DNA from: a virus
Virus record (IMG/VR): IMGVR_UViG_3300021449_000180
Strand: one strand, 5' to 3'
Length of the DNA stretch: 39,612 nucleotides
Shown here: piece after piece, positions 1 to 39,612 of the stretch
How positions within the stretch are numbered: the stretch's first letter is position 1
How the letters are laid out: every line of letters begins with the position of its first letter
The notes under the pieces: model-generated
What the model was told of the DNA's origin: nothing
Seen by the model: only the letters and a program-made list of their open reading frames with translations
Databases searched by the model: none
Made by a program: the position numbers and the translations under genes

Positions 1-55
1 AGTAGCCCCAGGCCGTTTTCGGGGTTCGCGGGGAGGTCCAGCGACCCTTCGTCGG
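1..55. repeat. 55-nt terminal direct repeat, identical to 39558-39612 (assembly overlap, or a circular/terminally redundant genome)
   Basis: Bases 1-55 (agtagccccaggccg...cccttcgtcgg) are letter-for-letter the last 55 bases of the window. An ORF reads in frame across the join. Confidence 0.95.
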
Positions 56-248
56 TGATGGGGCCAGCTTCGCCTTTGTAGGTGCCGCGGGCGCGGGTTG
101 TGTTCTGGAAATCCGGGTTGTTATCCAGTGAAAACCCGTCGCTGACAGCGTCGACGAAGACTGTTGGGCTGACACCGGTCGCGTAGGTTGCTTCTTTGCC
201 GATGCCGACGTAGCCCCGGAACGACTGGGGCGTTTGTCCGATGCTCAT
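1..248 (-). CDS. Major tail (tube) protein, 5' part of a gene spanning the window junction (continues 39557 -> 38798)
   Basis: ATG at 248-246 and the frame stays open to base 1. Using the 55-nt overlap it joins in frame to the ORF ending at 38798 (1008 nt, 335 aa). N-terminus MSIGQTPQSFRGYVGIGKEATYATG. It lies after the head-tail joining genes and before the chaperones and tape measure. Confidence 0.6.
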   Translation of the reverse strand, partial: MSIGQTPQSFRGYVGIGKEATYATGVSPTVFVDAVSDGFSLDNNPDFQNTTRARGTYKGEAGPITDEGSLDLPANPENGLGL

Positions 249-272
249 TGTGGATTAGTGCTGTCCGATGGT

Positions 273-297
273 GTTAGGTGGGCGTGACGTAGTGGCG
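273..297 (-). promoter_or_regulatory. Degenerate copy of the late-gene element (CGCCACTACGTCACGCCCACCTAAC on the coding strand)
   Basis: Intergenic. The core cgtgacgtagtgg (283-295) resembles the seven clear copies. The CTAAC box starts 29 nt before the ATG at 248. Confidence 0.4.
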
Positions 298-735
298 TCA
301 GGTGTCATCACTGCCGTCGTCTTCGTCGCCGTCGCTGGCGTCGTCGTCGGTGTCACCCCAGGCGTCGTCGTCTGCATCGGCGTCATCGTCCGCTTGTTCG
401 GTGTGGACTGACCGATGCGATGCTTCGGCCTTCGGCGTGTCGAAGACGTCGCCGCAGGTGTCACCGTCGTCGACGGGCTGTTCGCAGGCGACGCCCCACC
501 CGATCAGGGGGTTCGATTCGACCAGTGCGTCCGCGACGGGCCGGGCGACGGCATCGTCCGGCGGGTCGTCGCTATCGGGATCGACGACCGGTAGCGGCTT
601 GTGCGCGACCTGGCCGCCGCGATGTTCGGTTTCGAACCGGACACCATAGCGGTCGACCGTGACGCTGGTCTGCGGGCCGCGGAACTGGATGTAGTCCCGT
701 CCGTCGCTGTTGTCTCGTGGTAGTTCGCGTGGCAT
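298..735 (-). CDS. Hypothetical acidic protein (head-tail/tail module)
   Basis: 145-aa minus-strand ORF with a very acidic C-terminus. Its start is 3 nt after the upstream stop. Confidence 0.6.
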   Translation of the reverse strand: MPRELPRDNSDGRDYIQFRGPQTSVTVDRYGVRFETEHRGGQVAHKPLPVVDPDSDDPPDDAVARPVADALVESNPLIGWGVACEQPVDDGDTCGDVFDTPKAEASHRSVHTEQADDDADADDDAWGDTDDDASDGDEDDGSDDT

Positions 736-738
736 GAT

Positions 739-1236
739 TCAGTATCTCCGTTCGACGTCGACGCTAAAGGTGGCCTGTCCGCTACGGACCTGGGCGCGGT
801 TGGTCCCCGGGCTGACGCCGATGTCCATCTGGACGCTGTCCAGCAGGACTTTGGACGCGTGTGCCGTGCCGGTGTCGTCGACCAGTGCGCTGCCTTCGAC
901 GTTGTTCACGACGCGGCCCAGCAGGGCGCGGGCTTTGTCGAAGGCTGCTTTCGCGTTGGTGTCCTGCGCGAACAGGAACACCTGGATTTCCAGGTCGCCG
1001 TGGTCTTCGCTGACCGTCGCGTAGCTGGGCGTGTGGGACTGCGCCAGCGACCAGGCGAACGGGTAGGCGTTCTGCGCCGCCAGTTCTTCTTCGGTCGTCG
1101 GGCCGACGACGTGGTCCTGGACGGGGGTCAGGTTGCCGTCCTGTAGGTGGTCGTCGATGGCTTCCCTGCGGAACTGATCGACGACGTTCTCCCAGAACCG
1201 GTTGAAGCCCTGCGGGCTGGATAGGTCGACCGGCAT
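739..1236 (-). CDS. Putative tail terminator / head-tail joining protein (by position)
   Basis: 165-aa ORF packed between the gp10-like gene and the tail tube gene. No motif recognised. Confidence 0.45.
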   Translation of the reverse strand: MPVDLSSPQGFNRFWENVVDQFRREAIDDHLQDGNLTPVQDHVVGPTTEEELAAQNAYPFAWSLAQSHTPSYATVSEDHGDLEIQVFLFAQDTNAKAAFDKARALLGRVVNNVEGSALVDDTGTAHASKVLLDSVQMDIGVSPGTNRAQVRSGQATFSVDVERRY

Positions 1237-1241
1237 GACGG

Positions 1242-1793
1242 TTAGACGCCTCCGGCGGTCAGGCGGGCGATGCTGTCGCGGAGTTCGTCGCCCGCGATGT
1301 CTTCGACTTGGGTCTTCCAGTCGTCGAAACTGTCTTCGACCCAGTCGTTCGGCGCTGACTGCATCCCGTCGTCGACCAGGCTATGCGCCAACCGGGCCGC
1401 CGCGGCGACGGTCGGGTCGCCCCATTTCGCCCCCGTCCAGGCCATCAACGGCGACAGCGGGATGGGGTTGTCGCCGCCCGGGCGATTTTCGTCCGTCCAT
1501 TCGGGGTCGTCAGCCAGGATGTCGGCCAGCAGGATGTTCTCCCCGCCGACCCGCTTCCGGGGGCCGATGGTCGCACGGAGGCCGTCCCGGCTGAACTGCG
1601 TCCTGATGGTTTCACGCATATGGATGTCGCGGCCAGCGCCCTCCGGCGCGTTCGACTTCAGTTCGCCTTCCGCCAGGACGGACAACTGCCGGATGGCGCG
1701 CGTCGCCCCGTCGTCGACGGCGTCCGGCAGTTGATCGATCACGTCTTTCGCATCGTCGATGTCGACCACGATTTTCGTCGGGTTCTGCGCCAT
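1242..1793 (-). CDS. HK97 gp10-like head-tail joining (tail completion) protein
   Basis: 183 aa. The segment LAEGELKSNAPEGAGRDIHMRETIRTQFSRDG fits the gp10-family pattern (a..l...aP..tG.lr.si). It lies downstream of the capsid gene. Confidence 0.5.
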   Translation of the reverse strand: MAQNPTKIVVDIDDAKDVIDQLPDAVDDGATRAIRQLSVLAEGELKSNAPEGAGRDIHMRETIRTQFSRDGLRATIGPRKRVGGENILLADILADDPEWTDENRPGGDNPIPLSPLMAWTGAKWGDPTVAAAARLAHSLVDDGMQSAPNDWVEDSFDDWKTQVEDIAGDELRDSIARLTAGGV

Positions 1794-1798
1794 CTGTG

Positions 1799-2263
1799 TT
1801 AGTTCCCCCGATGGATCGGGCTGTTCGCTTTCCCGCCGATGACGCCGCTGAACCCGGACACGGTTTCGCCGGCTTCGCCGGACGTTTCGCTCCCGGACGT
1901 CAGGTCTTCCTTTCGCTTCCAGTCTTCGAAGGCTTCGTCGGCCTGCTGTTCCAGGAAGATATGCCGGTTGTCGTCGTTGTTCGACCCTTGGACGTTCTGC
2001 GCGTAGGCCAGATGCGCCTTCGACGCCGCCAGGTACGCCGTCGCGTCCCGCAGCAGCGGCGGAACCGTATCGGGGAGGTTCGCGTCTGTTGGTTCCGTCC
2101 CGGTGGCTTCCGCCCAGCGGGCCTGCATCGACCGCGTCGCCTGATCGATGCGGCGTTCGTGGTCGGGTTCGGTGTTCCTGACTTCGATGTTGAATTCCGC
2201 CTGAACGTCTGGACTGGTCGCCCAGTAGTCGTCGCCCAGGTCGGCATCGGTGACTTCAGGCAT
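1799..2263 (-). CDS. Putative head-tail connector/adaptor protein (by position)
   Basis: 154-aa acidic ORF in the connector block. Its start is 3 nt after the upstream stop. Confidence 0.4.
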   Translation of the reverse strand: MPEVTDADLGDDYWATSPDVQAEFNIEVRNTEPDHERRIDQATRSMQARWAEATGTEPTDANLPDTVPPLLRDATAYLAASKAHLAYAQNVQGSNNDDNRHIFLEQQADEAFEDWKRKEDLTSGSETSGEAGETVSGFSGVIGGKANSPIHRGN

Positions 2264-2265
2264 GG

Positions 2266-2868
2266 TCAGGCGTTCCCTCCGATCCGCGGGGGGTGTCGGT
2301 CCTGATCCTGGCGGCGGCGCTGGCGAAGCTGGGGCTGATCAACCGGGAGGTCTGGCGGTTGGCCTGACAGGATGCGGGCGACCCGGTCCTTACAGCGACG
2401 GGTCGCGGCATCCGAACCGTCCGGGTCAAGACGGTCGCCGTCATCCCCATCGATCCCCGGGTCGCCGCCTCCCTGGTCGTCATCATCGTCATCCCGCGGG
2501 TCACGCCGGGGGTCTGCCGGCGGCGACGGGTCGCGTCTGGTCGTGTCCCTGGGTGGACGGTTGTGTTCGGCAGCGTAGGCCTGTTCTAACCGGCGTGCGC
2601 GGTTCTTCAGACGTTCGACCGCGTTTTCGGTGGCGTTCAGGCGTTCGGCGTTGTGGTCGATCAGCAGGTTCTGTTCCTGCGTGGTCAGGTCGGCGTCGTC
2701 CAGGCGGCTGTCGCGGTCTTTGACGCTGTTTTCGACTTCGGTGAGCCGCGGCTGGATGACCATCCTGACGTAAATCAGGATGGTTGCGCCGACCAGAACG
2801 GTGGCGACCGGGTCCAGCCATTCGGCCAGTCGAACCAGGTCAGCGATCCCGACCATCCCAGATGTCAC
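2266..2868 (-). CDS. Membrane-anchored coiled-coil protein with an Arg-rich C-terminus
   Basis: 200 aa. It has a hydrophobic helix (VATVLVGATILIYVRMVI), then heptad-like NLLIDHNAERLNATENAVERLKNRARRLEQ, then an R/P/D-rich tail. It fits exactly between neighbouring genes. Confidence 0.55.
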   Translation of the reverse strand: MTSGMVGIADLVRLAEWLDPVATVLVGATILIYVRMVIQPRLTEVENSVKDRDSRLDDADLTTQEQNLLIDHNAERLNATENAVERLKNRARRLEQAYAAEHNRPPRDTTRRDPSPPADPRRDPRDDDDDDQGGGDPGIDGDDGDRLDPDGSDAATRRCKDRVARILSGQPPDLPVDQPQLRQRRRQDQDRHPPRIGGNA

Positions 2869-3308
2869 CCCTGGCTTAGTTCATCGCGGCGGTCGTCGAT
2901 GGCGTCCTGAACGGTCGCGTAGTCGTCGCCGTCTTCGTTCGCGGCTTCGATGGCGTCCAGGCAGTCGTCGACTTCGCCCGCGTCGATAGCGTCGGCCTGG
3001 TCTGACGCGGACTGGGCGACGAACGCCTGGACGAAGACGTCCGGGTCGACCTGCTGGGCGGCGGACGCCGCGTCAGCGTCGTCGCCGCCACCGTTGTCGT
3101 CGTCCTGGCCGGTGAGGCCGGCGTCCTGGGGCGTGCCTTCGACCCAGCCGCGGTCTTTGTACCGTTCGACGCGGTCGGCGTCGTCCAGTTCGACTGTCGC
3201 GTAGCCGTCGATTGACGTTTCAAAGGTCGGGTGTTGGCCCTGGTCGTCGGTGACGTCGCGGTCGACGAACGTTCCGCGCCGCGGCCAGGTGAGGGTGGTT
3301 CCTGACAT
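2865..3308 (-). CDS. Hypothetical acidic protein directly downstream of the major capsid gene
   Basis: 147-aa ORF. ATG at 3308, 4 nt after the capsid stop. It overlaps the next gene by 4 nt. Confidence 0.6.
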   Translation of the reverse strand: MSGTTLTWPRRGTFVDRDVTDDQGQHPTFETSIDGYATVELDDADRVERYKDRGWVEGTPQDAGLTGQDDDNGGGDDADAASAAQQVDPDVFVQAFVAQSASDQADAIDAGEVDDCLDAIEAANEDGDDYATVQDAIDDRRDELSQG

Positions 3309-3311
3309 GGC

Positions 3312-4406
3312 TTAGATGTCTTGAATCACGACGAAGTTGTCGCCGCGCATCACGTGGAACCCGATTTCTTGTTTCGCCGCGAACCAGGTGGTCAGCGGGT
3401 CGTTCTCCGTCCAGGTCTGGGTCATCCAACCGTTCGCGCTGTCGACGCTGACGTCGCCGTGCGGGGCCTGCTGACCCATTTCGTTCAGGCGGTCCAGGAA
3501 CCAGGGCATGAACGCCGACGCCTGGCCGGGGGCGGTGATGACGATGTTGCGGACGTTCGTGGTGCCGTCGTGCGGTTCCAGGACGTTGTCCCGGGCCGCG
3601 TTCGCGGGGTCCGCCACGACGTCGCCGGATGCGTCGACGGGTTCGCCGTCGCTGTTGAACCGCGGGAGTTGCGTGCGGATGGGCCTGATCTGGTCGATCT
3701 GGAAGCTGTCGGCCAACTGCTGTTCGGTCAGCGCGGCGATGCTGTCGTAGTCGCTGGCCAGGTCGTCGTTCAGCTTCATGTCGCGGACGACGTTGGGACT
3801 CATGTAGGCCGTGATGCTGCCGGCCTGTTCCAGCGCCGACCCGTCCTGGCTGATCAGGCTTTCAGCGTCGATGAAGTCGTTCAGCGGTGTGCTGTTCGCG
3901 GAGTCGCTGTACGCGGTCGACGGCGTCAGGACGTGCGAACTGGGGATTTCGGGGTGGGCTGTCGCGCCCTCCGTCCCGATGATCCCGTTGATGTCGCCGT
4001 TGATCGTGCCCTGCCAGGCGACCTGCGCCCGCGTCATCAGGACGTCTTCCATCAGCGCGTCGCTGATGGCGTTGAACAGGTTCAGGATTTCGCGCTGACT
4101 GTTCAGTTCGGTGTCGACCCCTTTCTCCGCCTGAATCTTCTTCTTGAAGGTCGACACCGACAGGTCGCGTTCGCCCAGGTCGCCGATGTCGCCGACGGGG
4201 CTTTCGGACGCCAGGTCCGTCTGCCGCATCGTCGTCCGCAGCCCGTCCATCGTGAAGTGCGTTTCACGACTGTCGGACAGTTCGACCAGCGGGAAGATTT
4301 CCGACGTGACCAGTCGGTTCCCGCCGTCGATCTGCTGGAGTTGCCGGACGATACGGTTCTGGATGGCTTCGGGGCTTCGAAGGTTCGCTTCGCGTAGCGT
4401 GAACAT
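3312..4406 (-). CDS. Major capsid protein (HK97 fold, lambda gpE-like position)
   Basis: 364 aa from the internal ATG at 4406 (MFTLREANL...), 3 nt after the upstream stop. The track ORF extension to 4457 is Arg/His-rich. The gene order protease/scaffold, decoration protein, capsid mirrors lambda C-Nu3-D-E. Confidence 0.75.
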   Translation of the reverse strand: MFTLREANLRSPEAIQNRIVRQLQQIDGGNRLVTSEIFPLVELSDSRETHFTMDGLRTTMRQTDLASESPVGDIGDLGERDLSVSTFKKKIQAEKGVDTELNSQREILNLFNAISDALMEDVLMTRAQVAWQGTINGDINGIIGTEGATAHPEIPSSHVLTPSTAYSDSANSTPLNDFIDAESLISQDGSALEQAGSITAYMSPNVVRDMKLNDDLASDYDSIAALTEQQLADSFQIDQIRPIRTQLPRFNSDGEPVDASGDVVADPANAARDNVLEPHDGTTNVRNIVITAPGQASAFMPWFLDRLNEMGQQAPHGDVSVDSANGWMTQTWTENDPLTTWFAAKQEIGFHVMRGDNFVVIQDI

Positions 4407-4408
4407 GA

Positions 4409-4975
4409 CTATAGTCCCCCGGTGATGATGACCGCCGTCCTGCCGCCGACGCCCCATTCGCGGGCGATGGTGGTGAACACGCTGCCGTCAGGGAAGGCGT
4501 CGTGGCCCAGCGCGATGTTGATGTCGTTCGCGCTGCCGTTTTCCAGCGTGCCGTCGCCGGCGATGCCCAGGTCGTTCGTGACAGCGGCGTCGATCCCTGT
4601 CGTTGTGGGGCCGCCGTAGGCTTCGATGTCGCCACCGTCACCGACTTCGACCAGGTCCCCGGGGGAGGGGTCGTAGCCGTCGTCGGTCGGCATCCAAAGG
4701 ACGTGTACGCCCAGGATGACGGTTGCGCGTCCGACGCTGTCGCCAGCGGCGAAGTCGGCTTCGCTGCTGTTGCGGTCGCGGAGGTCCTCCGGCGTGTTCT
4801 TCAGAAGGCCGACGAACGCGGCGTCCGTGCCTTCGACCAGTTCGACCTGCGGGCCGTCGGGGGCTTCCCCGACGACAGCGACGCCCTGGCCTTCGTCGGC
4901 GACGTCGCCGTTGCTGTCGGCCAGCACTTCGACGTCGACGACGTGTCCGGGCGTGTAGTGGTACTGGGTCGCCAT
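4409..4975 (-). CDS. Putative head decoration protein
   Basis: 188-aa G/D/V-rich ORF immediately upstream of the capsid gene, the position of lambda gpD and DUF2190-like proteins. Confidence 0.45.
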   Translation of the reverse strand: MATQYHYTPGHVVDVEVLADSNGDVADEGQGVAVVGEAPDGPQVELVEGTDAAFVGLLKNTPEDLRDRNSSEADFAAGDSVGRATVILGVHVLWMPTDDGYDPSPGDLVEVGDGGDIEAYGGPTTTGIDAAVTNDLGIAGDGTLENGSANDINIALGHDAFPDGSVFTTIAREWGVGGRTAVIITGGL

Positions 4976-4977
4976 GA

Positions 4978-7302
4978 TCAGTCAGCGCCCCCGGTTGCCG
5001 CGTCGACGACGTCCGCCCGGAGGGCGTCGACGTCGTCGTACTGGCTGGCGTTGATTTCGTACTGGTCCTGTAGGTACTGGGCGGGGGACTTCCCAGACGC
5101 TTCGGCGTGGACCCGGTCAGCGCCGTCCATCGCGGACAGCGCCATGTCGTCAGCGTCGTCGTTCGTGGTGCCGGCGGTCGCGGTCGACCGCCCAGTCGTG
5201 TCGGTCTGGGCCGCCGCCGCGCCGCGGGTCTGTTCTTCCTGCTGGACTTGCATCGCCTGGTAGGCGCGTTCGTTCCGCAGGGCGCGAAGGTCCTGGGCCG
5301 ACTGGCCCTTCAGGGCTTCCGCCCGGTCGTCAACGTCGTCGTTCGACGTGTCGAACCGGGCCAGGTCGGCTTCCAGGTCCGCGATTTCGCGCCGCAGCGT
5401 CGTGGTCTGCGCGTCGATCACGGCCTGGGCCGCCGCGTCGGGGCTGTCCGTGACGTCGATGTCGTCGATGTCGACGTCGACGTCGTCAGTCCCAGCGGCT
5501 TCCAGGACGTCTTCGAACGCGCCTGCCAGCGCGTCGATGCTGTCCTGTCGATCTTCCACGACGTCAGACGCCGCCGTGAGGGCGGCCTGGACGTCGTCGT
5601 AGTCGTCAGGGTCGAAGTGTCTCATGTCTGTGTCTACGTCTCCCAGCGCCGACGCTGACGCCTGTAGCGCCTGCGCCGCCGCGGTGACGGTTTGCTGGTT
5701 CGGCGTCTGGGCCGCCTGCTGGATGGTCTGAAGTTCGGACTTCAGGTCCGGGAGGGCGTCCATCGACCGTTCGATACTGGCCGCGTCAACCGCGCCGTCG
5801 TTCACGGCGTCGATCCGCCGGATGCGTGTGGCGTCCAGGACGACGCGGTCGTTGTCCGTCACGGGGTTGCCGTCGTCGTCCCGCCGGACGCGGACGTCGG
5901 CGACGACCGACCAGTCCAGGTCATCGAAGTCGCCGGCTGCGGCGGCGTCGGTAGCCTGGGCGTTCGTCAGGTCGCTGTCGGTCAGGACGATATGGGTTTC
6001 GTCCGTGGTCAGCGCGACGCCGGTCGCTGTTCCGATGTCGACGATCCCGGTCTGGGCGGCGACGCTGTCCTTTCCGGGGTGGTCGAAGCCCAGCGTGACG
6101 TCACCGGCGTCGACGTCACCCTGTAGGGCTTCGAAGGTAGCCGGGATGGTTTCTGGCGGGACGCGGACCGGTGTTGCCTGGCCGCCCAGCGATAGGTCGT
6201 GGTCGCCTGCACCCCAGATGACGCCCATCAAGCCGTCACCGTCGCCTGTGGCGGCGGCGTTGATGATCGTCGACGGGTCGCGGTCGACGGTGATCGACCC
6301 GGTCGCGCGGGCCATCGCGCCTTCCATGATGCCGTCGTCGGGCGACCAAGACGATAGCGTGTCCTGGCGATGACCGACCATCGTCCCGCTTGCGACCCAG
6401 CCGTCGTCCCGTTCCTGGGCGACTTCGATCAGGTACGCCGGGTTGTCGTCGGTCGCGTCGATGCCGGGGGTGCCGCCGGGCTGGCCGTCGATACGGTTAG
6501 CGAAGTTCCCGGTCCCGTCGTTGCTCCGGTCGCGGATGATGCCGTAGGCCGGGGCGGACCCGTCCTGGGTCGGGTTCGACCAAGTGACGGTGTCGCCGAC
6601 GTCGAAACTGTATTCGGCGGTCGCCCGATGGGCGAACGCGTCTTTCGCGGTCTGGTCGTCCCCGCACGGACCGTACCAGGTGTCGCCGTCCACCGTGACT
6701 TCGTGCGCCCCGGTACAGTCGCCGCTGCTGAATTCCGCAGCCTGTTCAGCCGGCGCGCGGGACTGGAACAGCGGCATCCCGTCCTGTTCGCGCGACGGTT
6801 CGAACCCGTCGGCCTGGGCCGCGACCGTCGCCAGGTCGCCGTAGGCGTCCGCCGCAGCGTCGAACGCCGGGGCGTCATCATCGTCGTCGTAGTGGTCGGC
6901 TTCGATCAGGGCGTCAACGACGAAGTCATAACCGTCCTTCAGCGCGTCGTCGCTGATGCCGTCGACGCCGTTCCTGGCTCCGTTGATGGCCGCCAGACAC
7001 GCCACTAAGCCGCTGACGTGCGCGGGGCCGTCCGGCGACTGCCGGAACGGACATTTCCAGCGGCCCTTCGCGTTCCTGGCGTCGTCACCCTCCGGGACGA
7101 AGACGAAGCCGCCGTCCAGCGTGGACAGGTCGGCGTCTTCGTCAGACGGGTTCGGCATGGACTGCCGGGCCTGGGAACCGTCCCAGTCCCCGTCGGTGAA
7201 TTCCAGGTCGGAAGGGTCCGCTGACGTGACGCGGTACGAAACGTCAGACTGGGCCATCAGCAGGAACGCCCGCATCAACCCCAGTTCAGTGTCGACGTCC
7301 AT
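4978..7302 (-). CDS. Large head-maturation protein: putative prohead protease (Mu gpI-like segment) fused to a coiled-coil scaffold
   Basis: 774 aa from the ATG at 7302. The upstream part of the track ORF is Arg-rich and contains the promoter element. The central segment TLGFDHPGKDSVAAQTGIVDIG...LDWSVVADV resembles the Mu I protease family. The C-terminal third is acidic coiled coil (LRREIADLEADLARFD...), typical of scaffolds. Confidence 0.45.
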   Translation of the reverse strand: MDVDTELGLMRAFLLMAQSDVSYRVTSADPSDLEFTDGDWDGSQARQSMPNPSDEDADLSTLDGGFVFVPEGDDARNAKGRWKCPFRQSPDGPAHVSGLVACLAAINGARNGVDGISDDALKDGYDFVVDALIEADHYDDDDDAPAFDAAADAYGDLATVAAQADGFEPSREQDGMPLFQSRAPAEQAAEFSSGDCTGAHEVTVDGDTWYGPCGDDQTAKDAFAHRATAEYSFDVGDTVTWSNPTQDGSAPAYGIIRDRSNDGTGNFANRIDGQPGGTPGIDATDDNPAYLIEVAQERDDGWVASGTMVGHRQDTLSSWSPDDGIMEGAMARATGSITVDRDPSTIINAAATGDGDGLMGVIWGAGDHDLSLGGQATPVRVPPETIPATFEALQGDVDAGDVTLGFDHPGKDSVAAQTGIVDIGTATGVALTTDETHIVLTDSDLTNAQATDAAAAGDFDDLDWSVVADVRVRRDDDGNPVTDNDRVVLDATRIRRIDAVNDGAVDAASIERSMDALPDLKSELQTIQQAAQTPNQQTVTAAAQALQASASALGDVDTDMRHFDPDDYDDVQAALTAASDVVEDRQDSIDALAGAFEDVLEAAGTDDVDVDIDDIDVTDSPDAAAQAVIDAQTTTLRREIADLEADLARFDTSNDDVDDRAEALKGQSAQDLRALRNERAYQAMQVQQEEQTRGAAAAQTDTTGRSTATAGTTNDDADDMALSAMDGADRVHAEASGKSPAQYLQDQYEINASQYDDVDALRADVVDAATGGAD

Positions 7303-7333
7303 GCCTACACGTGGTAGGCAGACGCTTCCCTCC

Positions 7334-7365
7334 CTTAAGTCGGCGTGACGCCGTGGCCGCGGGAG
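7334..7365 (-). promoter_or_regulatory. Late-gene element copy (CTCCCGCGGCCACGGCGTCACGCCGACTTAAG on the coding strand)
   Basis: Intergenic. Exact core cgtgacgccgtgg at 7344-7356. The TTAAG box starts 36 nt before the ATG at 7302. Confidence 0.6.
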
Positions 7366-7378
7366 CCAGGCCCAGCCG

Positions 7379-8119
7379 CTACGATACGGGGTTGTCGCCC
7401 TGCACCCTGACGTCGACGCCCGCATCCGACAGCGTGTCCCGAACGCGACGGACCCCCTTCGCCTTCTTCTGGGTCGTTGCGCGATAGTGCGCCAGCGCCG
7501 TCACCGGGTTCAAACTATTTGGTTCGTCGTGGGCGTACACCCAGACCGTGTCGGCCAGGTCAGGGTCGGCGTAGAACGTGATGTGGACCTGTCGAAGCGC
7601 CAGGATGTCGCCCAGCCCCTGGATGAACCGGCCCAGCATCCCCGCAGTCAGGCCCGGCCCCGGGATGGTTCGGGCTGCCGCCCATTCGCGGAGGCCGTCG
7701 CCGATCCAGCGCGGCCCGGCGTACCGCTTCGCCCAGGACCCGTTTTCCGTCCAGCCCTGCCGGTTCGTCTTCACGGACGCCATCGGGTTCCGGGTGTAGT
7801 TCAATTCCATCAGCGTGCGTTCGAATTCTTCTTCGCCCTGCTGGACGATGCCGACCAGTTCGTTCGGCGTCGATCTCCCTTCGGCGTAGAACCCGGGGAA
7901 CGTCGCCGCCAGTCGGTCCAGCATCGGGAGGACGGTCCCGCGGATTTGTTCCCAGAAGTCGTCGTCAGCGCCCAGCGCCCGTTTCCCCAGGACGCCGTAG
8001 AGGAACCACGATCCGATGAACGCCGCGACAGCCGCGGATACCTCCGGGTGGTCTGCGATCAGTTCCATCAGGGGGTCGGTGACGCGGGTGATCTGCGCCG
8101 GGAGTGGTGTCGGTGTCAT
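7379..8119 (-). CDS. Hypothetical protein with an N-terminal hydrophobic helix
   Basis: 246 aa with VSAAVAAFIGSWFLYGVLG near the N-terminus. ATGA overlap with the upstream gene. Less acidic than its neighbours. Confidence 0.6.
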   Translation of the reverse strand: MTPTPLPAQITRVTDPLMELIADHPEVSAAVAAFIGSWFLYGVLGKRALGADDDFWEQIRGTVLPMLDRLAATFPGFYAEGRSTPNELVGIVQQGEEEFERTLMELNYTRNPMASVKTNRQGWTENGSWAKRYAGPRWIGDGLREWAAARTIPGPGLTAGMLGRFIQGLGDILALRQVHITFYADPDLADTVWVYAHDEPNSLNPVTALAHYRATTQKKAKGVRRVRDTLSDAGVDVRVQGDNPVS

Positions 8120-8607
8120 GTGTCAGTGTCGTTGATGTCGGTGGTGGTGGGTGCATCGGCGCGGTCGTGTTCGTCCAGGACGTCGGACAGGTTCGGGACG
8201 TCGTCCGCGTCTACGTCCGGGAGTTTGAACGCCGCGCTTTCCAGGATGCGCTGGATGTTTCTGACGCTATTCCGCCGGTGCGACGGGTCGCCGCCGGTGA
8301 GGCCGCCGTCTGTTGACGACTGGATGGCGTAATGGATGTCGGTCATGCTGAACTGTGCGTGCCGGAACCAGTACCAGCACACTGATTCTTCGAAGGACAA
8401 CCCCTGTTCCAGTAGGCCGGCCAGTGTCGTCGCCTTCGTGTCGACGACGTATTTCGACTTCAGGACGTCCGACAGTGATAGGTCGTCGACGTCGTCCACA
8501 TGGTCCGGCGGGTCGCGGGCGATACGTCGGCTGATGTCGTTCAGCAGTTCCCGTGCTTCTTTATCCACGTAGGCCCTGCGCCCCCAAGCCGTCCCCTTTC
8601 GAACCAT
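8116..8607 (-). CDS. Putative helix-turn-helix DNA-binding protein (sigma-70 region 4 / LuxR-like pattern)
   Basis: 163 aa. GLSFEESVCWYWFRHAQFSMTDIHYAI ... SVRNIQRILESAAFKL resembles a region-4 type HTH. It has its own TTTAAG box upstream. Confidence 0.4.
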   Translation of the reverse strand: MVRKGTAWGRRAYVDKEARELLNDISRRIARDPPDHVDDVDDLSLSDVLKSKYVVDTKATTLAGLLEQGLSFEESVCWYWFRHAQFSMTDIHYAIQSSTDGGLTGGDPSHRRNSVRNIQRILESAAFKLPDVDADDVPNLSDVLDEHDRADAPTTTDINDTDT

Positions 8608-8630
8608 GTACCATATACTCCCGTGCAGGA

Positions 8631-8640
8631 CACTTAAACA
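8631..8640 (-). promoter_or_regulatory. TATA-like box (TGTTTAAGTG on the coding strand) 31 nt before the ATG at 8607
   Basis: It lies in the 60-nt gap between the MuF-like gene stop (8668) and the HTH gene start. The spacing fits a leaderless archaeal promoter. Confidence 0.4.
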
Positions 8641-8667
8641 CCCGTCCAGCCCGGACCCCGGTCCCGT

Positions 8668-9783
8668 CTATGCTCCGGGGGCGGTATGTCCGTGCTGGAT
8701 CGACAGCGGCGTCGGCTGGAATTCCGCCTGATCGACCACCTGCGGACGATAGGACTTCGTCGACATGATCGTCTGAACGAACCCATCCGCGACGTCGTCC
8801 TGCGTCAGCGGCACCCGGTCGCCAACCTTCAGCACGGGCCGGATACCTGACCGACAATAGGGATGCAGCGGCGGGATGAACCACGGTGTGTCGACCATGT
8901 CGACGACGTGTTCGTCCATCCGCCGGCACAGGTCGGTCGTCTTCGTGCCGATAGTCGCGTCATAGACACCGTACCGAAAGCCGTTCCGCAGGTAGCGTTT
9001 CCGTGCCGCGGTATTATAGGCGTCCTGGACGCTGTCGTGCGCGATCAGTTCAGCTTTCGTCCGCGCGGTCTGACCCGTGACACCACGTTCCTGCCGGTCG
9101 CTGGGGTCGCCGCCGTCGACCACGACCTGGACGCGTTCCGCCAGTTGCGGGACGGTTTCGTTCTGCGTCAGCCCCAGTCGGAGCTGTCGCGTGATACGGT
9201 CGCCCAGTTCTTCGGCCAGACTGTCGCTGGTCGCGCCGGCGTCGGTTGCGGTCCTGGTCCCGGACAGCAGCCCGGCGTCAACCTTCCGTATATGTCGAAG
9301 CCACTCCCGGTCAGTCCCATCGACCCGCGGTAGCCCCCGGAGTTGATCGGTGTCGACGTCGTCCGGGAGCGTCGTTTGCATCTGGTCGAACGCCGCCCTG
9401 GCCGCCCGCCCAGCGGCGATGCGATGCCGTTCATCCAGCCACGAAACCAGGCCTTCCCGTAGCCGCTGGGCCGCCAGCATCGTGACAGCCTGATTGACCC
9501 GCCCCGGGCCTTCCGGCCCGTCCATGATCGTCTGCACGTCGTTCTCCCGTAGCCACGCCTGGATTTCCTGCATGACCGACCGGATCGACGCCCGCGCCCG
9601 CTGCCGCGCCCGTCGAAGGTCAGTGACGGTCGTCGTCGCCGCATCACGCCCACCGCCATCATCGTCGCCGTCGTCCTGGGCGTGAACCCGCTGATCGTGG
9701 TGGTGATGGTGTTGACGGCAGGCCAGTCCGGCGTCGATCAGGGCGTCGGACGGCAGCGACGGGTCGGGACGGGTCTGCGCCAC
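8668..9783 (-). CDS. Head morphogenesis protein, Mu F / SPP1 gp7 family
   Basis: 371 aa. TARTKAELIAHDSVQDAYNTA ... DLCRRMDEHVV ... PPLHPYCRSGIRPV matches the MuF signature (ArTe..., D..C, PP.HpnCR). It lies directly after the portal. GTG start. Confidence 0.8.
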   Translation of the reverse strand: MAQTRPDPSLPSDALIDAGLACRQHHHHHDQRVHAQDDGDDDGGGRDAATTTVTDLRRARQRARASIRSVMQEIQAWLRENDVQTIMDGPEGPGRVNQAVTMLAAQRLREGLVSWLDERHRIAAGRAARAAFDQMQTTLPDDVDTDQLRGLPRVDGTDREWLRHIRKVDAGLLSGTRTATDAGATSDSLAEELGDRITRQLRLGLTQNETVPQLAERVQVVVDGGDPSDRQERGVTGQTARTKAELIAHDSVQDAYNTAARKRYLRNGFRYGVYDATIGTKTTDLCRRMDEHVVDMVDTPWFIPPLHPYCRSGIRPVLKVGDRVPLTQDDVADGFVQTIMSTKSYRPQVVDQAEFQPTPLSIQHGHTAPGA

Positions 9784-9787
9784 CGGT

Positions 9788-12700
9788 TTAGCCGCCCTTT
9801 CGCCAGCCTTCCCACAGAAGGACGCGGTCCTTCATCGACGCGCAGAACTGGTTCGCGGCCCGGTTCGACATCCCCGACGTCAGCATCGTTCCTTTACAAC
9901 ACCCGCCACCGCAACTGAACTGCCCGCCCATCGACGACCAGGCGTCCAATAGTATCAGTCGGGCCGGTGTCTTCGCTTCCTTCCAGGATTCAGGGTAGTC
10001 CCAGTCAGCCGGGCCGGCTTCGACGTCGATGTCGTACCGTGCCGCCGTCGCCGTCAGTTCGTCGACATCGACGTCGTCGATATGTTCGTGGTTCGGACTG
10101 ATGCCGTGATCGTCGCAGGTGTAGGCGTATGGCGGTAAGATGTTCACCTTCGAAGCGTCGTTGCCGCACACCCAGCAGATGGGGTCCCCGTCGTCACTGA
10201 CCCTGATGGCCCCCTGGTCAGATAGGTCAGCTTCCAGCGGACCGACCGTTGTGGATGCCGCGACATCATCGGCCAGTTCTTCGTCCGGGTTGTCCCGATC
10301 CGTCGTCCAGGCGTCCCCGGATAGGTCCGACGCCGTCACCGCTTCCGCGCCGTCTTCCGTAGCGACGATGTAGACCGGGCTGCTGTCGCTGGCGTCGTAG
10401 GTGTCCCCTCCGGGTCCTTCCCGGTCGTCGCCTGACGTCCAGACTTCGACGACGATAGCGCGGCTGTCGTCGTTCAGGACGACTTTGTCGCCTTCGCTGT
10501 ACCGCGTCGCCGCTCCCGCCGGCACGGGCGGGGCGTTCCCCGAACCCCCCATCAGTAGGGCCTGCACGCGGTCGACCCAGTCCCGCCACCCATCTTCGGC
10601 GTCACCGTCGGTCAGTGCAGCCGCCTTCCTGAACGCGAAGCGTGCGCCGGCGACGCCACCCCAGCCCTTCCCCGCGGTGTAACTGTTCTCCCGCCAGGGG
10701 GCGTCTGCGCTGGCGTGCTGAAGTGTCGTCCGGTCGCCCGATACGTCGATGATGTTGTCGAAGTGTCGGGACCACCAGTTCGCCATCGCGTCCGACGACC
10801 CCACGACATCACCCGGCGACAGGGTGCCGCCAGCGGCCAGCGTGTCCGCCCTGGACCAGCCGCGGTCGGTCATCCCGTTCACGGTGACGTCCGGGTCGTC
10901 GCGGGCGTCCAGCGCCATCTGGGCGGCGTTCTGAACGGCGTCAGGGATGGATAGGTCGACATCGGCAGCCTGGCCTGTGGCGTCCGCCAGGTCGCCGTCG
11001 AAGCTGTCAGCATCGACGTCGTCCGCGCACGCCGGGCATTTGAACCGGCCAGCGATACGTCGCCGGTCGCCGCAGGACCGACACGTAGCTGGGAAGTCAC
11101 CCACGGAATCATCTGACAGCGCCGTTGCCGGTGGACGCGACCCGTCGCCCCCATCTTGACCCGCCGGGTCACCCCCATCGTCGCCCTGATCACCCTGGTC
11201 CTGGGGTTGTCGTCCGCGGTCGTTCTGTTCGTTCAGGAAGTCCTGCATCCGCTGGCTGCGGTCGCCGGCGTCGTCGGGGCCGCCAGACGGCGGCTGCGGC
11301 CCGGTGTCGCTGACGTTCAATTCGATGCCTTCGATGTTGTTCAGCATCTGCCGGACTTCCTTCTCCGTCAACCCGGCGATACCGGCGTACTGAAGCGCCT
11401 GCACGACCAGTTCTTCATCCTGATCTTGGATCGGTGGGAACGTGTGTTCAACCGACCCGTCCAGCCCGTGGATGTCCGTCTGGACGCGCGCGAACTGATC
11501 GAACACCCGGATGATTTCCTGTCGCCACCCCGCGATGGTCGTCATCAGCGTTCTGAACAGGGTTTCGCGCGATAGTTCCGCGCCGTCCCGCAGTTCGATC
11601 AGGTCCAGCGGGACCAGCATCCGCCGCGCGATACTCCGGTTGTAGCCCCTGATCTGTTTGTCCAGCGGTTCGTTGTTCTCCGGGATTTCGATCTGTTCGA
11701 ACGACCAGTAGTCCGGGATGGCTGCCGTCGTCCCGGACTGCCAGTCCTTCAGGTGGTCGAACGCGCTTTCCATGTTCTCCCGCAGGGCGCGTTCCAGCTT
11801 CGTCGGCGGCGTCCCGCCGGTATCGTAGTCATCATCCTGCACGCGGTCGAAATACTGGCCTTCCGGCAGATACGACGGCGGTTCGACCGTCGCGTAGACA
11901 GCGCCGAACGACGTCAGTTCCGCCTTCCGCGCCTTCAACCGCTGCATCACCATCTTATTGATCGTCGTGTCGACGACGGCCTTCAACGGCGGCGTGTCGT
12001 ACAGTGAAATGTCGAAGACCTGTTCCCCGATGACCAGCGGTTGACTGTCGACGCGTCGGCGTTCGATGTTGATGTCGCCGGGGTCGTCGCGGGTTCCTTC
12101 GTGGACGTCGAATTCGTAGACGGTCGTCGGGTCCTGCATATAGATTTCTTCCCCACTGATGCCGTCCTTCAGGTAGTCCAACGTTCGAAGGTCCAGTTCT
12201 TCCAGGTCGGTCGCCCGCAGCACCGTCCTGGCGTGCGTCAGGTTCTCCCGCAGGATCACGTCGATCACGTCCGTCGGATGGATGTCGCCATCGTACAGGC
12301 CCCGAAGGTGATCGGCCAGCCGCTGGTCGGCGTCGCTTTCAGGGTCTGACGGTTCGACCCCCATCCCTTCCGACCCGACGATCAACGCCTTGATCCGCTC
12401 TTTCACCCCCGGGATCAGGTCGTCTTTCGCCAGCAGATAGCGTCCGACGCGATGGGTGTAGTCGACGCTGTTCTGCTGAAGTTTCCTGATCTGGGGGTCC
12501 TGGATGAAGTCGAAGTCGCTGACGTCGTGCGTCGTCGCCAACAAGGCGTCCCGTCGGTCCTGGACGGGGATGGTCGCGCTGTCGTCCTGGGCGTGGACGC
12601 GGCCCGACCGCGGCGTCAGGTCGTAGTCGAAGTCCTCCGGGACGTCGCCCGCTATCTGGGTGTCGTCAGGTGTGGCGGCGTCGCGGATACGGTCCAGGTC

Positions 12701-12901
12701 AACGTCGTCGGCATCCCGGGCCGCCTCAACGATGCTGTCGTCCAGCGCCACCGGGATGTCTGTCCCTGCCACCGTTACTGTGCCGGCGACCGCGCCCGTG
12801 GCGACCCTGTCAGCGACCGCGTCTTCAGACGCAGCCGGAACGCCGCCATCCGCCTCCGCCGCGCCAGGCCCTGGGTCGCCGTCCGCGTCGTCTGCATCCA
12901 T
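9788..12901 (-). CDS. Portal protein fused to a ~500-aa multi-domain C-terminal extension
   Basis: 1037 aa, lying between TerL and the MuF-like gene. After about aa 535 there is an acidic Gly-rich linker, then a zinc ribbon CRSCGDRRRIAGRFKCPAC (11027-11083). A Tudor/SH3-like stretch follows (RYSEGDKVVLNDD...SPVYIVATEDG), then CWVCGN...CDDH and a terminal CGGGCCKG...C cluster. Confidence 0.6.
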   Translation of the reverse strand: MDADDADGDPGPGAAEADGGVPAASEDAVADRVATGAVAGTVTVAGTDIPVALDDSIVEAARDADDVDLDRIRDAATPDDTQIAGDVPEDFDYDLTPRSGRVHAQDDSATIPVQDRRDALLATTHDVSDFDFIQDPQIRKLQQNSVDYTHRVGRYLLAKDDLIPGVKERIKALIVGSEGMGVEPSDPESDADQRLADHLRGLYDGDIHPTDVIDVILRENLTHARTVLRATDLEELDLRTLDYLKDGISGEEIYMQDPTTVYEFDVHEGTRDDPGDINIERRRVDSQPLVIGEQVFDISLYDTPPLKAVVDTTINKMVMQRLKARKAELTSFGAVYATVEPPSYLPEGQYFDRVQDDDYDTGGTPPTKLERALRENMESAFDHLKDWQSGTTAAIPDYWSFEQIEIPENNEPLDKQIRGYNRSIARRMLVPLDLIELRDGAELSRETLFRTLMTTIAGWRQEIIRVFDQFARVQTDIHGLDGSVEHTFPPIQDQDEELVVQALQYAGIAGLTEKEVRQMLNNIEGIELNVSDTGPQPPSGGPDDAGDRSQRMQDFLNEQNDRGRQPQDQGDQGDDGGDPAGQDGGDGSRPPATALSDDSVGDFPATCRSCGDRRRIAGRFKCPACADDVDADSFDGDLADATGQAADVDLSIPDAVQNAAQMALDARDDPDVTVNGMTDRGWSRADTLAAGGTLSPGDVVGSSDAMANWWSRHFDNIIDVSGDRTTLQHASADAPWRENSYTAGKGWGGVAGARFAFRKAAALTDGDAEDGWRDWVDRVQALLMGGSGNAPPVPAGAATRYSEGDKVVLNDDSRAIVVEVWTSGDDREGPGGDTYDASDSSPVYIVATEDGAEAVTASDLSGDAWTTDRDNPDEELADDVAASTTVGPLEADLSDQGAIRVSDDGDPICWVCGNDASKVNILPPYAYTCDDHGISPNHEHIDDVDVDELTATAARYDIDVEAGPADWDYPESWKEAKTPARLILLDAWSSMGGQFSCGGGCCKGTMLTSGMSNRAANQFCASMKDRVLLWEGWRKGG

Positions 12902-12926
12902 GTCTGAATGGAAGCCCAGCGTCGTC

Positions 12927-12958
12927 CTTAAGTCGCCGTGACGCCGTGGCCCCCGGGC
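12927..12958 (-). promoter_or_regulatory. Late-gene element copy (GCCCGGGGGCCACGGCGTCACGGCGACTTAAG on the coding strand)
   Basis: Intergenic. Exact core at 12937-12949. The first T of TTAAG is 30 nt before the portal ATG (12901). Confidence 0.65.
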
Positions 12959-12981
12959 CAGCGGTCACGATGCCGGCGGCG

Positions 12982-13332
12982 TTAGGCGGTCGACCGGATG
13001 AATTCGACCCACGTTCCCAGCACGGTGTATTCGTCGCCGCCCGATGTAGTGACGCTGACTTCCAGCCAGTAGGTCCCGATCAGGCCGCCGGTATCGCTGG
13101 GTTCCAGATGGATGTCGAAGTTCCCCGCCGACCGGTTCGTCCACGTGACGCCGCCGCCGCCAGTAGTCTTCGTGACCCGGACCGTGCCGCCGCGGTCGTC
13201 CGCGATGACAGCCTTCGCGTCACCGCCCGTTAAATTGACTTCGTCCAGCCCCGTGTCTTCGGCGTCGACACCCATGGTTACGCTGTCGCCTTCAACCAGC
13301 GCGTTCACCCCGGTCAGTTGTTCGTAGTTCAT
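12982..13332 (-). CDS. Hypothetical small beta-rich protein
   Basis: 116-aa ORF rich in T/G/V. It overlaps the upstream gene by 4 nt and sits between TerL and the portal. Confidence 0.6.
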   Translation of the reverse strand: MNYEQLTGVNALVEGDSVTMGVDAEDTGLDEVNLTGGDAKAVIADDRGGTVRVTKTTGGGGVTWTNRSAGNFDIHLEPSDTGGLIGTYWLEVSVTTSGGDEYTVLGTWVEFIRSTA

Positions 13333-13610
13333 CGCTGCACCCCACCCGATAATTCGATGCGGGCGCGGACACTCCCCACCGCATCGACCCGTCGCGTCAG
13401 GTCAGGCTGGTCGCCCAGCGTCGCGCCCGTCGCTGCTTCGGCGTCCCACGGCGTCACGTAATACCCACCCAGACGAAACCCGGTCGTGCGGCCCAGGGTC
13501 CCGCCGCCCACCGTGGCGACGCCCTGCGTGTCGGCGACATCCAGGTCCTGATAGGACCCGCCCAGGGTGAAGCCTGCTGGGCCGCCCAGCGTCGCGCCTC
13601 CATCGGTCAT
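13329..13610 (-). CDS. Hypothetical protein with TLGGxxGFxLGGxY repeats
   Basis: 93 aa containing TLGGPAGFTLGGSY and TLGRTTGFRLGGYY. It shares 44/48 nt (13551-13598) with 34426-34473 in the post-tape-measure gene. Confidence 0.6.
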   Translation of the reverse strand: MTDGGATLGGPAGFTLGGSYQDLDVADTQGVATVGGGTLGRTTGFRLGGYYVTPWDAEAATGATLGDQPDLTRRVDAVGSVRARIELSGGVQR

Positions 13611-13635
13611 GCCAGGATGTCACCCAGGCCAGCCC

Positions 13636-13667
13636 CTAAAGCGGACGTGACGCCGTGGACCCCGGGG
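13636..13667 (-). promoter_or_regulatory. Late-gene element copy (CCCCGGGGTCCACGGCGTCACGTCCGCTTTAG on the coding strand)
   Basis: Exact core at 13646-13658. The TTTAG box starts 30 nt before the ATG at 13610. It begins right after the stop at 13668. Confidence 0.65.
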
Positions 13668-13892
13668 TTAGTTCCCGTCGTCGACCAGCAACGCCAGCCC
13701 CGCCGCGATGACCGGGATGACGACCAGATGGAACAGCAGCAGTTCTGCCAAGCGTTCACCGTACCGGTTCACGTACACCGTGGTCTGATAGTCGTGGATG
13801 TAGGCGACAGCCCAGATGAGATACGTGATCAGCGACAGGGCGAACATGGCCCCGACAGACTGGACCTTCAGGAACAACCGCCAGTCCATCAC
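13668..13892 (-). CDS. Small membrane protein (two predicted TM helices)
   Basis: 74 aa with hydrophobic stretches VGAMFALSLITYLIWAVAYI and LLLFHLVVIPVIAAGLALLV. Its start overlaps the TerL stop (GTGATG). Confidence 0.6.
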   Translation of the reverse strand: MMDWRLFLKVQSVGAMFALSLITYLIWAVAYIHDYQTTVYVNRYGERLAELLLFHLVVIPVIAAGLALLVDDGN

Positions 13893-15502
13893 CCGACGAC
13901 CGCCCCTGGGTCGATCACTTCAGCGTCACCTTCGAAGCCTTCATAGCACGCCATCATCGCGCCATCAGCGATGTCCGGGCTATGCCCCAGATGATTCGGT
14001 TTCTTCACGTCGTCCTTCCCCTTCAGGACCAGCACGTCCTCCCCGCGGAACGACCGTTCATCCAACCGGTACACCCGCGCCGCCACCCGTAGTTCCCGTT
14101 CCAGGTCGCTGTTCGGCGGGACCAACAGCCGCCCGTCCTTCAACGCGTTCCCCAGGTCAACCGCCGCTTCCGTCCGCTTGTTCCGGTACCGAACGTCCTC
14201 CCGCGGGTCGTCGTCCCGACTGTCGACTTCCGACCCCTTAAATCGGCGGACGCGATCCCGCGCCCGACGGACGTTATCCGCCACCCCGGACCCCTCCCCG
14301 ATGGCGTCGATCAGGAACAACCCCCGCCTGGGGAGGCGGTCGTCGGTCGCCAGGAACAGGTCTTCGTTCTCCGGGTGATCGTTCACCCGGTCCTTCAGGA
14401 CGACGTCCAGCAGGCCGGTGTCCCAGCGGGCGACGATGACCGTCCGGTCCCCGCCGTCACGGGCGACGTCCCCGCCCATCTGCTGGACGACCGTGCCTTT
14501 CGCTGCTGATGGTGTCGCGCCGTCGTCAGTGACGACGCGGTACATTTCGACCGCCTGATCGACGTGGCGTTCATACCAGGGCCGGAGCGTTCCGCGGCCT
14601 GTCGGCGGCATCACGCCCAGGCGTTTCCGGTACCAGCGCGGGTCCAACGTTCGCCAGTCGTCCCGCGCGACACGCTTCCCGTCTTCCGTCGTGACGGCCT
14701 GTCGGACGTCGTCGACGCCAGGCCAGGGGCGTCCGTTCCAGGATTCGTAGTCTTCTTTGATCAGGTCCAGTTCGACCAGCCCCGCGATGCCATCGTGGTC
14801 GTCGCCATCAGGGAGTTCCCCCAGGTCGCGCTTGACGTTGTGGCTGTCGAAACTGTCGAATTCGATGGTGTGCCAGCGCGGGTCGTCCCACTTCTGAAAC
14901 GCGACGTCACCCCGATCCTGCGGCGGGTTACAGATGGCGACGCAGACGTCGTCCGTCGACGATGCGGTCGACGTCGCCGCGTCGAAGTGGCCCGCGCCGA
15001 CGTCCGGTTTGTCGGCTTCGTCGATAACGACGAACGCCGCCCGCCCATGCCGCCCCTCTAAGTTGCGGGGGTCCCGCGGGCTTCTGAACTTGATCCACCA
15101 CTCCGGGAATTCGTCGTCCGGGAATTCGATCCGGGGAGCGTTTTGCTTCGCCTCCGCCTGAATCGGATACGCTTGTTTCGCGCGTTGATGGATCGTCTGA
15201 AGGAACGGCCAGGACGTGTCCTTCAGCGTTGGATAGTTCCCCGACGTCGTCAGCCCGACGCTGTTCAACCGGGTCATCACGTAGTGATACTGCGCCAGCA
15301 TCACCCCGGCGGTCTTCCCGGTCCCGTTCCCTGACCAGACCAGGACGCGGTGATGGTTCTGGCAGGCCCGCAGTATCTCTTTTTGCGTGTCGGCCAGGTC
15401 GAAGCCCAGGTCCTGGTAGAACTGGATCGGTCGGTCGCGGTAGAAGTCGATTAGGTCCGCCGCGTCGTCAACATCATCGACGCGGTTCCCGTCAGCGGCC
15501 AT
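13889..15502 (-). CDS. terL: Terminase large subunit
   Basis: 537 aa. Walker A VWSGNGTGKTAG and Walker B AAFVVIDEADK. Size and position are typical of TerL. Confidence 0.85.
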   Translation of the reverse strand: MAADGNRVDDVDDAADLIDFYRDRPIQFYQDLGFDLADTQKEILRACQNHHRVLVWSGNGTGKTAGVMLAQYHYVMTRLNSVGLTTSGNYPTLKDTSWPFLQTIHQRAKQAYPIQAEAKQNAPRIEFPDDEFPEWWIKFRSPRDPRNLEGRHGRAAFVVIDEADKPDVGAGHFDAATSTASSTDDVCVAICNPPQDRGDVAFQKWDDPRWHTIEFDSFDSHNVKRDLGELPDGDDHDGIAGLVELDLIKEDYESWNGRPWPGVDDVRQAVTTEDGKRVARDDWRTLDPRWYRKRLGVMPPTGRGTLRPWYERHVDQAVEMYRVVTDDGATPSAAKGTVVQQMGGDVARDGGDRTVIVARWDTGLLDVVLKDRVNDHPENEDLFLATDDRLPRRGLFLIDAIGEGSGVADNVRRARDRVRRFKGSEVDSRDDDPREDVRYRNKRTEAAVDLGNALKDGRLLVPPNSDLERELRVAARVYRLDERSFRGEDVLVLKGKDDVKKPNHLGHSPDIADGAMMACYEGFEGDAEVIDPGAVVG

Positions 15503-15623
15503 CGTCGATGGTCCCCGGTGTCGTGCTGGTCGTGACGTGCCTGGGGTGGTATAGTTCGCCGTCGACGCCGCGACGGGCGACGGTGTCGTCGACCGGGGTT
15601 TGGCACAGGTGGCAGACCGGCAT
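15492..15623 (-). CDS. Small CxxC protein (43 aa, below the ORF-track cutoff)
   Basis: Hand translation gives MPVCHLCQTPVDDTVARRGVDGELYHPRHVTTSTTPGTIDDGR. The ATG is 2 nt after the Hjc stop, and its TGA overlaps the TerL start by 11 nt. Confidence 0.4.
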   Translation of the reverse strand: MPVCHLCQTPVDDTVARRGVDGELYHPRHVTTSTTPGTIDDGR

Positions 15624-15625
15624 CG

Positions 15626-16159
15626 TCACGCGTCACCCGCCGCCGGTGGCGTCGCCTGCGCCTGCGAGACGGTCTGCACCCAGGCCCGCAGCGGACGATC
15701 ACCGACGACGTCGTCCGGGAGGTCATCCTGGTAGACATTCGCTTCCGCCCGGGGGTCGCCATCGTCGGCGTCGATGTTGTGGTGGATGCAGACGCTGAAC
15801 GGCCAGCGCGACGGGTCCCCAGGGATAGAGTAGTTCCCCGCGCTGGTCCGGTCCAGGGCCGCCGGCGCGGCCAGGTAGAACGACCGGTCGCCCTTCCACC
15901 GCGCAACGATGACGCTGGCAGCGTCGAACTGGTCGCCGAAATGCTGAAGTTCAGTGACTTCCCGGCCCGTGGGGTTCCGGGGCGGCCCGCCGGATTTCAG
16001 TTCGCCACAGATGACGACGCCGCCCGATGCAGCCAGGACGTCCGGCGCTTCCTCCGGTTGCGTACCGGACGCGGGCGACCGGATGCCTTCCCAGCCCAGC
16101 GCCGATAGGCAGTTCAACAGGTGTCGTTCCTGTTCAGTCCCGTCCATCATCCACTCCAT
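15626..16159 (-). CDS. hjc: Holliday junction resolvase, archaeal Hjc type
   Basis: GTEQERHLLNCLSALGWEGIRSPASG...PDVLAASGGVVICGELKSG carries the Hjc E...D...E-x-K pattern. The start is taken at the internal ATG 16159 because the upstream track extension is Arg/Ser-rich. Confidence 0.7.
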   Translation of the reverse strand: MEWMMDGTEQERHLLNCLSALGWEGIRSPASGTQPEEAPDVLAASGGVVICGELKSGGPPRNPTGREVTELQHFGDQFDAASVIVARWKGDRSFYLAAPAALDRTSAGNYSIPGDPSRWPFSVCIHHNIDADDGDPRAEANVYQDDLPDDVVGDRPLRAWVQTVSQAQATPPAAGDA

Positions 16160-16307
16160 CCGGGTTGAGGCCGGGGATGCGGCGTTCGATACCCCGGGCG
16201 ATGCACGCCGTCGCCGTGAGTAGGACGCCGGCGTCGCCACGCTGGTCGTCGTGGTCGTCGTTGCGGTGGGTCAGTAGTGCGGTTTCGCCGTCGTCACTCC
16301 CCACCAT
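16134..16307 (-). CDS. Possible small acidic protein (57 aa)
   Basis: It fills the gap between the 142-aa gene and hjc. The first two thirds show the strong third-position G/C pattern of real genes here. It overlaps both neighbours. Confidence 0.3.
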   Translation of the reverse strand: MVGSDDGETALLTHRNDDHDDQRGDAGVLLTATACIARGIERRIPGLNPDGVDDGRD

Positions 16308-16722
16308 CCCAGGTGTCACCCCCTGGAACAGCAGTCGGTTCAACGAAGACGTCGCCCAGGCTGTATTCATCCGCTGGCAGAACGACGTCCCCCCGTTCGT
16401 GGTCGTCAGGTGTCGGGTGGGTCCAGTCTTCCCGGACGTCGTGCGTCGGGTGAACCGGGTAGATGCCGATGGTGTCCCCGCCGTAGCCGACCCGGAGCGA
16501 CAGCAGGACGACGTTCACGGCGTCGTAGGTTCCGAAGGCGTGGTCGTCGGGGTCGATGTACGTCCGTCGGGCGTCGAACGCGCCCCGTTGACAGGTCAGT
16601 CCGTCGTGTCGCGCGGCATCGATCACGGCCCGACGGGCGTCTGTTGGCGTCGGATCGGGGAGGTCATCCCCGTCGGGCGCGGCTGTCGCCCGGATGCCGT
16701 CGCCGTCAGGCATCAGCATCAC
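16294..16722 (-). CDS. Hypothetical acidic protein
   Basis: 142-aa ORF. The probable ATG (MPDG...) lies inside the stereotyped junction GGTGATGCTGATGCCTGA. Confidence 0.6.
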   Translation of the reverse strand: MMLMPDGDGIRATAAPDGDDLPDPTPTDARRAVIDAARHDGLTCQRGAFDARRTYIDPDDHAFGTYDAVNVVLLSLRVGYGGDTIGIYPVHPTHDVREDWTHPTPDDHERGDVVLPADEYSLGDVFVEPTAVPGGDTWDGGE

Positions 16723-16906
16723 CGTTCTGGTCGTCGTCGACCTGGTCCTGGCAGACGCCGCAGTAGCCGTTCCCCTTCAGCGTCACTTTTCGCCCGCATC
16801 CCAGGCAGACGCCTGGGTCGGCGTCGTCGGGGTCGCGGCCTTCCAGCGTCAGGCTGTTCTGGTCGTCTGTCGAATCTTCGTCGGTGTCGGTGTCCGGTTC
16901 GATCAT
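16706..16906 (-). CDS. Small zinc-ribbon protein
   Basis: 66 aa containing CLGCGRKVTLKGNGYCGVC, with acidic flanks. Confidence 0.6.
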   Translation of the reverse strand: MIEPDTDTDEDSTDDQNSLTLEGRDPDDADPGVCLGCGRKVTLKGNGYCGVCQDQVDDDQNGDADA

Positions 16907-16985
16907 GTTCAGGCTTCAGTTTTGGACGCCAGGCGCGTCTGTCCTAGCGGCTTCATTTCTGCGGTATTCATCTGTCCAGTTCGGG

Positions 16986-17888
16986 TTAGTCGTCGGGGTC
17001 CTGATCCTCCCGCATCGTCGACCGCCTCACTGCCTCCCCCCACGACGCCATCGCGTCAGCCTGCTGGGACTGCGGGTCGTCCAGGATGCCCAGGTCCTTC
17101 AGTTCGCGGATGTCCCGCTGCCGCATCCGCGCTTTCGGCAGGTTCACCGGCAGTTCATCTTCAATTTCGACCGGCTCCCCATTCGTCGGGTCAACGACGA
17201 CGTCCCCGTCAGCGACGATCACTTCGTCCTGCGTCAGTAGTTCCCGGACCTGCCGCAGCGTCACGCCCTTCAACAGCACTTGATGCACGCAGACGTCGAA
17301 CAGCCGGTCAGCCTTCCCGGTCAAGTGGTCAGGACTAACGGGCGGGGCATCAGCAGCAGCGTGCTGGCGCGGAGCAGCCTGCGCGACGTGTCCATCACCC
17401 TGGTCGTCGACGCCGTCACCACCGCCGTCAGCGGCCTGTAATGCGTCCTGACTGACGTGGTCCAGGATCGGCGGGCTATACCGGTCCGCATCCCCCGGGT
17501 AGGCGTCGAACGGCGCATCGTCCATGTAGGTCCAGAAGACACGCCTGATCTTCGTCGCCAGCGGCGGGTCATGCTCCCGGAAATAATCGAACAACCCTGT
17601 CGCATCCTGTTCCGCGGCGTACAGCCCGTGTGACAACGCGTTCCGGTTCCCCTCCGGTGCGCCGCCACCGGACGTCTTCTTTCCCGCCACTGCGTTCCCG
17701 TTCCGCGCCGTCCCGTGGTTTTCAGGCGGCCCCGACCCGTCGCGGGGATGCATATAACACCGTTCATCCGCGTCGTCGACCGGAAACTGGCAGGGCGCGT
17801 CCGTCGACGCCGTGTCGTCGTACCCGCAGACATAGGTATCCCCACCATCGCCGGTAGCGTCGCCCTGTCCTTGGTCGTCGTCCACCAT
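16986..17888 (-). CDS. terS: Terminase small subunit-like protein
   Basis: 300 aa from the ATG at 17888. The track extension to 18323 is Arg/His/Pro-rich and overlaps another gene. The motif APEGNRNALSHGLYA is the GNxNAxxHGxY signature seen in P27/YjcR-type small terminases. It lies upstream of terL. Confidence 0.55.
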   Translation of the reverse strand: MVDDDQGQGDATGDGGDTYVCGYDDTASTDAPCQFPVDDADERCYMHPRDGSGPPENHGTARNGNAVAGKKTSGGGAPEGNRNALSHGLYAAEQDATGLFDYFREHDPPLATKIRRVFWTYMDDAPFDAYPGDADRYSPPILDHVSQDALQAADGGGDGVDDQGDGHVAQAAPRQHAAADAPPVSPDHLTGKADRLFDVCVHQVLLKGVTLRQVRELLTQDEVIVADGDVVVDPTNGEPVEIEDELPVNLPKARMRQRDIRELKDLGILDDPQSQQADAMASWGEAVRRSTMREDQDPDD

Positions 17889-17910
17889 ACAGTATCGGTA
17901 TGCTGTTGAA

Positions 17911-17920
17911 TCCTGATAAC
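17911..17920 (-). promoter_or_regulatory. TATA-like box (GTTATCAGGA on the coding strand) 31 nt before the terS ATG
   Basis: It lies in the 122-nt gap upstream of 17888. The spacing fits a leaderless promoter. Confidence 0.3.
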
Positions 17921-18010
17921 AGTTCGCCGCCACCGGACCACGGACTGCGACCGGCTTCAGGAATGGGCTGCCGCAGGGCGCGGGTCGTGGGTCGGGAGAA
18001 CGGGGGGTGG

Positions 18011-18205
18011 TTAGTTCTGGGTGTCGGTGTCGTCGACGTCCTGTTGGAGTGATTCGATGGCTTGCTGGCGGGTGAGGTAGTCGGTGATGTCCGACATGTC
18101 GACGGTGTCGGCCTGTGCTTTGCCGTATTGGTAGGCGTAGCCGTAGGACAGGAGAACGATGACGAAGGCTCCGGCCCCGATGGCGACGGATAGTGGGTCG
18201 ACCAT
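18011..18205 (-). CDS. Small membrane protein (one TM helix)
   Basis: 64 aa with N-terminus VAIGAGAFVIVLLSYGYAY and an acidic C-terminus. It is the first gene after the late element at 18230-18260. Confidence 0.6.
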   Translation of the reverse strand: MVDPLSVAIGAGAFVIVLLSYGYAYQYGKAQADTVDMSDITDYLTRQQAIESLQQDVDDTDTQN

Positions 18206-18229
18206 GCGGGTGGGTGTTGGTCTGGGTGA

Positions 18230-18260
18230 GGTAAGTAGTGGCGTGACGCGGTGGCTGGGG
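18230..18260 (-). promoter_or_regulatory. Late-gene element copy (CCCCAGCCACCGCGTCACGCCACTACTTACC on the coding strand)
   Basis: Core cgtgacgcggtgg at 18242-18254. The CTTACC box starts 30 nt before the ATG at 18205. Confidence 0.55.
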
Positions 18261-18276
18261 TGTCGATAGGGCGTGA

Positions 18277-18300
18277 GGGTAGGGGTGGTGCCGGGTGGGG
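18277..18300 (+). other. Canonical G-quadruplex-forming motif GGGTAGGGGTGGTGCCGGGTGGGG
   Basis: Four G3+ runs with loops of 7 nt or less, inside a G+T-rich ORF-free tract. Confidence 0.5.
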
Positions 18301-18328
18301 TGGCCGGCGCGACGTGACGACAAGTTGG

Positions 18329-18371
18329 CCCCCGCGGCCTTCGGATGGGTTGTCCTGTCGGCCAGCGGGGG
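18329..18371. other. Stable GC hairpin (11-bp stem with one bulge, 20-nt loop)
   Basis: cccccgcggcc (18329-18339) pairs with ggcc-a-gcggggg (18360-18371). Confidence 0.5.
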
Positions 18372-18514
18372 GTTGCGACGATGTCGTGGGGTAGCTATGG
18401 TGCGTGCGGGACGCCCTCTTTGGACGGATGCCCTATTGGGGGCGTGTCGCCGGGGGCGTTCGTGGATGGTGTCGTGTGAGGGTGATCACTCCGTGTGGGT
18501 GGTTGTCGGGGTGG

Positions 18515-18545
18515 TATTTCAGTCAGCGTGACGCGGTGGCGGGGT
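18515..18545 (-). promoter_or_regulatory. Orphan late-gene element copy (ACCCCGCCACCGCGTCACGCTGACTGAAATA on the coding strand)
   Basis: Core at 18527-18539 overlaps the last codons and stop of the 129-aa gene. No ORF follows for about 290 nt. Confidence 0.45.
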
Positions 18546-18912
18546 CGTCCATGTTGATGTCGGGGTCGATCTGGTAGGCCTGGACGTGCTGGATGTTGTG
18601 GACGGTGGCGTTGTCGACGACGTCTTCGACGTAGGCTTTCAACCGGGTCGGGGTTGGGCCGTCGGCGTGGCTGCCAGTGTCAGTGTGGGTGTCGCTGTTG
18701 GTGTCGACCAGGACCAGCGTTTGTTGTCGTCCGCTGGGCTGGTAGGCGACCGTGGTGATGTAGACGTCGTGACCCCAGTCGTCTGGGTCGTCTGCGGGCG
18801 TCAGGACGTACCTGATGGGGACTTCGGTGCCTGGGCGGGTGGTGGCGTAGGCTGCGAAGACGCCCAGCGTGATGGCCAGGAGGATCGCCAGCGTCGCGGC
18901 GATGGGGTCCAT
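18523..18912 (-). CDS. Hypothetical protein with an N-terminal TM helix
   Basis: 129 aa with N-terminus IAATLAILLAITLGVFAAYA. It is the last gene of the early block. Confidence 0.6.
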   Translation of the reverse strand: MDPIAATLAILLAITLGVFAAYATTRPGTEVPIRYVLTPADDPDDWGHDVYITTVAYQPSGRQQTLVLVDTNSDTHTDTGSHADGPTPTRLKAYVEDVVDNATVHNIQHVQAYQIDPDINMDDPATASR

Positions 18913-19365
18913 CTATGTGTCGCCCCCGTCGGCGTAGTCGTTCAGGCCGCGCTGGGGGGTGTCCAGGCTGTCCAGGTGGCCGTCGGCTTTAATGACGACC
19001 GTGGTGGACTTCGGGATGTAGCAGCCCCAATTCGACCCGTCGATGGTCGGGTTGTTCTTTCGGTGGAACTGCGTGACGCGGACGGCTTTCGGGCTGTAGT
19101 CCTCCCAGTACCCGACGGCCAGGCGTCCGCCGTCGGCGTCGACGTCGATCACGCTGTCGGCGTCAAGTCGGACGACGTCGTGGTCGTCTTCGTCGCGTTT
19201 GAAGTCCGGGAGGATGAACAGGCTGTCGTGGCTGGTTTCCCGGAGGACGGTGACGACGGCGTCTTTTTCGGGGCCGGTCAACATCGGGGCTTGATCGACG
19301 TCATCCCAGGACCGGACCGTCACTGTGCGTAGTTCGACCGTGTCGTCGTCAGGCATCGTGATCAC
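18913..19365 (-). CDS. Hypothetical acidic protein
   Basis: 150-aa ORF. The probable ATG (MPDDDTV) lies in the junction GGTGATCACGATGCCTGA. Confidence 0.6.
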   Translation of the reverse strand: MITMPDDDTVELRTVTVRSWDDVDQAPMLTGPEKDAVVTVLRETSHDSLFILPDFKRDEDDHDVVRLDADSVIDVDADGGRLAVGYWEDYSPKAVRVTQFHRKNNPTIDGSNWGCYIPKSTTVVIKADGHLDSLDTPQRGLNDYADGGDT

Positions 19366-19768
19366 CCTTCGGGTGGACGTTGACCATCAGCGTCCAGATG
19401 GCGGTCGCGTCGGGTGGGTTCGCGTCGATGGCTGGCGCGGCTTCGACGTAGATGTCGGCGTCGCCGTGGTCGCTGTCGATGTCCAGGACTGCTGGGAAGT
19501 CGTCTTCTGGCGCTTCTGGACTGATGGGGTCGCCTTCGAAGGCTGTCGCCGCTTCCAGATACACGGGTTGGCGGTGGTGGTCGGTCGGGTTCGTGGTGTA
19601 GTCGACCGACAAGACGCTGACGCCCTGGTCCTGAAGGGCGTCGACGGCGTCCGCGACGGCCCTGATGACGTCCGGTTCGACGTCGTAGGGCGCGCCATCA
19701 GTCACGTGGATCACCCCACTGGCGGTGACGGGCATCGGCGCTTTGTTCGCGTTCGGCTGCGTCGTCAC
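19349..19768 (-). CDS. Hypothetical acidic protein (start uncertain)
   Basis: 139-aa track ORF with a GTG start. By analogy with the paralogous junction at 20374-20391, the real start may be GTG 19714 or ATG 19735. Confidence 0.55.
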   Translation of the reverse strand: MTTQPNANKAPMPVTASGVIHVTDGAPYDVEPDVIRAVADAVDALQDQGVSVLSVDYTTNPTDHHRQPVYLEAATAFEGDPISPEAPEDDFPAVLDIDSDHGDADIYVEAAPAIDANPPDATAIWTLMVNVHPKGDHDA

Positions 19769-20390
19769 CTGTCGGGTCGTGGCCGTGCCGCCAGTAGTCC
19801 CAGCACGGCCCGCAGACGCTGTTCGCGTCCGCTGGCGCGTCTGTGGTGTCCATCTGTGTGTCCCTGATGGTGTCCAGGTTGGTGAGGGTGAGGCCGCAGG
19901 CCAGGCCGTGGTCGTACCCGTTGAACGTCGTGGATCGATGCCAACGGTGGGTGGCGTCCTGCACCCAGATGCCGGGGTTGTCGACCTGCGACTGGACTTC
20001 CCACGTCAACTGAAAGACCAGCGGCGCGACGTCGTCAATCTCCTGTTGGACGGCTGTCGGGCGGTCCAGGTGCGCGCCGCCGATGTCCTGGCGGACCTGT
20101 TCGCGGCCCGGGTCCGGGCTGCCGGCGGGACCTTCGAAGTTGGTTTCCAGGAAATCTTGGACGTCACGGCCCAGGTCCATCGTCTCACCGATGTACTGCC
20201 AGGCTGTCTGCGGGACGTCGCCCTGGTCGTCATCCGGCAGGGTTGCCTGTTTGAGTAGTGCTTCGGCGACTTCGCCGACTTCTTCGACCAGCGCCAGGAA
20301 CAGCGTCGGGGCGGTCTGGTTGCCCCAGCGGTCGACGTTGTCGTCGGCCTGTCGTTCCCAGCGGATGCGGCGGTCAGTCACGCCAGTCAC
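19698..20390 (-). CDS. MazG-like nucleotide pyrophosphohydrolase fused to a Cys-containing C-terminal domain
   Basis: 230 aa. LFLALVEEVGEVAEALLK and QEIDDVAPLVFQL fit the MazG EExGE / E..D helices. The C-terminal half carries H...NGY.HGLACG...CGPC. Confidence 0.55.
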   Translation of the reverse strand: MTGVTDRRIRWERQADDNVDRWGNQTAPTLFLALVEEVGEVAEALLKQATLPDDDQGDVPQTAWQYIGETMDLGRDVQDFLETNFEGPAGSPDPGREQVRQDIGGAHLDRPTAVQQEIDDVAPLVFQLTWEVQSQVDNPGIWVQDATHRWHRSTTFNGYDHGLACGLTLTNLDTIRDTQMDTTDAPADANSVCGPCWDYWRHGHDPTGDDAAEREQSADARHRQWGDPRD

Positions 20391-20784
20391 CCCAGCGGCG
20401 GCGGGCGTCGACGGCCTGGTCGGGTGTCAGGTCGCGCAGGTCGTACCGTTCGACGTGGTAGCCCCGGGCGTAGGGCGCGGGATCGTCGATGTCGTCGACC
20501 GGGCGGACGCGTCCGGTGATGGCCGGGACGGCGGGGTCGAACCCGTCGCTGCCGGCGTGCGGTGGTGCGCCCAGGGGCATGACGTGGTCCAGGGCGTCGA
20601 AGCCCGCCATCCAGGCCGCGACGGCGTGCTTTTCCAGTTCCCGCAGGTACGCCGTCGTCGCCGCTTCGATGGCGGTGTCGGCGCGCGTCTGGACGTCGAC
20701 GATGTCGATGTCGTCCGGCGTTGCCGGGTTGTCCGTGATGTCGCTGACGTCGACGTCGTCCGGCGCGTCGATGAAGTCACCCAT
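20374..20784 (-). CDS. Hypothetical acidic protein
   Basis: 136 aa from the internal ATG 20784 (MGDFIDAPDD); the upstream track extension is Arg/Ser/Thr-rich. It ends RRRWGDWRD, like the MazG-like gene. Confidence 0.55.
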   Translation of the reverse strand: MGDFIDAPDDVDVSDITDNPATPDDIDIVDVQTRADTAIEAATTAYLRELEKHAVAAWMAGFDALDHVMPLGAPPHAGSDGFDPAVPAITGRVRPVDDIDDPAPYARGYHVERYDLRDLTPDQAVDARRRWGDWRD

Positions 20785-21094
20785 CGGTATCACCGGGGGC
20801 GTAGGCCGCCATGAGGAACTGTCTGTCGACCGGTGCGTCGTCGACGTGGACCAGATATGACTGGGCGCAGCGGGCGCAGACGTCCGCGGCGTCGGGCGTT
20901 CCGGCCAGTTGATCCCAGACGTCCGGGACGTGACCGCAGCCGCTGGCGTAGTTCGTCGCGTTCGTGGTGCCGCGGGCCAGCATCGACTGTCGTCCGAAGT
21001 CGACCAGGTGGGCCTTCGCGCCGGTCGGTGTTTCAGCGAACTGGACATCGCTATCGCGGGTCGGGATGTCGTCAGGGTCAGCCATCGCCGTCAC
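20777..21094 (-). CDS. Small Cys-containing protein, paralogous N-terminus to 26857-27444
   Basis: 105-aa track ORF. The likely ATG is at 21085 (MADPDDIPTRD). It contains NYASGCGH...VCARC. Confidence 0.55.
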   Translation of the reverse strand: MTAMADPDDIPTRDSDVQFAETPTGAKAHLVDFGRQSMLARGTTNATNYASGCGHVPDVWDQLAGTPDAADVCARCAQSYLVHVDDAPVDRQFLMAAYAPGDTDG

Positions 21095-21566
21095 CGCCTT
21101 GGAACGCGTTCATGTTCTGCTGGCCGGGGGACCCGTCGGTGGATGGCGTCCAGTCAGGATGCCGTGGTGGGGTCTTCCGTCCGTCGGCCCAGTCGCGGAA
21201 TGGGACGCCGAACCGGGCGTTGATGTCGATCCAGTCTTCCCCGCGGCGCTGCCGGGGGCTGTCGTCGGGGTCGGGCGCGTCGCCGTGTTCCGTGACCGCG
21301 TCGGGGTGGAAGACGTACCGGTAGCCGCCGTCCTGGACGAATAAGAGTAGGAGGGCGTCGGTGTCGGTGGCGCGCTGGGCGACCTTCGTGTGCATGAAGG
21401 ACGCGTCGCCGGCCTTCAGGTACTGCTTCGCGGTGACGATGAAGGGTTGGTCGTGGACGGTGACGCGGAACGCGTACCGTCCGACGTCGTCGTCGTACCA
21501 GGCGTCGATGGCGGTCTGCCGGGTTTTGAAGAAGTCGGCGGCGTCCGATAGTAGGCCTCCGGTCAT
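21078..21566 (-). CDS. Hypothetical protein
   Basis: 162-aa minus-strand ORF. It overlaps the upstream gene by 4 nt and ends GGDGDG inside a junction cassette. Confidence 0.6.
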   Translation of the reverse strand: MTGGLLSDAADFFKTRQTAIDAWYDDDVGRYAFRVTVHDQPFIVTAKQYLKAGDASFMHTKVAQRATDTDALLLLFVQDGGYRYVFHPDAVTEHGDAPDPDDSPRQRRGEDWIDINARFGVPFRDWADGRKTPPRHPDWTPSTDGSPGQQNMNAFQGGDGDG

Positions 21567-21838
21567 CGGTCACTGTGGGTGTCGCGGATGGTTCGCAGGG
21601 CGTCCTGGAAGTCCGGGTCAGGGTTCGGTAGGTAGTACCGTCCGCGCTTCAACGCGTAGAGGAGTCCCTGGGCGGTGTAGCGTTCCGGGTCGGTCGGGTC
21701 CTCCGGCGCGTGCGGTGACAACGTAACCCGTTCGTGTTCGTCGTCGATGTGGGCTTCGAAGGGACGACCCGTTGCGGGTCGCTTCAGGATTGTTCCGTCG
21801 ATGACGTCGCTGGGGTCGTCGATGGCGGCGTCAGGCAT
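21563..21838 (-). CDS. Hypothetical protein
   Basis: 91-aa ORF tightly packed with overlaps at both ends. Confidence 0.55.
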   Translation of the reverse strand: MPDAAIDDPSDVIDGTILKRPATGRPFEAHIDDEHERVTLSPHAPEDPTDPERYTAQGLLYALKRGRYYLPNPDPDFQDALRTIRDTHSDR

Positions 21839-22019
21839 CGCCGTCGTCCCCCATCGGTTTCGTCCGGGTGTTCGTCATCGCGGTCAGGTTGACTTCGACG
21901 CCGCTCCGCGTTCGCGTGACGTCGGTGATGCGGGTGACGTCGAACCCGGCGTCGTCAAGTGCGTCGACCGCGTCCTGGACGGCGTCGGTGTCGTGGTCCG
22001 ACAGGCCTCTACTCCCCAT
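21831..22019 (-). CDS. Small acidic protein
   Basis: 62 aa from the internal ATG 22019 (MGSRGLSDHDTDAV...). The upstream part of the track ORF is Arg/Thr-rich and overlaps the 158-aa gene. Confidence 0.45.
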   Translation of the reverse strand: MGSRGLSDHDTDAVQDAVDALDDAGFDVTRITDVTRTRSGVEVNLTAMTNTRTKPMGDDGDA

Positions 22020-22485
22020 CGCCGGCACCCCCAGTCGGGTCGGGGTTGATGTCGTGGGCGATGCCGTGTTCGTCCAGGACGTCGGCCAGCAGCGCGGTGT
22101 CGCCGGTGCCGTCTTCGACGTCCAGGGCGTAGGCTGTCGGCGGCGTGTCCGCGACCAGGTATAGGCCGTTCGGCCAGCCGCCGATGTCGTCGCCGGGCGG
22201 CATGGTTGTCGGCGTGCGGACCGCCTGTAGCGGGTCGAAGCGGTCGTCATCTTCGAACCGTCCGTGTTCCAGCGCGCTGACCAGGTCGGTGATGCCGTCG
22301 AAGCCGTGGTCGGTGAGGGTCTGGGTGACGGTGTCGTCGTCCGGGACTAAGAGGAGCCAGGCGATGGCGGCTTCGTGTCCGGCGCGGCTGATGGCGCGGT
22401 ATTCCTGTTCGTAGTGCTGTTCGGCGGTGTCTTCCAGGACGTCCCGGAGGAACGGGGCGACCTTGAGGTCGGCGTAGGCGGTCAT
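22009..22485 (-). CDS. Hypothetical acidic protein
   Basis: 158-aa ORF with typical composition. Confidence 0.6.
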   Translation of the reverse strand: MTAYADLKVAPFLRDVLEDTAEQHYEQEYRAISRAGHEAAIAWLLLVPDDDTVTQTLTDHGFDGITDLVSALEHGRFEDDDRFDPLQAVRTPTTMPPGDDIGGWPNGLYLVADTPPTAYALDVEDGTGDTALLADVLDEHGIAHDINPDPTGGAGDGE

Positions 22486-22527
22486 GCGTTCACCGTGTCG
22501 TTGACGTGGGGGCGCTTGTGTTCGGTT

Positions 22528-22779
22528 TCAGTCATCAGTAGGCCCGCCGGTGTCGTAAGTTTTTGATAGTGCCTGTTCAGTGGATTCCAGAAGGTCCCTT
22601 CGAAGGTCGTCAGAGGCTTCTGCACCCAGGTCAACCGTTACTTCGCCGCCGGATAACGGGATAATCATCTGGACCCATGCTCCCTGTTCATCTTCTTCGA
22701 CCCTGACCTGAATCTGCGTTTCAGGTTGATGGCGCTGGCTAATGTTCAGCCGTGGTATGTAACCCCTGAGGTCAGGCAT
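22528..22779 (-). CDS. Small protein encoded in a low-GC patch
   Basis: 83 aa from the internal ATG 22779 (MPDLRGYIPRLNISQRHQPETQIQVRV...). My hand count gives about 53% G+C over 200 nt, well below the surroundings. Confidence 0.5.
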   Translation of the reverse strand: MPDLRGYIPRLNISQRHQPETQIQVRVEEDEQGAWVQMIIPLSGGEVTVDLGAEASDDLRRDLLESTEQALSKTYDTGGPTDD

Positions 22780-23134
22780 CCCTTCCGTCCCCCTGTTGGC
22801 GTTCGCGCGGGTCGACGTCGGGCCAGTCTTCGAAGCTGGGGTCCGACAGCCGGTTCCCGATAGCGTGATCCAGGTCGTCCTGGATGTCGCTATGCAGCGT
22901 TCGGGCCATCGACCGGAGGGCACGGCGGCCCTCCGGGTCGTCCAGCGCGATGGCGGGGTCGATGCGGACCTTCGTGGACTGGTAGGCGTCAAATGATTCG
23001 TAGTCGCCGGTCGATACGGTTTCGTCGGCGCTGACGGTCATCCCGACCGCGATCATCCCGGCGTCGTCGGGGTCGTCAGCGACCTGGACGGTCGTGCCGT
23101 CGACGGTGACGGTATCAGTGTCGGTGTCTGCCAT
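22772..23134 (-). CDS. Hypothetical acidic protein
   Basis: 120 aa from the internal ATG 23134 (MADTDTDTVTVDG...). Confidence 0.55.
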   Translation of the reverse strand: MADTDTDTVTVDGTTVQVADDPDDAGMIAVGMTVSADETVSTGDYESFDAYQSTKVRIDPAIALDDPEGRRALRSMARTLHSDIQDDLDHAIGNRLSDPSFEDWPDVDPRERQQGDGRDA

Positions 23135-23271
23135 AGGGTGCGCCGCTGACGCGGGCACAAGGCGGGTCCCGTTGTCGCAGGGGCCAGGCGTCCGCCCCGC
23201 CGGGTCGACGCGACTGTGCGTCGCCCTGGGCGGCATAGCGGACGAAATAACTGGGGTTCGAAGACCGCCCG

Positions 23272-23418
23272 TCAGGTGGCGTCTGTCCAGTCGTGCTTCG
23301 GGCTACGCGTGTCGCCTTCCCAGCAGGGTTCTTCAGGCGGCGTATAGCCCGCCCGGGACCGCCTCCCGCAGCGCGTGCAGACGACATCGTCGTCAACCGG
23401 GTCGACGTCACCGGTCAT
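23272..23418 (-). CDS. Small CxxC protein (48 aa, below the ORF-track cutoff)
   Basis: Hand translation gives MTGDVDPVDDDVVCTRCGRRSRAGYTPPEEPCWEGDTRSPKHDWTDAT. ATGA overlap with the upstream membrane-protein gene. Confidence 0.45.
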   Translation of the reverse strand: MTGDVDPVDDDVVCTRCGRRSRAGYTPPEEPCWEGDTRSPKHDWTDAT

Positions 23419-23624
23419 CGGTCTAAGTCGTCAGCAGTCGGCGGCCCACCATCGTCGTCCTGGCCGCGGTTGGCCGTTGCGGTCAGCGTCAGGAACCCGA
23501 TGGATGCGACCGCCAGCGCGGCCAACACGGCCCGCGACGGGTCGACCGCCGCCAGAACCACCGCCCAGACCGCGCCGACGACGGTCAACCCGACCGCCAG
23601 CCCCTGAATCGTTACCCAGGGCAT
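23415..23624 (-). CDS. Small membrane protein (two TM helices)
   Basis: 69 aa with GLAVGLTVVGAVWAVVLAAV and VLAALAVASIGFLTLTA. Confidence 0.6.
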   Translation of the reverse strand: MPWVTIQGLAVGLTVVGAVWAVVLAAVDPSRAVLAALAVASIGFLTLTATANRGQDDDGGPPTADDLDR

Positions 23625-23626
23625 GG

Positions 23627-24085
23627 TCAGGAAGCGTCGACGTCGACGTCATCCAGTGGGTCGCGGACCTGGTAGACCATGTCGACGACGTATTCCTGGA
23701 CGATGTCGGGGTCCGGGCGGCCCGGTGCGTGCATCAGCGTCCGGGCGACGATGCTGTCGACGATCCGGTCCACGTCGCCGTCGTCGGCCTGGTCGATGGC
23801 GACTTCATCCTGGGTGATCTGGTCGTTCGCGGTGTCGGTCCAGTCCGGCAGGTCGTCGTCATCCAGCGCGTCCATCGTCGCCGCGTACACGCGGGGTTCC
23901 GGGACGTCGATCTTCGCGGCCAACGTCGGGACGTCGACGTCGGGGACGCTGACGTCGACTTCGACCTTCGTCAACAGTTCGTTCGTCCCCAGTTCTGACC
24001 CGGTCGGCTTCGACTGCCGGGTCCGGTGCGACCCGTCGCGCCAGTCAATGATCAACCACGCCGTGATGGTTTTATCGTCAGACAT
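23627..24085 (-). CDS. Hypothetical acidic protein
   Basis: 152-aa ORF that overlaps the upstream gene by 8 nt. Confidence 0.6.
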   Translation of the reverse strand: MSDDKTITAWLIIDWRDGSHRTRQSKPTGSELGTNELLTKVEVDVSVPDVDVPTLAAKIDVPEPRVYAATMDALDDDDLPDWTDTANDQITQDEVAIDQADDGDVDRIVDSIVARTLMHAPGRPDPDIVQEYVVDMVYQVRDPLDDVDVDAS

Positions 24086-24491
24086 CGCCGTCGCCCCCGC
24101 TGAACGCCGTCATTTCGTCCACCGGGTGTGCGTCACCATTGACCTGCTGGCCCAGTCGCTGGTACAGGTCAGCGAGGTCGGCGGCCAGGGCGTCCAGGTC
24201 TTCGGCGTCGGCCCATACCGCTGCGGCGGCGACGGCGGTGATGGCGTCGTCGCCGTCTATTGGGGCGTCGGGGTCGATGTCGATGTCCTGGGTGGTTGGG
24301 CCGTTGATGGCGACTTCGAAGACGTAGCGTCGTTCCGTCGCCTGGCCGGTGGCGACGTTGATGATGCCACTAAGTCCGCGTGCGTCGCGGGTTACTTCCT
24401 TCAGTTCGAATTCGCGGGCGGTGCCGCCCGCGGCTTCGATAGCGTGCTGTACGTCGTCTGCGGCTTTGAAGTCGATGTCGGTGTCGTTCAT
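24078..24491 (-). CDS. Hypothetical acidic protein
   Basis: 137 aa from the internal ATG 24491 (MNDTDIDFKAADD...). ATGA overlap with the 368-aa gene. Confidence 0.55.
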   Translation of the reverse strand: MNDTDIDFKAADDVQHAIEAAGGTAREFELKEVTRDARGLSGIINVATGQATERRYVFEVAINGPTTQDIDIDPDAPIDGDDAITAVAAAAVWADAEDLDALAADLADLYQRLGQQVNGDAHPVDEMTAFSGGDGDV

Positions 24492-25594
24492 GCGTCGATA
24501 GGGTCGGCGTCGTCGTTGTTCAGTAACGGTTCGGCGTGGCCCTGCCGGGGGTCGTAGCCAGCAGCGGCCAGGGCGTCGATGATGTCCTGGGTTGCTGGCG
24601 TCGACCCCAGGTCGACCTGATTCGCTGCGGCGGCGATGGACTTCAGGTCGTTGTAACTCCCCTGGTCGCTGTACCACGCTTCCCAGGCCGACGTCCGGGC
24701 TTCGACGCCGACGTCGGCGTCAGCGGGGGCGGCTTCGACATCGCGGCCATCTTTATCGCTGGGGACGACCGTCTCCGGGTCGCTTCCCCCAGGGGTCGCG
24801 TCGACGTCAGCCGCTGCGTCGTCGCTGTCGCGGAACCGGCCCAGGCCGGTGTCGTCTTCGTGCGACCGCGGCGGTTCGATGTCGACGACGTCCAGGGTCC
24901 CCGCGGCGGCGTGATCCTGGACGTACTCCGGGACCGTCCCGTCTTCGTGCTGGGTGTAGACGACTTCCTGAAGATAGGCATACCCGATGACCGCCCACCC
25001 GACGTCGGTGTCGGGATGGATGACCCAGACGCGCGTGATCCCGGGTTCAACGACGGGCGGGGCCTGCCGCTTCGACAGCGGGATGGCTTTCGATATACCC
25101 AACGTGACGGCTTCGTCAATGAAGTCCCCCGGGTCAGGGTAGTGGGTCTTCCCGGCCCGCATCAGGATGTCGGCGTGCGGTCGCTTCCCGTGCGCCGCCA
25201 GGTCGATTTCCCCGAAGTGATCAGCGTCGAAACGGCGGGCGTCCAGCCGGTCGACGTGCCGCCGGGCTTCACTCCCCGGTGTGGCGTCCGGGCTGTCGTA
25301 CAGGCCCTTGTCGACCATGTTCTGGACGGCTGTCGTGTCGGTCGCGTCGCCGGGGTATTCGCGGACGAAGTCCGATAGGTCGTCCAGCGCGAACTGGGAC
25401 GACAGGCCGTCGAACCGCAGGTACCCCCGCGTGAATTGGCCGTCAGTCCCCATTTCGCGGTACGGTACTGGCGGGTCCAGGCGGACGAACGACGGGAGGA
25501 CGCCGTCGGGGCTGCCGATGACGCCCCGGATGTACGCCTTCCCGTGCGACAGGAACCCGCATCCGCGTTCGACGTTCGCTATGGTTCTGGTCAT
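24488..25594 (-). CDS. Conserved-looking protein of unknown function next to PCNA (candidate replication protein)
   Basis: 368 aa, the largest early product. N-terminus MTRTIANVERGCGFLSHGKAYIRG. The globular part is about 250 aa, followed by an acidic linker and a small C-terminal domain. No catalytic motif recognised. Confidence 0.6.
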   Translation of the reverse strand: MTRTIANVERGCGFLSHGKAYIRGVIGSPDGVLPSFVRLDPPVPYREMGTDGQFTRGYLRFDGLSSQFALDDLSDFVREYPGDATDTTAVQNMVDKGLYDSPDATPGSEARRHVDRLDARRFDADHFGEIDLAAHGKRPHADILMRAGKTHYPDPGDFIDEAVTLGISKAIPLSKRQAPPVVEPGITRVWVIHPDTDVGWAVIGYAYLQEVVYTQHEDGTVPEYVQDHAAAGTLDVVDIEPPRSHEDDTGLGRFRDSDDAAADVDATPGGSDPETVVPSDKDGRDVEAAPADADVGVEARTSAWEAWYSDQGSYNDLKSIAAAANQVDLGSTPATQDIIDALAAAGYDPRQGHAEPLLNNDDADPIDA

Positions 25595-25602
25595 CGTTCG
25601 AT

Positions 25603-26505
25603 TTACTCCGACTGAATCCGCGGGGCCAAGAGGAACTGGCCTGACGCGTTCCAGTCGGCGTGATTGAACTGTAGCATCGTCGGGTATTCGATCCCGAACT
25701 TCAGGGTGACGCGGTCCATCTTCGACCGCTTCAACCCCTTCGTCATGTCCCGCAGGTAGTCCAGGCTGAACAGCGAACCCTGGCCGTCACCGTCTTCAGC
25801 GCCCTCTATCCAGGCGGCGTTCGGGAAGACCGCGGTGTCGGCGCGGTCGTCGCTGTCGCTGTCAGCTAACTGGACGTCCCTGGACATGGTTGATCCGACG
25901 ACCAGCGCCGATCCGTCGATGGCAACGCCGGCGTGGTCGTGGCCGTCCGTCAGCGACTTCACGGCGTCGTTCAGCGCGTCGATCCCGGGCGTCGCCCGAA
26001 ACGGCAGGTCGATCCCGGGGACGTCTGGTTCGTCGCGCACGGCGTCGGGGTCGATCAGGCTGAACACGGTGACGCGCTTCATCTGCTGGTCCGGCCTGAT
26101 GACGGCGACGCGCATCCGCGGGACGTCACCCCGGGGGTCCAGGATGTCGATGCGGACGGGGTCGTCGTCCGGCATCCGGGCGAACGACAACGCGGACGTC
26201 AACGTGTCGAAGTTGACGCCGACGGTGACGTCGCGGTTGACCTGGAAGCCGCTGAACCCGTCCGCGTGGACCGTCAGATCGATCATGCCGACGTTCGCCG
26301 GGTCGACCGCAGTGATCGACAGGCCGTCCGGGTCGACGTTCAGTTTCGCCTCTTTGACCAGCGCGGTCGGGAGCCGTAGAAGGGACCGGATCGGTTTCCC
26401 GGTCGTGGCGAACGCCGCGGCGCTGTCGTCCGGGGCGTCGAACCCTAAGTCGTCGCCGGTGTCTTCCGGGACCTGCGTTCTCCCCGCGTCAGGCATCGGC
26501 ATCAC
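25603..26505 (-). CDS. pcn: PCNA (DNA sliding clamp), archaeal type, with a ~45-aa N-terminal extension
   Basis: LNVDPDGLSITAVDPANVGMIDL..., SLFSLDYLRDMTKGL and the C-terminal FLLAPRIQSE match archaeal PCNA hallmarks. The likely ATG is at 26496. Confidence 0.8.
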   Translation of the reverse strand: MMPMPDAGRTQVPEDTGDDLGFDAPDDSAAAFATTGKPIRSLLRLPTALVKEAKLNVDPDGLSITAVDPANVGMIDLTVHADGFSGFQVNRDVTVGVNFDTLTSALSFARMPDDDPVRIDILDPRGDVPRMRVAVIRPDQQMKRVTVFSLIDPDAVRDEPDVPGIDLPFRATPGIDALNDAVKSLTDGHDHAGVAIDGSALVVGSTMSRDVQLADSDSDDRADTAVFPNAAWIEGAEDGDGQGSLFSLDYLRDMTKGLKRSKMDRVTLKFGIEYPTMLQFNHADWNASGQFLLAPRIQSE

Positions 26506-26854
26506 CCTGGGGGACGACGCCCTTCGCGTGGCGTTCGCCGGTCTTCGATATGACGACGTCGACGGTGTCGCCGACCGCCAGGTGCTGGTTGTCGGTGTTC
26601 TGGATGAACGTAGCGACGCCGTCGATGCGGCCCATCGGGTCGCCTTTCTTCGTGTTCGTTCCGTCGTCTTCGATGACGGCTTCGTAGGTCGTGCCGACGG
26701 TGAGGACGTCGTCGACGTTCGACACCTTCTGGCCGTTCGGCAGGGCTTCGACCGTCGACCGGAGGTCGTCCAGTTCGGTGGTGACCGTCACCTGTAGGTC
26801 GTCGATTCGATTCAGCAAGTCGTCCGTCGTGACGTGATCGTCAGGTCCTTCCAT
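26489..26854 (-). CDS. TRAM-domain protein
   Basis: 121 aa. KGDPMGRIDGVATFIQNTDNQHLAVGDTVDVVISKTGERHAKGVV fits the TRAM beta-barrel pattern (G.g.a.idG...fi....vGd.v.v.i.k....a.a). Confidence 0.5.
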   Translation of the reverse strand: MEGPDDHVTTDDLLNRIDDLQVTVTTELDDLRSTVEALPNGQKVSNVDDVLTVGTTYEAVIEDDGTNTKKGDPMGRIDGVATFIQNTDNQHLAVGDTVDVVISKTGERHAKGVVPQGDADA

Positions 26855-26856
26855 AG

Positions 26857-27444
26857 CTATAGGGGTCCGCTGTCGCTGTAGCCGAAGGTTGCGTCTAAGA
26901 GGACGATGCGGCCAGCGTCGGCGTCGATGCCGATGACGTCCCAGGGGCCGACGCCGACGTACCGTTGGCCCAGCCGGCGGACGGCGGTGACGCTGACGTC
27001 AGGGTCGCAGGTGACGGTCAGTTCCGTCGGTCGCGTGCGGCGAACGGTGTAGTCGCCTGCTGGGCGGTCTTCGTCGATGACCGCCGCGGCGCTTTCGGTG
27101 GACTGGGCGACCGCGTGCCGCTGCCGTCGATCCAGGCGTTCGATGATGTCGTCCTGGATGGCGTCCGGGTCGGTCAGCGTGACGAAGGTCGCGGAGCCAA
27201 CGCCGTCACGCCGGCACTCCGGGCAAACCCCCGACCGTTCGATGCGGCCCGCCGCTGATCGGCCTGTCTGGGGCGACAGCGGCGTGCCGCACCGGTGACA
27301 GTCGTACTCCATCGGCGTCCCCGTTCGCGGCGTTACGTTCTCCGTGTCGGTGCCGGCGTCGTCGTGGGCGTCCAGTTGGTCGGTGATCATATCGACGTGT
27401 GCGTCGCGGGTCGGGATGTCGTCGGGGTCAGTCATCGTCATCAC
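26857..27444 (-). CDS. Zinc-ribbon protein, paralogous N-terminus to 20777-21094
   Basis: 195-aa track ORF. The likely start is MTDPDDIPTRD (ATG 27435). It contains CHRCGTPLSPQTGRSAAGRIERSGVCPEC. Confidence 0.6.
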   Translation of the reverse strand: MMTMTDPDDIPTRDAHVDMITDQLDAHDDAGTDTENVTPRTGTPMEYDCHRCGTPLSPQTGRSAAGRIERSGVCPECRRDGVGSATFVTLTDPDAIQDDIIERLDRRQRHAVAQSTESAAAVIDEDRPAGDYTVRRTRPTELTVTCDPDVSVTAVRRLGQRYVGVGPWDVIGIDADAGRIVLLDATFGYSDSGPL

Positions 27445-27697
27445 CGTCCAGGTCGCCCGGCTGGACCCGACGCGCCAGGTCGACGACAGCCGCTTCGGGC
27501 GGGTGGTCGCCAGTCAGATATTCCATGCCCTGTCGGTGGTAGTGCGCCGCTTCGTCGAACGTCGCGCCCTTCGCCTTCAGGATGTGTTTATCCTGGTCCC
27601 TGGTCCCGGTGCCGCGCTTCAGTTCCGTCGTGATGCTGACCCCGTGGTCGGTGCGTTTCACTTCCTGCTGGTCAATGTCGTCAGTGTCGTCAGTCAT
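27428..27697 (-). CDS. Hypothetical protein
   Basis: 89-aa ORF with ATGA overlap to the upstream small gene. Confidence 0.55.
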   Translation of the reverse strand: MTDDTDDIDQQEVKRTDHGVSITTELKRGTGTRDQDKHILKAKGATFDEAAHYHRQGMEYLTGDHPPEAAVVDLARRVQPGDLDGDDDD

Positions 27698-27864
27698 GGT
27701 TGTAGTCGCTGTTGGGTCTGTTCACGCCGCCGTCTGCGGCGGTGTCGATTCAATTCCCGCAGGGCGTCGATGGGCTTCAGGTCCCGGAAGTCGGGGTGCC
27801 AGTAGACGATGATCATGTCCTGCCAGAAGTCTTCGCGGTCGCGGCGGCTGGACCACTTCGACAT
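27694..27864 (-). CDS. Small basic protein (56 aa, below the ORF-track cutoff)
   Basis: Hand translation gives MSKWSSRRDREDFWQDMIIVYWHPDFRDLKPIDALRELNRHRRRRRREQTQQRLQP. It exactly fills the gap between two genes, and its stop overlaps the next ATG. Confidence 0.45.
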   Translation of the reverse strand: MSKWSSRRDREDFWQDMIIVYWHPDFRDLKPIDALRELNRHRRRRRREQTQQRLQP

Positions 27865-27867
27865 CGG

Positions 27868-28221
27868 TTAGCTCCCGTCAGGGAAGAACGTCGACTCAAA
27901 CCGGGACTGGTCCATCCCGTCCTGGCGGCGTTCGTCGTCACGTTCCAGCGTCGCGCGAAGGTCATCGACGTCGTGGCTGTCGCAGTAGGGGAGTGCGTCC
28001 AGGTCGTCGACGTGGTCGACGAACGCCGACCGTCGACGCCCCGGAACGGGCGGGTTACAGACGATGCAGTAGTCCCGGTCATCACCGCGTCGGCGGCGGC
28101 AGAAGGCGTGGTGGCCGTCAGCCTGCCGTCGCCCGCAGTCCGGGCATTTCGGCCCGGACATCGCCCGGTCGATGTCGCTGGGCGTACAGCCCGGCGGCAG
28201 CCGTGGATACCGGTCTTTCAT
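27868..28221 (-). CDS. Zinc-finger protein
   Basis: 117 aa from ATG 28221, with ATGA overlap. It contains CPDCGRRQADGHHAFC and CIVC...C. Confidence 0.55.
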   Translation of the reverse strand: MKDRYPRLPPGCTPSDIDRAMSGPKCPDCGRRQADGHHAFCRRRRGDDRDYCIVCNPPVPGRRRSAFVDHVDDLDALPYCDSHDVDDLRATLERDDERRQDGMDQSRFESTFFPDGS

Positions 28222-28517
28222 GGCGTGGTCCCGGTGACGCGTAGATGCCGCGTCCACCCATCGTCGTCGGGTTTCTCTAAGAGTAGGCGGTCGTCATCGT
28301 CGTCGACCGCCCGCAGCCGGTACCTGGTCTGTCCGCGGGGTGACTTGATGATCAGCGCGACGCCGTCGCGCGTCGTCCGTCGGTCCAGGACCACCGCGTT
28401 GTCGATGTACCGGGACAGCGCCAGGGTGTCGCCCTCTTGAGCGTCCGCGATGACGGCATCCTGGGCGCGACCCTGGTTCATCCAGTCCTGGCTGTCTTCG
28501 TGCGTCGTGTCCATCAT
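28218..28517 (-). CDS. Hypothetical protein
   Basis: 99-aa ORF. Its start abuts the stop of the first early gene. Confidence 0.55.
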   Translation of the reverse strand: MMDTTHEDSQDWMNQGRAQDAVIADAQEGDTLALSRYIDNAVVLDRRTTRDGVALIIKSPRGQTRYRLRAVDDDDDRLLLEKPDDDGWTRHLRVTGTTP

Positions 28518-28889
28518 TTAGTAGGGAGTGCGGCGCTGGCGGGCCACTTCGCGCTGGTTACAGTTGTGACAGGCGATCTGTTCGCCTGTGGTGTCGCCCC
28601 GGAACCAGCCAACGGGGCTGTTGTCGTCGCTGTCGTCCGGTTCTGAACACAATGGACACATGAAGTGTCGTCGTCCGCAGTTGGGACAGTCGAACCGGAG
28701 CGCGGACTGTTGGAACCGATCCCGCAGGTCGTTCCCGCGGTCGTCCGCGCCGGACAGGTGCTGTACGTACCGACCGTGTTCTTCGAAGGTCAGGCTGGTC
28801 GGGTCGGCGTCGGTATCGTCGATGTCGACGTCCAGGTCGTCGCGGTCGTCGTGGAAGCATCGAACCGTCTTCCCGTTGTGTGCTGACAT
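28518..28889 (-). CDS. Zinc-ribbon protein, first gene of the early block
   Basis: 123 aa with three CxxC pairs (CPNC, CPLC, CHNC). It is preceded by the 860-nt ORF-free region. Confidence 0.6.
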   Translation of the reverse strand: MSAHNGKTVRCFHDDRDDLDVDIDDTDADPTSLTFEEHGRYVQHLSGADDRGNDLRDRFQQSALRFDCPNCGRRHFMCPLCSEPDDSDDNSPVGWFRGDTTGEQIACHNCNQREVARQRRTPY

Positions 28890-29012
28890 CGTTCGGTCCT
28901 GTGCGCCAGCGGTGTCGGCCTGGCGCGGGCCGACCGCCCCGCCAGTCGCCCCGACCCGTCGCGGGCCAGGGCGAAGGGCGGTCTGACGGCAGAACCGTCT
29001 GTTGATTCACCC

Positions 29013-29020
29013 CTTATAGA
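29013..29020 (-). promoter_or_regulatory. TCTATAAG box (candidate early promoter, proximal)
   Basis: The coding strand reads GTGTTCTATAAGGGGTG, about 127 nt upstream of the first early ATG (28889). The same octamer recurs at 29504-29511. Confidence 0.35.
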
Positions 29021-29503
29021 ACACGTGTCGTCGGTGCGTTCAGCGGGACCTGAACGCGCGATGGGGTCCGCCGCGCCCTACGGCCAAGGGGGTCGACCTG
29101 CGGGCGCTGGGCCAGTCGCCTGTAACAGCAGTTGAAGCCCGATGTCGCGCCGCCCGGAAGTTCCCGTCACCTGTTGCGTCATCCCCCAGGACAGGGGTCG
29201 GCGTCATCGGGTCGCCCGGTCAATCCGTGGGCGGCGCGGTGTGATGCGTCCGACATCCCGCGGCAGAAATGTGGCCCGGAGCGTCGGGGGCGGGCTGGTC
29301 GACGTCGCGGCGTGACGCCAGGAAGCCCGGGGGCGGCCCGATTATCGACGTCATCTAGAAGCCCCAACCGCCGATGGCGCGATGCCAGTCTGCGACCAGG
29401 TCCGCCCCGCCAGGTGACGCGCCCCACGTACTGTGTCCCCGCGGGGCCAGGGTGGCTATCAGATGTGTCGCCAGTTCCTACCCCCACCTTCGAAGGTTAG
29501 CCA

Positions 29504-29511
29504 CTTATAGA
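29504..29511 (-). promoter_or_regulatory. TCTATAAG box (candidate early promoter, distal; could also fire on the plus strand)
   Basis: The coding strand reads GAATCTATAAGTGGCT. It is an A/T box in otherwise GC-rich non-coding DNA. Confidence 0.3.
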
Positions 29512-29598
29512 TTCGGGTGACTTTCGAAACCCATGATGGCGACCGCAGGCGCGGTCCTTTAGTCACTGCACGGCCTACGCATGGGTGGGTCGCGGGTC

Positions 29599-29617
29599 GA
29601 TTCGAACGGTTCGAATC
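29599..29617. repeat. 19-nt perfect palindrome GATTCGAAC-G-GTTCGAATC
   Basis: Read directly. It is part of a cluster of four TTCGAA sites at 29489, 29523, 29601 and 29610. Confidence 0.8.
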
Positions 29618-29726
29618 CATCAGCCCCGCCAGGCGGCCCGCACCCCGCTTCTGGACGTCACGTTACCCAGGCCGACGCCCAACCACCGACCCACCATCGA
29701 ACACGGACAGCGCCGCCAGCAGCCCC

Positions 29727-29744
29727 GCCAGCGCCGACGCTGGC
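29727..29744 (-). terminator. Hairpin just after the last late gene (7-bp stem GCCAGCG/CGCTGGC, 4-nt loop)
   Basis: It lies 9 nt downstream of the tail gene stop at 29753. No clear oligo-T tract follows. Confidence 0.3.
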
Positions 29745-29752
29745 GGCACGGC

Positions 29753-31699
29753 TTAGATGCCTTTTCGCGTGCGGTCGATAGCCCGACCCTGATTGATCAC
29801 GGTCCCGGTGACGTCATCCTCCTGGACGAACTTCAGCCGCCCCCGGAGTTGATTCGGGCCTTCCTGGAACTGGACGCGTTCCAACGGCGTATCCGTCCGG
29901 GACCCGTCAGCGAACCAGTCCACCGGATAGGAGTACCCCGGCAGCGTCGTCGTCGGCAGCGAACTGACGGTCCCGCGTTGTTCGCGGGCGTCGACCTTCT
30001 TGGATAAGATGTCGACAGCAGCGTACCTGATCTGTTCGACCGTCGTCAGGTCCGGTAACACTTCGAAATACGACTCCCGGCCATAGTCGGTGACTTCGTC
30101 CGTGTCTTCGACAGTCACCACCGGCCTGGTCCCATCGACGGCCAGCGCCCCGTAGACTGTCACTTCGTTCGCGTAGTCGACGAACGACAACCGTGGGCTG
30201 CGGTTCACGACGGTCCAGTCTTTCGGCTTCTTGATCGCGCCGGTTTCGAAGCTTTCAACCTGTTTAACCAGGTTCCCCTGGTCATCGGTCGCGGCGTGGT
30301 CGATCACGAACCGGAAGCCCGCCTTTTCATGCAGGTCCGTCAGGATCGACAGGGGGCTGCCCCTGTACGTCTGGTTTTCGATGATCGATACGTCGCTGCC
30401 GTCGTAAGAGAGCCGGTACTGTTCGATAGCCGCCGGCTCATAGTTCTCCGTCGGGCTGGCTGTCGACCGGGTCGCGGACGTCGCGCCGATGTCGATCACG
30501 GCCTGAAGCCGCGTCCCGATGTCGCCGCTGAACCCCGTCGTGATGGCCGTTGTGTCCGTTGATGACGCGTCCTGCGGGTACCACGGCCCGTCGTTCAGTC
30601 GGGCCTGTAGGACGTCAGCGGACGCGCCCTGGGTCATGGTGATGTCAACCGATGCCTGTTCGACGTTGAAATCCAGGTTTTCCTCCGGCAACGCCAACAC
30701 GTCCTTCGACACCTGCGGCGTCAACTGGTCAGGGTACAGCCCGGGGCCGGCCAGGTAGCCGTCGGCGTCGACGCTGCCGTCGAACGTCGGGCTATAGCGG
30801 CTGTCGTAGACGTACATCGCGTCGACGTTCATCGGTTCGCTGGTTTCGGTCACGTCGATTTCAGCCTGATGCGATCCACTGGACAGTTCACTACTCCGCG
30901 CAGACGTGGTCCGCCACTGAAGTCCGCTTGTGTAGGCGTCAGCGAAGACGCTTTCGACCGTTTCCCCACCGACGGTGATGTCGAACGCCGGGTGGGTGCC
31001 GTCGACGGCGTTCACCCTGAAGGCGAACCGGGCGTCGCCTGCCGGGATGGTGTAGTCGGTGGTGAAGTCAAACCGGAGGTCGCCGGCGATGTCCGCGACT
31101 TCCATCGCTTCCCCAGCCGAATACGCCGATCCGCTGACGACGCCGTTCCCACCACTGGCATCTTCCGCTTCCTGGAAGAACCCGATTTGGGCGGGCTTCA
31201 GTTCAACGCCGTCAGCGACCAGCGGCGCGGTCGGATCAACGCCTGCCAGCAGGCTGCTGAAGCTATCGCCGGCGGCGACCCGTTGAACGGTCGTGTCGGT
31301 GGTGACAGTGCTGCCGTCCTGGGTTCGCACGGTCGCGTCGAACCCGGTGTCCTGGGTCCAGACCTGCCGGATCGCTTCGTCCGTGCGTATGAGGCTGAAC
31401 GACCGTTCGATGGCACTATCTTTCAGGTCATCACCGATCCCAGGGCCGTTCAGCCGCACGCGGCCCCGTTTTTGATCCCAGTCCAGTTCGCGGAGATACC
31501 CCCTGAATAGTAGCGCGTCGGTTGCATAGACGCGACACGGCTTCAGGACGTGGTCTTTGATCGACCGATTGAACGGGATTTCGGCGTCGACGTCCGCCAG
31601 GGCGGTGTGCGGCTTTGCGATGTCGACCGTCACGACGTCGCTTTCAGTCAGCGTCGCATCTGGCGACCCTGCCGCTCCTAGTTCGATTCGGTAGGACAT
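29753..31699 (-). CDS. Large tail tip / baseplate structural protein
   Basis: 648 aa, the last gene of the tail block. It has a beta-rich composition; the call rests on size and position only. Confidence 0.5.
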   Translation of the reverse strand: MSYRIELGAAGSPDATLTESDVVTVDIAKPHTALADVDAEIPFNRSIKDHVLKPCRVYATDALLFRGYLRELDWDQKRGRVRLNGPGIGDDLKDSAIERSFSLIRTDEAIRQVWTQDTGFDATVRTQDGSTVTTDTTVQRVAAGDSFSSLLAGVDPTAPLVADGVELKPAQIGFFQEAEDASGGNGVVSGSAYSAGEAMEVADIAGDLRFDFTTDYTIPAGDARFAFRVNAVDGTHPAFDITVGGETVESVFADAYTSGLQWRTTSARSSELSSGSHQAEIDVTETSEPMNVDAMYVYDSRYSPTFDGSVDADGYLAGPGLYPDQLTPQVSKDVLALPEENLDFNVEQASVDITMTQGASADVLQARLNDGPWYPQDASSTDTTAITTGFSGDIGTRLQAVIDIGATSATRSTASPTENYEPAAIEQYRLSYDGSDVSIIENQTYRGSPLSILTDLHEKAGFRFVIDHAATDDQGNLVKQVESFETGAIKKPKDWTVVNRSPRLSFVDYANEVTVYGALAVDGTRPVVTVEDTDEVTDYGRESYFEVLPDLTTVEQIRYAAVDILSKKVDAREQRGTVSSLPTTTLPGYSYPVDWFADGSRTDTPLERVQFQEGPNQLRGRLKFVQEDDVTGTVINQGRAIDRTRKGI

Positions 31700-31714
31700 G
31701 ATGCCGGCGGGTGG

Positions 31715-31984
31715 TCAGTCAGACGTGGCGTCAGCGTCGTCGTCCGCGTCGTCGGGGGTGTCGTTCGTCATCAGCGCGTCGTCCGGGAGCGCGGCACCGG
31801 GCTGCGGGCCGACGGCGGCGCTGGCCTGCTGTTCGACCTGTTGGGTTCGCTGGTCGATGCGTTCCTGGGCGATAGCCGCCTCTGCCTGAAGCGACAGCCA
31901 GCCCTCCGCGTCGACGCCGGGCGGCACAACAGCGTCCAGGGTCCGGGCCAGCCCGTCGTCGATGTCGATTTCGAAGGTCGCCAT
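31715..31984 (-). CDS. Hypothetical acidic protein (tail module)
   Basis: 89-aa ORF between the 213-aa and 648-aa tail genes. Confidence 0.55.
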   Translation of the reverse strand: MATFEIDIDDGLARTLDAVVPPGVDAEGWLSLQAEAAIAQERIDQRTQQVEQQASAAVGPQPGAALPDDALMTNDTPDDADDDADATSD

Positions 31985-32042
31985 TACACAACCTCCGCAG
32001 CGGTCCGGGGCCGGTCAGTACCGTCGGGTAAGGTTGTTTGCA

Positions 32043-32684
32043 TCATGTCGTGACGATGGGGAACGACGCGTATTCCGTGATGTAAAGATTTTCGCCGTTG
32101 CCTTCGGATTTCGCCGCAGCGGCGACTTCGTTGAGGCGGTCGGGGACAGCGTTCAGCGTGACGGTTTCGTCAGCCAAACCTTGATGGAAGGTCGTTTCGT
32201 TCGCGCCAGGGTCGACGTCGATTACCAGGTAGCAGTATTGTCGCCCCCTGATGTCAGTTGCCGAGGCGGACGCCCGCGGATTCGCGGGGTCTTCACTTTC
32301 GACCCGGTATTCCATCGTCTGTAGGTCGAATCGAAGGCCTTCGTTCGCTCCGTCGATGTCAAAGAACGCCCCGATGGCGGTTTTATCATCTGTTGACATC
32401 GTCGAGTTGTTGTTTGTGGCGGTTTGAAAGCCGATGAAGATGCGCCAGGGTATGTTGTCGGCTTTATGGAACGTGATGTATTCAGTGTCGACAGCAGCGA
32501 TGTCGCCCGCCGTTCCTCCGCCCGATATAATCAGCCCTTCTTCAGTGACATTTGCCGACGCGTTCCCGGTTGCCCGGGTCGCCGCGAAGGGTGGCGTCTG
32601 GCGGAAGAACGACCCGCTGACGTGGCCGGGGCGTCCGCTGGCGAACAGTACGTCGTCGCGGTTTGCTTGTGGTGTCCATGACAT
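32043..32684 (-). CDS. Putative receptor-binding / tail accessory protein in a low-GC tract
   Basis: 213-aa ORF directly after the fibre gene. My hand counts give about 50-60% G+C per 60-nt line. Confidence 0.5.
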   Translation of the reverse strand: MSWTPQANRDDVLFASGRPGHVSGSFFRQTPPFAATRATGNASANVTEEGLIISGGGTAGDIAAVDTEYITFHKADNIPWRIFIGFQTATNNNSTMSTDDKTAIGAFFDIDGANEGLRFDLQTMEYRVESEDPANPRASASATDIRGRQYCYLVIDVDPGANETTFHQGLADETVTLNAVPDRLNEVAAAAKSEGNGENLYITEYASFPIVTT

Positions 32685-32688
32685 GGGT

Positions 32689-33888
32689 TTAGGCTACGTA
32701 GGTGTACCAGCGTCCTTCGTCTTCGACCCACGCGACGTCGGGTTCCCTGCTGTCGGCGTCTATCGGTAAGTTGCCCGCTGTTGCGTATGATGGTGGGTTC
32801 ATCCGGTCGCGTGTGTCCAGCCGCCCGCCGAACAGTATCCATTCGTCGATGTTTTTCCATTCGACGTCGACTATGTTCGACCCGGCGTTGATGTTCATCC
32901 GCTTTTCCAGGTTCGCGTTGGTCCCCAGCGGGGCGTTCCTGGTATAGACGCTGAAGTGATTGTGAGCCGGGTGGGCCGTGATGGCAGTGATGTATTCTTC
33001 GCTGTCGCTGTACCAGGTGATGTTCGCCCGTCCTTCACCCGTTGACTGACCGTCGTCCTGGTTCTGTAGGACGATGCCCTGGCCGCTGTCACTGCCGCGG
33101 AGGATCACCGGCGACGACCTGATGCGGTCCGGGAGCGTTCCGCCGTCGTCGGTGATCAGGACCTGGTCTTCGAATCCGTGCTGTCCGGTCCAGGTCGGGC
33201 TGATCGACTGGTCGATTTCCGTCTCCGTCACCGCGTCTGAATTTATCTTCGGGGACGTGACCGCGCCAGTTGCGATTTCTGTTGAACTGACCGCGTCCGC
33301 CTGGATGGCCGCGGTGTCGACGGTGGTGTCCGCGACGCGGGCGTTCGGTGGGTCCAACAGCGGCGCTCCGCTTTCGTTCTGGACGTATTCGACCACGCGG
33401 AGATTCATCAGCGCCTGCGCCCACCCGGTTCGCAGGTCGTTGATGTCTTCGGCCTGGATCGTCGCCGCGCCGGCAGCAACCCAGACTTCAGCTAGGACGA
33501 CCGGCGTGTTCGCCAGCCCGGTCCCGTCCGGCGGCGACGGTTGAAAGGTGTCGAACCGGGTGGCGGTGTCCTGGATGTCGGGGATCGGGTTCGGCGTCCC
33601 GGTGACGTCCGTGACGTTCCCGCTCCCGGTGTAGACGATCAGGTCCTTCCGGGGGTCGTTCGGGTCCGCTGCTGCCAGCGACAGGCTGGTCTGTTCCGGG
33701 ATGTCCTCTTTGTTCCCGTTGTGCAGGCAGGTCCCGGACGAGACGTCGACCGACAGCCCGCCGTCGGACCCGGGTGTCACCTCCCCGCCGGTTTTCACGT
33801 GGTAGCCGTAGTCCCGCCAGACGTCGATGTTGTGGTAGATGGCGTGGTAGGCTTGCCCGATCTGGGTGACGTTGTCGTCCTGAACCAT
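32689..33888 (-). CDS. Tail fibre protein
   Basis: 399 aa. TAAIQADAVSSTEIATGAVTSPKINSDAVTETEIDQ is the I.d.AVt..kI repeat common in phage fibres. It has its own late element upstream. Confidence 0.6.
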   Translation of the reverse strand: MVQDDNVTQIGQAYHAIYHNIDVWRDYGYHVKTGGEVTPGSDGGLSVDVSSGTCLHNGNKEDIPEQTSLSLAAADPNDPRKDLIVYTGSGNVTDVTGTPNPIPDIQDTATRFDTFQPSPPDGTGLANTPVVLAEVWVAAGAATIQAEDINDLRTGWAQALMNLRVVEYVQNESGAPLLDPPNARVADTTVDTAAIQADAVSSTEIATGAVTSPKINSDAVTETEIDQSISPTWTGQHGFEDQVLITDDGGTLPDRIRSSPVILRGSDSGQGIVLQNQDDGQSTGEGRANITWYSDSEEYITAITAHPAHNHFSVYTRNAPLGTNANLEKRMNINAGSNIVDVEWKNIDEWILFGGRLDTRDRMNPPSYATAGNLPIDADSREPDVAWVEDEGRWYTYVA

Positions 33889-33922
33889 GCCAGCGTCTAC
33901 TCCGTCGTTCCCCAGCGTCGCC

Positions 33923-33958
33923 CTTAATCAGCCGTGACGCCGTGGCCCCGGGGTCGTC
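33923..33958 (-). promoter_or_regulatory. Late-gene element copy (GACGACCCCGGGGCCACGGCGTCACGGCTGATTAAG on the coding strand)
   Basis: Exact core at 33933-33945. The TTAAG box is 39 nt before the ATG at 33888. Confidence 0.6.
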
Positions 33959-34038
33959 ACCGCAGTTGGAACGCCGAATCAGTCGGGGCGACCCGTCGCC
34001 GCCAACTAAATAGCCCGCAGGCGGCGGCACGGACCGGG

Positions 34039-34650
34039 TTATAGGTCCGATCCCAGACCGTCTTTGAGGTTCCGGCGGGACCCATACTGGTCGCCGCGGG
34101 CCAGGACGGTAAACCGGATGCCCAGCCGGGCCATGTCCTGGACGTACCGGGTTTTATCGTCGACGTCGTCCAGCACGACCCACAGGCCGTCCGTTGCGTC
34201 GACTTCCCGGCCCGGTTCCAGTTTCACGATGATGCTGTCGACGCTGGCGTCGCCCGGTGTGTGTTCGCTGATCCGGGGCGTCCCGTCGATGGCTTCAGTG
34301 ATCACGTAGCGCCCCGCCCAGCGGGTGTATTCCCGAACCGCTTTGTACCGGTCGACCTGCGTCCCGAAGCCCTGCATCGACCCGACCGTCCCACCGGTCG
34401 CCTGCGTATCCCCGTCCGCGTCGGTATAGGAGCCGCCCAGGGTGAAGCCCGCTGGGCCGCCCAGCGTGCCGCCGGTGACGTGCGTGATGGCGGTTGTGTC
34501 CTGGGTGTTCCTGAAGAAGACCAGGTCGACGCTGTAGGTCTTCCCGATGCGGTACTCCGGCATATCGGCGTCGACCCGGTCGACCAGGATGCCACCGCCG
34601 CTTCGATCCGGGTCGAACGTCCATTCACGTCCGCTGATGCCTACTATCAT
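34039..34650 (-). CDS. Putative distal tail protein (Dit position)
   Basis: 203 aa, immediately after the tape measure gene. It contains TLGGPAGFTLGGSY, shared with the 93-aa gene. Confidence 0.5.
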   Translation of the reverse strand: MIVGISGREWTFDPDRSGGGILVDRVDADMPEYRIGKTYSVDLVFFRNTQDTTAITHVTGGTLGGPAGFTLGGSYTDADGDTQATGGTVGSMQGFGTQVDRYKAVREYTRWAGRYVITEAIDGTPRISEHTPGDASVDSIIVKLEPGREVDATDGLWVVLDDVDDKTRYVQDMARLGIRFTVLARGDQYGSRRNLKDGLGSDL

Positions 34651-34653
34651 GGG

Positions 34654-37062
34654 TTATCGGGTTTCCTGTCGCCGCGTCCGACGGGTGTTCTGTCGGTCCT
34701 GTCGGTCCTGGTTCTGTTCGACAGCGTCTTCGATGAACCGCGCCAGCGGGTTGTCGCCCTGGACGTCCAGCACCGCGCGGACGGCCTGTTCGTTCTGCTG
34801 TTGCTGTTGTTCCCGGTTGATCGACCGGCGTTCGGCGTCCAGCCCGGTGTCGACGTCGACGTCGTCCAGCGTCCCGACGTTGACGCCGTCCACACCCGGG
34901 ATTTCGCTTACTTTCGCAGCGACATCGTCCAGCGTCGACAGGAACGCGTTGATCGCGTCGACCGCGCTATTGATGAAGCCTTCCAGGGCGTTCTCCATCA
35001 CGCTGATCGCGCCGTTCCAGACGCTCAGCAGGACGTTGTAGACGGTGTCACCCCAGACCTGTATCTGCGTCAGCATCGTTGCCAGCGCCCCGACCAGGAA
35101 GTCTATCATCGCGGTGAAGGCGTCCTGGAACAACCCGCCGATACCGGTCAGGATGCCGGCGAACGCCTGCACTAACTGCGGTCCCCAACCGCCGACGATC
35201 CCCAGGATGCGGTTAATGTACCGGTCGACGAACCCGGCGATGGCGTCCCAGGCTTCACCCCAGTCGCCCTGTAGAATGTTCAGGAAGACCAGGACGGTCG
35301 TGATGATGGCGTCCAGCGCCGTCCCGATGACGGCGATGATGATGTCGAAGGCGAACCTGACGACCGCCATGATGGTTTCACCGTGCGCCTCCCAGAACGC
35401 CGCTAACGCCAGTAGGGTGGGCCGGACGATGGACATGATCGCGTCAATGGTTTCACGCGTTTCGCGGACTATATCATCGAAATTGGCCGCCCAGACCCGC
35501 GCCAGTTCGTTGATTAATGGGGCGGTGAAGTTCAGTAAGACGAACCTGATGACTGGCAGAACGACGTTTCGAAGGATGTCAACGACCGATTCCATCGCCT
35601 CTATCACCGTCACCGCGAACGCCGCGAAGTCCTCCACCGACAGCGCGCCGCTGATGGCGTCACCGGCGGGCTGTATCGCGGAAAGGAAGTCTTCCACGAC
35701 ACTGATGACGGCCTGCACCCCCTGCACGATGCTGTCCACAAGCCCGGACACGGCGTCGCCGCCGCCCAGTTCCTGGAACGCGACGCTGAAATCCCTGATG
35801 AACGACGTCACCGCGTCGATGACCGGCGACAAAGAATCGACCAGGTTGCGGAACGTGTCCATCAGGCCGCCCAGGGCTTCGTTCGTGGCCTCTTGGATGC
35901 CCATAAAGTTCGCCCGGTACGCCGCCGCGAACGCCGCCACGGCGGCCACGGCCACCCCTATCGGTCCGGTCAATGTGGCGACTGCGGACGCGACGCTGAA
36001 GATGGCCGGCGCAGTAATCGCCGCCGCGACCGCCAACCGCCGCAGGCCGTCGTCCAGCGACAGGACGAATTCGGCGACGCCGTCGATGATGTCCGCCAGG
36101 TTAGCGATGGCTGGGAGGACGATGGTCGCCGCGACGATCCCCAGTTCGTGCAGCGTCGGGAGTAAGTCCGCGAACGACCCAGCGATGGCCATCAGCGGGT
36201 CGGTCAGTCGTTCAGTTGCCCGCGTCATCGCGTCCCAGATGCCGGGGCCGTTCTGCATCAGCCACTCCATTACGTCGATCAACTTTGGGAGGGCGATTTC
36301 TGCCAGGTCAAACAGGAACCCGGTCAGCATTGGGATGGCTTCGGCGGCGGTCCCGCCCAGCTCCCGGATCGTTTCAGCGAACTGGTCCAGCGGCCCCAGG
36401 CTGTCGACGATGGCCTGGACCAGTTCCGGCAGGGCGCGGACAGCATCGACCAGCAGCGGACCGAACACGTCCCCCAGCGGTTCGATGATCTCCATGATTT
36501 CACCGCGGACGTCCTGGAACGCGGCTTTTAGTTCATCCATGTGCGTGACGACACCGACCGCGGTCAACCCGCCCAGGACGCCCGCCAGCCCGACCGCTGC
36601 CGCCGCGACGACGCCCAGGACTGACGCCAGCGGCAGCAGGATCGTCGACAGCGTCAGCAGACTGGGGATCAGCGACAATACCGCGACGGTCGATAAAGAG
36701 GACATAGCGACCGACAGGCCGCCCGTCGACACGGTCAGGCGGCTGAACAGCCCGGACGTGACGGCGGCGCTACGCCCGGCATCGTCCAGTTCGTCCGCCG
36801 CTTCATCAGCGCGGCTTTGAACCACCTGCATCGCCGCCGCCAGTGTCTCTGCGTCGCCTGTCGTTCCTTCGATGGCGTCGCCGGCGACCGCCGCTGACGT
36901 CGTCGTGTCGTCCAGTTCGTCCCCGACTTCATCCATCGCCGACTGCGCCGGTTGGGCTGACCGGGACAGGTCCCCCAGTTCGTCCCCGACGTCATCGACG
37001 GCCTGCTGGGCCGCCTCCGTGAACGCGTCGATCAGTATCTCTACTTTGGCGCTTTCCGGCAT
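34654..37062 (-). CDS. Tape measure protein
   Basis: 802 aa, alpha-helical and Ala/Leu/Val-rich with long hydrophobic runs (VAMSSLSTVAVLSLIPSLLTLSTILLPLASVLGVVAAAAVGLAGVLGG). It is preceded by two small overlapping genes. Confidence 0.85.
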   Translation of the reverse strand: MPESAKVEILIDAFTEAAQQAVDDVGDELGDLSRSAQPAQSAMDEVGDELDDTTTSAAVAGDAIEGTTGDAETLAAAMQVVQSRADEAADELDDAGRSAAVTSGLFSRLTVSTGGLSVAMSSLSTVAVLSLIPSLLTLSTILLPLASVLGVVAAAAVGLAGVLGGLTAVGVVTHMDELKAAFQDVRGEIMEIIEPLGDVFGPLLVDAVRALPELVQAIVDSLGPLDQFAETIRELGGTAAEAIPMLTGFLFDLAEIALPKLIDVMEWLMQNGPGIWDAMTRATERLTDPLMAIAGSFADLLPTLHELGIVAATIVLPAIANLADIIDGVAEFVLSLDDGLRRLAVAAAITAPAIFSVASAVATLTGPIGVAVAAVAAFAAAYRANFMGIQEATNEALGGLMDTFRNLVDSLSPVIDAVTSFIRDFSVAFQELGGGDAVSGLVDSIVQGVQAVISVVEDFLSAIQPAGDAISGALSVEDFAAFAVTVIEAMESVVDILRNVVLPVIRFVLLNFTAPLINELARVWAANFDDIVRETRETIDAIMSIVRPTLLALAAFWEAHGETIMAVVRFAFDIIIAVIGTALDAIITTVLVFLNILQGDWGEAWDAIAGFVDRYINRILGIVGGWGPQLVQAFAGILTGIGGLFQDAFTAMIDFLVGALATMLTQIQVWGDTVYNVLLSVWNGAISVMENALEGFINSAVDAINAFLSTLDDVAAKVSEIPGVDGVNVGTLDDVDVDTGLDAERRSINREQQQQQNEQAVRAVLDVQGDNPLARFIEDAVEQNQDRQDRQNTRRTRRQETR

Positions 37063-37416
37063 TTATCGACCACCTGAACGTGGCTGCGACCCGTCGCCCC
37101 CATCATCGGCGTCCTGTAGGGCGTCCAGTTGGTCGTTCAGGCTGGGCTGGCCGTCCTGCTGTTCGCGCTGATCGGCGCGGGCGTCCTGCTGTTCAGCCAG
37201 GTCCTGTCGTTCACCGTCTGTCGCCGCACCGGCGGACCCGGACTGCTGCGCGTGCCGTCGCTTATCGGCTTCCCAGGACGCCCCTGCCGCCCGTATCTGG
37301 GCGTTCATCCAGAAGTCCCAGGCCGGTCGTCGCATGATGTCGGTCGGAAGCATCCCGTAGTCCTGTCCCATCAGGTGCGCCGCGATGGCGATGTCGTTAC
37401 CCGCGAAACTTTTCAT
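37063..37416 (-). CDS. Tail assembly chaperone-like protein (second of an overlapping pair)
   Basis: 117 aa. It abuts the tape measure start and overlaps the upstream 142-aa gene by 20 nt in the +1 frame. Confidence 0.5.
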   Translation of the reverse strand: MKSFAGNDIAIAAHLMGQDYGMLPTDIMRRPAWDFWMNAQIRAAGASWEADKRRHAQQSGSAGAATDGERQDLAEQQDARADQREQQDGQPSLNDQLDALQDADDGGDGSQPRSGGR

Positions 37417-37825
37417 CAGCCGCCTGTTCCAGTTCGTCCTGGTCCTGCCCGGTCATCCCGGTGATAACCAGCATCAGGTCGTTCGCCGTCAGGACGCCCA
37501 GGTCGAAATTGCCGTCGCCGGCGTCGCCCCAGTACGCGTTCGGGCGTAGGATGTTCGGGATGACGACGTCTTCGATGAAGCCGTTCAGGTCGCCGTCCCG
37601 GACGACCTGTTCCATGTCGACGTCGTCGTCCTGGCCGCCCATCATGTCCATCACGCCGTAGCTGTCCATGTCGCGGAGTAGGGACAGCGGCGGGACTTCC
37701 CGGACTTCCATGTCGCCGTCGCCGTCGTCCAGTTCGACCCAGCGGGTTTCGTGAACCTGCTGTTCGTAGTCGTCCTGTTCGACGACCCGCCGGTCCCCCG
37801 GGTCGGTGGTTGGTTCCGTCGCCAT
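37397..37825 (-). CDS. Tail assembly chaperone-like protein (first of the pair)
   Basis: 142-aa very acidic ORF in the position of lambda gpG, with a late element upstream. Confidence 0.5.
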   Translation of the reverse strand: MATEPTTDPGDRRVVEQDDYEQQVHETRWVELDDGDGDMEVREVPPLSLLRDMDSYGVMDMMGGQDDDVDMEQVVRDGDLNGFIEDVVIPNILRPNAYWGDAGDGNFDLGVLTANDLMLVITGMTGQDQDELEQAADEKFRG

Positions 37826-37849
37826 ACGTCTGCGTCCGTCAGCGTCGTT

Positions 37850-37885
37850 CTTAGTCGGGCGTGACGCCGTGGCCCCGGGGTCGTC
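37850..37885 (-). promoter_or_regulatory. Late-gene element copy (GACGACCCCGGGGCCACGGCGTCACGCCCGACTAAG on the coding strand)
   Basis: Exact core at 37860-37872. The CTAAG box is 29 nt before the ATG at 37825. It starts 2 nt after the stop at 37888. Confidence 0.65.
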
Positions 37886-37887
37886 GG

Positions 37888-38526
37888 TCAGTCTTCCCGG
37901 TCAGCCGAGTCCAGGCGGTCGAACGCTGCATCGGCGTCGTCGTGACGCTGTTCGTCGGCCTGTTGCTGGGCTTCGTCCAGGCGGTCAGCCCAGACCAGCG
38001 TCTTTCCGTGGATCGGGTGTCGTTCGGCGTCCAGTTCGTCAACCAGCAGGTCGACGTAATCGTCAACGGTGCGGTCCTGGAACCCGTATTCGTCCCTGAT
38101 CAGGTCGCGGAGGTCCCCGGGGGCGATTTGGTCGCCGGGTATCTGGGCGGCCAGCCAGGCGACTTTCTGCGCCCGTGAGGCGTTTGCTGGCGGCTTCCCG
38201 TCCGGGTCCCCTGCCTGGACCGGGTCGGCGTCGCCGCTGCTGTCTGCGTCGGCGTGCGTGCGTGCATCGGCGTCAGGAACACGAAGGGCGGGGGTCCCGC
38301 CGTCGCCTTCGGCATCGGCCAGTATCGCCTTGATCGACGCGACATCATCTTCAATCCGTAGCAACCGGTCGTCCCCTTCGTAGTAGGATTCGCGGTAGTC
38401 CCGTAGTGCGTTTTCGATTTCTTTCCGTAGGTGGCCGCGGGTGCCGCCGTGGACGTTGCGGACAAACTGGACGAAGCGGTCGTATTCGTCTGCGTCGATG
38501 GGAGTGGGTTGTTTCCGGTCAGACAT
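37888..38526 (-). CDS. Putative ribbon-helix-helix DNA-binding regulator
   Basis: 212 aa. The N-terminus PTPIDADEYDRFVQFVRNVHGGTRGHLRKEIENALRDYRES fits a strand-helix-loop-helix (CopG/Arc-like) layout. It has its own AT-rich promoter with repeats and interrupts the tail module. Confidence 0.45.
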   Translation of the reverse strand: MSDRKQPTPIDADEYDRFVQFVRNVHGGTRGHLRKEIENALRDYRESYYEGDDRLLRIEDDVASIKAILADAEGDGGTPALRVPDADARTHADADSSGDADPVQAGDPDGKPPANASRAQKVAWLAAQIPGDQIAPGDLRDLIRDEYGFQDRTVDDYVDLLVDELDAERHPIHGKTLVWADRLDEAQQQADEQRHDDADAAFDRLDSADRED

Positions 38527-38545
38527 CGCCGTCCCTCCGTTGAAG

Positions 38546-38586
38546 CTAATTACAAATAAAGCTCCCTATAGCAAACTAATTACAAA
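38546..38586. repeat. Two perfect 11-nt direct repeats CTAATTACAAA, 30 nt apart
   Basis: Copies at 38546-38556 and 38576-38586 in the AT-rich island upstream of 38526. Confidence 0.85.
38553..38560 (-). promoter_or_regulatory. Canonical archaeal TATA box (TTTATTTG on the coding strand), 27-34 nt before the ATG at 38526
   Basis: It is the only strongly A/T-rich box of this kind in the window, and it overlaps direct repeat 1. Confidence 0.55.
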
Positions 38587-38636
38587 CTTACGTCTGTCGT
38601 GCGAACGAACAGAACCCTTGTTAATAATTAGTTTGT
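38572..38636. repeat. Perfect 11-nt inverted repeat CAAACTAATTA ... TAATTAGTTTG
   Basis: Arms at 38572-38582 and 38626-38636 with a 43-nt spacer. The left arm overlaps direct repeat 2. Confidence 0.85.
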
Positions 38637-38642
38637 ACGTAC

Positions 38643-38657
38643 AGTAGTAGTAGTAGT
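38643..38657. repeat. Trinucleotide microsatellite (AGT)5
   Basis: agtagtagtagtagt read directly at the edge of the AT-rich island. Confidence 0.9.
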
Positions 38658-38717
38658 AACAAGAAACCGCCCCAGCGGGAGAGCATTGGACAACCGCCAC
38701 CACGCCGTGGTGCGGTT
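38658..38717 (-). terminator. Candidate terminator after the tail tube gene: GC hairpin plus T-rich tract
   Basis: Imperfect hairpin at 38692-38717 (aaccgccaccacg / cgtggtgcggtt). On the coding strand it is followed by GGTTTCTTGTT (38658-38668). Confidence 0.35.
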
Positions 38718-38797
38718 CCGGGACTGGGGGCGTCCCGTCCCGGACACCGTCGCCGCCCTCCTGCACGCACGCACGCCGACACCGACAGCGCCGGCGA

Positions 38798-39612
38798 TCA
38801 GTACGCTCCCGTGACGCCGTTCGTCAGGGTGACTTCGACTTCCGACCCCAGCCCGCCGACATCGACCAATGCCCGGAATTCGACGTCTTCGGCGACCAGG
38901 TCGTTCTGGTTGATCTGGGCTTCGTGCGTGTTCACCGTACACTTCGGCGCGTCCCAGTCCAGGATGTACGCTGCGGACGTGTCGCTGATGGTTTCTGGCG
39001 ACGTCCAGGTCGCGTTCACCCCGACCGTCGCCAACCGTTCCTGGACGTCCGTCGCGTTCGCCGCGCCCAGGAACTGATCGAACAGCGTCCGGTCTTCGAA
39101 GTCCAGCGTCGCTGTCATCGACACGACGCGTTCCCCGATGTCAACCTTCCCGGCGGTCCGGGCGTCCCTGATCAGGGGGTCCAGGTTGTTTTCGATGGAT
39201 GCGCTGAATTCCTGGACGTCCGGTTCTTTCGACGCTCCGGCGATGTCGAACGCCGCGTCGTTGAACCGGAAGTTTCGAAGGTCGCTGTAGGATGGCGTTG
39301 CCGAATTGACGTCCGGGTCCGGGCCGGCGGCGACCACGTCCACTGACGCTGTCAGCTTTTCTTCCGCCGTGTGCGACAGTTCCAGGGTGTCGACACCGCA
39401 GCCCAGATGCCGGACGACGTCCGTGTCGCGGTCAATCTCCATCGACAGCGCGGGAAGCGTGTCCGTCGGGGTGTAGACGTGGTCGCCGACTTCGTCCGTG
39501 CCGTCGCCGTCAGGGTCGCGGGCGGTGAACGATTCGGTTCCCAGTGCGCCCAGTAGCAGTAGCCCCAGGCCGTTTTCGGGGTTCGCGGGGAGGTCCAGCG
39601 ACCCTTCGTCGG
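38798..39612 (-). CDS. Major tail (tube) protein, 3' part of the junction-spanning gene
   Basis: The track ORF 38798-39442 stays open upstream to the window edge (hand translation DEGSLDLPANPENGLGLLLLGALGTESF...) and joins 1-248 in frame via the 55-nt overlap. Confidence 0.6.
   Translation of the reverse strand, partial: DEGSLDLPANPENGLGLLLLGALGTESFTARDPDGDGTDEVGDHVYTPTDTLPALSMEIDRDTDVVRHLGCGVDTLELSHTAEEKLTASVDVVAAGPDPDVNSATPSYSDLRNFRFNDAAFDIAGASKEPDVQEFSASIENNLDPLIRDARTAGKVDIGERVVSMTATLDFEDRTLFDQFLGAANATDVQERLATVGVNATWTSPETISDTSAAYILDWDAPKCTVNTHEAQINQNDLVAEDVEFRALVDVGGLGSEVEVTLTNGVTGAY
39558..39612. repeat. Second copy of the 55-nt terminal direct repeat
   Basis: Identical to bases 1-55. 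Confidence 0.95.

What the first reader, a model, noticed from the sequence alone, without database searches (positions are those of the whole stretch)
12927..12958. Conserved late-gene element: CCAC(G/C)GCGTCACG core plus a TTAAG-type box about 30 nt before start codons (7 clear copies and 1 degenerate)
The plus-strand 13-mer cgtgacgccgtgg is exact at five sites: 7344-7356, 12937-12949, 13646-13658, 33933-33945 and 37860-37872. The variant cgtgacgcggtgg occurs at 18242-18254 and 18527-18539, and a degenerate cgtgacgtagtgg at 283-295. All copies are intergenic except 18527, which overlaps a stop codon. I saw no copy inside the body of a credible CDS.

On the coding strand the element reads, for example, GACGACCCCGGGGCCACGGCGTCACGGCTGATTAAG. 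Four copies carry a flanking CCCCGGGG-type palindrome. Each core is followed by an A/T box (CTTAAG, CTTTAG, ATTAAG, CTAAG, CTTACC, CTAAC). In the seven gene-proximal copies the first T of that box lies 29-31 nt before a start codon, or 36 and 39 nt in two cases. The genes served are protease/scaffold (7302), portal (12901), the 93-aa gene (13610), the packaging block (18205), fibre (33888), the chaperone/tape-measure block (37825) and tail tube (248).

That spacing is what an archaeal TATA box driving leaderless or short-leader mRNA would show. The extra ~20-nt GC-rich core is much longer than a BRE and is absent upstream of the early genes. It therefore looks like the operator of a virus-specific late-gene regulator that partitions the morphogenesis genes into about seven units.
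Basis: partly seen in the sequence, partly recalled or inferred. Interest (0 to 1): 0.75.

Follow-up and report, generated by a model that had tools for sequence, protein, structure and literature searches.

The report
Conserved late-gene promoter of haloarchaeal viruses
A 13-base motif sitting exactly four bases in front of a TATA-like box marks the start of nearly every structural-gene block in this haloarchaeal tailed-virus genome. The same arrangement is kept in distant relatives, including the cultured virus HHTV-1, so it is very probably a virus-specific promoter class, a known kind of element in a new sequence form.

Summary
CCAC(G/C)GCGTCACG occurs 7 times on the coding strand, plus 1 degenerate copy, against 0.04 expected. 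Each copy is followed after 4 nt by a CTTAAG-like box. In seven copies the core ends 34-44 nt before an ATG.

The window is a complete circular 39,557-bp genome with all genes on one strand. Relatives down to 43% terminase identity keep CCA-N3-CGTCACG-N4-TATA box at the same gene junctions, while the surrounding intergenic DNA has diverged. A matrix trained only on other lineages recovers exactly the eight copies. A sister group that includes the isolate HHTV-1 carries a near-palindromic version, CCAGCGT-S-AYGCTGG, abutting TTTAT.

The motif is absent from early genes, from CGphi46, and from 185,579 species genomes except as random single hits.

Best reading: a promoter class for packaging and structural genes, mostly giving leaderless mRNA, with a factor-binding element placed where the usual A-rich BRE would lie. 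The factor is unknown. A clade-conserved 163-aa protein with its own plain promoter and weak sigma-region-4-like signals is the best candidate.

The closest known cases are the HF2 intergenic-repeat promoters. I rate this a new member of a known kind, of moderate interest.

The parts
12927..12958 (-). Promoter element of the given finding. Reading the - strand: GCCCGGGGG palindrome-like flank, core CCACGGCGTCACG (12937-12949), spacer gcga, box CTTAAG (12927-12932). ATG of the 1037-aa gene (portal by position) at 12901; core end to ATG 35 nt.
   Evidence: PWM score 24.3; same junction occupied in L001-3, L004, L012, L013, L023, L090, L093
7334..7356 (-). Copy upstream of the 774-aa gene (head-assembly block that runs on to the major capsid protein). 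Core 7344-7356, box CTTAAG 7334-7339, ATG 7302 (41 nt; short conserved GTAGSC leader).
   Evidence: 24.8 bits. The alignment of the orthologous junction in 10 genomes has CCA, CGTCACG and TT of the box as its only invariant columns.
13636..13658 (-). Copy upstream of the 93-aa and 116-aa genes. Core 13646-13658, box CTTTAG, ATG 13610 (35 nt).
   Evidence: 24.5 bits; conserved in L001-3
18232..18254 (-). Copy (CCACCGCGTCACG) upstream of the 64-aa gene that opens the packaging block (terS-like, Hjc, terL). Weak box TACTTA, ATG 18205 (36 nt).
   Evidence: 16.3 bits; L001 equivalent
18517..18539 (-). Copy at the early/late boundary, in the last codons of gene 18523-18912. Box CTGAAAT. Followed by about 290 nt of conserved, C-rich, ORF-free sequence rather than a gene.
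   Evidence: 21.1 bits; equivalent boundary copies followed by 350-460-nt gene-free gaps in L090, L091, L092
33923..33945 (-). Copy upstream of the 399-aa tail-fibre-like gene. CCCCGGGG flank, box ATTAAG, ATG 33888 (44 nt).
   Evidence: 22.3 bits; conserved in L145-147 and L150
37850..37872 (-). Copy upstream of the 142-aa and 117-aa genes, the tape-measure gene (34654-37062) and the 203-aa gene (34039-34650). CCCCGGGG flank, box ACTAAG, ATG 37825 (34 nt).
   Evidence: 18.5 bits; conserved in L145-148, L150
273..295 (-). Degenerate copy CCACTACGTCACG with box CCTAAC upstream of the tail-tube gene. ATG 248 (34 nt); the gene crosses the circular junction.
   Evidence: (21.0 bits). In close relatives the same site reads CCACCGCGTCACG, and L148-150 have it before the orthologous MSIGQ/MTIG gene.
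13446..13458 (+). Orphan exact 13-mer in the opposite orientation inside the 93-aa gene. It has no correctly spaced A/T box and probably does not function as a promoter.
   Evidence: replaced by CGTGACGCTCCGC or TTGACGCTCCG in L001-3
8116..8607 (-). 163-aa protein, the candidate cognate factor (unproven). It is conserved wherever the motif occurs. The gene sits among motif-driven operons but is not itself preceded by the motif.
   Evidence: AF2 model pLDDT 89.7; BFVD hits to HHTV-1 R4TKS1 (E 3e-6), PH1 M4JGG7, and the HHIV-2 Sigma70_r4_2 protein (E 0.87, not significant); PDB profile hit to sigma region 4 at E 0.22
8633..8638 (-). Plain TTTAAG box 25 nt before ATG 8607 of the 163-aa gene, with no CCA-N3-CGTCACG element. 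This is a contrasting promoter type.
   Evidence: the same motif-free A/T-box promoter precedes the orthologue in L004, L014, L091, L023 and in the sister group

Best explanation
The element is the shared promoter of the packaging, head and tail transcription units of a lytic-looking haloarchaeal siphovirus related to Madisaviridae (HHTV-1).

Anatomy on the coding strand: CCA-N3-CGTCACG, exactly 4 nt, a TATA-like box (consensus CTTAAG), then about 24-25 nt to the ATG. Host RNA polymerase with TBP and TFB would therefore start at or a few bases before the start codon, giving leaderless or very short-leader mRNA.

The 13-bp core sits where a canonical A-rich BRE would lie and reaches about 17 bp upstream of the box. 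Its centre, CGT-C-ACG, is a 7-bp pseudo-palindrome. I take the core to be the binding site of a sequence-specific transcription factor that gives this promoter class its own timing or strength. The most likely model is a virus-encoded positive factor that helps TBP/TFB assemble on a promoter lacking a good BRE. The 163-aa protein at 8116-8607 is the best candidate.

No oligo-T terminators precede the copies. The promoters probably re-initiate or boost transcription within a co-directional gene array rather than defining insulated operons.

Shown: the repeat, its statistics, orientation, spacing, conservation and phyletic distribution.
Inferred: promoter activity, start sites, late timing, existence and identity of the factor, and the sign of control.

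My sub-probabilities:
- promoter: about 0.85-0.9
- dedicated factor site: about 0.75
- factor is virus-encoded: about 0.5
- factor is the 163-aa protein: about 0.3
For: 1. Non-random, oriented and intergenic. There are 8 exact matches against 0.04 expected. De novo, the 8-mers shared by most intergenic segments are pieces of the motif: 7 segments against a shuffle mean of 3.2 and maximum of 5.
2. Counts across 13 clade loci. CGTCACG plus an A/T box occurs 41 times sense and intergenic, 5 times sense and coding, 0 times antisense and intergenic, and 8 times antisense and coding. In about 75 unrelated halovirus loci the same counts are flat: 11, 12, 8, 11.
3. Fixed geometry. The spacer is always 4 nt, and the core end lies 33-36 nt from the ATG in most sites. 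In Haloferax volcanii 72% of mRNAs are leaderless and the TATA motif is TTWT (PMC4983044). In halovirus HF2 the CTTTAAGT motif is an experimentally mapped TATA box (PMC8707807).
4. Phylogenetic footprint. The orthologous junction before the 774-aa gene in 10 genomes keeps only CCA, CGTCACG and TT of the box. Across 32 sites, CCA carries 1.6-2.0 bits although it was not used to select them.
5. A PWM built from 30 sites of other lineages scores exactly the 8 sense copies of the window at 16.3-24.8 bits; the shuffle mean maximum is 9.1.
6. The same junctions are served in relatives: after terL, before the portal, before the scaffold-like gene, and before the tail-tube, chaperone/tape-measure and fibre genes.
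7. The N3 positions are uniform within a genome but differ between lineages: CGG/CCG, TCA/TCC, GCG, TCG, CGC/CTC, GTC. This fits a co-evolving, lineage-specific reader.
8. The sister group, including the isolate HHTV-1, has the near-palindrome CCAGCGT-S-AYGCTGG abutting TTTAT, 34-36 nt before annotated starts. HHTV-1 has 8 copies against 0.17 expected.
9. Restricted distribution. In IMG/VR the contigs hit by the two strict patterns are clade contigs, plus single stray hits in unrelated contigs. In 185,579 species genomes there are 29 single hits, none of them in a genome titled as a haloarchaeon and all in unrelated or unclassified organisms. The motif is absent from CGphi46.
10. The 163-aa gene co-occurs with the motif in both groups and always has its own motif-free A/T-box promoter.
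Against: - There is no transcript, start-site or binding evidence of any kind. 'Late' is inferred from gene function.
- The boxes of several copies are poor TATA boxes (TACTTA, CCTAAC, CTGAAA, ACTAAG).
- Two copies sit 41 and 44 nt from the ATG.
- Copy 18527 has no gene behind it.
- HF2 intergenic-repeat promoters were active in Haloferax volcanii without any viral protein (PMC8707807), so a conserved extension does not by itself prove dependence on a factor.
- In the sister group the palindrome covers the BRE position. In archaea that position is more often used by repressors (my own knowledge).
- The 163-aa protein has no significant match to any DNA-binding family. Pfam gave none. Foldseek against the PDB gave a best E of 0.9. 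The sigma-region-4 hits have E 0.22 and 0.87. The loop between its putative HTH helices is about 8 residues long. Two distant homologues are fused to ParB_N.
- Its co-occurrence with the motif is confounded with common descent.
- Early Zn-finger proteins are equally plausible regulators.
Confidence: 0.55

Rival explanations
1. Same promoters, but the core is a repressor operator. A viral or host dimeric protein sits on the pseudo-palindrome next to or over the BRE position and keeps the structural-gene promoters shut early in infection or in a carrier state. They fire on their own once the repressor is removed.
For: The sister-group version is a 15-bp near-palindrome directly abutting the TATA box and so overlies the BRE position. 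In three window copies GCGTC...GACGC brackets the box. HF2 repeat promoters are constitutively active without viral factors (PMC8707807). Archaeal regulators that overlap BRE/TATA usually repress (own knowledge).
Against: No integrase or other sign of lysogeny was found among 53 proteins, and no provirus appears in species genomes. In the window's clade only the left half and centre are conserved and the spacer next to the box is free, which suits a factor bound upstream of TFB rather than on top of it. The BRE position lacks the A-rich consensus, which suggests weak unaided promoters.
Confidence: 0.17
2. No viral factor is involved. The core is an extended, non-canonical BRE read by one particular host TFB/TBP paralogue, of which haloarchaea carry many. 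The virus channels its structural genes to that host initiation factor.
For: The 3' part of the core plus the spacer occupies the BRE position at a rigid 4-nt distance from the box in every lineage. No recognisable TFB, TBP or HTH family was found in the genome. The CGTSAYR heptamer is kept across viruses of 54-68% GC, which probably infect different genera.
Against: The strict pattern was found in no genome titled as a haloarchaeon among the 185,579 species genomes, so it is not a common host promoter type. The conserved region reaches about 17 bp upstream of the box, beyond the 6-7 bp a TFB reads (own knowledge). The N3 positions are homogeneous within each genome and lineage-specific. Unrelated haloviruses in the same collections lack the motif.
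Confidence: 0.15
3. The element is not primarily transcriptional. It could be a recombination or module-boundary sequence that promotes gene shuffling, like the PeSL-type motifs proposed for T4-like phages and HGTV-1. Or it could be an RNA-level signal, such as a processing site in long polycistronic transcripts.
For: The copies flank small variable gene cassettes: the 73-aa gene is unique to the window, the 93-aa gene occurs only in close relatives, and L093 has an HNH/T5orf172 insertion after terL. Three copies share about 53 nt at 77-85% identity (family D20), which looks like homogenisation. No terminators separate the units. Long processed transcripts are known in phiH1 and HF2 (PMC8707807).
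Against: RNA folding of all eight copies is no better than shuffles, with z from -0.64 to +1.0, so there is no stem-loop. Rfam gave no match. The invariant parts are a short core and an A/T box at promoter distance from start codons, not long homology tracts. Strict strand polarity and fixed distance to the ATG are what a promoter needs. Recombination at shared promoters could be a side effect.
Confidence: 0.05
4. Chance or compositional artefact of a 65% G+C genome.
For: The heptamer CGTCACG alone is common in coding DNA: 29 sense and 10 antisense copies in the window. One inverted 13-mer and one + strand PWM hit inside genes are probably fortuitous.
Against:: the enrichment is orders of magnitude above shuffles, and the motif is conserved across lineages at orthologous junctions.
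Confidence: 0.01

Closest known systems
Intergenic repeats (class I, 58 bp; class II, 29 bp) of halovirus HF2 and other Haloferacalesvirus members (Russ, Pfeiffer and Dyall-Smith 2021, PMC8707807)
   Same: Both are virus-specific sequences repeated in intergenic regions, oriented with the genes, each carrying a TATA-like box (HF2: CTTTAAGT) flanked by extra conserved blocks. Both are conserved in sequence and relative position among related viruses. Different classes serve early-middle and late (morphogenesis) genes. The HF2 authors propose virus-encoded factors that read the conserved blocks.
   Different: There is no sequence relationship beyond the box: the HF2 alpha, beta, gamma and class II strings are absent from the window. 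The virus family is different (myovirus Hafunaviridae versus an HHTV-1-like siphovirus). Here the extra element is a short 13-bp GC-rich core upstream of the box with a pseudo-palindromic centre. HF2's critical extra block (gamma) is at the start site. HF2 has 2 late copies driving a 35-kb transcript, whereas here 8 copies are spread through the late region. HF2 activity and start sites were measured; here nothing has been measured.
Conserved TATA-box-plus-inverted-repeat motif preceding most left-arm ORFs of halovirus HGTV-1, likened to T4-type promoter stem-loops (Sencilo et al. 2013, as summarised in PMC3950731)
   Same: A repeated motif in front of many genes of a haloarchaeal tailed virus, with a TATA-like region combined with dyad symmetry.
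   Different: The HGTV-1 motif is described as a stem-loop-forming inverted repeat and is linked to genome shuffling. The window's copies show no stable fold. Their symmetry is a 7-bp core here and 15 bp in the sister group, which is typical of a protein site. The primary paper was not available, so the sequences could not be compared.
Phage late promoters that depend on a phage activator bound just upstream of the core promoter (Mu C, P2/P4 Ogr/Delta, phi29 p4) (own knowledge)
   Same: One short conserved site at a fixed distance upstream of the core element, in front of each of several late operons, and absent from early promoters. The activator gene is expressed from a different promoter.
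   Different: Those systems use the bacterial sigma-70 machinery, whereas this element would act on archaeal TBP/TFB/RNAP. No activator has been identified here.
Archaeal upstream-activating sites adjacent to the BRE (GvpE at gas-vesicle promoters of haloarchaea; Ptr2 and TFB-RF1 in other archaea; Sta1 on SIRV1 promoters) (own knowledge)
   Same: A factor site immediately upstream of BRE/TATA that recruits TBP or TFB to a weak promoter.
   Different: Those are host regulators, or host factors acting on viral promoters, with unrelated motifs. None is known as a multi-copy, virus-wide promoter signature.
Stoperators of cluster A mycobacteriophages (L5 gp71 sites) (own knowledge)
   Same: A 13-bp asymmetric site in many copies, in short intergenic regions, in one orientation relative to transcription.
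   Different: Stoperators are not tied to a promoter box or to a fixed distance from start codons. They act by blocking elongation in a lysogen. This genome shows no integrase or lysogeny module.

Membership tests
Archaeal (haloarchaeal) TBP/TFB promoter | A/T-rich TATA box about 24-30 nt upstream of the transcription start | tested here: inconclusive
   A/T-rich hexamers (consensus CTTAAG) lie 28-32 nt before the ATG in 5 copies and 36 or 39 nt in 2. The position is conserved in all lineages. This fits leaderless starts (PMC4983044), but the start codon is only a proxy for the start site, and several boxes are weak.
Archaeal (haloarchaeal) TBP/TFB promoter | Purine/A-rich BRE (CGAAA-like) immediately upstream of the TATA box | tested here: not met
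   The 4-nt spacer is G+C-rich and not conserved (0.3-0.6 bits). It is preceded by ACG of the core. No CGAAA-like sequence is present.
Archaeal (haloarchaeal) TBP/TFB promoter | Mapped primary 5' end, or promoter activity in a reporter | not testable with these tools
   No transcript data are available for this uncultured virus or for HHTV-1 in the literature searched.
HF2-type intergenic-repeat promoters (functional class) | Repeat confined to intergenic DNA and oriented with the downstream genes | tested here: met
   Counts are 41 sense-intergenic against 0 antisense-intergenic in clade loci. All 8 window copies are sense. Seven are intergenic, and one spans the last codons and stop of gene 18523-18912.
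HF2-type intergenic-repeat promoters (functional class) | Sequence and relative genomic position conserved among related viruses | tested here: met
HF2-type intergenic-repeat promoters (functional class) | Sequence homology to HF2 class I or II repeats | tested here: not met
   None of the published HF2 motif strings occurs in the window. This is an analogue, not a homologue.
Promoter stem-loops (PeSL-like; T4-type phages, proposed for HGTV-1) | Stable stem-loop formed by an inverted repeat next to the promoter | tested here: not met
   MFE z-scores of the 8 copies range from -0.64 to +1.0 against shuffles.
Stoperator-type repressor sites | Temperate phage with an immunity repressor; sites independent of promoter boxes | tested here: not met
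   No integrase or repressor family was found among 53 proteins. Every functional-looking copy is coupled to an A/T box at 4 nt.
Sigma-70 region 4 / LuxR-type HTH proteins (for the 163-aa candidate factor) | Significant sequence or fold match to the family, with helix - tight turn - recognition helix | tested here: inconclusive
   Pfam gave none at E<=1. The PDB profile hit to sigma region 4 (6pfv) has E 0.22. On a pLDDT 89.7 model, Foldseek against the PDB gave SigL region 4 (3hug) at probability 0.21 and TM 0.40. BFVD gave the HHIV-2 Sigma70_r4_2 protein at E 0.87 and the PH1 75-aa protein at E 0.08, TM 0.68. The inter-helix loop is about 8 residues.

The most novel reading that the evidence does not exclude
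The 163-aa sigma-region-4-like protein (HHTV-1 gp16 family) would be a virus-encoded promoter-specificity subunit for the archaeal transcription machinery. It would act as a functional analogue of a phage sigma factor or appropriator: it docks on CCA-N3-CGT-S-ACG at the BRE-proximal position and substitutes for the TFB-BRE contact. Protein and site would have co-diversified across a whole family-level group of haloarchaeal siphoviruses.
Probability: 0.18. Interest if true: 0.78.

Novelty: new member of a known kind. Interest (0 to 1): 0.45.

Why it matters
Temporal control of gene expression in archaeal tailed viruses is almost unknown. The only dissected case of repeated viral promoters is HF2, where the factor that reads the repeats is still missing.

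This element offers a compact and sharply defined alternative: 13 bp at a fixed 4-bp distance from the TATA box. It comes with natural variation across at least seven lineage variants.

A cultured representative exists. HHTV-1 grows on Haloarcula hispanica, a host that is genetically tractable to my knowledge, and carries 8 copies of the sister version.

A short list of candidate readers can be tested directly. The system could show how an archaeal promoter lacking a BRE is switched on, or kept off, by a small factor.

The motif is also a practical marker. It finds members of this virus group and delimits their late transcription units in metagenomes.

Tried and rejected
- Megablast of 10 kb against 50,697 phage records gave no match. 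The relationship had to be traced through proteins.
- Pfam and PHROGs on the large proteins and on candidate regulators were mostly empty.
- The first AlphaFold model of the 163-aa protein, built from 14 sequences, was poor (pLDDT 59.5), and its Foldseek hits were meaningless globins. A 32-sequence alignment gave pLDDT 89.7, but there was still no significant PDB match.
- The profile of the 163-aa family against PDB sequences gave nothing below E 0.1.
- Pfam on its distant homologues showed only ParB_N fusions in two of them.
- Rfam on the whole window gave nothing. ARAGORN found no tRNA.
- RNA folding of the copies showed no structure, so stem-loop, terminator and processing-signal readings were dropped. 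No oligo-T runs precede the copies.
- GGACGGGTCC, highly repeated in L013 and L012, turned out to be mostly coding Asp-Gly-Ser and unrelated to the element.
- The inverted 13-mer at 13446 and the + strand PWM hit at 13218 were examined as possible antisense promoters. I rejected them as conserved features because both are absent in close relatives.
- The scan of species genomes for proviruses or host promoters carrying the strict pattern returned only random single hits.
- The metagenome scan with the terminase profile added only one useful locus.
- The primary HHTV-1/HGTV-1 genome paper (PMC3737338) is not held. I therefore could not exclude that the HHTV-1 version of the motif was noted there. 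The 2014 review mentions such a motif only for HGTV-1.
Full report
**1. What the window is**

All roughly 56 predicted genes lie on the - strand. The first 55 nt equal the last 55 nt, and three relatives read straight across the junction. The window is therefore a complete circular assembly of 39,557 bp, with a 335-aa tail-tube gene spanning the ends.

G+C content is 65.5%. Gene assignments:
- The large terminase subunit (13889-15502) is 36% identical to that of Halorubrum virus CGphi46.
- The major capsid protein (3312-4406) is 54% identical to that of Haloarcula hispanica tailed virus 1 (HHTV-1, Madisaviridae).
- Tape measure, small terminase subunit, Mu-F, tail tube, PCNA and Hjc are recognisable.
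- No integrase, TFB, TBP or standard HTH family was found among 53 proteins.
- There is no nucleotide match in 50,697 phage records.

This is an uncultured haloarchaeal siphovirus. In the direction of transcription the genome runs as follows:
- an 863-nt gene-free region;
- the early and replication genes (28889 to 18523);
- the packaging genes;
- the head genes;
- the tail genes.

**2. Checking the observation**

There are 8 exact matches to CGTGACGCSGTGG against 0.04 expected.

On the coding strand each sense copy reads CCACSGCGTCACG, then exactly 4 nt, then an A/T-rich hexamer. In the seven gene-proximal copies the core ends 34-36 nt (five copies) or 41 and 44 nt (two copies) before an ATG.

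Three things needed correcting:
- One exact copy in the opposite orientation lies inside the 93-aa gene (13446-13458). It has no properly spaced box and is mutated in the 95-98% relatives, so I treat it as a non-functional orphan.
- Copy 18527 lies in the last codons of a gene and is followed by about 290 nt without an ORF.
- Some gene names rest on position only.

An unbiased 8-mer count over intergenic segments puts pieces of this motif at the top: 7 segments against a shuffle mean of 3.2 and maximum of 5.

**3. Relatives**

Loci were gathered in three ways: terminase-centred, contigs carrying graded terminase homologues, and capsid-centred. Together they give a series from 98% to about 40% identity.

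The exact 13-mer survives only in the closest relatives. Every lineage down to 43% terminase identity nevertheless has the same architecture:

| Lineage | Form of the element |
|---|---|
| L004, L014 | CCATC(A/C)-CGTCACG |
| L012, L090, L091, L094 | CCAGCG-CGTCACG |
| L013 | CCATCG-CGTCACG |
| L092, L110 | CCAC(G/T)C-CGTCACG |
| L023 | CCAGTC-CGTCACG |

Each form is followed after 4 nt by CTTAAG, CTTATA, TTAAAG or TTTAAT, and after about 33-45 nt by an ATG.

Across 32 sites the consensus is CCA-N3-CGTCACG-N4-(C)TTAAG. The CCA triplet carries 1.6-2.0 bits although it was not used for selection. The N3 triplet is almost uniform within a genome but differs between lineages.

In 13 clade loci, CGTCACG plus an A/T box is sense and intergenic 41 times and antisense and intergenic 0 times. 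In about 75 other halovirus loci the counts are flat.

The orthologous junction in front of the 774-aa gene was aligned for ten genomes. Only CCA, CGTCACG and TT of the box are invariant, plus a short GTAGSC just before the ATG.

A weight matrix built from 30 sites of other lineages, with the window's own lineage left out, finds the eight sense copies of the window at 16.3-24.8 bits. It finds one further + strand hit at 13218 (19.6 bits), which is not conserved in close relatives.

The tail-module copies (tail tube, chaperone/tape measure, fibre) are conserved in the capsid-centred loci as well.

**4. A wider family of the element**

Two more distant contigs (L160 and L161, capsid 42-43%) carry TTCCAG-CGTCACG-N4-TATA-like box.

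A sister group (L151-L158, capsid 49-57%) carries (A/T)TCCAGCGT-S-AYGCTGG directly abutting TTTAT(A), about 30 nt before ATGs. This is a 15-bp near-palindrome. Its centre corresponds to the window's heptamer, and CGT-C-ACG is itself a 7-bp pseudo-palindrome with a free central base.

L154 is part of the genome of the isolate HHTV-1. In the annotated HHTV-1 record:
- CCAGCGKGATG occurs 8 times against 0.17 expected.
- Five copies end 34-36 nt before annotated starts: gp11, gp12, gp33, gp38 and, on the other strand, gp18.
- Further copies lie before gp19, gp28 and gene 1.

**5. Distribution**

The strict pattern CCANNNCGTCACGNNNNCTTAAG hits only clade contigs in IMG/VR, plus one stray hit. A CTTAT version gives clade contigs plus single stray hits in unrelated, mostly low-G+C contigs.

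In one genome for each of 185,579 bacterial and archaeal species the strict pattern gives 29 single hits. None is in a genome titled as a haloarchaeon; all are in unrelated or unclassified organisms.

CGphi46 lacks the motif. It is therefore neither a common host promoter motif nor a general halovirus feature. It belongs to this virus group.

**6. What it most likely is**

Geometry and context are those of a haloarchaeal promoter for leaderless or short-leader mRNA:
- 72% of Haloferax volcanii mRNAs are leaderless, and the TATA motif there is TTWT (PMC4983044).
- In halovirus HF2 the repeat motif CTTTAAGT was shown by primer extension and mutagenesis to be the TATA box (PMC8707807).

The usual A-rich BRE (CGAAA) is missing. 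Its place is taken by ACG of the core plus a free G+C-rich spacer.

The conserved core reaches about 17 bp upstream of the box, further than a TFB is expected to read (own knowledge). It has a dyad centre. Its variable positions are homogeneous within each genome. I therefore read it as the site of a dedicated transcription factor.

No oligo-T terminators precede the copies. No RNA structure is predicted at them. They probably act as internal promoters within a co-directional array.

The sign of control is open. An upstream position with a weak BRE favours activation. The sister-group palindrome lying over the BRE position keeps repression alive as a rival.

**7. Candidate factor**

The 163-aa protein (8116-8607) is conserved in all clade loci that cover its position (44-97% identity). 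It is absent from CGphi46 and present in the sister group.

Its gene lies between motif-driven operons. In every lineage it has its own A/T-box promoter about 31 nt before the ATG (TTTAAG, TTATAT, ATTAAT, TTTACA) and no core.

What the searches say about the protein:
- The family is small: 35 cluster representatives among 1.84 billion proteins. It has no Pfam match.
- A 32-sequence alignment gave a confident all-helical model (pLDDT 89.7).
- Foldseek found its HHTV-1 homologue (R4TKS1, which maps to gp16; E 3e-6) and a 75-aa protein of virus PH1 (E 0.08, TM 0.68).
- Weaker, non-significant hits go to the HHIV-2 Sigma70_r4_2 protein, other sigma-region-4 proteins, SigL region 4 in the PDB, and a sigma factor by sequence profile (E 0.22).

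These hints agree with each other, but none is significant. The loop between the two putative HTH helices is long. Two distant homologues are fused to ParB_N.

Three early Zn-finger proteins (28518-28889, 27868-28221, 26857-27441) are equally legitimate candidates.

Its homologues were not looked for, because the related loci do not cover that region.

**8. Comparison with what is known**

The closest precedent is the set of HF2 intergenic repeats. They are the same kind of element (a virus-specific, repeated, conserved, promoter-carrying sequence, with separate classes for temporal groups). They differ in sequence, in the position of the extra element, in copy layout and in virus family.

HGTV-1 has a TATA-plus-inverted-repeat motif likened to T4 promoter stem-loops. 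The window's copies do not fold.

Functionally the element resembles activator-dependent phage late promoters and archaeal upstream activating sites (own knowledge). Stoperators are similar in form, but they are not coupled to a promoter box and belong to temperate phages.

I found no description of the CGTCACG motif, or of the HHTV-1 version, in the searchable literature. The primary HHTV-1 genome paper could not be read.

**9. Verdict**

The finding is real and its promoter reading is strongly supported by comparative evidence. The claim of a virus-specific late regulator is plausible but untested.

It is a new member of a known kind of element. Its added value is threefold:
- it is sharply defined;
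- it is conserved across a family-level virus group, with informative natural variation;
- it is present in a cultured virus, which makes the factor question directly testable.

I rate the interest as moderate.

Noticed in passing
window 1-55 and 39558-39612: The first and last 55 nt are identical, an assembly overlap of a circular or circularly permuted genome. The true unit length is 39,557 bp. A 335-aa tail-tube gene (start 248, - strand) spans the junction.
   Followed up: yes
window 28890-29752: An 863-nt gene-free stretch lies upstream of the first early gene. It holds four exact CTGGCGGGGC on the coding strand (28936, 29404, 29623, 29722) and none exact elsewhere in the genome. TGGCGGGGCGGTCG, about 60 nt before the first early ATG, is also present in L012, L023 and L092. 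There are two CTATAAG boxes. This may be a replication origin with iterons or an early-promoter control region.
   Followed up: partly
window 18206-18522 (- strand): About 290 nt downstream of promoter copy 18527 has no ORF and is C-rich. It contains GGAGTGATCACC and a CCCCCGC...GCGGGGG hairpin. It is 95% identical to L001 and 78% to L093, about as conserved as the neighbouring genes. MFE z is -2.2. Equivalent boundary copies in L090, L091 and L092 are followed by 350-460-nt gene-free gaps. In L090 and L092 a GGTGATC (complement of the 16S 3' end) lies about 25 nt after the box. This may be a non-coding RNA, a long leader or the packaging site.
   Followed up: partly
window 38527-38797: A strikingly A/T-rich 271-nt spacer precedes the 212-aa gene inserted between the tail-tube and chaperone genes. 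It contains TTTGTAATTAG twice, an inverted CAAACTAATTA, and a (TAC)5 run. It looks like a separate, operator-rich promoter region of a moron-like gene. The N-terminus of the protein looks RHH-like by eye only.
   Followed up: no
window 13218-13236 (+ strand): A motif-like sequence, CCTTCGCGTCACC-gccc-GTTAAAT, points antisense inside the 116-aa gene (PWM 19.6 bits). Together with the inverted 13-mer at 13446-13458, this gives two antisense-oriented look-alikes within 400 nt. Neither is conserved in L001-3 or L145-147.
   Followed up: partly
window 12910-12962, 33906-33958, 37833-37885: Three copies share about 53 nt at 77-85% identity, including CGACGCTG just downstream of the box. With GCGTC of the core this forms an inverted repeat bracketing the TATA-like box. 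It suggests either gene conversion between copies or a second protein site.
   Followed up: no
L013 (16.6 kb) and L012: GGACGGGTCC occurs 14 times on one strand in L013 and 8 times in L012, mostly in frame as Asp-Gly-Ser in coding DNA. This is far more than other 10-mers. The cause is unknown.
   Followed up: partly
L023 about 3400-3460: The gene-free gap before the gene at 3464 contains GGTTCGAATCC (tRNA T-arm-like). It may be a tRNA or an attachment-site fragment in this relative. ARAGORN was not run on it.
   Followed up: no
L093 7629-8614: The 83% relative has an HNH endonuclease and a T5orf172/MUG113 gene inserted directly after terL, upstream of a motif copy. This looks like homing-endonuclease traffic at the promoter-bearing junctions.
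   Followed up: no
L151-L158 and HHTV-1 (L179 about 14060-14113): The promoter of the gp16-family gene in the sister group carries its own conserved TTCCCG about 3-5 nt upstream of the A/T box. This may be a distinct promoter class for the candidate regulator.
   Followed up: no

Follow-up and report, generated by a model that had tools for sequence, protein, structure and literature searches.

In phage lambda, the late promoter PR' makes a 194-nt '6S' transcript that ends at tR', and the packaging RNA (pRNA) of Bacillus phage phi29 is 174 nt long. The position directly upstream of a small-terminase gene is the classic one for cos and pac sites, as in the cosQ-cosN-cosB region of lambda and the pac region of SPP1. 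Haloarchaea such as Haloferax volcanii have intergenic and 3'-UTR-derived small RNAs, which possess their own promoter or derive from operon ends, and leaderless translation is common in these organisms. To our knowledge, almost nothing has been reported on the ncRNAs of archaeal tailed viruses or on the timing of their early and late transcription. Intergenic termination in H. volcanii takes place at T stretches of variable length that end at C and often have a hairpin within the preceding 10 nt (PMC7237163), and the genomes of haloarchaeal tailed viruses mostly carry terminal repeats or permuted ends (PMC10544981). The literature that we searched describes no RNA upstream of terS in haloarchaeal viruses.

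Here we analyze a protein-free tract in the complete, approximately 39.6-kb genome of a haloarchaeal tailed virus (IMG/VR record IMGVR_UViG_3300021449_000180; 39,612 nt, hereafter the window), in which every gene lies on the minus strand. The contig closes as a circle with a 55-nt overlap, and the assembly reads straight through the tract. We judge, with moderate confidence, that the core of this tract is probably a stand-alone gene for a late, structured, C-rich ncRNA of about 170 nt. Read from its sequence, the tract as a whole appears to be a control region of several parts, placed where the early genes meet the late ones.

Gene layout and base composition of the tract

The gene upstream of the tract encodes a 129-aa protein with an N-terminal hydrophobic segment (18,523–18,912, minus strand); in the ORF list it closes the early block, and its final codons and stop (18,523) overlap the promoter-like element P1 described below. 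A large protein database holds six members of this family including the window's own, the five relatives being 53–86% identical to it. Downstream, the ORF list places a 64-aa gene (18,011–18,205, minus strand, ATG at 18,205) whose product has a hydrophobic N-terminal half and which is a clade-specific insert between the conserved unit and the putative small terminase subunit, TerS (16,986–17,888, minus strand, 300 aa). We assigned TerS, which serves as synteny anchor, because it lies upstream of TerL and carries the motif GNRNALSHGLY, presumably shared with small terminases of other viruses; it has no Pfam match, and none of the 129-aa, 64-aa, and TerS proteins belongs to a family in Pfam or PHROGs. 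The TerS family comprises 15 proteins in the large database, the window's own and 14 relatives with 24–92% identity. An AT-rich box, TTATCAGGATTCAA (17,906–17,919, minus strand), read from the sequences 18–31 nt before the TerS start, is kept in relatives, without a late element; we infer that it may be a promoter-like box of TerS.

Between the stop at 18,523 and the ATG at 18,205, the 317-nt tract (18,206–18,522) contains no credible ORF, in agreement with the original prediction. The frames that overlap it are of the type expected as high-GC noise, being only Arg/Gly-rich or His/Pro-rich: plus-strand frames of 78, 47, 44, and 57 aa, together with an extension of the TerS frame upstream to a TTG start. 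Gene callers leave the gap empty in all relatives. Among these relatives, 31 of the 36 indels in the conserved unit are not multiples of 3, frameshifting pairs occur even in the closest ones, and substitutions in the unit show no 3-base periodicity. A conserved small ORF on either strand, the finding that was to overturn the original prediction, was therefore rejected, since frameshifting indels abound, periodicity is lacking, and no reading frame is preserved among relatives.

The plus strand of the tract is G+T-rich, as had been noted, at 71.6% (G 152, T 75, C 60, A 30; GC skew +0.43), the highest G+T content of any 317-nt stretch in the window. The skew extends from about 17,960 to 18,900 and includes both flanking genes, and the strongest GC skew of the genome, together with its cumulative-skew minimum, lies at about 17,900–18,000. 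Eighteen runs of at least three G are present, with a canonical G-quadruplex (G4) motif at 18,277–18,300 on the plus strand. The G-runs and the four-run motif singled out in the original prediction are thus real, but the motif does not behave as a selected feature: when the tract is shuffled by mononucleotide, 66% of the resulting sequences have such a motif too, it is absent from the three closest relatives (L005, L006, and L075), and elsewhere it lies at differing positions. The G4 motif was accordingly rejected as the key feature, and both it and the strand skew follow from the C-rich composition of the minus strand.

These observations bear on a reading of the tract as structural DNA, that is, template-strand G-quadruplexes, a replication origin at a GC-skew switch, or a neutral biased spacer. 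The exceptional skew with its cumulative minimum and the canonical motif would fit such a role. Against it, the motif is expected from composition and is missing at this position in the closest relatives, the skew spans the flanking coding regions as well, the tract has neither an AT-rich unwinding element nor repeated origin boxes, and the above-neutral conservation and the covariation reported below argue against a neutral spacer. We consider this reading very unlikely. The fold of the whole 317-nt tract is unexceptional, with z = −1.85 for the minus strand and +0.61 for the plus strand.

Promoter-like elements P1 and P2

Two late elements had been said to bracket the tract, and this holds: positions 18,526–18,540 and 18,241–18,255 of the plus strand carry the identical 15-nt core GCGTGACGCGGTGGC. 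With up to three mismatches, this core has 18 matches in the window against 8.0 ± 2.8 expected, a number reached in none of 100 shuffles. P1 (18,515–18,544, minus strand) is composed of CCCC, the core GCCACCGCGTCACG (18,540–18,527), 6 nt, and the TATA-like box TGAAATA (18,521–18,515), and P2 (18,230–18,259, minus strand) of the core (18,255–18,242) and the box CTACTTACC (18,238–18,230). Both belong to an eight-copy promoter-like family, entirely on the coding strand, whose upstream element GCCAC(C/G)GCGTCACG is combined with a TATA-like box. Six of the eight copies precede real genes, with the ATG 35–45 nt after CGTCAC; the offset is 34–37 in relatives, and overall it is 34–37 except for 42 and 45 in two cases. 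An archaeal promoter calls for a TATA-like box about 24–27 nt before the start, at a distance shared with other promoters of the same genome, and the offsets of the element and its box agree with this. It is reasonable to infer that the element is late because other copies precede the tape-measure, tail-fibre-like, putative portal and head-morphogenesis, and capsid modules; further late elements are located downstream, at 13,659, 12,950, and 7357.

At P2, the ATG of the leaderless 64-aa gene lies at offset 37, and from this arrangement P2 appears to be the separate promoter of that clade-specific gene. P2 and the 64-aa gene are confined to the clade of the window, and neither a 64-aa counterpart nor P2 is evident upstream of TerS in L009, L014, L010, and L018. 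The P1 element is found at the locus in every relative whose contig reaches there; within the clade of the window, its TATA-like box takes the degenerate forms TGAAATA, TCAAATA, and TCAAGAC. At P1, the conserved GGAGTGAT block begins at offset 35, and the block GG(A/G)GTGAT is at offset 35–36 in the window, L009, and L010. This geometry predicts a 5' end at about 18,492, in keeping with the start near 18,490 that was originally proposed.

The same geometry places a GUG at +4 of the predicted transcript (GGA-GUG-AUC...), from which a leaderless micro-ORF could encode a tiny protein or a leader peptide. Leaderless translation, as a common haloarchaeal mode, would allow this; GUGAU is invariant, and the first codons read from the alignment are alike (MITLT, MMNTH, MIQHS, and MIHTP). 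The frame itself, on the other hand, is not maintained: in the translated aligned units, its length varies from 6 to 44 codons between lineages and it drifts out of step with the conserved blocks further downstream, eight of nine indels relative to L009 are not multiples of 3, and 3-base periodicity is absent. The resulting peptides would be basic and rich in Pro, Arg, and Thr, against an acidic proteome. We regard a micro-ORF as extremely unlikely.

The conserved unit upstream of TerS

On the minus strand the tract is a composite that runs from P1 through a conserved non-coding unit with its hairpin and a C-rich spacer to P2. The spacer (18,256–18,318, minus strand), delimited in alignment A1, is less conserved and holds the G4 motif. 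The unit (18,319–18,492, minus strand) corresponds to a candidate RNA of about 170 nt, with a predicted 5' end at about 18,492 and a predicted 3' end at about 18,323–18,319. A covariance model of the unit, R1, detects exactly one strong copy per genome (77–181 bits), always upstream of TerS, in about 10 related lineages of uncultured haloarchaeal viruses in which TerS identity falls from 92% to 34%. Relatives come from JGI samples 3300028304, 3300010232, 3300046026, 3300046061, and 3300042629 and from SRA runs SRR28304480, SRR28304477, SRR16995642, SRR18572990, SRR33116383, and ERR6290778. The unit is better conserved than the third codon positions of TerS, with identities to the window of 0.80 and 0.59, respectively, in L009, 0.77 and 0.60 in L014, 0.63 and 0.52 in L010, 0.53 and 0.47 in L018, and 0.89 and 0.79 in L006. 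It thus combines conservation beyond third codon positions with an unconserved reading frame, as is looked for in a structured-RNA gene.

Rfam at gathering thresholds gives no match in the whole window, nor at the unit in five relatives, and in permissive mode yields only noise in the tract (E > 2, wrong strand or place). A search for tRNA and tmRNA found none. Positions 17,000–20,000 have no DNA similarity to any of 50,697 phage records, and CGphi46, BJ1, and HRTV-DL1 carry no copy that the covariance model detects. A degenerate pattern of the 5' region, run against IMG/VR, JGI metagenomes, and GTDB, returned only two known contigs and about 50 chance matches, and none of the latter stood up to the covariance model or to inspection; an exact loop pattern returned the same two viral contigs only, and the cellular genomes searched hold no homologue.

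The predicted RNA begins with a conserved 5' block, GG(A/G)GUGAU...CUCAC (18,476–18,492, minus strand; alignments A2 and A4), which includes a candidate 4-bp mini-hairpin (18,489–18,486 with 18,479–18,476). This block is invariant. Helices 1 and 2 never vary and are therefore uninformative for covariation. The central part forms an irregular hairpin (18,411–18,459, minus strand) of three to four short helices, ACGC..GGCG..GCCC / GGGC..CGUC..GCGU in the RNAalifold consensus projected on the window, with a few two-sided changes and one conserved G-U pair that lend it modest support. The terminal hairpin (18,329–18,371, minus strand) has a GC-rich outer stem, an internal loop 5'-GANA / 3'-GAA, an inner stem, and a C/A-rich loop. 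Its outer stem has 7 + 4 bp with a 1-nt bulge in the window and 11–14 bp in relatives, and its inner stem has 3 bp in the window and 3–5 bp across the family. The strong 11-bp hairpin of the original prediction is therefore borne out and, in addition, conserved with compensatory changes. It covaries best, with two-sided changes in six pairs of helix 6 and in two of the three pairs of helix 7.

Over the whole model, 92.5% of the cells pair in the model-guided alignment, compared with 82.5 ± 1.2% after shuffling, and two-sided changes occur at 13 pairs against 4.0 ± 1.4. The structure-blind MAFFT alignment gives 91.6% versus 84.3 ± 1.2% and 8 versus 3.0 ± 1.3 pairs, and controls with slid partners pair in 32–48% of cells. 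The set consists of about 7–10 sequences, representing roughly 5–8 independent lineages. Among the checks originally proposed for the tract, the Rfam scan thus brought no family, whereas covariation among relatives was found: among these 7–10 sequences, compensatory change is strong at the terminal hairpin and modest centrally, with helices 1–2 uninformative. G-U cells outnumber A-C cells by 16 to 5, which favours the minus strand, and the sense fold has z = −2.0 to −4.5 in six lineages, exceeding the antisense fold in five of them; the exception is L010, where the antisense strand folds better.

Some known motifs were compared with the unit. An archaeal C/D-box sRNA with its K-turn was rejected, as neither a D box (CUGA) nor terminal pairing was seen and the size does not suit a class of 50–70-nt RNAs. 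GUGAUGA, which fits the C box RUGAUGA, occurs exactly only in L009 and L014, the window having GUGAUCA, and matches to C/D families in Rfam are mere noise, located on the opposite strand of the tract. Inspected by eye, the 5' block and the GA-rich internal loop fit no consensus for a K-turn, a C/D box, or a Shine-Dalgarno-like sequence. A search of the tract for an internal repeat family found none, and an array of CACG half-sites for protein binding was set aside, its enrichment being marginal (P = 0.04) and its spacing irregular.

The unit ends with a T-containing tail, CCAACTTGTC (18,319–18,328, minus strand), directly 3' of the terminal hairpin. In 12 lineages, T makes up 44% of the 12 nt past the hairpin versus 12% over the units. 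The haloarchaeal signature of a T stretch ending at C (PMC7237163) is fitted by CTTTTCG in L011 and L012, CTTTCCG in L009, CTTTCTG in L016, and CATTTCG in L018; the tail of the window, with CTTGTC only, is the weakest of a family in which relatives have CTTTTCG, CTTTCCG, or CATTTCG. The hairpin does not have the form of an intrinsic terminator with a loop of 3–8 nt and at least five T in the 8 nt past the stem, as its loop is at least 20 nt and its T runs are 2–4, and a scan for bacterial-type terminators passes it over in the window, L011, and L012. Because the tail is weak and no call was made, read-through is likely in the window genome. Bacterial terminator and promoter scans are uninformative for an archaeal system. 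In L006, a mobile gene encoding an HTH+HNH endonuclease (510 bp, antisense) is inserted exactly at the 3' edge of the hairpin, and thereby marks a module boundary; a reading of L006 as a truncated module that ends after the hairpin was rejected, as the tract resumes past the 510-bp insert.

This 3' end lends itself to another explanation, in which the early operon is terminated by the hairpin and has the conserved stretch as its 3' UTR. P1 with the terminator would then form a unit like lambda PR'/tR', with a short terminated transcript and with read-through into the packaging and structural genes under the control of antitermination or attenuation. The tract stands exactly at the early/late junction with all genes co-directional, every relative has a hairpin with a T-rich tail after the last early gene, the weak tail of the window makes read-through plausible, and the unit stays by the terminase block even where the upstream gene seems different (L011 and L012). 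Conservation and covariation, however, reach beyond a terminator into the 5' and central parts, and 150–450 nt or so separate the stop codon from the hairpin. The downstream genes have promoter-like elements of their own (P2, the TerS-proximal box, and those at 13,659, 12,950, and 7357), which argues against a dependence of the late genes on read-through of the lambda Q type; in L006 the endonuclease gene parts the hairpin from the downstream genes and the unit is nevertheless retained; and the scanned proteins, in a set where most early proteins are unannotated, include no match to an antiterminator-like family. We think this explanation rather unlikely. The original suggestion of a long leader or attenuator is weakened, because the box of TerS, P2 of the 64-aa gene, and, in L006, the 510-bp endonuclease gene lie between the hairpin and the genes that a leader would serve.

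Among the three readings first offered, a late ncRNA is thus the best supported, with a change of extent: the RNA would not run for about 230 nt up to the second element, but for about 170 nt, ending at the hairpin. In such a scheme, a late factor that reads GCCAC(C/G)GCGTCACG together with the TATA-like box would activate P1 as it would the structural operons. Transcription would start about 35 nt past the element, at about 18,492, where other copies have their leaderless ATG; the spacing is observed, and the 5' end is predicted from it. The transcript would consist of the conserved 5' block, the central irregular hairpin, a single-stranded C/A-rich linker, and the long terminal hairpin with its GA-rich internal loop, parts for which conservation and covariation were found above. 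It would end at the T-containing tail 3' of the hairpin, weak as this is in the window genome, and the same hairpin may also halt read-through from the early operon. The RNA would probably act independently, be it as a regulator or within a ribonucleoprotein, and not as a leader of the terminase genes. Its function is a guess, because it belongs to no known RNA family and the search for antisense targets in the viral genome gave no significant one (longest match 13 nt, P = 0.16).

Contig ends, significance, and known systems

The third reading of the original prediction, a pac or cos site, draws suggestive support from contig ends in a relative. According to it, the conserved blocks and the inverted repeat would be a DNA signal that the terminase recognises and a physical genome end would lie in the tract, which occupies the classic position directly upstream of the small-terminase gene. 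The first and last bases of contig Ga0304726_1000143 (43,648 nt) adjoin each other next to P2; its termini do not overlap, and no more than 1 nt is missing between them. The same starting base is found in L002, an independent assembly; the contig ends of L073/L075 and L002 fall at the CTTACCCC/CCCACACG junction, equivalent to about 18,228–18,226 in the window. By a rough calculation, 4–5 of 10 contigs exceeding 5 kb have their start in the 600 nt that precede TerS, versus about 0.5 expected, and such clustering among relatives could reflect a role of the region at the DNA level. Several observations nonetheless speak against a packaging signal. Other contigs start at scattered positions (ahead of P1, ahead of the 5' block, and within the loop of the hairpin), and the shared end falls in the clade-specific P2 insert, outside the family-wide conserved unit, where the opposite strand has G-tracts (GGGTGGG...GGGTGGGG) at which sequencing or assembly could plausibly break off in a reproducible way. 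The window contig is assembled across the site as a circle, and the marginally enriched, irregularly spaced CACG does not amount to a repeated array of binding sites. A duplex DNA site would not be expected to show more G-U than A-C cells, a T tail on one side, or the geometry of a promoter, and among known haloarchaeal tailed viruses most genomes end in terminal repeats or are permuted (PMC10544981). A packaging site is, in our view, improbable.

A bolder version joins RNA and packaging. The unit might be a new archaeal-virus control RNA tied to packaging, either as a short late transcript whose terminator, once overridden, lets the packaging and structural genes be switched on or as an RNA transcribed from the extreme end of a linear genome and working with the terminase; we consider this a long shot. 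If the terminator version were true, archaeal viruses would have their first antitermination device of a lambda-PR'/6S-like or put-like kind; if the genome-end version were true, the P2-side contig ends would be real, unique, non-redundant termini, of a type undescribed for haloarchaeal tailed viruses. For a stand-alone ncRNA gene, which we favour, the locus is a compact, testable case, in which a genome-wide promoter element has one copy that appears to drive a conserved, structured sequence of 170 nt and no protein. Confirmed transcription would make it a new viral RNA family and a handle on late-gene control in haloarchaeal viruses, possibly also on their termination signals. Practical value is limited, as this virus group is rare and uncultured.

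The candidate can be compared with four known systems. With cos and pac regions it shares the place immediately upstream of terS, conserved non-coding blocks, a promoter overlap as in SPP1, and possible physical ends nearby in one relative; it differs in the lack of repeated terminase-binding boxes, in its strand-specific RNA-like signals, and in the circular assembly of the window genome through the site. Like the phi29 pRNA, it would be a virus-encoded structured RNA of near-equal length in a DNA-packaging virus, with its gene near a genome end if the ends of L073 are real. However, its 5' and 3' ends are unpaired, no complementary loops of the kind that build a ring were noticed, it has no sequence or Rfam similarity to pRNA, and the virus has a conventional TerS/TerL where phi29 has its own type of ATPase and a terminal protein.

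The likeness to lambda PR'/6S lies in the order of parts, a late-type promoter followed by a short non-coding transcript of about 170–190 nt that ends at a hairpin, just upstream of co-directional late genes (lysis, packaging, or structural). In contrast to lambda, neither an antiterminator resembling Q nor a site resembling qut was identified, the promoter element is repeated in front of the late operons, the RNA body is conserved and structured beyond the terminator, and transcription is of the archaeal TATA/TFB type, with no sequence relationship. Unlike haloarchaeal small RNAs, the unit is virus-encoded, terminase-proximal, and without a cellular homologue, yet it resembles them in size class, in an origin from its own promoter or an operon end, and in a 3' end that coincides with a T stretch and, in some cases, a hairpin (PMC7237163).

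Genome organization around the tract

The window carries an exact 55-nt terminal overlap (1–55 identical to 39558–39612) and therefore represents a complete genome assembled as a circle (39,557 unique bp), with arbitrary ends that fall inside a gene. Its G+C content is 65%, the encoded proteins are very acidic, and the minus strand carries every credible gene. On this strand, an early/replication block (~28889 to 18523), with PCNA at 25603–26505, is followed by the tract (the ORF-free stretch 18206–18522), a 64-aa gene, the putative small terminase subunit TerS (17888–16986), the Holliday-junction resolvase (15626–16240) and the large terminase (13889–15502). Then come the head genes, including the head-morphogenesis protein (8668–9783) and the major capsid protein (3312–4457), and, across the circular junction, the tail genes, including the tail tube (38798–39442) and the tape-measure protein (34654–37062). 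The large terminase, a 537-aa ORF, shares 36% identity with that of Halorubrum virus CGphi46 and has more remote relatives in ChaoS9 and HATV-3. In this gene order, the tract occupies the very junction of early and late genes.

A second, larger ORF-free stretch of 863 nt (28890–29752) separates the end of the tail module from the first early gene. Its base composition (33% C, 36% G) is ordinary. The late element is absent, and the minus strand shows clear TATA-like boxes (TCTATAAG) at two places, near 29510 and near 29020. Conservation in L008, the single relative covering the stretch, is limited to its last 100 nt. The stretch probably serves as the early control region and may also contain the origin. 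The early region also encodes a stand-alone TRAM-domain protein (26489–26854, minus strand; Pfam E = 1.3e-7). As TRAM folds bind RNA, the protein is a possible partner of a viral RNA, although such a link would be purely speculative. The distantly related Halorubrum virus BJ1 also has an RNA gene near its early/late junction: upstream of the exonuclease-to-terminase block, its annotation shows tRNA-Phe and then 318 nt without annotated features (L076:19973–20364). This region has no sequence similarity to the conserved RNA-like unit described below.

The plus strand of the tract consists of 48% G and 24% T, with a GC skew of +0.43, and its G+T content is the maximum among all 317-nt stretches of the window. 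The skew is not bound to the tract but extends from ~17960 to 18900, into both flanking genes (64-aa and 129-aa), with a local peak at +0.45; the genome-wide cumulative GC skew has its minimum near 17900. Gene orientation does not explain the skew, because all genes run in the same direction. Every sequence feature that the original prediction listed for the tract is present, including the canonical G-quadruplex (G4) motif at 18277–18300. The importance given to this motif was not borne out, however: it also appears in two thirds of composition-matched shuffles of the tract and is absent from the three closest relatives, and we treat it as a by-product of coding-strand C-richness. Folding of the whole tract is unexceptional (minus strand, z = −1.85; plus strand, z = +0.61). 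Real as the motif is, we disfavor a G4, an origin or a neutral spacer as the explanation of the region and consider it very unlikely.

A repeated promoter-like element and the anatomy of the tract

A promoter-like element recurs on the coding strand as (CCCCGGGG)CCACGGCGTCACG or, in degenerate form, (CCCCGGGG)CCAC(G/C)GCGTCACG, followed after 6 nt by a TATA-like TAAG/TTAG box. The minus-strand cores comprise five canonical copies (37873–37860, 33946–33933, 13659–13646, 12950–12937 and 7357–7344), one variant (296–283) and two copies in the tract, P1 (18540–18527) and P2 (18255–18242). The latter are the two late elements predicted to bracket the tract, and they have in common an exact 15-nt core, with CCGCG where the canonical copies have CGGCG. 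Six of these eight copies are followed by a substantial gene whose ATG stands at a fixed distance, 35–45 nt past CGTCAC, and the related viruses have the same element in the same geometry, with the ATG at an offset of 34–37. Such a fixed distance is the geometry of archaeal promoters that make leaderless mRNAs, and general knowledge of haloarchaeal promoters suggests reading the element as one of these. Behind it lie the tape-measure operon, a tail-fibre-like gene, the putative portal and head-morphogenesis block, the capsid-gene block and small genes after the terminase. The element probably marks a virus-specific (late) transcription programme; the putative label "late" is fair because tail, portal/head and capsid modules are served by it.

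P1 overlaps the last codons and the stop (18523) of the 129-aa gene, and its box lies at 18521–18515. No ATG follows P1 at the expected distance; in its place, at an offset of 35–36, the window and its relatives L009 and L010 have a conserved GG(A/G)GTGAT block, which predicts a 5′ end at ~18492. From there, the minus strand carries the 5′ block (18492–18476), a central domain (18459–18411), a C/A-rich linker, a terminal hairpin (18371–18329) and a tail (18328–18319), the central domain and hairpin being delimited by helix projection. These ~170 nt, from 18492 to ~18319, are referred to as the unit. A poorly conserved spacer (18318–18256), the P2 core, the P2 box (18238–18230) and the leaderless ATG of the 64-aa gene (18205) follow.

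The GUGAU of the 5′ block (18485–18492, minus strand) is invariant. Presumably it can pair, like a Shine-Dalgarno sequence, with AUCAC in the 3′-terminal part of haloarchaeal 16S rRNA; the fit is incomplete, with no start codon at the right spacing. In L009:3308–3320 and L014:520–532, the block reads GUGAUGA, the C-box consensus, again an incomplete fit, as no D box was seen.

P2 resembles a duplicated P1: both regions (18230–18259 and 18493–18544) have the identical core preceded by CCCC, and in the relatives P1/P2 show a similar CCACCCACACG(G/A)AG stretch 3′ of the box. P2 and the 64-aa gene are confined to the window's own clade and, since no counterpart is evident in the tracts of L009, L014, L010 and L018, they appear to have entered this clade together, as an insert separating the unit from TerS. 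In all lineages, TerS is preceded by an AT-rich box that lacks the late element; in the window this is TTATCAGGATTCAA, 18–31 nt 5′ of the ATG.

Conservation and structure of the unit

The TerS family is rare: a database of 5.8 billion proteins contains 15 members, counting that of the window. DNA around TerS was collected for the relatives from IMG/VR, JGI, ENA and Logan assemblies, at TerS identities from 92% down to 34%. Every relative has a gene-caller gap of 290–670 nt directly upstream of TerS, C-rich on the coding strand (37–43% C). Wherever the contig reaches, this gap contains a P1-type element with a TATA-like box, the 5′ block ~24 nt on and, further 3′, a GC-rich hairpin whose stem sequence differs by lineage, followed by a T-rich tail. 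Searches with a covariance model of seven full unit copies gave exactly one strong match per genome, always upstream of TerS (77–181 bits); in L011, L016 and L017, which are more divergent, the matches were partial. The model found no match in CGphi46, BJ1 and HRTV-DL1, and a degenerate pattern scan of three public collections returned nothing convincing.

The unit matches the constrained TerS codon positions 1 and 2 in nucleotide identity to the window copy and surpasses position 3 in every comparison (e.g., 0.80 versus 0.59 for L009). Relative to the window copy, 31 of 36 indels are not multiples of three, frameshifting pairs occur even in the 88–89%-identical L006 and L075, and substitutions across the unit show no three-base periodicity. 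A micro-ORF as the conserved feature of the unit is disfavored and hardly credible.

In L006 (IMGVR_UViG_3300046061_000023), a ~510-bp insertion (L006:6581–7088) sits precisely at the terminal hairpin's 3′ edge. It carries, on the opposite strand, a 153-aa HTH + HNH_3 ORF (L006:6592–7053) with an architecture typical of putative homing-endonuclease-like proteins; its Pfam scores are weak, HTH_7 being just over the curated cut-off and HNH_3 under it. At the junctions, the hairpin 3′ arm (GGCGGGGG) is duplicated, and the remainder of the tract is intact beyond the insert. The insertion marks a module boundary at the hairpin edge, a further line of evidence for a selected unit. HNH and T5orf172 genes also lie just past the large terminase in L009 (L009:7629–8614).

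The RNAalifold consensus is made up of a 4-bp 5′ mini-hairpin, a central irregular hairpin and a terminal hairpin with an inner stem. In a structure-blind alignment, 91.6% of cells pair, against 84.3 ± 1.2% in shuffles and 32–44% with slid partners, and two-sided changes occur at 8 pairs versus 3.0 ± 1.3 in shuffles; the corresponding values for a model-guided 10-sequence alignment are 92.5% versus 82.5 ± 1.2% and 13 pairs versus 4.0 ± 1.4. Most covariation comes from the terminal hairpin, with its inner stem changing from GGA/UCC to GGG/CCC to GCC/GGC; support for the central domain is modest, and helices 1 and 2 are invariant across alignments. These figures back the structure as supportive evidence, not proof, because the sequences are few and mutually related. 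Cells with G-U, which pair on the window minus strand only, number 16, versus 5 A-C cells, which pair on the other strand only, and the sense-strand fold (z-scores −2.0 to −4.5) is better than the antisense fold in five of six lineages. The terminal hairpin contains a conserved asymmetric GA-rich internal loop (5′-GANA/3′-GAA) that seems to exceed the needs of a terminator and hints at a candidate protein-binding or tertiary-contact site.

In the 12 nt past the hairpin, T amounts to 44%, versus 12% over the unit. Tails of the relatives, such as CTTTTCG, CTTTCCG and CATTTCG, resemble the intergenic termination signature of Haloferax volcanii, a T stretch ending at C; in this species, a hairpin lies within 10 nt upstream of many termination sites, and in vivo termination of 59% was obtained with a hairpin alone (PMC7237163). 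No tail in the family is weaker than that of the window, CCAACTTGTC, and a bacterial-type terminator scan covering the window, L011 and L012 called none of the terminal hairpins.

Possible roles of the unit and comparison with known systems

Each genome has a single syntenic copy of the unit, which is conserved, non-coding and strand-biased, with a covarying structure, promoter geometry and a T-rich tail. Judged as computational evidence only, the case for a selected RNA-level element is good, and we lean towards a discrete functional RNA being made from the unit. P1 would fire at late times, the transcript would end past the terminal hairpin, and the resulting stand-alone late non-coding RNA of ~170 nt would act by itself; no significant complementarity of the unit RNA to viral mRNAs was found. 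The late non-coding RNA originally proposed is in line with the conservation, covariation and promoter geometry, at a length of ~170 nt instead of ~230 nt.

Read-through from the early operon surely reaches the terminal hairpin as well, and P1 plus a terminator resembles lambda PR′-tR′. Nevertheless, that the unit is primarily a cis-acting boundary element or attenuator seems rather improbable, as promoters of their own precede the downstream genes, from which the L006 insertion parts the unit.

A packaging site would fit the distribution of contig ends, which are enriched in the tract overall. The JGI contig Ga0304726_1000143 (43,648 nt) starts with CCCACACGAAG and ends with CTACTTACCCC, sequences that are contiguous in L006 (CTACTTACCCCACCCACACGAAG). 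Its ends (L073:1 and L075:4692) directly adjoin each other at window ~18228–18226, just past the P2 TATA-like box: they do not overlap, and comparison with L006 shows at most 1 nt to be missing. A 99.86%-identical assembly from another sample (L002:1) starts at the same base, and 4–5 of 10 contigs >5 kb start ≤600 nt upstream of TerS, where a rough calculation gives ~0.5 expected. The remaining starts, however, are at different positions 290–570 nt upstream of TerS: before P1 (L010:1 and L016:1), inside the hairpin loop (L017:1) and 11 nt before the 5′ block (L018:1). The shared end sits in the apparent clade-specific P2 insert, where a G-run series on the other strand (GGGTGGG...GGGTGGGG) could give reproducible breaks; it is either a physical genome end or such a break. 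Moreover, the window assembly is continuous through this position, and the ends reported for haloarchaeal tailed viruses differ from the non-redundant unique type (PMC10544981). A terminus or pac site somewhere in the tract is perhaps possible, if doubtful; packaging as the main role of the conserved unit is distinctly unlikely.

As a candidate late RNA, the unit matches no Rfam family, and no lambda-type antiterminator was matched among the window proteins scanned. It differs in defining features from C/D-box RNAs and bacterial intrinsic terminators, as well as from phi29 pRNA, which it recalls in size and viral context. Its layout is like that of the lambda PR′/6S unit and of haloarchaeal intergenic or 3′-UTR-derived sRNAs, but it belongs to none of these three systems. 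The unit would instead represent a new family of virus-encoded small RNA candidates, limited to a rare lineage of uncultured haloarchaeal viruses, and would add to the selected RNA-level elements that have barely been described in archaeal viruses.

Follow-up and report, generated by a model that had tools for sequence, protein, structure and literature searches.

The window, i.e., the whole stretch of DNA that was analysed (39,612 nucleotides), is a complete virus record of 39.6 kb bounded by direct terminal repeats. It belongs to a haloarchaeal tailed virus, and its large open reading frames (ORFs) are structural. Three tightly packed genes on the minus strand encode a TRAM-domain protein (the first gene of the trio), a PCNA and a 368-aa protein (Table 1). 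All three ORFs, which had been proposed from the sequence and a list of reading frames, proved to be real. The PCNA start and the TRAM stop overlap, 8 nt separate the PCNA gene from the 368-aa gene, and the ATGA overlap noticed earlier, where the 368-aa gene meets its next neighbour, is borne out by the coordinates. The trio may belong to an early operon that is long and tightly packed.

Table 1. Positions of the genes, domains and motifs discussed in the text (numbering of the window)
Feature	Position	Strand	Basis
TRAM protein, 121 aa	26489-26854	-	ORF and Pfam/NCBIfam profile
PCNA, 300 aa	25603-26505	-	ORF, ends FLLAPRIQSE; Pfam/NCBIfam profile
PCNA acidic N-terminal extension, ~29 aa, motif DLGFDAPDD	26419-26505	-	alignment A3
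368-aa protein (HHTV-1 gp52 family)	24488-25594	-	ORF, N-terminus MTRTIANVERGCGFLSHGKAYIRG
N-terminal globular domain of the 368-aa protein, residues 1-245	24860-25594	-	AlphaFold pLDDT 93.2, pTM 0.91
PIP-box-like motif D248-T-G-L251-G-R-F254, acidic disordered linker	24833-24853	-	family enrichment
Second linear motif VVPSDKDGRDVEA, residues 276-288, predicted small beta-hairpin	24731-24769	-	alignment A1 and model
C-terminal four-helix domain, residues 297-360	24515-24706	-	model pLDDT 91-96
Hjc-type Holliday-junction resolvase	15626-16240	-	Pfam Hjc 9.9e-11, 41.9 bits, cut-off 21.1

Recognisable DNA-metabolism genes

The PCNA call was confirmed by Pfam PCNA_N (E 2.2e-9, 37.5 bits, cut-off 20.3) together with a near-full-length alignment to NCBIfam NF002222, in which residues 39-300 fell on positions 11-245 of 245 (E 9.8e-41, below the curated equivalog cut-off); Pfam PCNA_C scored a sub-threshold 13.9 bits (cut-off 23). 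The length is counted from a GTG start, and alternative ATGs lie at 26502 and 26496. The interdomain connector loop, DPANVGM and the C-terminal LAPRIQSE are common to viral and cellular PCNAs in alignment A3, where P153, R157, P160 and P163 of the connector loop (IDPDAVRDEPDVPGIDLP) and A294-P295-R296 at the C-terminus are invariant columns. As judged from this alignment, the PIP-binding site (connector loop plus C-terminal tail) is retained in the viral PCNA. On a quick IQ-TREE tree the protein fell in a divergent viral PCNA clade (SH-aLRT 99), and it may represent an old, divergent viral lineage in which the loop and pocket for partner binding are kept. The acidic N-terminal extension that had been pointed out is present, but the proposed length of ~45 aa was wrong by comparison with cellular haloarchaeal PCNA: cellular PCNAs begin at approximately residue 30 of the viral protein, and position 11 of the NCBIfam profile corresponds to residue 39. 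The viral-type homologues P0138-P0167 share the extension together with its D-L-x-F-D-A-P-D-D motif, and this conservation in a viral PCNA subfamily rules out an artefact of the start codon.

The TRAM assignment for the upstream neighbour of PCNA also held up, with a Pfam match above the curated threshold (PF01938, E 1.3e-7, 31.8 bits, cut-off 21, residues 52-113). The best NCBIfam match was the PyTRAM standalone archaeal RNA chaperone (E 2.9e-7, below the equivalog cut-off). This protein consists of a ~50-aa helical or acidic N-terminal part followed by a C-terminal TRAM (OB-like) nucleic-acid-binding domain, and would most simply be a small single-stranded nucleic-acid binder that is co-produced with PCNA and the 368-aa protein.

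Six-frame searches of the window gave no match to DNA_pol_B, MCM, Prim-Pol, primase small subunit or Cdc6_C, and neither Orc/Cdc6 nor a P-loop ATPase other than a terminase turned up in the genome. The Walker-A pattern [AG]xxxxGK[ST] occurs only twice in the whole genome (15955-15978 and 37693-37716), and there is none in the 368-aa ORF. The original prediction of a replication module reduced to a PCNA was upheld by the Pfam, PHROG, NCBIfam and six-frame searches as far as a polymerase, helicase, primase or initiator is concerned. On the other hand, it had missed an Hjc-type Holliday-junction resolvase (NCBIfam Hol_resolv_Hjc, 1.2e-11), so the clamp is not the sole DNA-metabolism gene; besides PCNA, Hjc is the only recognisable DNA-metabolism enzyme of the genome. 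The virus would rely on the host replisome, with the sliding clamp as its only replisome gene. A similarity of p137 (24078-24491) to RNase HII (E 0.034) was judged to be noise. In addition, p162 has a canonical-looking N-terminal PIP (QTAIDAWY), which was set aside as evidence given that its conservation is partial and that it is probably buried in a folded helix.

Family and domain architecture of the 368-aa protein

The 368-aa protein had been described as having no assignable motif, and it matched nothing in Pfam, PHROG or NCBIfam. The profile searches thus turned up neither a known family for this protein nor a conventional primase, helicase or polymerase. On sequence grounds, it is a member of an undescribed, widespread archaeal-virus family, which comprises ~100 sequence clusters (>100 cluster representatives by profile), all of them metagenomic or viral and including gp52 of HHTV-1. 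Homologue sets of 34 and 105 were entirely without a name or Pfam domain, and no relatives were detected in cellular genomes (GTDB representative genomes). In many family members the N-domain makes up the whole protein and the C-terminal helical module is absent. One member is fused to a SprT-like protease domain, and a fusion to DUF4326, for which fusions to replication and restriction-modification components have been reported, was also found.

Conservation within the N-domain was counted over 104 family sequences at ~30-40% overall identity. R10, C12, Y21, E161, T187 and H193 show no variation in any sequence aligned at these positions, and 103 of the 104 sequences keep R116 and D142; the invariant Cys follows a variable leader of 10-70 aa. 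From this pattern, the N-domain is a putative catalytic domain with an unrecognised fold; the word "enzyme" stands for its conserved residues, with no fold, cofactor site or substrate assigned.

The AlphaFold and Foldseek check that had been proposed yielded a high-confidence model of the N-domain and no convincing match to a solved fold. When the PDB was searched by Foldseek, neither the whole model nor the N-domain model gave a hit at E <= 0.001. Sortase and Brx1 recurred among the rows with a probability of <= 0.07 and were lost on re-alignment, and the Sortase profile had no match in six frames. In a wide VIA-align search, the best Z of the N-domain to solved structures was 3.0, and the recurring neighbours, at noise level, were SRA/PUA-like readers (CglI H, Z 3.0; SUVH5 SRA, Z 2.5; TagI, Z 2.3). 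By PDB entry, these SRA-type alignments stayed at Z 2.0-3.0 (6f1s, Z 3.0, rmsd 4.8, 110 aligned; 3q0b, Z 2.5; 4ygi, Z 2.4), and the SAD_SRA profile had no match in six frames. Profile searches of solved structures with the family alignments A1 and A2 gave nothing meaningful; in the ESM Atlas, the shape search reached TM <= 0.31 and the feature search gave no usable match. HHTV-1 gp52 was the sole match of the BFVD structure search. The N-domain would probably represent a new protein fold.

The model shows the linker around the PIP-like motif as disordered (pLDDT 38-61). The window has D-T-G-L-G-R-F-R at residues 248-255, which departs from the canonical Q-x-x-[LIM]-x-x-[FY]-[FY]; having neither the Gln nor a second aromatic residue, the motif is only PIP-like. 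Of 78 non-redundant tails in the family, 46 have the core [LIVM]xx[FWY] versus 10.5 +/- 2.8 in shuffled tails (2000 shuffles, with a maximum of 21 tails carrying the core), and a form with a leading Q in 6 tails versus 0.4 expected. Moreover, the core lies within a short C-terminal tail in 17 of 33 short forms, and archaeal PIP boxes usually sit in such a tail (PMC2737543).

Further downstream, VVPSDKDGRDVEA is kept even where identity drops to 30-38% (members P0029-P0034, alignment A1) while its flanks vary, and the model places strands at residues 276-278 and 286-288. The C-terminal domain, with the motif YNDLK..A....D.G..P....I.DAL, is possibly a SAP/HeH-type DNA-binding module, a marginal assignment. 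Weak VIA matches were obtained to the FAN1 SAP region (Z 3.5, rmsd 3.1, 50 aligned, 22% identity) and the Rho N-terminal domain (Z 3.0, rmsd 3.0, 46 aligned), and marginal Pfam matches to SAP (E 0.064) and Ish1 (E 0.0096) in one member each of 22.

Linkage to PCNA and comparison with known systems

A family member on the same strand and within 3.5 kb of a PCNA gene was found in 10 of 19 distinct contexts (the window, HHTV-1, L007, L008, L010, L012, L013, L017, L018 and L020). The family gene directly adjoins the PCNA gene in L008 and L010, and L007 has a TRAM homologue near both. This synteny persists at 31-55% identity, with the gene order shuffled between relatives, and the PCNA was a divergent viral one in every case. 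Conversely, among 22 viral PCNA loci, a family member occurred within 5 kb in all four loci with a divergent PCNA and in none of the 18 with a canonical-length one. Of the linked PCNAs, 9 of 12 fall in a single clade (SH-aLRT 99, quick IQ-TREE tree), which is virus-specific and has extra N-terminal and internal segments, and none of 19 host-like viral PCNAs was linked to the family. Two to three changes on the tree suffice for the PCNA-linked label, implying few independent events. The PIP-like motif was present in 7 of 10 PCNA-linked loci versus 2 of 7 unlinked ones, numbers too small for significance; the linked members of L008, L013 and L018 are without the strict motif. The nine contexts with no nearby PCNA include HRTV-25, whose complete genome has a homologue without a PIP-like motif and no PCNA of its own. 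Synteny among related viruses can mean vertical co-inheritance of an early-gene block and not function.

The closest comparison is provided by HHTV-1 (Clampvirus, Madisaviridae). Its gp52 shares 43% identity with residues 2-243 of the 368-aa protein (tblastn E 7e-50), and the gp52 model (R4TGE3) matches the N-domain at a Foldseek E of 5e-26 and TM 0.86. In the gp52-gp53-gp54 module, gp52 lies two genes from PCNA (gp54), and it has an equivalent post-domain motif, HQGLDSFE. Hjc and homologues of p152 and p162 are also common to both viruses. On the other hand, the gene order is reversed in HHTV-1, where the family member lies ahead of PCNA; gp53 is not a TRAM protein, unlike in the trio of the window; and the HHTV-1 PCNA forms a separate long branch outside the PCNA clade of the window. 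Because gp52 is annotated as hypothetical only, it gives no function.

PCNA has been described as the sole recognised replisome component, and proposed as a recruiter of the host replisome, in the small tailed haloviruses DHTV-3, -5 and -8 (bioRxiv 10.1101/2025.02.15.638363); it is likewise the only one in the annotation of CGphi46. These descriptions name no conserved clamp partner, and the PCNAs of CGphi46 and HATV-3 are host-like with no family member within 6 kb. PCNA-only modules are already published (HHTV-1, DHTV-3/-5/-8), and the new element is the 368-aa protein.

Among cellular proteins, a parallel on paper is offered by NreA, an archaeal PCNA-binding repair protein of ~400 aa with an essential terminal PIP motif (Giroux and MacNeill 2016, reviewed in PMC4929162). 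According to the review, its biochemistry is unknown, direct action on DNA has been suggested, and Nre is cellular with no known viral homologues (PMC4929162). It is not the same family as the 368-aa protein: Nre_N had no match at E <= 1 in the six frames of the window, with a positive control in Haloferax volcanii. The SRAP proteins HMCES/YedK combine invariant Cys, Glu and His residues with a disordered tail carrying a PIP box and a link to SprT/Spartan-type proteases, and their chemistry requires Cys at position 2. The family of the 368-aa protein has a similar Cys/Glu/His set, a PIP-like tail and one SprT-like fusion, a resemblance that serves as a lead only; its Cys is internal, unlike that of SRAP, there was no six-frame SRAP match at E <= 1, and no SRAP structure was among the structural neighbours of the N-domain.

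Possible roles of the 368-aa protein

The family of the 368-aa protein, conserved and linked to the clamp, is a tangible candidate, amenable to testing, for the function with which small archaeal viruses that encode only a clamp would take over the host replisome. We infer, at about an even chance, that this protein is a clamp-associated DNA-acting factor; its PCNA binding, enzymatic activity and substrate are all part of this inference. Of the two roles suggested in the original prediction, the clamp-associated enzyme gains support from PCNA synteny, the enrichment of the PIP-like motif in acidic tails and the enzyme-like invariant residues, whereas the novel initiator found none. As a clamp-associated factor, the protein would use its ~245-aa N-domain, with the Arg, Cys, Tyr, Arg, Asp, Glu, Thr and His set, for chemistry or specific recognition. 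The PIP-box-like DTGLGRF of the flexible acidic linker would dock it on PCNA, the peptide EDDTGLGRFRDSDD being the putative binder of the viral or host clamp, and the small C-terminal helical module might contact DNA. If so, the protein would join the few archaeal PCNA partners of unknown activity. Genetics and biochemistry are feasible, since an orthologue exists in a cultured pair, HHTV-1/Haloarcula hispanica.

In a more specific version, which is unlikely, the N-domain would be a new-fold DNA enzyme that rides the virus-specific clamp and supplies a step of replication start or processing in clamp-only haloviruses. For example, nicking or covalent attachment to DNA through a Cys/Tyr-His-Glu centre could generate a primer or recombination substrate, and the SprT-like protease fused in some relatives would free the covalent protein-DNA intermediate.

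It is rather unlikely that the protein acts outside replication, in early host takeover or anti-defence (e.g., by reading DNA modifications or by countering a host system enzymatically), its association with PCNA reflecting only a shared, vertically inherited early-gene block. The contexts without PCNA, including the complete HRTV-25 genome, and the few changes needed on the PCNA tree are consistent with this. So are the noise-level SRA/PUA-like neighbours, the only recurring ones, which are modified-base readers of restriction enzymes, and the fusion partner DUF4326, which has been tied to NAD/ADP-ribose conflict systems. However, PCNA adjacency survives gene-order change down to ~30% identity, the PIP-like motif is strongly enriched, the other neighbours are replication proteins and not defence genes, and Pfam, PHROG and NCBIfam gave no anti-defence match. 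Should co-inheritance be its only tie to PCNA, what is left is a well-delimited domain of unknown function.

A replication initiator is quite unlikely. Such a protein would recognise or process an origin through its N-domain, perhaps aided by the C-terminal helical module, before bringing in the clamp and the replisome of the host. The genome has no recognisable initiator, and the family sits in replication modules beside whichever component the virus has, be it PCNA or, in the neighbourhoods of other members, MCM or Prim-Pol. An invariant Tyr with His, Glu and Asp would suit a nicking enzyme, and the C-terminal module may bind DNA. Nevertheless, the protein has no Walker-A/AAA+ motif, winged helix, Cdc6_C domain or HUH-type His pair, structure searches found no fold like that of a known initiator, the many N-domain-only members are without the helical module, and no origin or iterons are known next to the gene.

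It is very unlikely that the protein is a clamp regulator and not an enzyme. It would then either block or re-route host PCNA, as proposed for TIP of Thermococcales, or keep the viral clamp on viral DNA as an adaptor that is no ATPase. The long flexible tail with its PIP-like peptide, the precedent of TIP as a PIP-bearing PCNA inhibitor (PMC4929162), and the extra segments of the virus-specific PCNA clade, which could give selective binding, would fit such a role. However, a regulator would have no need of an N-domain of 245 aa in which eight polar residues are invariant or nearly so, and an enzyme agrees better with the fusions, one to a protease and one to a predicted phosphatase-like domain.

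Genome layout and the clamp-only replication module

The 39,612-bp window carries direct terminal repeats and represents a complete virus record, with a completeness rating of 100%. Its G+C content is approximately 65%, its proteins are acidic, the minus strand holds almost all genes, and its closest cultured relatives are haloarchaeal tailed viruses. The three ORFs named in the original prediction (TRAM protein, PCNA, and a 368-aa protein) were present exactly at the positions claimed, with the PCNA start codons overlapping the TRAM stop, a spacing of 8 nt between the PCNA and 368-aa genes, and the ATGA overlap by which the last was said to be coupled to the next gene.

Features of the window and segments of its 368-aa protein
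Feature	Position	Strand	Remarks
Major head protein	3312-4457		
Mu-F-like protein	8668-9783		
Large terminase	13889-15502		
Hjc-type Holliday-junction resolvase	15626-16240	-	just upstream of large terminase gene
150-aa protein	18913-19365	-	no family assigned; ends ...DTPQRGLNDYADGGDT
162-aa protein	21078-21566	-	HHTV-1 gp64 homologue
152-aa protein	23627-24085	-	PHROG 21750 match, E 1e-45
368-aa protein	24488-25594	-	
Globular N-domain	residues 1-245		alignment A1, AlphaFold models
PIP-like motif DTGLGRF	residues 248-254		
Peptide EDDTGLGRFRDSDD			spans PIP-like motif residues L251 and F254
Disordered acidic linker	after N-domain		alignment A1, AlphaFold models
Conserved motif VVPSDKDGRDVEA	residues 276-288		alignment A1, AlphaFold models
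Four-helix C-terminal domain	residues 297-360		alignment A1, AlphaFold models
PCNA (300 aa)	25603-26505	-	
PCNA N-terminal extension with D-L-x-F-D-A-P-D-D	26419-26505	-	conserved across divergent viral PCNA clade
TRAM protein (121 aa)	26489-26854	-	
DUF7389 member (89 aa)	27428-27697	-	E 4.9e-18
Tape measure	34654-37062		
Tail tube	38798-39610		

By using six-frame searches whose positive controls gave signals in Haloferax volcanii, no family B polymerase, MCM, Prim-Pol, primase small subunit, or Cdc6 C-terminal domain could be found in the window, and Pfam, PHROG, and NCBIfam scans of approximately 40 of its ORFs detected no further replication enzyme. The claimed lack of a recognizable polymerase, helicase, primase, or initiator was thus borne out, while an Hjc-type resolvase has to be added to the inventory. 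Only two Walker-A matches occur genome-wide (15955-15978 and 37693-37716), and one of them, the Walker-A-like string GTPRAGKS, falls inside the Hjc ORF and is probably fortuitous. Clamp-only replication modules, the headline of the original prediction, are already known, having been published for haloarchaeal tailed viruses (bioRxiv 10.1101/2025.02.15.638363); the pattern of the window recurs in CGphi46 and in HHTV-1, which is the type species of Clampvirus.

The 121-aa protein scored over the Pfam threshold for TRAM and best resembles standalone archaeal TRAM RNA chaperones, and sliding-clamp homology spans the full length of the 300-aa protein. DPANVGM, the interdomain connector loop, and the C-terminal LAPRIQSE form the partner-binding site of PCNA, and an alignment with 43 relatives indicated that all three are retained in the viral clamp. 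The same protein carries an N-terminal extension of approximately 29 aa rather than the roughly 45 aa proposed earlier, the motif of which is kept in viral-type homologues of 283-337 aa, implying a real extension and not a mis-called start. It could serve as a partner-docking peptide or fold back on the clamp itself. The divergent viral clade also has insertions of 6 aa and approximately 20 aa relative to cellular PCNA.

Architecture of the 368-aa family

The 368-aa protein has 34 close relatives and, after clustering at 50% identity, 105 representative ones, all of them metagenomic or viral and none with a name or Pfam domain; a pattern scan of GTDB representative genomes found no relative. 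Cultured-virus members are HHTV-1 gp52 and HRTV-25 gp77. The architecture listed in the table was derived from the family alignment (A1) and two AlphaFold models, and the C-terminal domain gave only marginal SAP/HeH-type signals.

The N-domain model, based on 104 sequences, was very confident (pLDDT 93.2, pTM 0.91). Foldseek nevertheless returned no match at E <= 0.001 among solved structures, and VIA-align, run exhaustively against 48,161 chains, gave a top Z of 3.0 (C-terminal domain of the CglI H-subunit), followed by SRA domains (Z 2.0-2.5), where models without a clear match typically score Z 7-8 according to the tool's note. Across the 104 sequences (approximately 30-40% identity), R10, C12, Y21, R116, D142, E161, T187, and H193 are invariant or nearly so, and such conservation of eight polar residues is typical of an active site. 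In distant members (homologues P0118-P0137), the block corresponding to residues 135-220 precedes that of residues 5-70, indicating that the domain is circularly permuted. Among these, P0128 is fused to an N-terminal SprT-like metalloprotease domain, and its gene precedes a Prim-Pol gene by 1.2 kb on a tailed-virus contig. Another family member is fused to DUF4326, a predicted enzymatic domain for which fusions to replication and restriction-modification components have been reported.

PIP-like peptide and gene linkage with PCNA

In most members, a [LIVM]-x-x-[FWY] motif lies 8 to 25 residues past the N-domain within an otherwise variable acidic tail. HHTV-1 has HQGLDSF, and short forms carry QSDVADF, QNGLEEYA, or AEKLSEFE at the extreme C-terminus. 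The core motif was present in 46 of 78 non-redundant tails, compared with 10.5 +/- 2.8 when tails were shuffled (maximum 21, 2000 shuffles), a stricter form in 40 (5.7 expected), and a leading-Gln form in 6 (0.4 expected). Archaeal PIP boxes are usually terminal, and those of haloarchaea are reportedly less strict at the aromatic positions (PMC2737543). Because it has neither the Gln nor the second aromatic residue of the canonical definition, the motif of the window is only PIP-like. The 368-aa protein may bind the viral PCNA.

A same-strand PCNA gene was found within 3.5 kb of a family gene in 10 of 19 distinct genomic contexts, on either side and at protein identities as low as approximately 31%, the two genes being directly adjacent in two related viral loci (L008 and L010). 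Conversely, among 22 viral PCNA loci inspected, all four with a divergent PCNA had a family member within 5 kb, compared with none of the 18 with a canonical-length, host-like PCNA. On a quick maximum-likelihood tree, 9 of 12 linked PCNAs formed a single clade (SH-aLRT 99), HHTV-1 with L012 and, separately, L008 made two additional long branches, and none of 19 host-like viral PCNAs was linked. The tree thus implies few independent linkage events, which leaves vertical co-inheritance a valid alternative; moreover, the complete genome of HRTV-25 has a family member and no PCNA.

Taken with the peptide, this association argues best for a clamp-associated factor acting on DNA, a reading given about an even chance, in which a catalytic or recognition N-domain would be tethered to PCNA via the PIP-like peptide and co-produced with the divergent clamp and with a small nucleic-acid-binding TRAM protein. 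A co-inherited early protein outside replication, such as an anti-defence factor or modified-DNA reader, would suit the few linkage events and HRTV-25 and is unlikely given the tail motif enrichment. The novel initiator offered beside the clamp-associated enzyme in the original prediction is improbable, even with Prim-Pol or MCM genes 1-2 kb from other family members, and a clamp regulator is more doubtful still beside the enzyme-like residues. In function, the best parallel is NreA, which partners PCNA in archaeal cells and whose activity is undefined (PMC4929162); the 368-aa protein itself falls outside the Nre family. None of the papers or annotations consulted described a conserved family that is linked to the clamp, shows an enzyme-like signature and a PIP-like tail, and lacks a recognizable fold.

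Other genes of note

The 150-aa protein, which had no homologue in the phage collection or the compared loci, has Q-x-G-L-x-D-Y six residues before its C-terminus in acidic surroundings, much like the 368-aa family motif, making it by sequence a candidate second clamp partner. A PadR-family regulator gene directly adjoins the 368-aa homologue in L007 (6152-6493) and L006 (4385-4711), with none in the matching position of the window, and DUF7389 members also occur upstream of the homologue in L006, L010, and L012. At least seven loci (L006, L007, L010, L012, L017, L020, and HHTV-1) encode the 162-aa protein together with a member of the 368-aa family, and its N-terminal QTAIDAWY resembles a canonical PIP box but is only partly conserved (I-x-x-W-Y in three of six). 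The 152-aa protein is an early protein conserved widely among haloviruses, with DNA-level counterparts in phiH and PhiCh1 and protein-level ones in HHTV-1 (gene 58 region), L006, L016, and L017.

Follow-up and report, generated by a model that had tools for sequence, protein, structure and literature searches.

What is the function of the long gene-free interval that separates the late from the early genes in the genome of this uncultured haloarchaeal tailed virus? The window analysed here, a 39,612-nt stretch of viral DNA (IMG/VR record IMGVR_UViG_3300021449_000180), has a gene-free gap at positions 28890-29752, between the end of the last tail gene at 29753 and the first early ATG at 28889, which an earlier note had read as a replication origin with iteron-like repeats and early promoters. 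The ORF at the early border of the gap is the following.

28518-28889, minus strand: first early gene, encoding a 123-aa protein with Zn-ribbon-like CxxC motifs.

The evidence presented below indicates that the gap most likely carries an early promoter and a large conserved folded non-coding RNA rather than a replication origin. The ORFs listed within the gap are Arg/Pro/Gly-rich, as the earlier note had pointed out, and no coding signal was detected; the GC3 frame spread was at most 0.20 across the gap compared with 0.3-0.5 in the flanking genes. Hidden ORFs are ruled out by the single-base, frameshifting indels and the non-conserved ATG observed in close relatives. The gap was said to be the only long non-coding stretch; it is the longest without coding signal, but positions 18205-18522 were also found to be non-coding. 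When compared with its relatives, the gap differed at 3.5% of sites (96.4% identity) versus 10-11% at the third codon positions of the adjacent early genes (89-90% identity), a comparison that supports the earlier view of the gap as a functional, constrained control region.

Relatives were drawn from the IMG/VR, JGI, ENA, and Logan assemblies and include two near-identical pairs (the window with L001, and L255 with L256). A gene-free interval of 0.9-1.2 kb was detected after the last tail gene in L253, L254, L255/L256, L011, and L097; these intervals share motifs, display no GC3 signal, and persist in lineages whose tail protein has as little as 40-47% identity. The motifs of the earlier note were verified and are non-random, including: (i) the 10-mer GCCCCGCCAG, hereafter the box, which occurs four times (28936, 29404, 29623, and 29722), in the gap only and on the same strand, with 0.16 copies expected; (ii) TCTATAAG, which occurs twice on the minus strand (29013-29020 and 29504-29511) and again only in the gap, with 0.03 expected; (iii) GCCAGTCGCC, which is present twice in the gap; and (iv) the palindromes CCTTCGAAGG (29487-29496) and CCCCGCGGGG (29437-29446), together with a 19-nt palindrome at 29599-29617. 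The reported cluster of TTCGAA sites is real locally, but the site is common genome-wide (34 sites versus 6.8 expected). A separate exact repeat of 18 nt (17729-17746) falls within sequence that looks coding and carries no boxes; it is therefore probably due to chance. In further searches, the gap had no match by blastn in annotated phages and is absent from the cultured relatives HATV-3 and Hardycor1; a protein-anchored metagenome scan for relatives found none; and a 17-mer probe in IMG/VR recovered as real only two relatives that were already known. Scans of metagenome and genome contigs for a box-gap-box pattern identified L097 as the sole real relative among the matches listed, which were mostly chance matches in high-G+C bacteria, the pattern being too permissive.

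An RNA structure and covariation search, proposed in the earlier note, revealed a covariation-supported fold on the gene strand.

29011-29456, minus strand: structured RNA domain of about 19 helices, based on covariation in a six-lineage alignment (A8).

The 3′ portion of the gap, about 470 nt when read on the gene strand (28989-29456), could be aligned across the six lineages of A8, with about five of these being independent. The consensus structure comprised 96 pairs in 19 helices, with 42 pairs displaying compensatory changes compared with 23.8 ± 2.9 in shuffled alignments (0 of 500 reaching this number) and 8-12 in slid controls; similarly, 90.2% of the cells were paired compared with 76.9 ± 1.1% in the shuffles (0 of 500) and 37-46% in the slid controls. 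A coding control examined by the same pipeline yielded −57.5 kcal/mol, a covariation term of +6.4, and compensatory changes at 17 of 100 pairs. The gene strand was favored, at −103.2 kcal/mol versus −88.0 kcal/mol for the opposite strand, and the sense G·U pairs turn into broken A·C pairs on the latter. A three-sequence consensus fold of close relatives only was uninformative, with a covariation term of about zero. Within the domain were found box copy 2 (29404-29413); helix 2 (29440-29446 with 29422-29428), which has CCCCGCGGGG on one of its strands, this palindrome forming no hairpin of its own; a near-invariant ACAGGCGACUGGCCCAGCG at about 29105-29123, which includes the second GCCAGTCGCC; and helix 19 (29050-29056 with 29037-29043), with an invariant GUCCCG loop. 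The weaker elements were two long-range helices (1 and 9) and some of the short ones (82-86% of cells paired). Rfam 15 had no match to any part of the window at gathering thresholds, and the best sub-threshold match in the gap was at an E-value of 1.8 (19 bits versus a threshold of 74). The gap is, then, non-coding, constrained, and conserved in position, with a gene-strand structure supported by covariation, and the 500-600-nt untranslated leader or non-coding RNA that the earlier note predicted is very probably real. Judged by sequence, the gap has the attributes that a generic structured cis-regulatory leader would have, being non-coding, on the gene strand, and extending from a promoter-like box to the ATG. 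Overall, we consider it somewhat more likely than not that the gap is a transcribed non-coding early control region working mainly as RNA.

Where this RNA would start was examined from the two promoter-like boxes of the gap.

29486-29530, minus strand: putative early promoter, with a BRE-like CCGAA (29512-29516) and a TATA-like TCTATAAG (29504-29511).
29013-29020, minus strand: proximal TATA-like box, 27 nt before the leader element described below begins.

The distal box was previously suggested to serve as an early promoter, which is plausible, with BRE/TATA-like boxes found at the matching place in L097 (TTCGAAGGTTATAAG), L253, L254, and L255, and with ACCTTCGAAGG common to the window, L097, and L253. 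The position of the promoter box relative to the CCTTCGAAGG motif shifts between lineages. Flanking the BRE-like and TATA-like motifs are the palindromes TTTCGAAA (29522-29529) and CCTTCGAAGG, which may be operator sites, and transcription is predicted to start at about 29478-29485. After the promoter there are almost no T-runs (the leader has no run of four or more T in four of five lineages), and the RNA therefore probably runs on into the early genes, from which we infer that the leader is co-transcribed with them. The proximal box reads TCTAT-AG in the closest relatives (L001 and L002) and is absent from L097, L253, L254, and L255, where the site reads GATAAC, CAATAC, AGATCC, and TGATTC, respectively; it may be a second promoter, but one specific to the clade of the window. 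This proximal box is pertinent to a different reading of the large domain, in which the 470 nt would form an independent non-coding RNA that acts in trans, such as an RNP scaffold, a decoy, or an RNA of ribozyme size, and has its own promoter; the early mRNA would then have a separate start at the proximal box, with an 87-nt module alone as its 5′ UTR. The geometry of the proximal box is right for such a promoter, the consensus fold weakly closes the domain (29449-29450 with 29011-29012), tertiary or ligand contacts are suggested by unpaired stretches that hardly vary, UUACAGGCGACUGGCCCAGCG among them, and the size and helix count are like those of large structured RNAs; however, the box is not conserved beyond the clade of the window, and the domain has no terminator signal at its end and no Rfam relative, such that we regard this reading as possible but doubtful. 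Similarly tentative is the proposal that the ~0.5-kb domain represents a large, complex-folded viral non-coding RNA of a new class, with no forerunner in archaeal viruses and with functions beyond those of a leader. Such an RNA could operate in trans, either as an RNP or by catalysis, or could serve, like ColE1 RNA II, as a replication-priming transcript, with the CCUGGCGGGGCGG modules as its dispersed partner or docking sites.

Upstream of the putative promoter, the remaining two box copies were found in the following elements.

29570-29650, minus strand: tentative upstream domain, in which box copy 3 (29623-29632) is followed after 5 nt by the palindrome hairpin (29599-29617).
29725-29746, minus strand: 9-bp hairpin just after the tail-gene stop, with copy 4 of the box CUGGCGGGGC (29722-29731) in its 3′ arm.

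Both of these copies are on the far side of the predicted transcription start and would be present in RNA only if the late operon is read through. A box followed by a small hairpin occurs in several lineages, most clearly in L254, but these folds were no better than shuffles (z of +0.9 to −1.5); the 19-nt palindrome is conserved only in close relatives. The tentative domain could equally be a DNA operator, and the invariant box sequence would also fit a DNA-binding protein. The second element had been described as a terminator-like hairpin and is present, but its true extent is 9 bp over 29725-29746, and with no U-run after it, it is not a canonical archaeal terminator. Sequence comparable to this element, bearing a box shortly after the tail gene, was read by eye in more distant lineages (L254). 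A tRNA-like attP, prompted by the T-loop-like GGTTCGAATCC (29608-29618), was rejected, with no tRNA detected by ARAGORN, no T-stem formed by the flanks, and no integrase gene found by Pfam among most called genes.

At the opposite end of the gap, box copy 1 was found to be part of a compact RNA element.

28903-28989, minus strand: leader element of about 87 nt (fold z = −3.2).

The early ATG at 28889 is 13 nt past the last helix of this element. At its base is an invariant helix (P1), in which CCGUC (28985-28989) and CCGCC (28977-28981) pair with GGCGG-GGCGG (28934-28943), with a geometry of one 3-nt bulge, a 5-bp helix, and a 2 × 2 internal loop; the 3′ strand of P1 is box copy 1, i.e., the repeated 10-mer. 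Above P1 is a variable apical hairpin (P2, 28946-28974), and the 3′ part (28903-28934) includes stem B (GUCGGCC/GGCCGAC) and stem A (GCGCCA/UGGCGC), which probably form an H-type pseudoknot. We identified 23 distinct copies of the leader element on about ten contigs, all located 33-70 nt before a start codon. MAFFT alignments were not structure-consistent in the variable hairpins, and each copy was therefore parsed separately. Each of the 21 distinct P2 inserts folds into a hairpin (mean z = −3.2), with 16 of the 21 more stable on the gene strand, while P1 and stem B covary and include C-to-U changes that yield U·G wobbles. The pseudoknot topology fits 12 of 18 copies, with loops of 1-3, 0-1, and 2-6 nt and a mean of 11.4 bp compared with 6.4 bp in shuffles; stems A and B could instead be mutually exclusive alternatives. 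The leader element precedes the first early gene in the seven contigs read in detail, in box-less form in the most distant of these (L011), and its copies also precede other early genes and accessory cassettes at non-overlapping stop/start junctions. One of these copies is within the window.

23141-23243, minus strand: second copy of the leader element, upstream of the gene starting at 23134.

In this second copy, the basal helix has co-varied (GUCCGC...GCGGAC) and an extra hairpin (P4) is present; the relative L004 has the same 3′ box and flank. The copy was overlooked in the 10-mer count of the earlier note. Another copy, of 135 bp, is optional: at 26868/26873 the genes are 2 nt apart in the window and 135 nt apart in relatives. 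The repeated modules hold no TATA-like motif, and the TATA-like sequences upstream of them are inconsistent in presence and distance. A preQ1 riboswitch, considered on account of the pseudoknot and DpdA cassettes, was rejected since there was no Rfam match and the downstream genes are many and unrelated.

The distribution of these copies was used to weigh three further explanations. First, the hairpin-pseudoknot modules may punctuate the early RNA as endonuclease processing and/or stabilizing signals, such that, as with the RNase III sites of phage T7, the early transcript would be cut into mRNAs whose ends are protected or into near-leaderless ones, on which haloarchaeal ribosomes initiate efficiently. 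The modules are confined to the junctions between genes of a co-oriented array and in each case stop 4-35 nt short of a start codon, with no terminators between the genes and with an invariant basal helix and variable upper stem as in nuclease recognition sites. Against this, no nuclease partner is known (haloarchaea are, to our knowledge, generally without RNase III), the leader element does not fit the geometry of the bulge-helix-bulge motif of the splicing endonuclease, and the 470-nt domain is left unexplained; we hold this explanation to be a minority prospect. Second, processive antitermination, in which the module acts in cis on RNA polymerase to read through termination signals of the early operon, would be in keeping with a bipartite stem-loop of about 85 nt, invariant in sequence at its helix base, that follows closely on a promoter and recurs in the early transcription unit. 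However, there are no downstream terminator-like T-runs to suppress, the copies track start codons and not promoters, and we know of no processive antitermination of the put type for archaeal RNA polymerase, which renders this explanation highly improbable. Third, the modules may be chiefly recombination boundaries, portable junctions of a homologous or site-specific kind that move accessory cassettes and have no expression role. In both of the closest relatives, two copies of the leader element enclose a DpdA cassette of 2.9 kb, where the window has one hybrid copy with a crossover inside an ACCGCCC box; the same slot in different relatives holds DpdA with HNH, Dam, or C5 methylase, and the 135-bp copy at 26868/26873 is itself present or absent. 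Yet no gene for a recombinase or integrase was revealed by Pfam (most called genes) or PHROGs (ten early proteins), recombination would require neither strong selection for RNA-type pairing nor a constant spacing to start codons, and the swapping of cassettes is more readily explained as a side effect of having homologous modules in several places. When examined as integron attC-like sites, the modules had no associated tyrosine recombinase gene and only the single crossover in the ACCGCCC box, which also fits homologous recombination. A purely recombinational role is thus judged very unlikely.

The origin proposal was also re-examined. In its two forms, the box copies would be iterons bound by an initiator, or the structured transcript would prime replication via an RNA-DNA hybrid, as do the persistent hybrid primers of ColE1 RNA II and the phage T4 ori transcripts. 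The earlier note recognized no integrase, Orc1/Cdc6, Rep, or polymerase gene, and none was detected by Pfam (most called genes) or PHROGs (ten early proteins); no recognizable primase gene was found either, while PCNA is encoded at 25603-26505 and an Hjc resolvase at 15626-16240. Pfam and PHROGs were silent on most early proteins, and an AlphaFold model of a conserved 368-aa early protein was unusable at a pLDDT of 37. The transcript-primed form would account for the missing initiator gene, and an origin would also be consistent with a gap that is the largest constrained non-coding region and conserved in position, with direct repeats of an invariant 10-13-mer, and with a mild change in the sign of the GC skew at about 29000-29500. 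Counter to the iteron form, the box makes up the 3′ strand of an RNA helix that is conserved, the intervals between its copies are uneven (99, 219, and 468 nt), and further copies are dispersed before early genes over several kilobases in relatives; an iteron-type origin, with clustered regular repeats next to a Rep gene, was not found, nor was a Rep gene. Base composition is also against an origin, as the G+C content of the gap (69%) is not below that of the whole genome and there is no A+T-rich unwinding element, the sole A+T-richer spot being the promoter-like box. The pattern TTCCAGTGGAAAC, which we take to be the ORB/mini-ORB consensus, had two matches in the window at up to three mismatches, with 6.4 expected, and none in the gap, and no adjacent orc1/cdc6 gene was detected in the same Pfam and PHROGs searches. 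Moreover, the gap is not a global extreme of GC skew (the cumulative extremes are at about 17 kb and 33 kb), the covariation with G·U pairs indicates selection on the RNA of one strand, and the RNA is not G-rich, unlike the usual R-loop primers. Taken together, we find a replication origin improbable at this locus.

For the preferred reading, that of an early control region working as RNA, we propose the following series of events. The BRE/TATA-type promoter at 29504-29516 would start a transcript near 29480 in the direction of the genes, opening with a leader of about 590 nt in which the 470-nt multi-helix domain (29011-29456) is followed by the 87-nt module (28903-28989), apparently with no terminator-like element between the RNA and the early genes. 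The box CCUGGCGGGGCGG, its partner CCGUC-NNN-CCGCC, and the pseudoknot would form a common recognition site for one trans-acting factor, which would act in a coordinated manner on every early cistron downstream, controlling either the initiation of translation or the fate of the mRNA. Candidates for such a factor include the Zn-ribbon protein encoded after the leader element in the relatives examined and a TRAM-domain protein (26489-26854). The large domain would add a further box (copy 2) to those of the modules.

Large structured non-coding RNAs with strong covariation are rare, and none was found for archaeal viruses in Rfam 15 or the literature searched. Here, about 19 helices and a hairpin-pseudoknot unit are kept across lineages in which neighboring proteins are down to 40% identity, and the position of the RNA exactly at the late-to-early genome boundary suggests a role in the infection program. 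The placement of a module before early genes that are not translationally coupled bears on how haloarchaea initiate translation at leadered or internal cistrons without a Shine-Dalgarno sequence and, if the module works as proposed, it would provide a portable expression or regulation unit for haloarchaeal genetics. Since the modules bracket a hot spot of DNA-modification (anti-restriction) cassettes, they also suggest a mechanism for accessory-gene turnover. The label of "origin with iterons" for a long repeat-rich gap is most likely wrong in this instance; were the RNA to prime replication, it would explain how this virus group has PCNA and no recognizable initiator.

Among the closest systems described previously are the experimentally proven promoter repeats of halovirus HF2, which have the core TCTTTAAGTC, a length of 29-58 bp, and an A+T-rich composition, and which act as promoters in their own right (Russ, Pfeiffer and Dyall-Smith 2021, PMC8707807). 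Like the elements of the window, they recur between genes of a haloarchaeal tailed virus, in front of genes and with sequence and position conserved among relatives, and the HF2 promoter core resembles the TCTATAAGTG box of the window. In contrast, the elements found here are about 85-100 nt, G+C-rich, and TATA-less, with covarying helices and a probable pseudoknot, and HF2 is without the 470-nt structured domain. The RNase III sites between the early genes of phage T7 are likewise structurally conserved hairpins repeated at intergenic junctions of a single co-oriented early unit; the differences are an archaeal host without known RNase III and the added probable pseudoknot and invariant G+C-rich basal helix. 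Pseudoknots act as translational operators in the leaders of phage T4 gene 32, E. coli rpsO (S15), and the alpha operon (S4). The module resembles these in its probable H-type pseudoknot, located a short way before the start codon, and in having a conserved recognition sequence suggestive of protein binding, but is multi-copy, precedes many unrelated genes, and has an extra long hairpin; moreover, haloarchaea are not known to depend on Shine-Dalgarno pairing for initiation. The antiterminator put RNAs of phage HK022 are similar in being cis-acting RNAs of about 70-90 nt with two stem-loops, located past early promoters in more than one copy; however, there is no homology in sequence or structure, the copies here follow gene starts, the RNA polymerase is archaeal, and no terminators are evident. 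The PeSL of T4-type phages reportedly consist of an early promoter with a terminator-like stem-loop, as attributed to Arbiol et al. in 2010. These units are likewise repeated regulatory stem-loops, found on either side of accessory genes in a hyperplastic region, where they mediate cassette gain and loss, whereas the modules of the window are without promoters and have more complex RNA structures. Finally, the large domain can be compared with GOLLD and ROOL, the large structured non-coding RNAs of phages and prophages, and with ColE1 RNA II, a structured leader-like transcript of about 550 nt. All are associated with mobile elements and have a size of about 0.5 kb, many covarying helices, and conserved unpaired stretches; the RNA identified here differs in its lack of an Rfam match, in its archaeal host, and in its placement as the 5′ leader of the early genes.

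The gene-free interval between the last tail gene (stop at 29753) and the first early gene (ATG at 28889), termed here the gap, was found to lack genes as proposed: GC3 frame spread stayed at or below 0.20 all along it compared with 0.3-0.5 in the flanks, and neither ARAGORN nor Rfam returned a result for it. The repeats reported in the earlier note exceeded chance, with GCCCCGCCAG (the box) present four times, on one strand throughout and in the gap only within the window (0.16 expected), and TCTATAAG present twice, likewise confined to the gap within the window (0.03 expected). The palindromes and the hairpin after the tail-gene stop were also located at the positions noted. The TTCGAA sites are present in the gap; however, the motif is frequent genome-wide (34 sites compared with 6.8 expected in the whole window from dinucleotide shuffles), an excess assumed to be a codon effect (Phe-Glu), and this abundance weakens the significance of the cluster. 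Constraint was measured against two IMG/VR relatives (43.3 and 44.9 kb) with the region in common. The gap was 96.4% identical, whereas the adjacent early genes were 89-90% identical at third codon positions (95-98% at first and second positions), and thus substitutions accumulate across nearly the entire gap at roughly one third of the near-neutral rate. Small ORFs hidden in the gap were ruled out by single-base indels and by loss of the sole plausible internal ATG in the relatives.

More distant relatives were reached via tail-protein homologues (40-47% identity) and via the related contig L097. In all of them the last tail gene is followed by a gene-free interval of 0.9-1.2 kb with no coding signal, and the motifs common to these intervals include ACAGGCGACTGGCCCAGCG, CCTGGCGGGGCGG, and ACCTTCGAAGG. 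The 3′ ~470 nt of the gap (28989-29456) were alignable across six lineages, effectively five independent ones, and RNAalifold predicted 96 pairs in 19 helices from this alignment. As the coding control, the neighboring 470 nt within the tail gene were taken from the same genomes and put through an identical pipeline.

Support for the consensus structure
Cells with a standard pair: 90.2% gene strand; 76.9 ± 1.1% shuffled (0 of 500); 37-46% slid
Pairs changed on both sides: 42 gene strand; 23.8 ± 2.9 shuffled (0 of 500); 8-12 slid
Consensus energy (kcal/mol): -103.2 gene strand; -88.0 opposite strand; -57.5 coding control
Covariation term: -4.3 gene strand; -2.5 opposite strand; +6.4 coding control
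Compensatory/predicted pairs: 42/96 gene strand; 36/95 opposite strand; 17/100 coding control

Where the gene strand has G·U pairs, the opposite strand has A·C, which breaks the pair. Less confidence attaches to the long-range and very short helices; the best supported were (minus strand):

29440-29446 with 29422-29428
29410-29419 with 29349-29358, box copy 2 inside
29050-29056 with 29037-29043, invariant loop GUCCCG

Overall, comparative sequence analysis shows the gap to be a conserved, constrained, non-coding module with a covariation-supported structure on the gene strand.

In every lineage compared, the first helix is preceded, at a distance of ~30-50 nt, by a BRE/TATA-like box, often adjoined by the palindrome CCTTCGAAGG:

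window, distal box (29504-29516, minus strand), CCGAATCTATAAG
related contig L097, TTCGAAGGTTATAAG
related contig L254, CCAAAGGTTTATTAC
related contig L255, CACAGATTTATTAG

The distal box is similar to the core of the HF2 promoter repeats, which have been proven experimentally (PMC8707807). Transcription is predicted to start near 29480; T runs of at least four are absent between this point and the early genes in four of the five lineages, so the RNA is probably a ~590-nt 5′ leader rather than a terminated ncRNA. The long leader or ncRNA from the distal box suggested earlier is very probably real, as a structured RNA backed by covariation. A rival to the leader reading is that the large domain (29011-29456) is a free-standing trans-acting RNA. 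The proximal TCTATAAG is ideally spaced for transcription to begin at the first base of the leader module (28903-28989); it is TCTAT-AG in the nearest relatives and missing in distant ones. The TTCGAA palindromes flanking the TATA box could be operator sites, as could the 19-nt palindrome located 100 nt upstream of that box. Upstream of the promoter, at box copies 3 and 4, the layout of box plus hairpin recurs and the fold is no better than chance.

The leader module was found to be repeated. In both IMG/VR relatives a 2.9-kb insertion, flanked by direct repeats of window 28907-28989, splits the gap. Aligned copies have two invariant boxes, CCGTC-AKA-CCGCC and CTGGCGG-GGCGGTC, which complement each other around a variable insert; GCCCCGCCAG is the reverse complement of the second. 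The window copy folds at z = -3.2. Further relatives were found via the flanking early protein, and then more via a motif scan, giving 23 distinct copies among about ten contigs (at most four per genome), every one with a start codon 33-70 nt downstream. Each of the 21 distinct inserts folds into a hairpin spanning the whole interval between the boxes (mean z = -3.2), which is more stable on the gene strand in 16 of 21 because of G·U pairs. The basal helix of nine pairs is near-invariant, its variants being U·G pairs and one U-A pair. On the 3′ side of the second box, GUCGG pairs with a conserved CCGAC, and this stem co-varies (GUCAG/CUGAU, GUCGCC/GGCGAU, and GUCGUC/GACGAC). A second 3′ stem, which differs from copy to copy, is interleaved with this one as in an H-type pseudoknot, and 12 of 18 copies have that topology with short loops (mean paired bases 11.4 compared with 6.4 shuffled). 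The two stems are treated as a probable H-type pseudoknot, though they could instead be alternatives. The window has a second full copy:

23141-23243, minus strand, module with co-varied basal helix, before the gene starting at 23134

This copy lies within the 136 nt that separate a 48-aa Zn-ribbon ORF (23272-23418) from that gene. The annotated ATG (23236) of ORF 22772-23236 falls inside it and is probably not the true start. Some modules (L009, L010, L012, and window 23141-23170) have an extra 3′ hairpin with a conserved loop, CGCGUCAGC or CACGUCAGC. In L011 (6013-6127), the relative most distant from the window, the G+C-rich boxes are missing, and a hairpin is kept whose loop is similar, CACGUAAGC, and whose stem (UGCACC/GGUGCA) has co-varied. 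An identical 18-nt sequence, CCCGCGACGGGTCGGGGC (gene strand), occurs as a direct repeat in the leader apical hairpin (28948-28965) and 11 kb off at 17729-17746; the latter lies in coding-looking sequence without the boxes and is therefore probably a chance match.

The module is gained or lost as a unit, since relatives have a 135-bp copy between a 195-aa gene and the TRAM-domain gene (L001 13674-13808; L004 4245-4378), whereas the window has a clean fusion at 26868-26873, with stop and start 2 nt apart and a slightly different C-terminus in the upstream protein. A slot directly preceding the conserved Zn-ribbon early gene (window ~28989) carries cassettes that differ between relatives, each flanked on both sides by module copies:

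L001 8790-11711, DpdA (Pfam E = 5.6e-20) and a ~425-aa protein; slot also in L002/L004
L007 896-3486, DpdA, ~425-aa protein, and HNH protein
L008 464-988, Dam methylase
L011 4924-6012, C5 methylase

A 434-aa L097 protein related to the ~425-aa protein has weak Toprim similarity. In the window the slot is empty, with a single hybrid module copy whose crossover lies within the ACCGCCC box. The slot is a hot spot for DNA-modification cassettes, and a rival reading takes the module as a recombination boundary. Taken together, the alignments indicate that the structured region of the gap finishes with a portable hairpin-pseudoknot unit, further copies of which precede other early genes.

The window has a G+C content of ~65%, carries nearly every gene on the minus strand, and covers nearly all of its 39,698-bp contig. 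Pfam matches were to a tail tube protein, Mu-F-like head protein, Hjc resolvase, PCNA homologue, TRAM-domain protein, and DUF7389 protein. Together with the identities of the large terminase to Halorubrum virus CGphi46 (36%) and of the gap-adjoining tail protein to HATV-3 and Hardycor1 proteins (25-27%), this content identifies an uncultured haloarchaeal tailed virus, distant kin of Kirjokansivirales isolates. The earlier note, which had recognized no Orc1/Cdc6, Rep, primase, polymerase, or integrase gene, overlooked the first two of the following:

25603-26505, PCNA homologue
15626-16240, Hjc resolvase
24488-25594, conserved 368-aa early protein adjoining PCNA

The 368-aa protein had no family match. 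A segment of it, residues 315-351, aligns with the N-terminal ~40 residues of a PDB lysozyme chain (5i8l, E = 9e-7) and, more weakly, with a FimV chain; this segment may be a LysM-type motif. The protein's single-sequence AlphaFold model was unusable (pLDDT 37).

Contrary to the earlier note, the gap is not the only long non-coding stretch:

18205-18522, minus strand, ~320-nt non-coding stretch

On the gene strand it is rich in C and A and has almost no G, and it produces the steepest GC-skew jump of the window. It separates the last early gene (18523-18912) from a 64-aa membrane-protein gene (18011-18205) that heads the Hjc/terminase/structural genes. The stretch may represent the promoter region of the late genes or another candidate for the origin, and the annotated 445-aa ORF (16986-18323) is probably spurious. 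The proposal that the gap itself is the replication origin found no positive evidence: the gap has no A+T-rich element or ORB-like site, its repeats are irregular and dispersed, and the skew extremes are located elsewhere. The reading that the gap RNA primes replication at an origin here, or else acts in trans as an RNP or catalytic RNA, is considered unlikely.

We propose instead that the distal promoter would drive an early-operon leader containing the gap RNA, and that the invariant box and pseudoknot may form a shared recognition site for one factor, which could coordinate translation or mRNA fate of those early cistrons that lack translational coupling. Rival readings are that the RNA elements serve as processing or stabilizing punctuation, or that the module is an antitermination element.

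No relative of the gap RNA was found in Rfam 15. In the literature searched, accounts were found of A+T-rich promoter-bearing repeats in HF2 (PMC8707807) and of complex transcription in HFTV1, and none of a long structured leader. Apart from the H-type pseudoknot operator, whose topology 12 of 18 module copies fit, the gap RNA and module fell outside every specific family tested for membership, and we file the RNA as a new family within a known broad class, that of structured viral leaders or ncRNAs. As functional analogues we take T7 RNase III sites and HK022 put for the leader module, the T4 gene 32 and S15 pseudoknot operators for its pseudoknot, PeSL cassettes for the layout of modules and cassettes, and large phage-associated RNAs and ColE1 RNA II for the large domain.

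Follow-up and report, generated by a model that had tools for sequence, protein, structure and literature searches.

ORF212, a 212-aa protein encoded by a haloarchaeal tailed virus, and the AT-rich island preceding its gene on balance probably constitute an autoregulated transcription regulator at an operon boundary, with a ribbon-helix-helix (RHH) module and a winged-helix module combined in one polypeptide. The control region travels with the ORF212-family gene, and the resulting gene-plus-element unit recurs in many related viruses, a finding that is new. The window analysed here is the whole 39,612-nt stretch of DNA, a complete circular virus genome of 39.6 kb.

Little is understood of how haloarchaeal tailed viruses regulate their genes, most of which lack an assigned function. 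The analysis defines a large virus-restricted family (at least 266 cluster representatives at 50% identity, E ≤ 1e-3), with a confident fold prediction joining two DNA-binding modules, as well as its probable cis-acting control region. Hypothetical proteins encoded by three viruses in culture, Hardycor1, HRTV-4 and HRTV-28, also gain a likely role. A conserved microsatellite forms part of the control region; the literature searched gave no description of such an arrangement and nothing relevant on microsatellites in halovirus promoters. One protein and one fragment of ~150 bp make a compact, testable system, which could be used to ask how an archaeal virus keeps the expression of high-copy structural genes apart from that of tail genes needed at low copy, and whether regulation can operate through a simple-sequence repeat.

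Genomic position of ORF212

A 55-nt terminal direct repeat at the ends of the window joins a 335-aa tail tube ORF across the circular junction. Downstream of the tube gene (Phage_tube_2, 2e-24), the order is a 271-nt gap, ORF212, two ORFs of 142 and 117 aa, and the tape measure protein gene (Table 1), confirming the placement of ORF212 between tail tube and chaperone genes that had been proposed from the sequence alone (hereafter, the sequence-only reading). The 142-aa/117-aa pair starts 62 nt past the ORF212 stop codon, is kept in the same order in four relatives (L001, L002, L004, L008) and is probably co-transcribed with ORF212.

The sequence-only reading had regarded the cassette as an insertion and had proposed examining relatives for its presence at this locus. 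Instead of a sporadic insertion, we found a position conserved across one clade, whose tail tube proteins are 58-93% identical to that of the window; elsewhere the gene occupies other positions. The description of the cassette as self-contained held up, as the gene and a similar upstream region recur in quite different genomic contexts.

Table 1. Features of the ORF212 locus, in window coordinates
Feature	Position	Strand	Basis or remark
Tail tube gene, 3′ part	38798..39612	-	Phage_tube_2, PHROG 290; frame open to window end
Tail tube ORF, 335 aa, spanning the circular junction	5′ part ~56-248		joined ORF
GC-rich spacer after the tube stop codon	38659..38797	-	ends in terminator-like stem and T-rich tract
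Terminator-like stem, then T-rich tract GTTTCTTGTT	38685-38668, then 38667-38658	-	minus-strand scan
Trinucleotide microsatellite, (AGT)5.3 on the + strand, (ACT)5 on the coding strand	38643..38658	.	repeat scan
Motif copy, distal, inverted orientation; coding strand GTACAAACTAATTATTAAC	38620..38639	-	left arm of inverted repeat
Variable spacer, GC-richer	38590..38619	-	small internal dyad (TCTGT...ACAGA)
Motif copy, middle; coding strand AAGTTTGTAATTAGTTTGC	38570..38589	-	right arm of inverted repeat and second direct repeat
Motif copy, promoter-proximal	38543..38560	-	overlaps TATA-like box; motif itself 38543-38556
ORF212, 212 aa, predicted two-domain DNA-binding protein	37888..38526	-	uncharacterised family
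RHH-like strand, helix A, GGTRG loop, helix B; residues 5-46	38389..38514	-	AF2, hhalign
Helix B continued as long helix (32-73), candidate coiled-coil oligomerisation element; residues 47-73	38308..38388	-	
Acidic linker, predicted disordered; residues 74-117	38176..38307	-	pLDDT 49-60; ends in conserved KPxxNxxRxxKxxWL
Predicted winged-helix domain, H1-S1-H2-H3-S2-wing-S3; residues 118-178	37993..38175	-	AF2, pLDDT 95-98
Long acidic C-terminal helix; residues 180-211	37894..37989	-	AF2
Two small ORFs, 142 and 117 aa, 20-nt overlap	37063..37825	-	tail assembly chaperone position

ORF212 is predicted to contain two DNA-binding modules

Searches of Pfam, PHROG, NCBIfam and PADLOC with ORF212 returned no significant match to a curated family. 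An AF2 model of the monomer built on a 91-sequence alignment reached a mean pLDDT of 85.4 and divided the protein into four parts, whereas a single-sequence model (pLDDT 50) was uninformative. At the N-terminus, residues 7-11 were extended and were followed by a helix (12-26), a loop (G27-G28-T-R-G31) and a second helix from residue 32 onward, all at a pLDDT of about 95. This is the strand-helix-helix pattern of the RHH superfamily. When the N-terminal profile was compared with seven classic RHH proteins, hhalign returned a probability of 70.8% and an E-value of 3.8e-5 over 40 columns, covering the strand, helix A and helix B; the loop of ORF212 is four residues longer than the classic one. 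The RHH-like N-terminus proposed in the sequence-only reading is consistent with both results. Curated RHH models were matched below threshold only (Pfam RHH_1 with two members at E 0.055, RHH_6 and BrnA; 4 of 42 N-terminal domains). Neither the full-length protein nor any of its domains had a significant match in PDB profile searches, the best RHH structure (2k6l, E 0.48) and S25 being hints only. Immediately after the long helix lies a D75-G76-G77 motif in which G76 is invariant and D75 and G77 are each conserved in at least 90% of the 91 sequences.

Structure prediction, which had been suggested as a check on the 212-aa protein, also returned a C-terminal winged-helix domain. The model contains helices at residues 118-128, 136-147 and 151-165 and strands at 133-134, 168-169 and 177-178, arranged in winged-helix topology. 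The best Foldseek matches in the PDB were almost all winged-helix DNA-binding proteins (Rok, STIV F93, SSV1 F-93, forkhead, Zur, IclR), at weak scores (best E 0.11, probability up to 0.92), and a PDB profile search with the winged helix returned nothing relevant. This domain had not figured in the sequence-only reading.

The island contains a repeated motif, one copy of which overlaps a TATA-like box

The sharply A/T-rich island noted previously was located at 38519-38684. It is the most AT-rich stretch of the genome, falling to 32% GC in 60-nt windows against a genome mean of 65.5%, and one of only two places in the window below 45% GC. Two 11-nt direct repeats (CTAATTACAAA) were found at 38546-38556 and 38576-38586, 30 nt apart as described before, and they lengthen to 14 nt with one mismatch. 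With up to two mismatches allowed, this pattern occurs three times in the genome, always inside the island, against 0.5 expected; three occurrences were reached in 0 of 100 shuffles. The island also contains an inverted repeat, with CAAACTAATTA at 38572-38582 and its partner TAATTAGTTTG at 38625-38635, which lengthens to 16 nt at 88% complementarity; here the sequence-only reading had the first arm right and the partner displaced by 1 nt (38626-38636). Relative to the promoter-proximal motif copy, the others lie 30 nt and about 83 nt upstream, the distal inverted copy being ~53 nt from the middle one.

A TATA-like box, which reads TTTATTTG on the minus strand at 38553-38560, was recovered where it had been reported, 27-34 nt before the ATG at 38526. 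This spacing corresponds to that of a leaderless mRNA, and the box is overlapped by one motif copy. At the sequence level, repeated candidate sites overlapping the gene's own TATA-like box are the arrangement of an autoregulated repressor of the SvtR/F55 type. Neither the repeat motif nor a similar microsatellite was found elsewhere in the genome, where the targets of a global regulator would lie, and the earlier suggestion of a late-gene regulator is not supported. A nucleotide search of the region against phage genomes gave no match.

The hairpin and T-tract said to follow the tail tube gene are present, although such stem-plus-tract sites occur in the region at chance frequency (2 found, 1.4 expected). 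T-rich tracts also precede the microsatellite in relatives.

An alternative function for the island, also raised previously, is that of a replication origin, with an AT-rich unwinding element and repeats that ORF212 would serve as an origin-binding or accessory protein. In favour of an origin, no other stretch of this complete circular genome is as AT-rich as the island, which also contains repeats in direct and inverted orientation and adjoins a gene for a predicted DNA-binding protein. However, the cumulative GC skew is lowest near 17.9 kb and does not switch at 38.6 kb, ORF212 lacks an ATPase, helicase, primase or Orc/Rep-like domain, and the genes examined yielded no replication initiator. 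Moreover, HRTV-4 and HRTV-28 carry the gene without such an island, and the AT-rich blocks align with a TATA box whose spacing to the ATG is constant, as would be expected of a promoter. We therefore consider an origin at this site improbable. The repeats at 17.2-18.7 kb, near the skew minimum, included nothing notable.

The family appears virus-restricted and lies in the tail module in one clade only

ORF212 has 19 close homologues. For the family as a whole, no match was found outside viral or metagenomic sequence, no copy was found in plasmids, and two scans of GTDB genomes with narrow peptide patterns detected no cellular copy. Hardycor1 HrrHc1_265, HRTV-28 gp61 and HRTV-4 gp10, all annotated as hypothetical, are true family members with full-length fold matches (tblastn, 40% identity over 150 aa; profile E-values 7e-69, 4e-25 and 1e-14, respectively).

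Only in the clade of the window does the family gene occupy a tail module. Its neighbours in Hardycor1, HRTV-4, HRTV-28 and other contigs are early, regulatory or recombination genes: the Hardycor1 unit, which likewise has (ACT)3.7 upstream of the gene, lies two genes inside a rightward gene block, which runs on past the arbitrary start of the record as far as terL, and HRTV-4 gp10 and HRTV-28 gp61 belong to early or regulatory blocks. Among the remaining contigs, the unit follows a gene for an MCM-type winged-helix protein (L007), is located ~1.6 kb downstream of a gene for an integrase, one for an HNH endonuclease being nearer (L009), adjoins Hjc (L010 and L047) or is flanked by two divergent paralogues (L038). 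The earlier suggestion of an immunity repressor is not supported, as a scan of the 20 larger ORFs of the window found no integrase, although the L009 unit does lie near an integrase gene.

These contexts bear on whether ORF212 could be a tail-assembly or structural accessory protein, such as an extra chaperone, with the island acting as an internal promoter only. The location of the gene between tube and chaperone genes, kept across the clade, would suit such a role, as would a very acidic protein with long helices. Against it, the homologues in Hardycor1, HRTV-4, HRTV-28, L007, L009, L010 and L047 reside outside tail modules among regulatory and recombination genes, both folded domains are predicted to be of DNA-binding types, no PHROG tail family was matched, and the corresponding tail slot of HHTV-1 holds unrelated accessory genes. 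Taken together, these observations make a tail accessory role quite unlikely.

The domain layout also recalls centromere-binding adaptors of the ParR/ParG/omega kind, in which case the repeats would be a centromere-like site for segregating the viral genome in a carrier state. An N-terminal RHH, an oligomerisation helix, a flexible linker and a C-terminal domain, encoded beside arrays of short repeats, would all be in keeping with this. The ORFs scanned nevertheless include no ParA, ParM or TubZ-type NTPase, the family is without a match in plasmids or in GTDB genomes with the patterns used, and the repeats overlap a promoter. We judge a segregation adaptor to be very improbable and continue with a transcription regulator as the preferred interpretation.

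The control region is conserved together with the gene

In about 22 of 25 distinct relatives, a triplet run is followed by TAGTTTGTA-type motifs at conserved positions, namely a reverse copy at -97 or -111 and forward copies near -50 to -63 and near -18 to -33. A TACAAACTA-type motif, present at -111 or -97 in 10 of 25 listed relatives, makes up a conserved block of alignment A6. The block CCTTTATT(T/A)GTA, corresponding to the region of the TATA-like box, lies at the same distance from the ATG in eight of nine aligned relatives. Between the window and L002, the microsatellite repeat and the motif blocks are identical (100% for the middle copy, 38570..38589), and divergence is greatest in the spacer at 38590..38619.

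Instead of operators, the inverted repeat and spacer could alternatively encode a functional RNA hairpin that terminates the tube transcript, belongs to a 5′ UTR or forms a small RNA. The coding-strand fold of 38527-38670, with a 12-bp stem and an inner stem, gave z = -3.4, strong hairpins were also predicted in L007 (z = -5.2) and L009 (z = -4.4), and the comparison with L002 includes one compensatory change, from G:C to A:T, in the spacer. Across 27 relatives, however, the median z was -0.2 and many lacked a hairpin; in L002 itself the long stem is weaker (z = -1.7) owing to an uncompensated T-to-A change. Between the inverted motif copies lie ~25 nt in some cases and up to ~70 nt in others, and Rfam 15 gave no match at E ≤ 1 on either strand of 37800-39000. 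In addition, the microsatellite is found in either strand orientation (some close relatives have ACT, others the reverse complement AGT), and this swap suggests a function in duplex DNA, not RNA. Since the TATA box is downstream of the hairpin, the hairpin would not be in the ORF212 mRNA. An RNA element in place of operators is thus an unlikely explanation. The long hairpin was separately considered as a generally conserved RNA structure and was rejected because z-scores across relatives centre on zero.

The microsatellite is the most widely conserved feature of the control region

The (AGT)5 microsatellite described previously was found as (AGT)5.3 and is the only non-GC-rich triplet array in the window. 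A triplet run of at least three units was present 60-170 nt before the ATG (mostly 95-135) in 23 of 25 distinct relatives, with 22 of the runs within 94-166 nt. The units are (ACT)n, (AGT)n or (TGT)n; (TTG)n, a T2G repeat, occurs in some relatives. In 173 kb of sequence there are 32 perfect triplet runs of at least four units, of which 23 lie inside the upstream windows of family genes; when only runs containing A or T are counted, all 23 have a family gene no more than 200 nt downstream. Far from being incidental, the microsatellite is the most widely conserved feature of the control region.

Its length might in principle make it a contingency locus, with slippage switching expression of the regulator and the tail genes. 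The repeat is a perfect microsatellite in the region upstream of a promoter, and its unit number ranges from 3 to 8 among relatives. Yet the repeat lengths are identical within near-identical pairs (L025/L037, L014/L015, L016/L017, L030/L032) and between the window and L002 (92% protein identity), giving no support for hypervariability, and the repeat sits upstream of the core promoter, not between promoter elements. A phase-variable promoter accordingly appears most doubtful.

In more distant family members, the tandem unit is 4-5 nt long or the repeat is absent, and in HRTV-4 and HRTV-28 the gene is present without the element and has neither an intergenic control region nor a microsatellite of its own; the microsatellite is therefore not obligatory for the function of the protein. 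The type of repeat unit tracks protein phylogeny only loosely, and its association with protein similarity or with the residues of the beta-strand is likewise loose and confounded by phylogeny.

Within the transcription-regulator interpretation, the most likely role of the microsatellite, and the least certain step of the proposal, would be as a distal nucleation site or binding array for one of the two domains, an idea modelled on RHH proteins known to recognise short tandem repeats. A stronger version, which we put forward tentatively and regard as possible rather than probable, is a 'microsatellite operator': the repeat would be the cognate high-affinity binding array of the ORF212 family, on which RHH dimers or winged-helix domains might load in register with tandem TAC/GTA- or TGT-type units, the loaded protein then bridging or oligomerising to the AT-rich motif copies and the TATA box. 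Such a role would account for the preservation of a perfect repeat beside a diverging spacer. If true, an entire family of regulators in haloarchaeal viruses would recognise a simple-sequence repeat, its unit type changing along with the protein, and the microsatellite operator would be a new kind of operator for prokaryotic viruses.

Proposed mechanism

The preferred model is as follows. ORF212 would be a virus-encoded transcription regulator with two DNA-binding modules: the RHH at the N-terminus, which a long helix prolongs for oligomerisation, and the winged helix at the C-terminus. Its mRNA, leaderless or nearly so, would be made from a TATA-box promoter of its own. The control region of the gene would be the AT-rich island, presenting TAGTTTGTA/TTTGTAATTAG-type motif copies on one helix face, and the conserved microsatellite directly upstream of the distal motif would belong to the same region. 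Because the promoter-proximal motif copy overlaps the TATA box, bound ORF212 would block TBP/TFB and repress its own promoter. In the clade of the window, the cassette would mark the boundary of two operons: an upstream one running from head to tail tube and ending in the T-rich tract, and a downstream one for low-copy tail assembly genes (chaperones, tape measure, distal tail). At this boundary, the autoregulated promoter would also set the level of the downstream operon.

Comparison with known systems

Among the best structural matches to residues 118-178 were SSV1 F-93 and STIV F93 (PDB 1tbx, 2co5). The similarity is weak (E about 0.1-0.3, 17-22% identity), and these are stand-alone domains of ~93 aa without an RHH. 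A precedent for a winged-helix factor reading a microsatellite is provided by the FoxP3 forkhead multimers on TnG microsatellites (PDB 8sro, 9d2l). FoxP3 entries were among the Foldseek matches, and the (TTG)n runs of some relatives are of this repeat type; the structural match is generic for winged helices and FoxP3 is eukaryotic, and contact between the ORF212 winged helix and the repeat would be hypothetical.

The Mnt repressor of phage P22 has an N-terminal RHH followed by a helical oligomerisation region, and its tetramer binds two operator half-sites. It resembles ORF212 in the predicted N-terminal RHH and helix and in being a phage regulator encoded beside its operator. Unlike ORF212, Mnt is bacterial and lacks a winged-helix domain, and no homology between the two was detected.

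Further parallels are the RHH regulators of archaeal viruses, SvtR of SIRV1, F55 of SSV1 and AvtR of AFV6, which repress their own promoters (PMC5569661). SvtR additionally controls a tail-fibre gene, F55 binds ATAGATAG tandem repeats, and in the model described for RHH proteins they nucleate at distal sites and oligomerise toward BRE/TATA (PMC5569661). These regulators are single-domain proteins of 55-100 aa from Sulfolobales viruses, whereas ORF212, from a haloarchaeal tailed virus, adds to its RHH a long helix, an acidic linker, a winged helix and a terminal helix, as predicted here, and shows no sequence similarity to them at threshold. None has been reported with the perfect, conserved upstream microsatellite seen in the ORF212 family. 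What ORF212 shares with SvtR, F55 and AvtR is a predicted RHH-type DNA-reading head and a set of repeated sites at its own promoter that overlap the core elements.

Organization of the AT-rich island

At the end of the window every gene lies on the minus strand, with ORF212 (212-aa product) placed between the tail tube gene and two small ORFs at the position of the tail chaperones (see the table). The window carries a terminal direct repeat and thus represents a complete genome of 39,557 bp, circular or circularly permuted, with the tube gene crossing the junction. The high GC content, the acidic proteins and the nearest relatives, among them Halorubrum viruses and HHTV-1 (tail tube 43% identical), indicate a haloarchaeal tailed virus. 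A scan of the 20 larger ORFs of the window revealed no integrase. Judging from sequence, the overlap of the small ORFs resembles a programmed frameshift as in tail chaperones (G/GT type); in the relative L001, likeness to the second small ORF begins ~60 nt before its called ATG, overlapping the first ORF (7168-7228).

The sequence-only reading had described an operator-like island ahead of ORF212, and most of its elements were confirmed: the island is the AT-richest stretch of a genome with a mean GC content of 65.5%, and the direct repeats, the triplet microsatellite and the TATA-like box are all present. The inverted partner of the repeats also exists, one nucleotide from where it had been placed. 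The motif count in the island was above that of every shuffle. Neither the motif nor the microsatellite has another copy anywhere in the genome, which leaves a role of ORF212 as a genome-wide late-gene regulator unsupported. The terminator proposed upstream of the island can be drawn as a stem plus T tract before the microsatellite, but such sites occur here at chance frequency only.

Features of the window and of the ORF212 product
Feature	Position	Strand	Remarks
Terminal direct repeat	1-55 and 39558-39612		55 nt
Tail tube gene	38798 to window end; 5′ part ~56-248	minus	335 aa; Pfam Phage_tube_2 2e-24, PHROG 290
Non-coding gap, tube to ORF212			271 nt
AT-rich island	38519-38684		minimum 32% GC
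Microsatellite, (AGT)5.3	38643-38658		
Inverted motif copy	38625-38635		
Direct motif copies, CTAATTACAAA	38546 and 38576		spacing 30 nt
TATA-like box, TTTATTTG	27-34 nt before ORF212 ATG		
ORF212	37888-38526	minus	
ORF212 N-terminus	extended 7-11, helix 12-26, GGTRG loop, helix 32-73		AF2 prediction
D75-G76-G77	38296-38304		
ORF212 acidic linker	after D75-G76-G77		predicted disordered (AF2)
KPxxNxxRxxKxxWL	residues 110-125		conserved basic motif, just before winged helix
H1-S1-H2-H3-S2-wing-S3 domain	residues 118-178		AF2 prediction, pLDDT 95-98
ORF212 C-terminus			long acidic helix (AF2 prediction)
142-aa and 117-aa ORFs	20-nt overlap at 37397-37416	minus	tail chaperone position, after ORF212
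Tape measure protein		minus	802 aa; after the two small ORFs
PCNA-like protein	25603-26505		PCNA_N 2e-9
Hjc-type Holliday junction resolvase	15626-16240		1e-10
MuF-like head protein	8668-9783		4e-8
Sharp GC skew shift	~17,400-18,500		about -0.05 to +0.22; cumulative minimum 17,941
445-aa ORF near skew minimum	16986-18323		no family match; fails codon-position GC filter; gene calls there uncertain

The control region moves together with the family gene

Upstream regions (200-260 nt before the start codon) were compared for about 30 ORF212 homologues, and the control region was found to move together with the family gene. Nearly all share a common layout: T-rich tracts come first, followed by a microsatellite of 3-8 units, (ACT)n, (AGT/GTA)n or (TGT)n, that begins 60-166 nt before the ATG (mostly 94-134), an AT-rich block with a TACAAACTA-type sequence, a variable, GC-richer spacer, a forward TAGTTTGTA-type copy, a CCTTTATT(T/A)GTA block at -35 to -27 and, often, a further forward copy near -18. 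Across 25 distinct loci (173 kb), perfect triplet runs of four or more units numbered 32, and 23 of them fell within the 200 nt upstream of a family gene, a space that accounts for 2.9% of the sequence. All 23 upstream runs contain A/T, and the remaining nine are GC-rich coding repeats.

Some relatives have ACT as the unit, whereas the close relatives L004 and L008 have its reverse complement, AGT, and three loci (L016, L027, L039) carry a second, inverted run; the microsatellite is thus strand-independent, which points to a function of the duplex DNA. A comparison of the window with L002 (92% protein identity) shows no change in the T tract, the repeat, GTACGTACAAACTAA or a 32-nt block around the middle motif copy, against ~7 changes in 27 nt of the spacer. 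Unit number is equal within near-identical pairs, giving no sign of phase variation. More distant members can have a tandem unit of 4-5 nt, (CTAC)3 or (CTACT)3, or another repeat type, and no repeat of this kind is seen in members whose gene lacks its own intergenic region. In HRTV-4, a perfect palindrome of triplet repeats (GGTTGTTGT/AACAACAACC, 12940-12961) follows the portal gene in a short gap, probably as a terminator hairpin, and is unconnected with the family gene.

Could the island act as an RNA hairpin rather than as a set of protein sites? Its coding strand forms a long predicted hairpin (z = -3.4), and the upstream regions of L007 and L009 give similar folds. However, the median z-score across 27 relatives is ~ -0.2, L002 carries a stem change without compensation, the separation of the inverted motif copies varies among relatives, and Rfam returned no match to the island. 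Conservation affects the copies of the motif and their placement with respect to the TATA box, a pattern that fits protein binding sites better.

The island had also been considered as an alternative replication origin, and it is the sole strongly AT-rich region of the genome. Against this, the GC skew extreme lies at ~17.9 kb with nothing at 38.6 kb, ORF212 contains no initiator-type domain, and relatives carry the family gene without the island. The skew change itself may mark a site of importance for replication or transcription.

ORF212 is predicted to contain two DNA-binding-type domains

ORF212 had no match in Pfam, PHROGs, NCBIfam or PADLOC. Its family includes 19 close homologues and, at a cut-off of E≤1e-3, 266 cluster representatives; every one derives from viral or metagenomic sequence. 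AF2 gave a poor model without an alignment and a mean pLDDT of 85.4 with a 91-sequence alignment. An RHH-type N-terminus, as first suggested from its strand-helix-loop-helix pattern, is supported as a predicted fold by this model and by a profile alignment with a small hand-entered set of classic RHH sequences (70.8% probability, E 3.8e-5); Pfam RHH models and the RHH structure 2k6l gave only sub-threshold matches to this domain. Beyond the predicted RHH, the model indicates a second DNA-binding-type domain, for which the top Foldseek matches in the PDB were nearly all winged-helix DNA-binding domains (weak, E ~0.1). The basic motif preceding it could be a DNA-contacting arm. G76 shows no variation among 91 family members, in which D75 and G77 are each conserved at 90% or more.

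Genomic contexts of the family

The order of tube, gap, ORF212 homologue, two small ORFs and tape measure is kept in L001, L002, L004 and L008 (tail tube 58-93% identical to that of the window, ORF212 homologues 45-92%), making ORF212 a stable feature of the clade and not a sporadic insert. In the related tail module of HHTV-1 (KC292025) the slot between tube and chaperones (5827-7742) is occupied by gp29-gp32, four hypothetical and unrelated genes of which three are encoded on the opposite strand. It seems to be both an operon boundary open to accessory genes and, in this lineage, a hot spot for them.

Elsewhere, the family gene of Hardycor1 (HrrHc1_265) lies two genes into a rightward block that runs over the arbitrary start of the record to terL, while HRTV-28 gp61 and HRTV-4 gp10 lie within early or regulatory gene blocks. 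In L009 an integrase gene lies ~1.6 kb upstream of the family gene and an HNH endonuclease gene lies nearer; in L007 the family gene comes after one that encodes an MCM-type winged-helix protein; in L010 and L047 it adjoins Hjc; and in L038 (693-1585) two divergent paralogues surround one shared 218-nt control region. These contexts outside tail modules favour a regulatory over a structural role. The shared region of L038 contains (GTA)7 and GTATA-rich repeats. In L047 a general transcription factor, a TFIIB (TFB)-family protein (4584-5687), is encoded by the virus two genes downstream of the ORF212 homologue, on the opposite strand.

Proposed mechanism and relation to known systems

Haloarchaeal TATA boxes have their centre near -27, and haloarchaeal mRNAs are mostly leaderless. 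The position of the TATA-like box suggests that ORF212 would be transcribed from this promoter as a leaderless or nearly leaderless mRNA. From centre to centre the three motif copies are ~30 and ~53 nt apart; these distances approximate 3 and 5 helical turns and would place the copies on one DNA face. The proximal copy overlaps the TATA-like box. We propose that a dimer of ORF212 dimers, joined by the long helix, fills the motif copies cooperatively, and that the bound protein would shut out TBP/TFB, resulting in autorepression. The head genes and the tube gene upstream of the cassette are separated by gaps of 5 nt or less and the tail assembly genes start 62 nt downstream of ORF212, so the cassette probably lies on an operon boundary, with a highly expressed operon on its upstream side and, on its downstream side, a tail-assembly operon of low expression whose level ORF212 may set.

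For the microsatellite we favour, tentatively, the role of a distal array to which one of the two ORF212 domains would bind; the main alternative is a flexible or structural spacer. RHH proteins have been proposed to nucleate at distal sites and then spread toward the promoter (PMC5569661).

The autorepression proposed here is of the type described for the archaeal-virus RHH regulators SvtR, which gates a tail-fibre gene too, and F55, which binds ATAGATAG tandem repeats (PMC5569661). Autoregulated viral DNA-binding regulators with operators in their own promoter are already known. Literature searches found no description of a conserved microsatellite in such a control region. What is new is this microsatellite, conserved in the control region of the family, together with the protein family itself, with its predicted RHH plus winged-helix architecture, and its wide spread in haloarchaeal tailed viruses.
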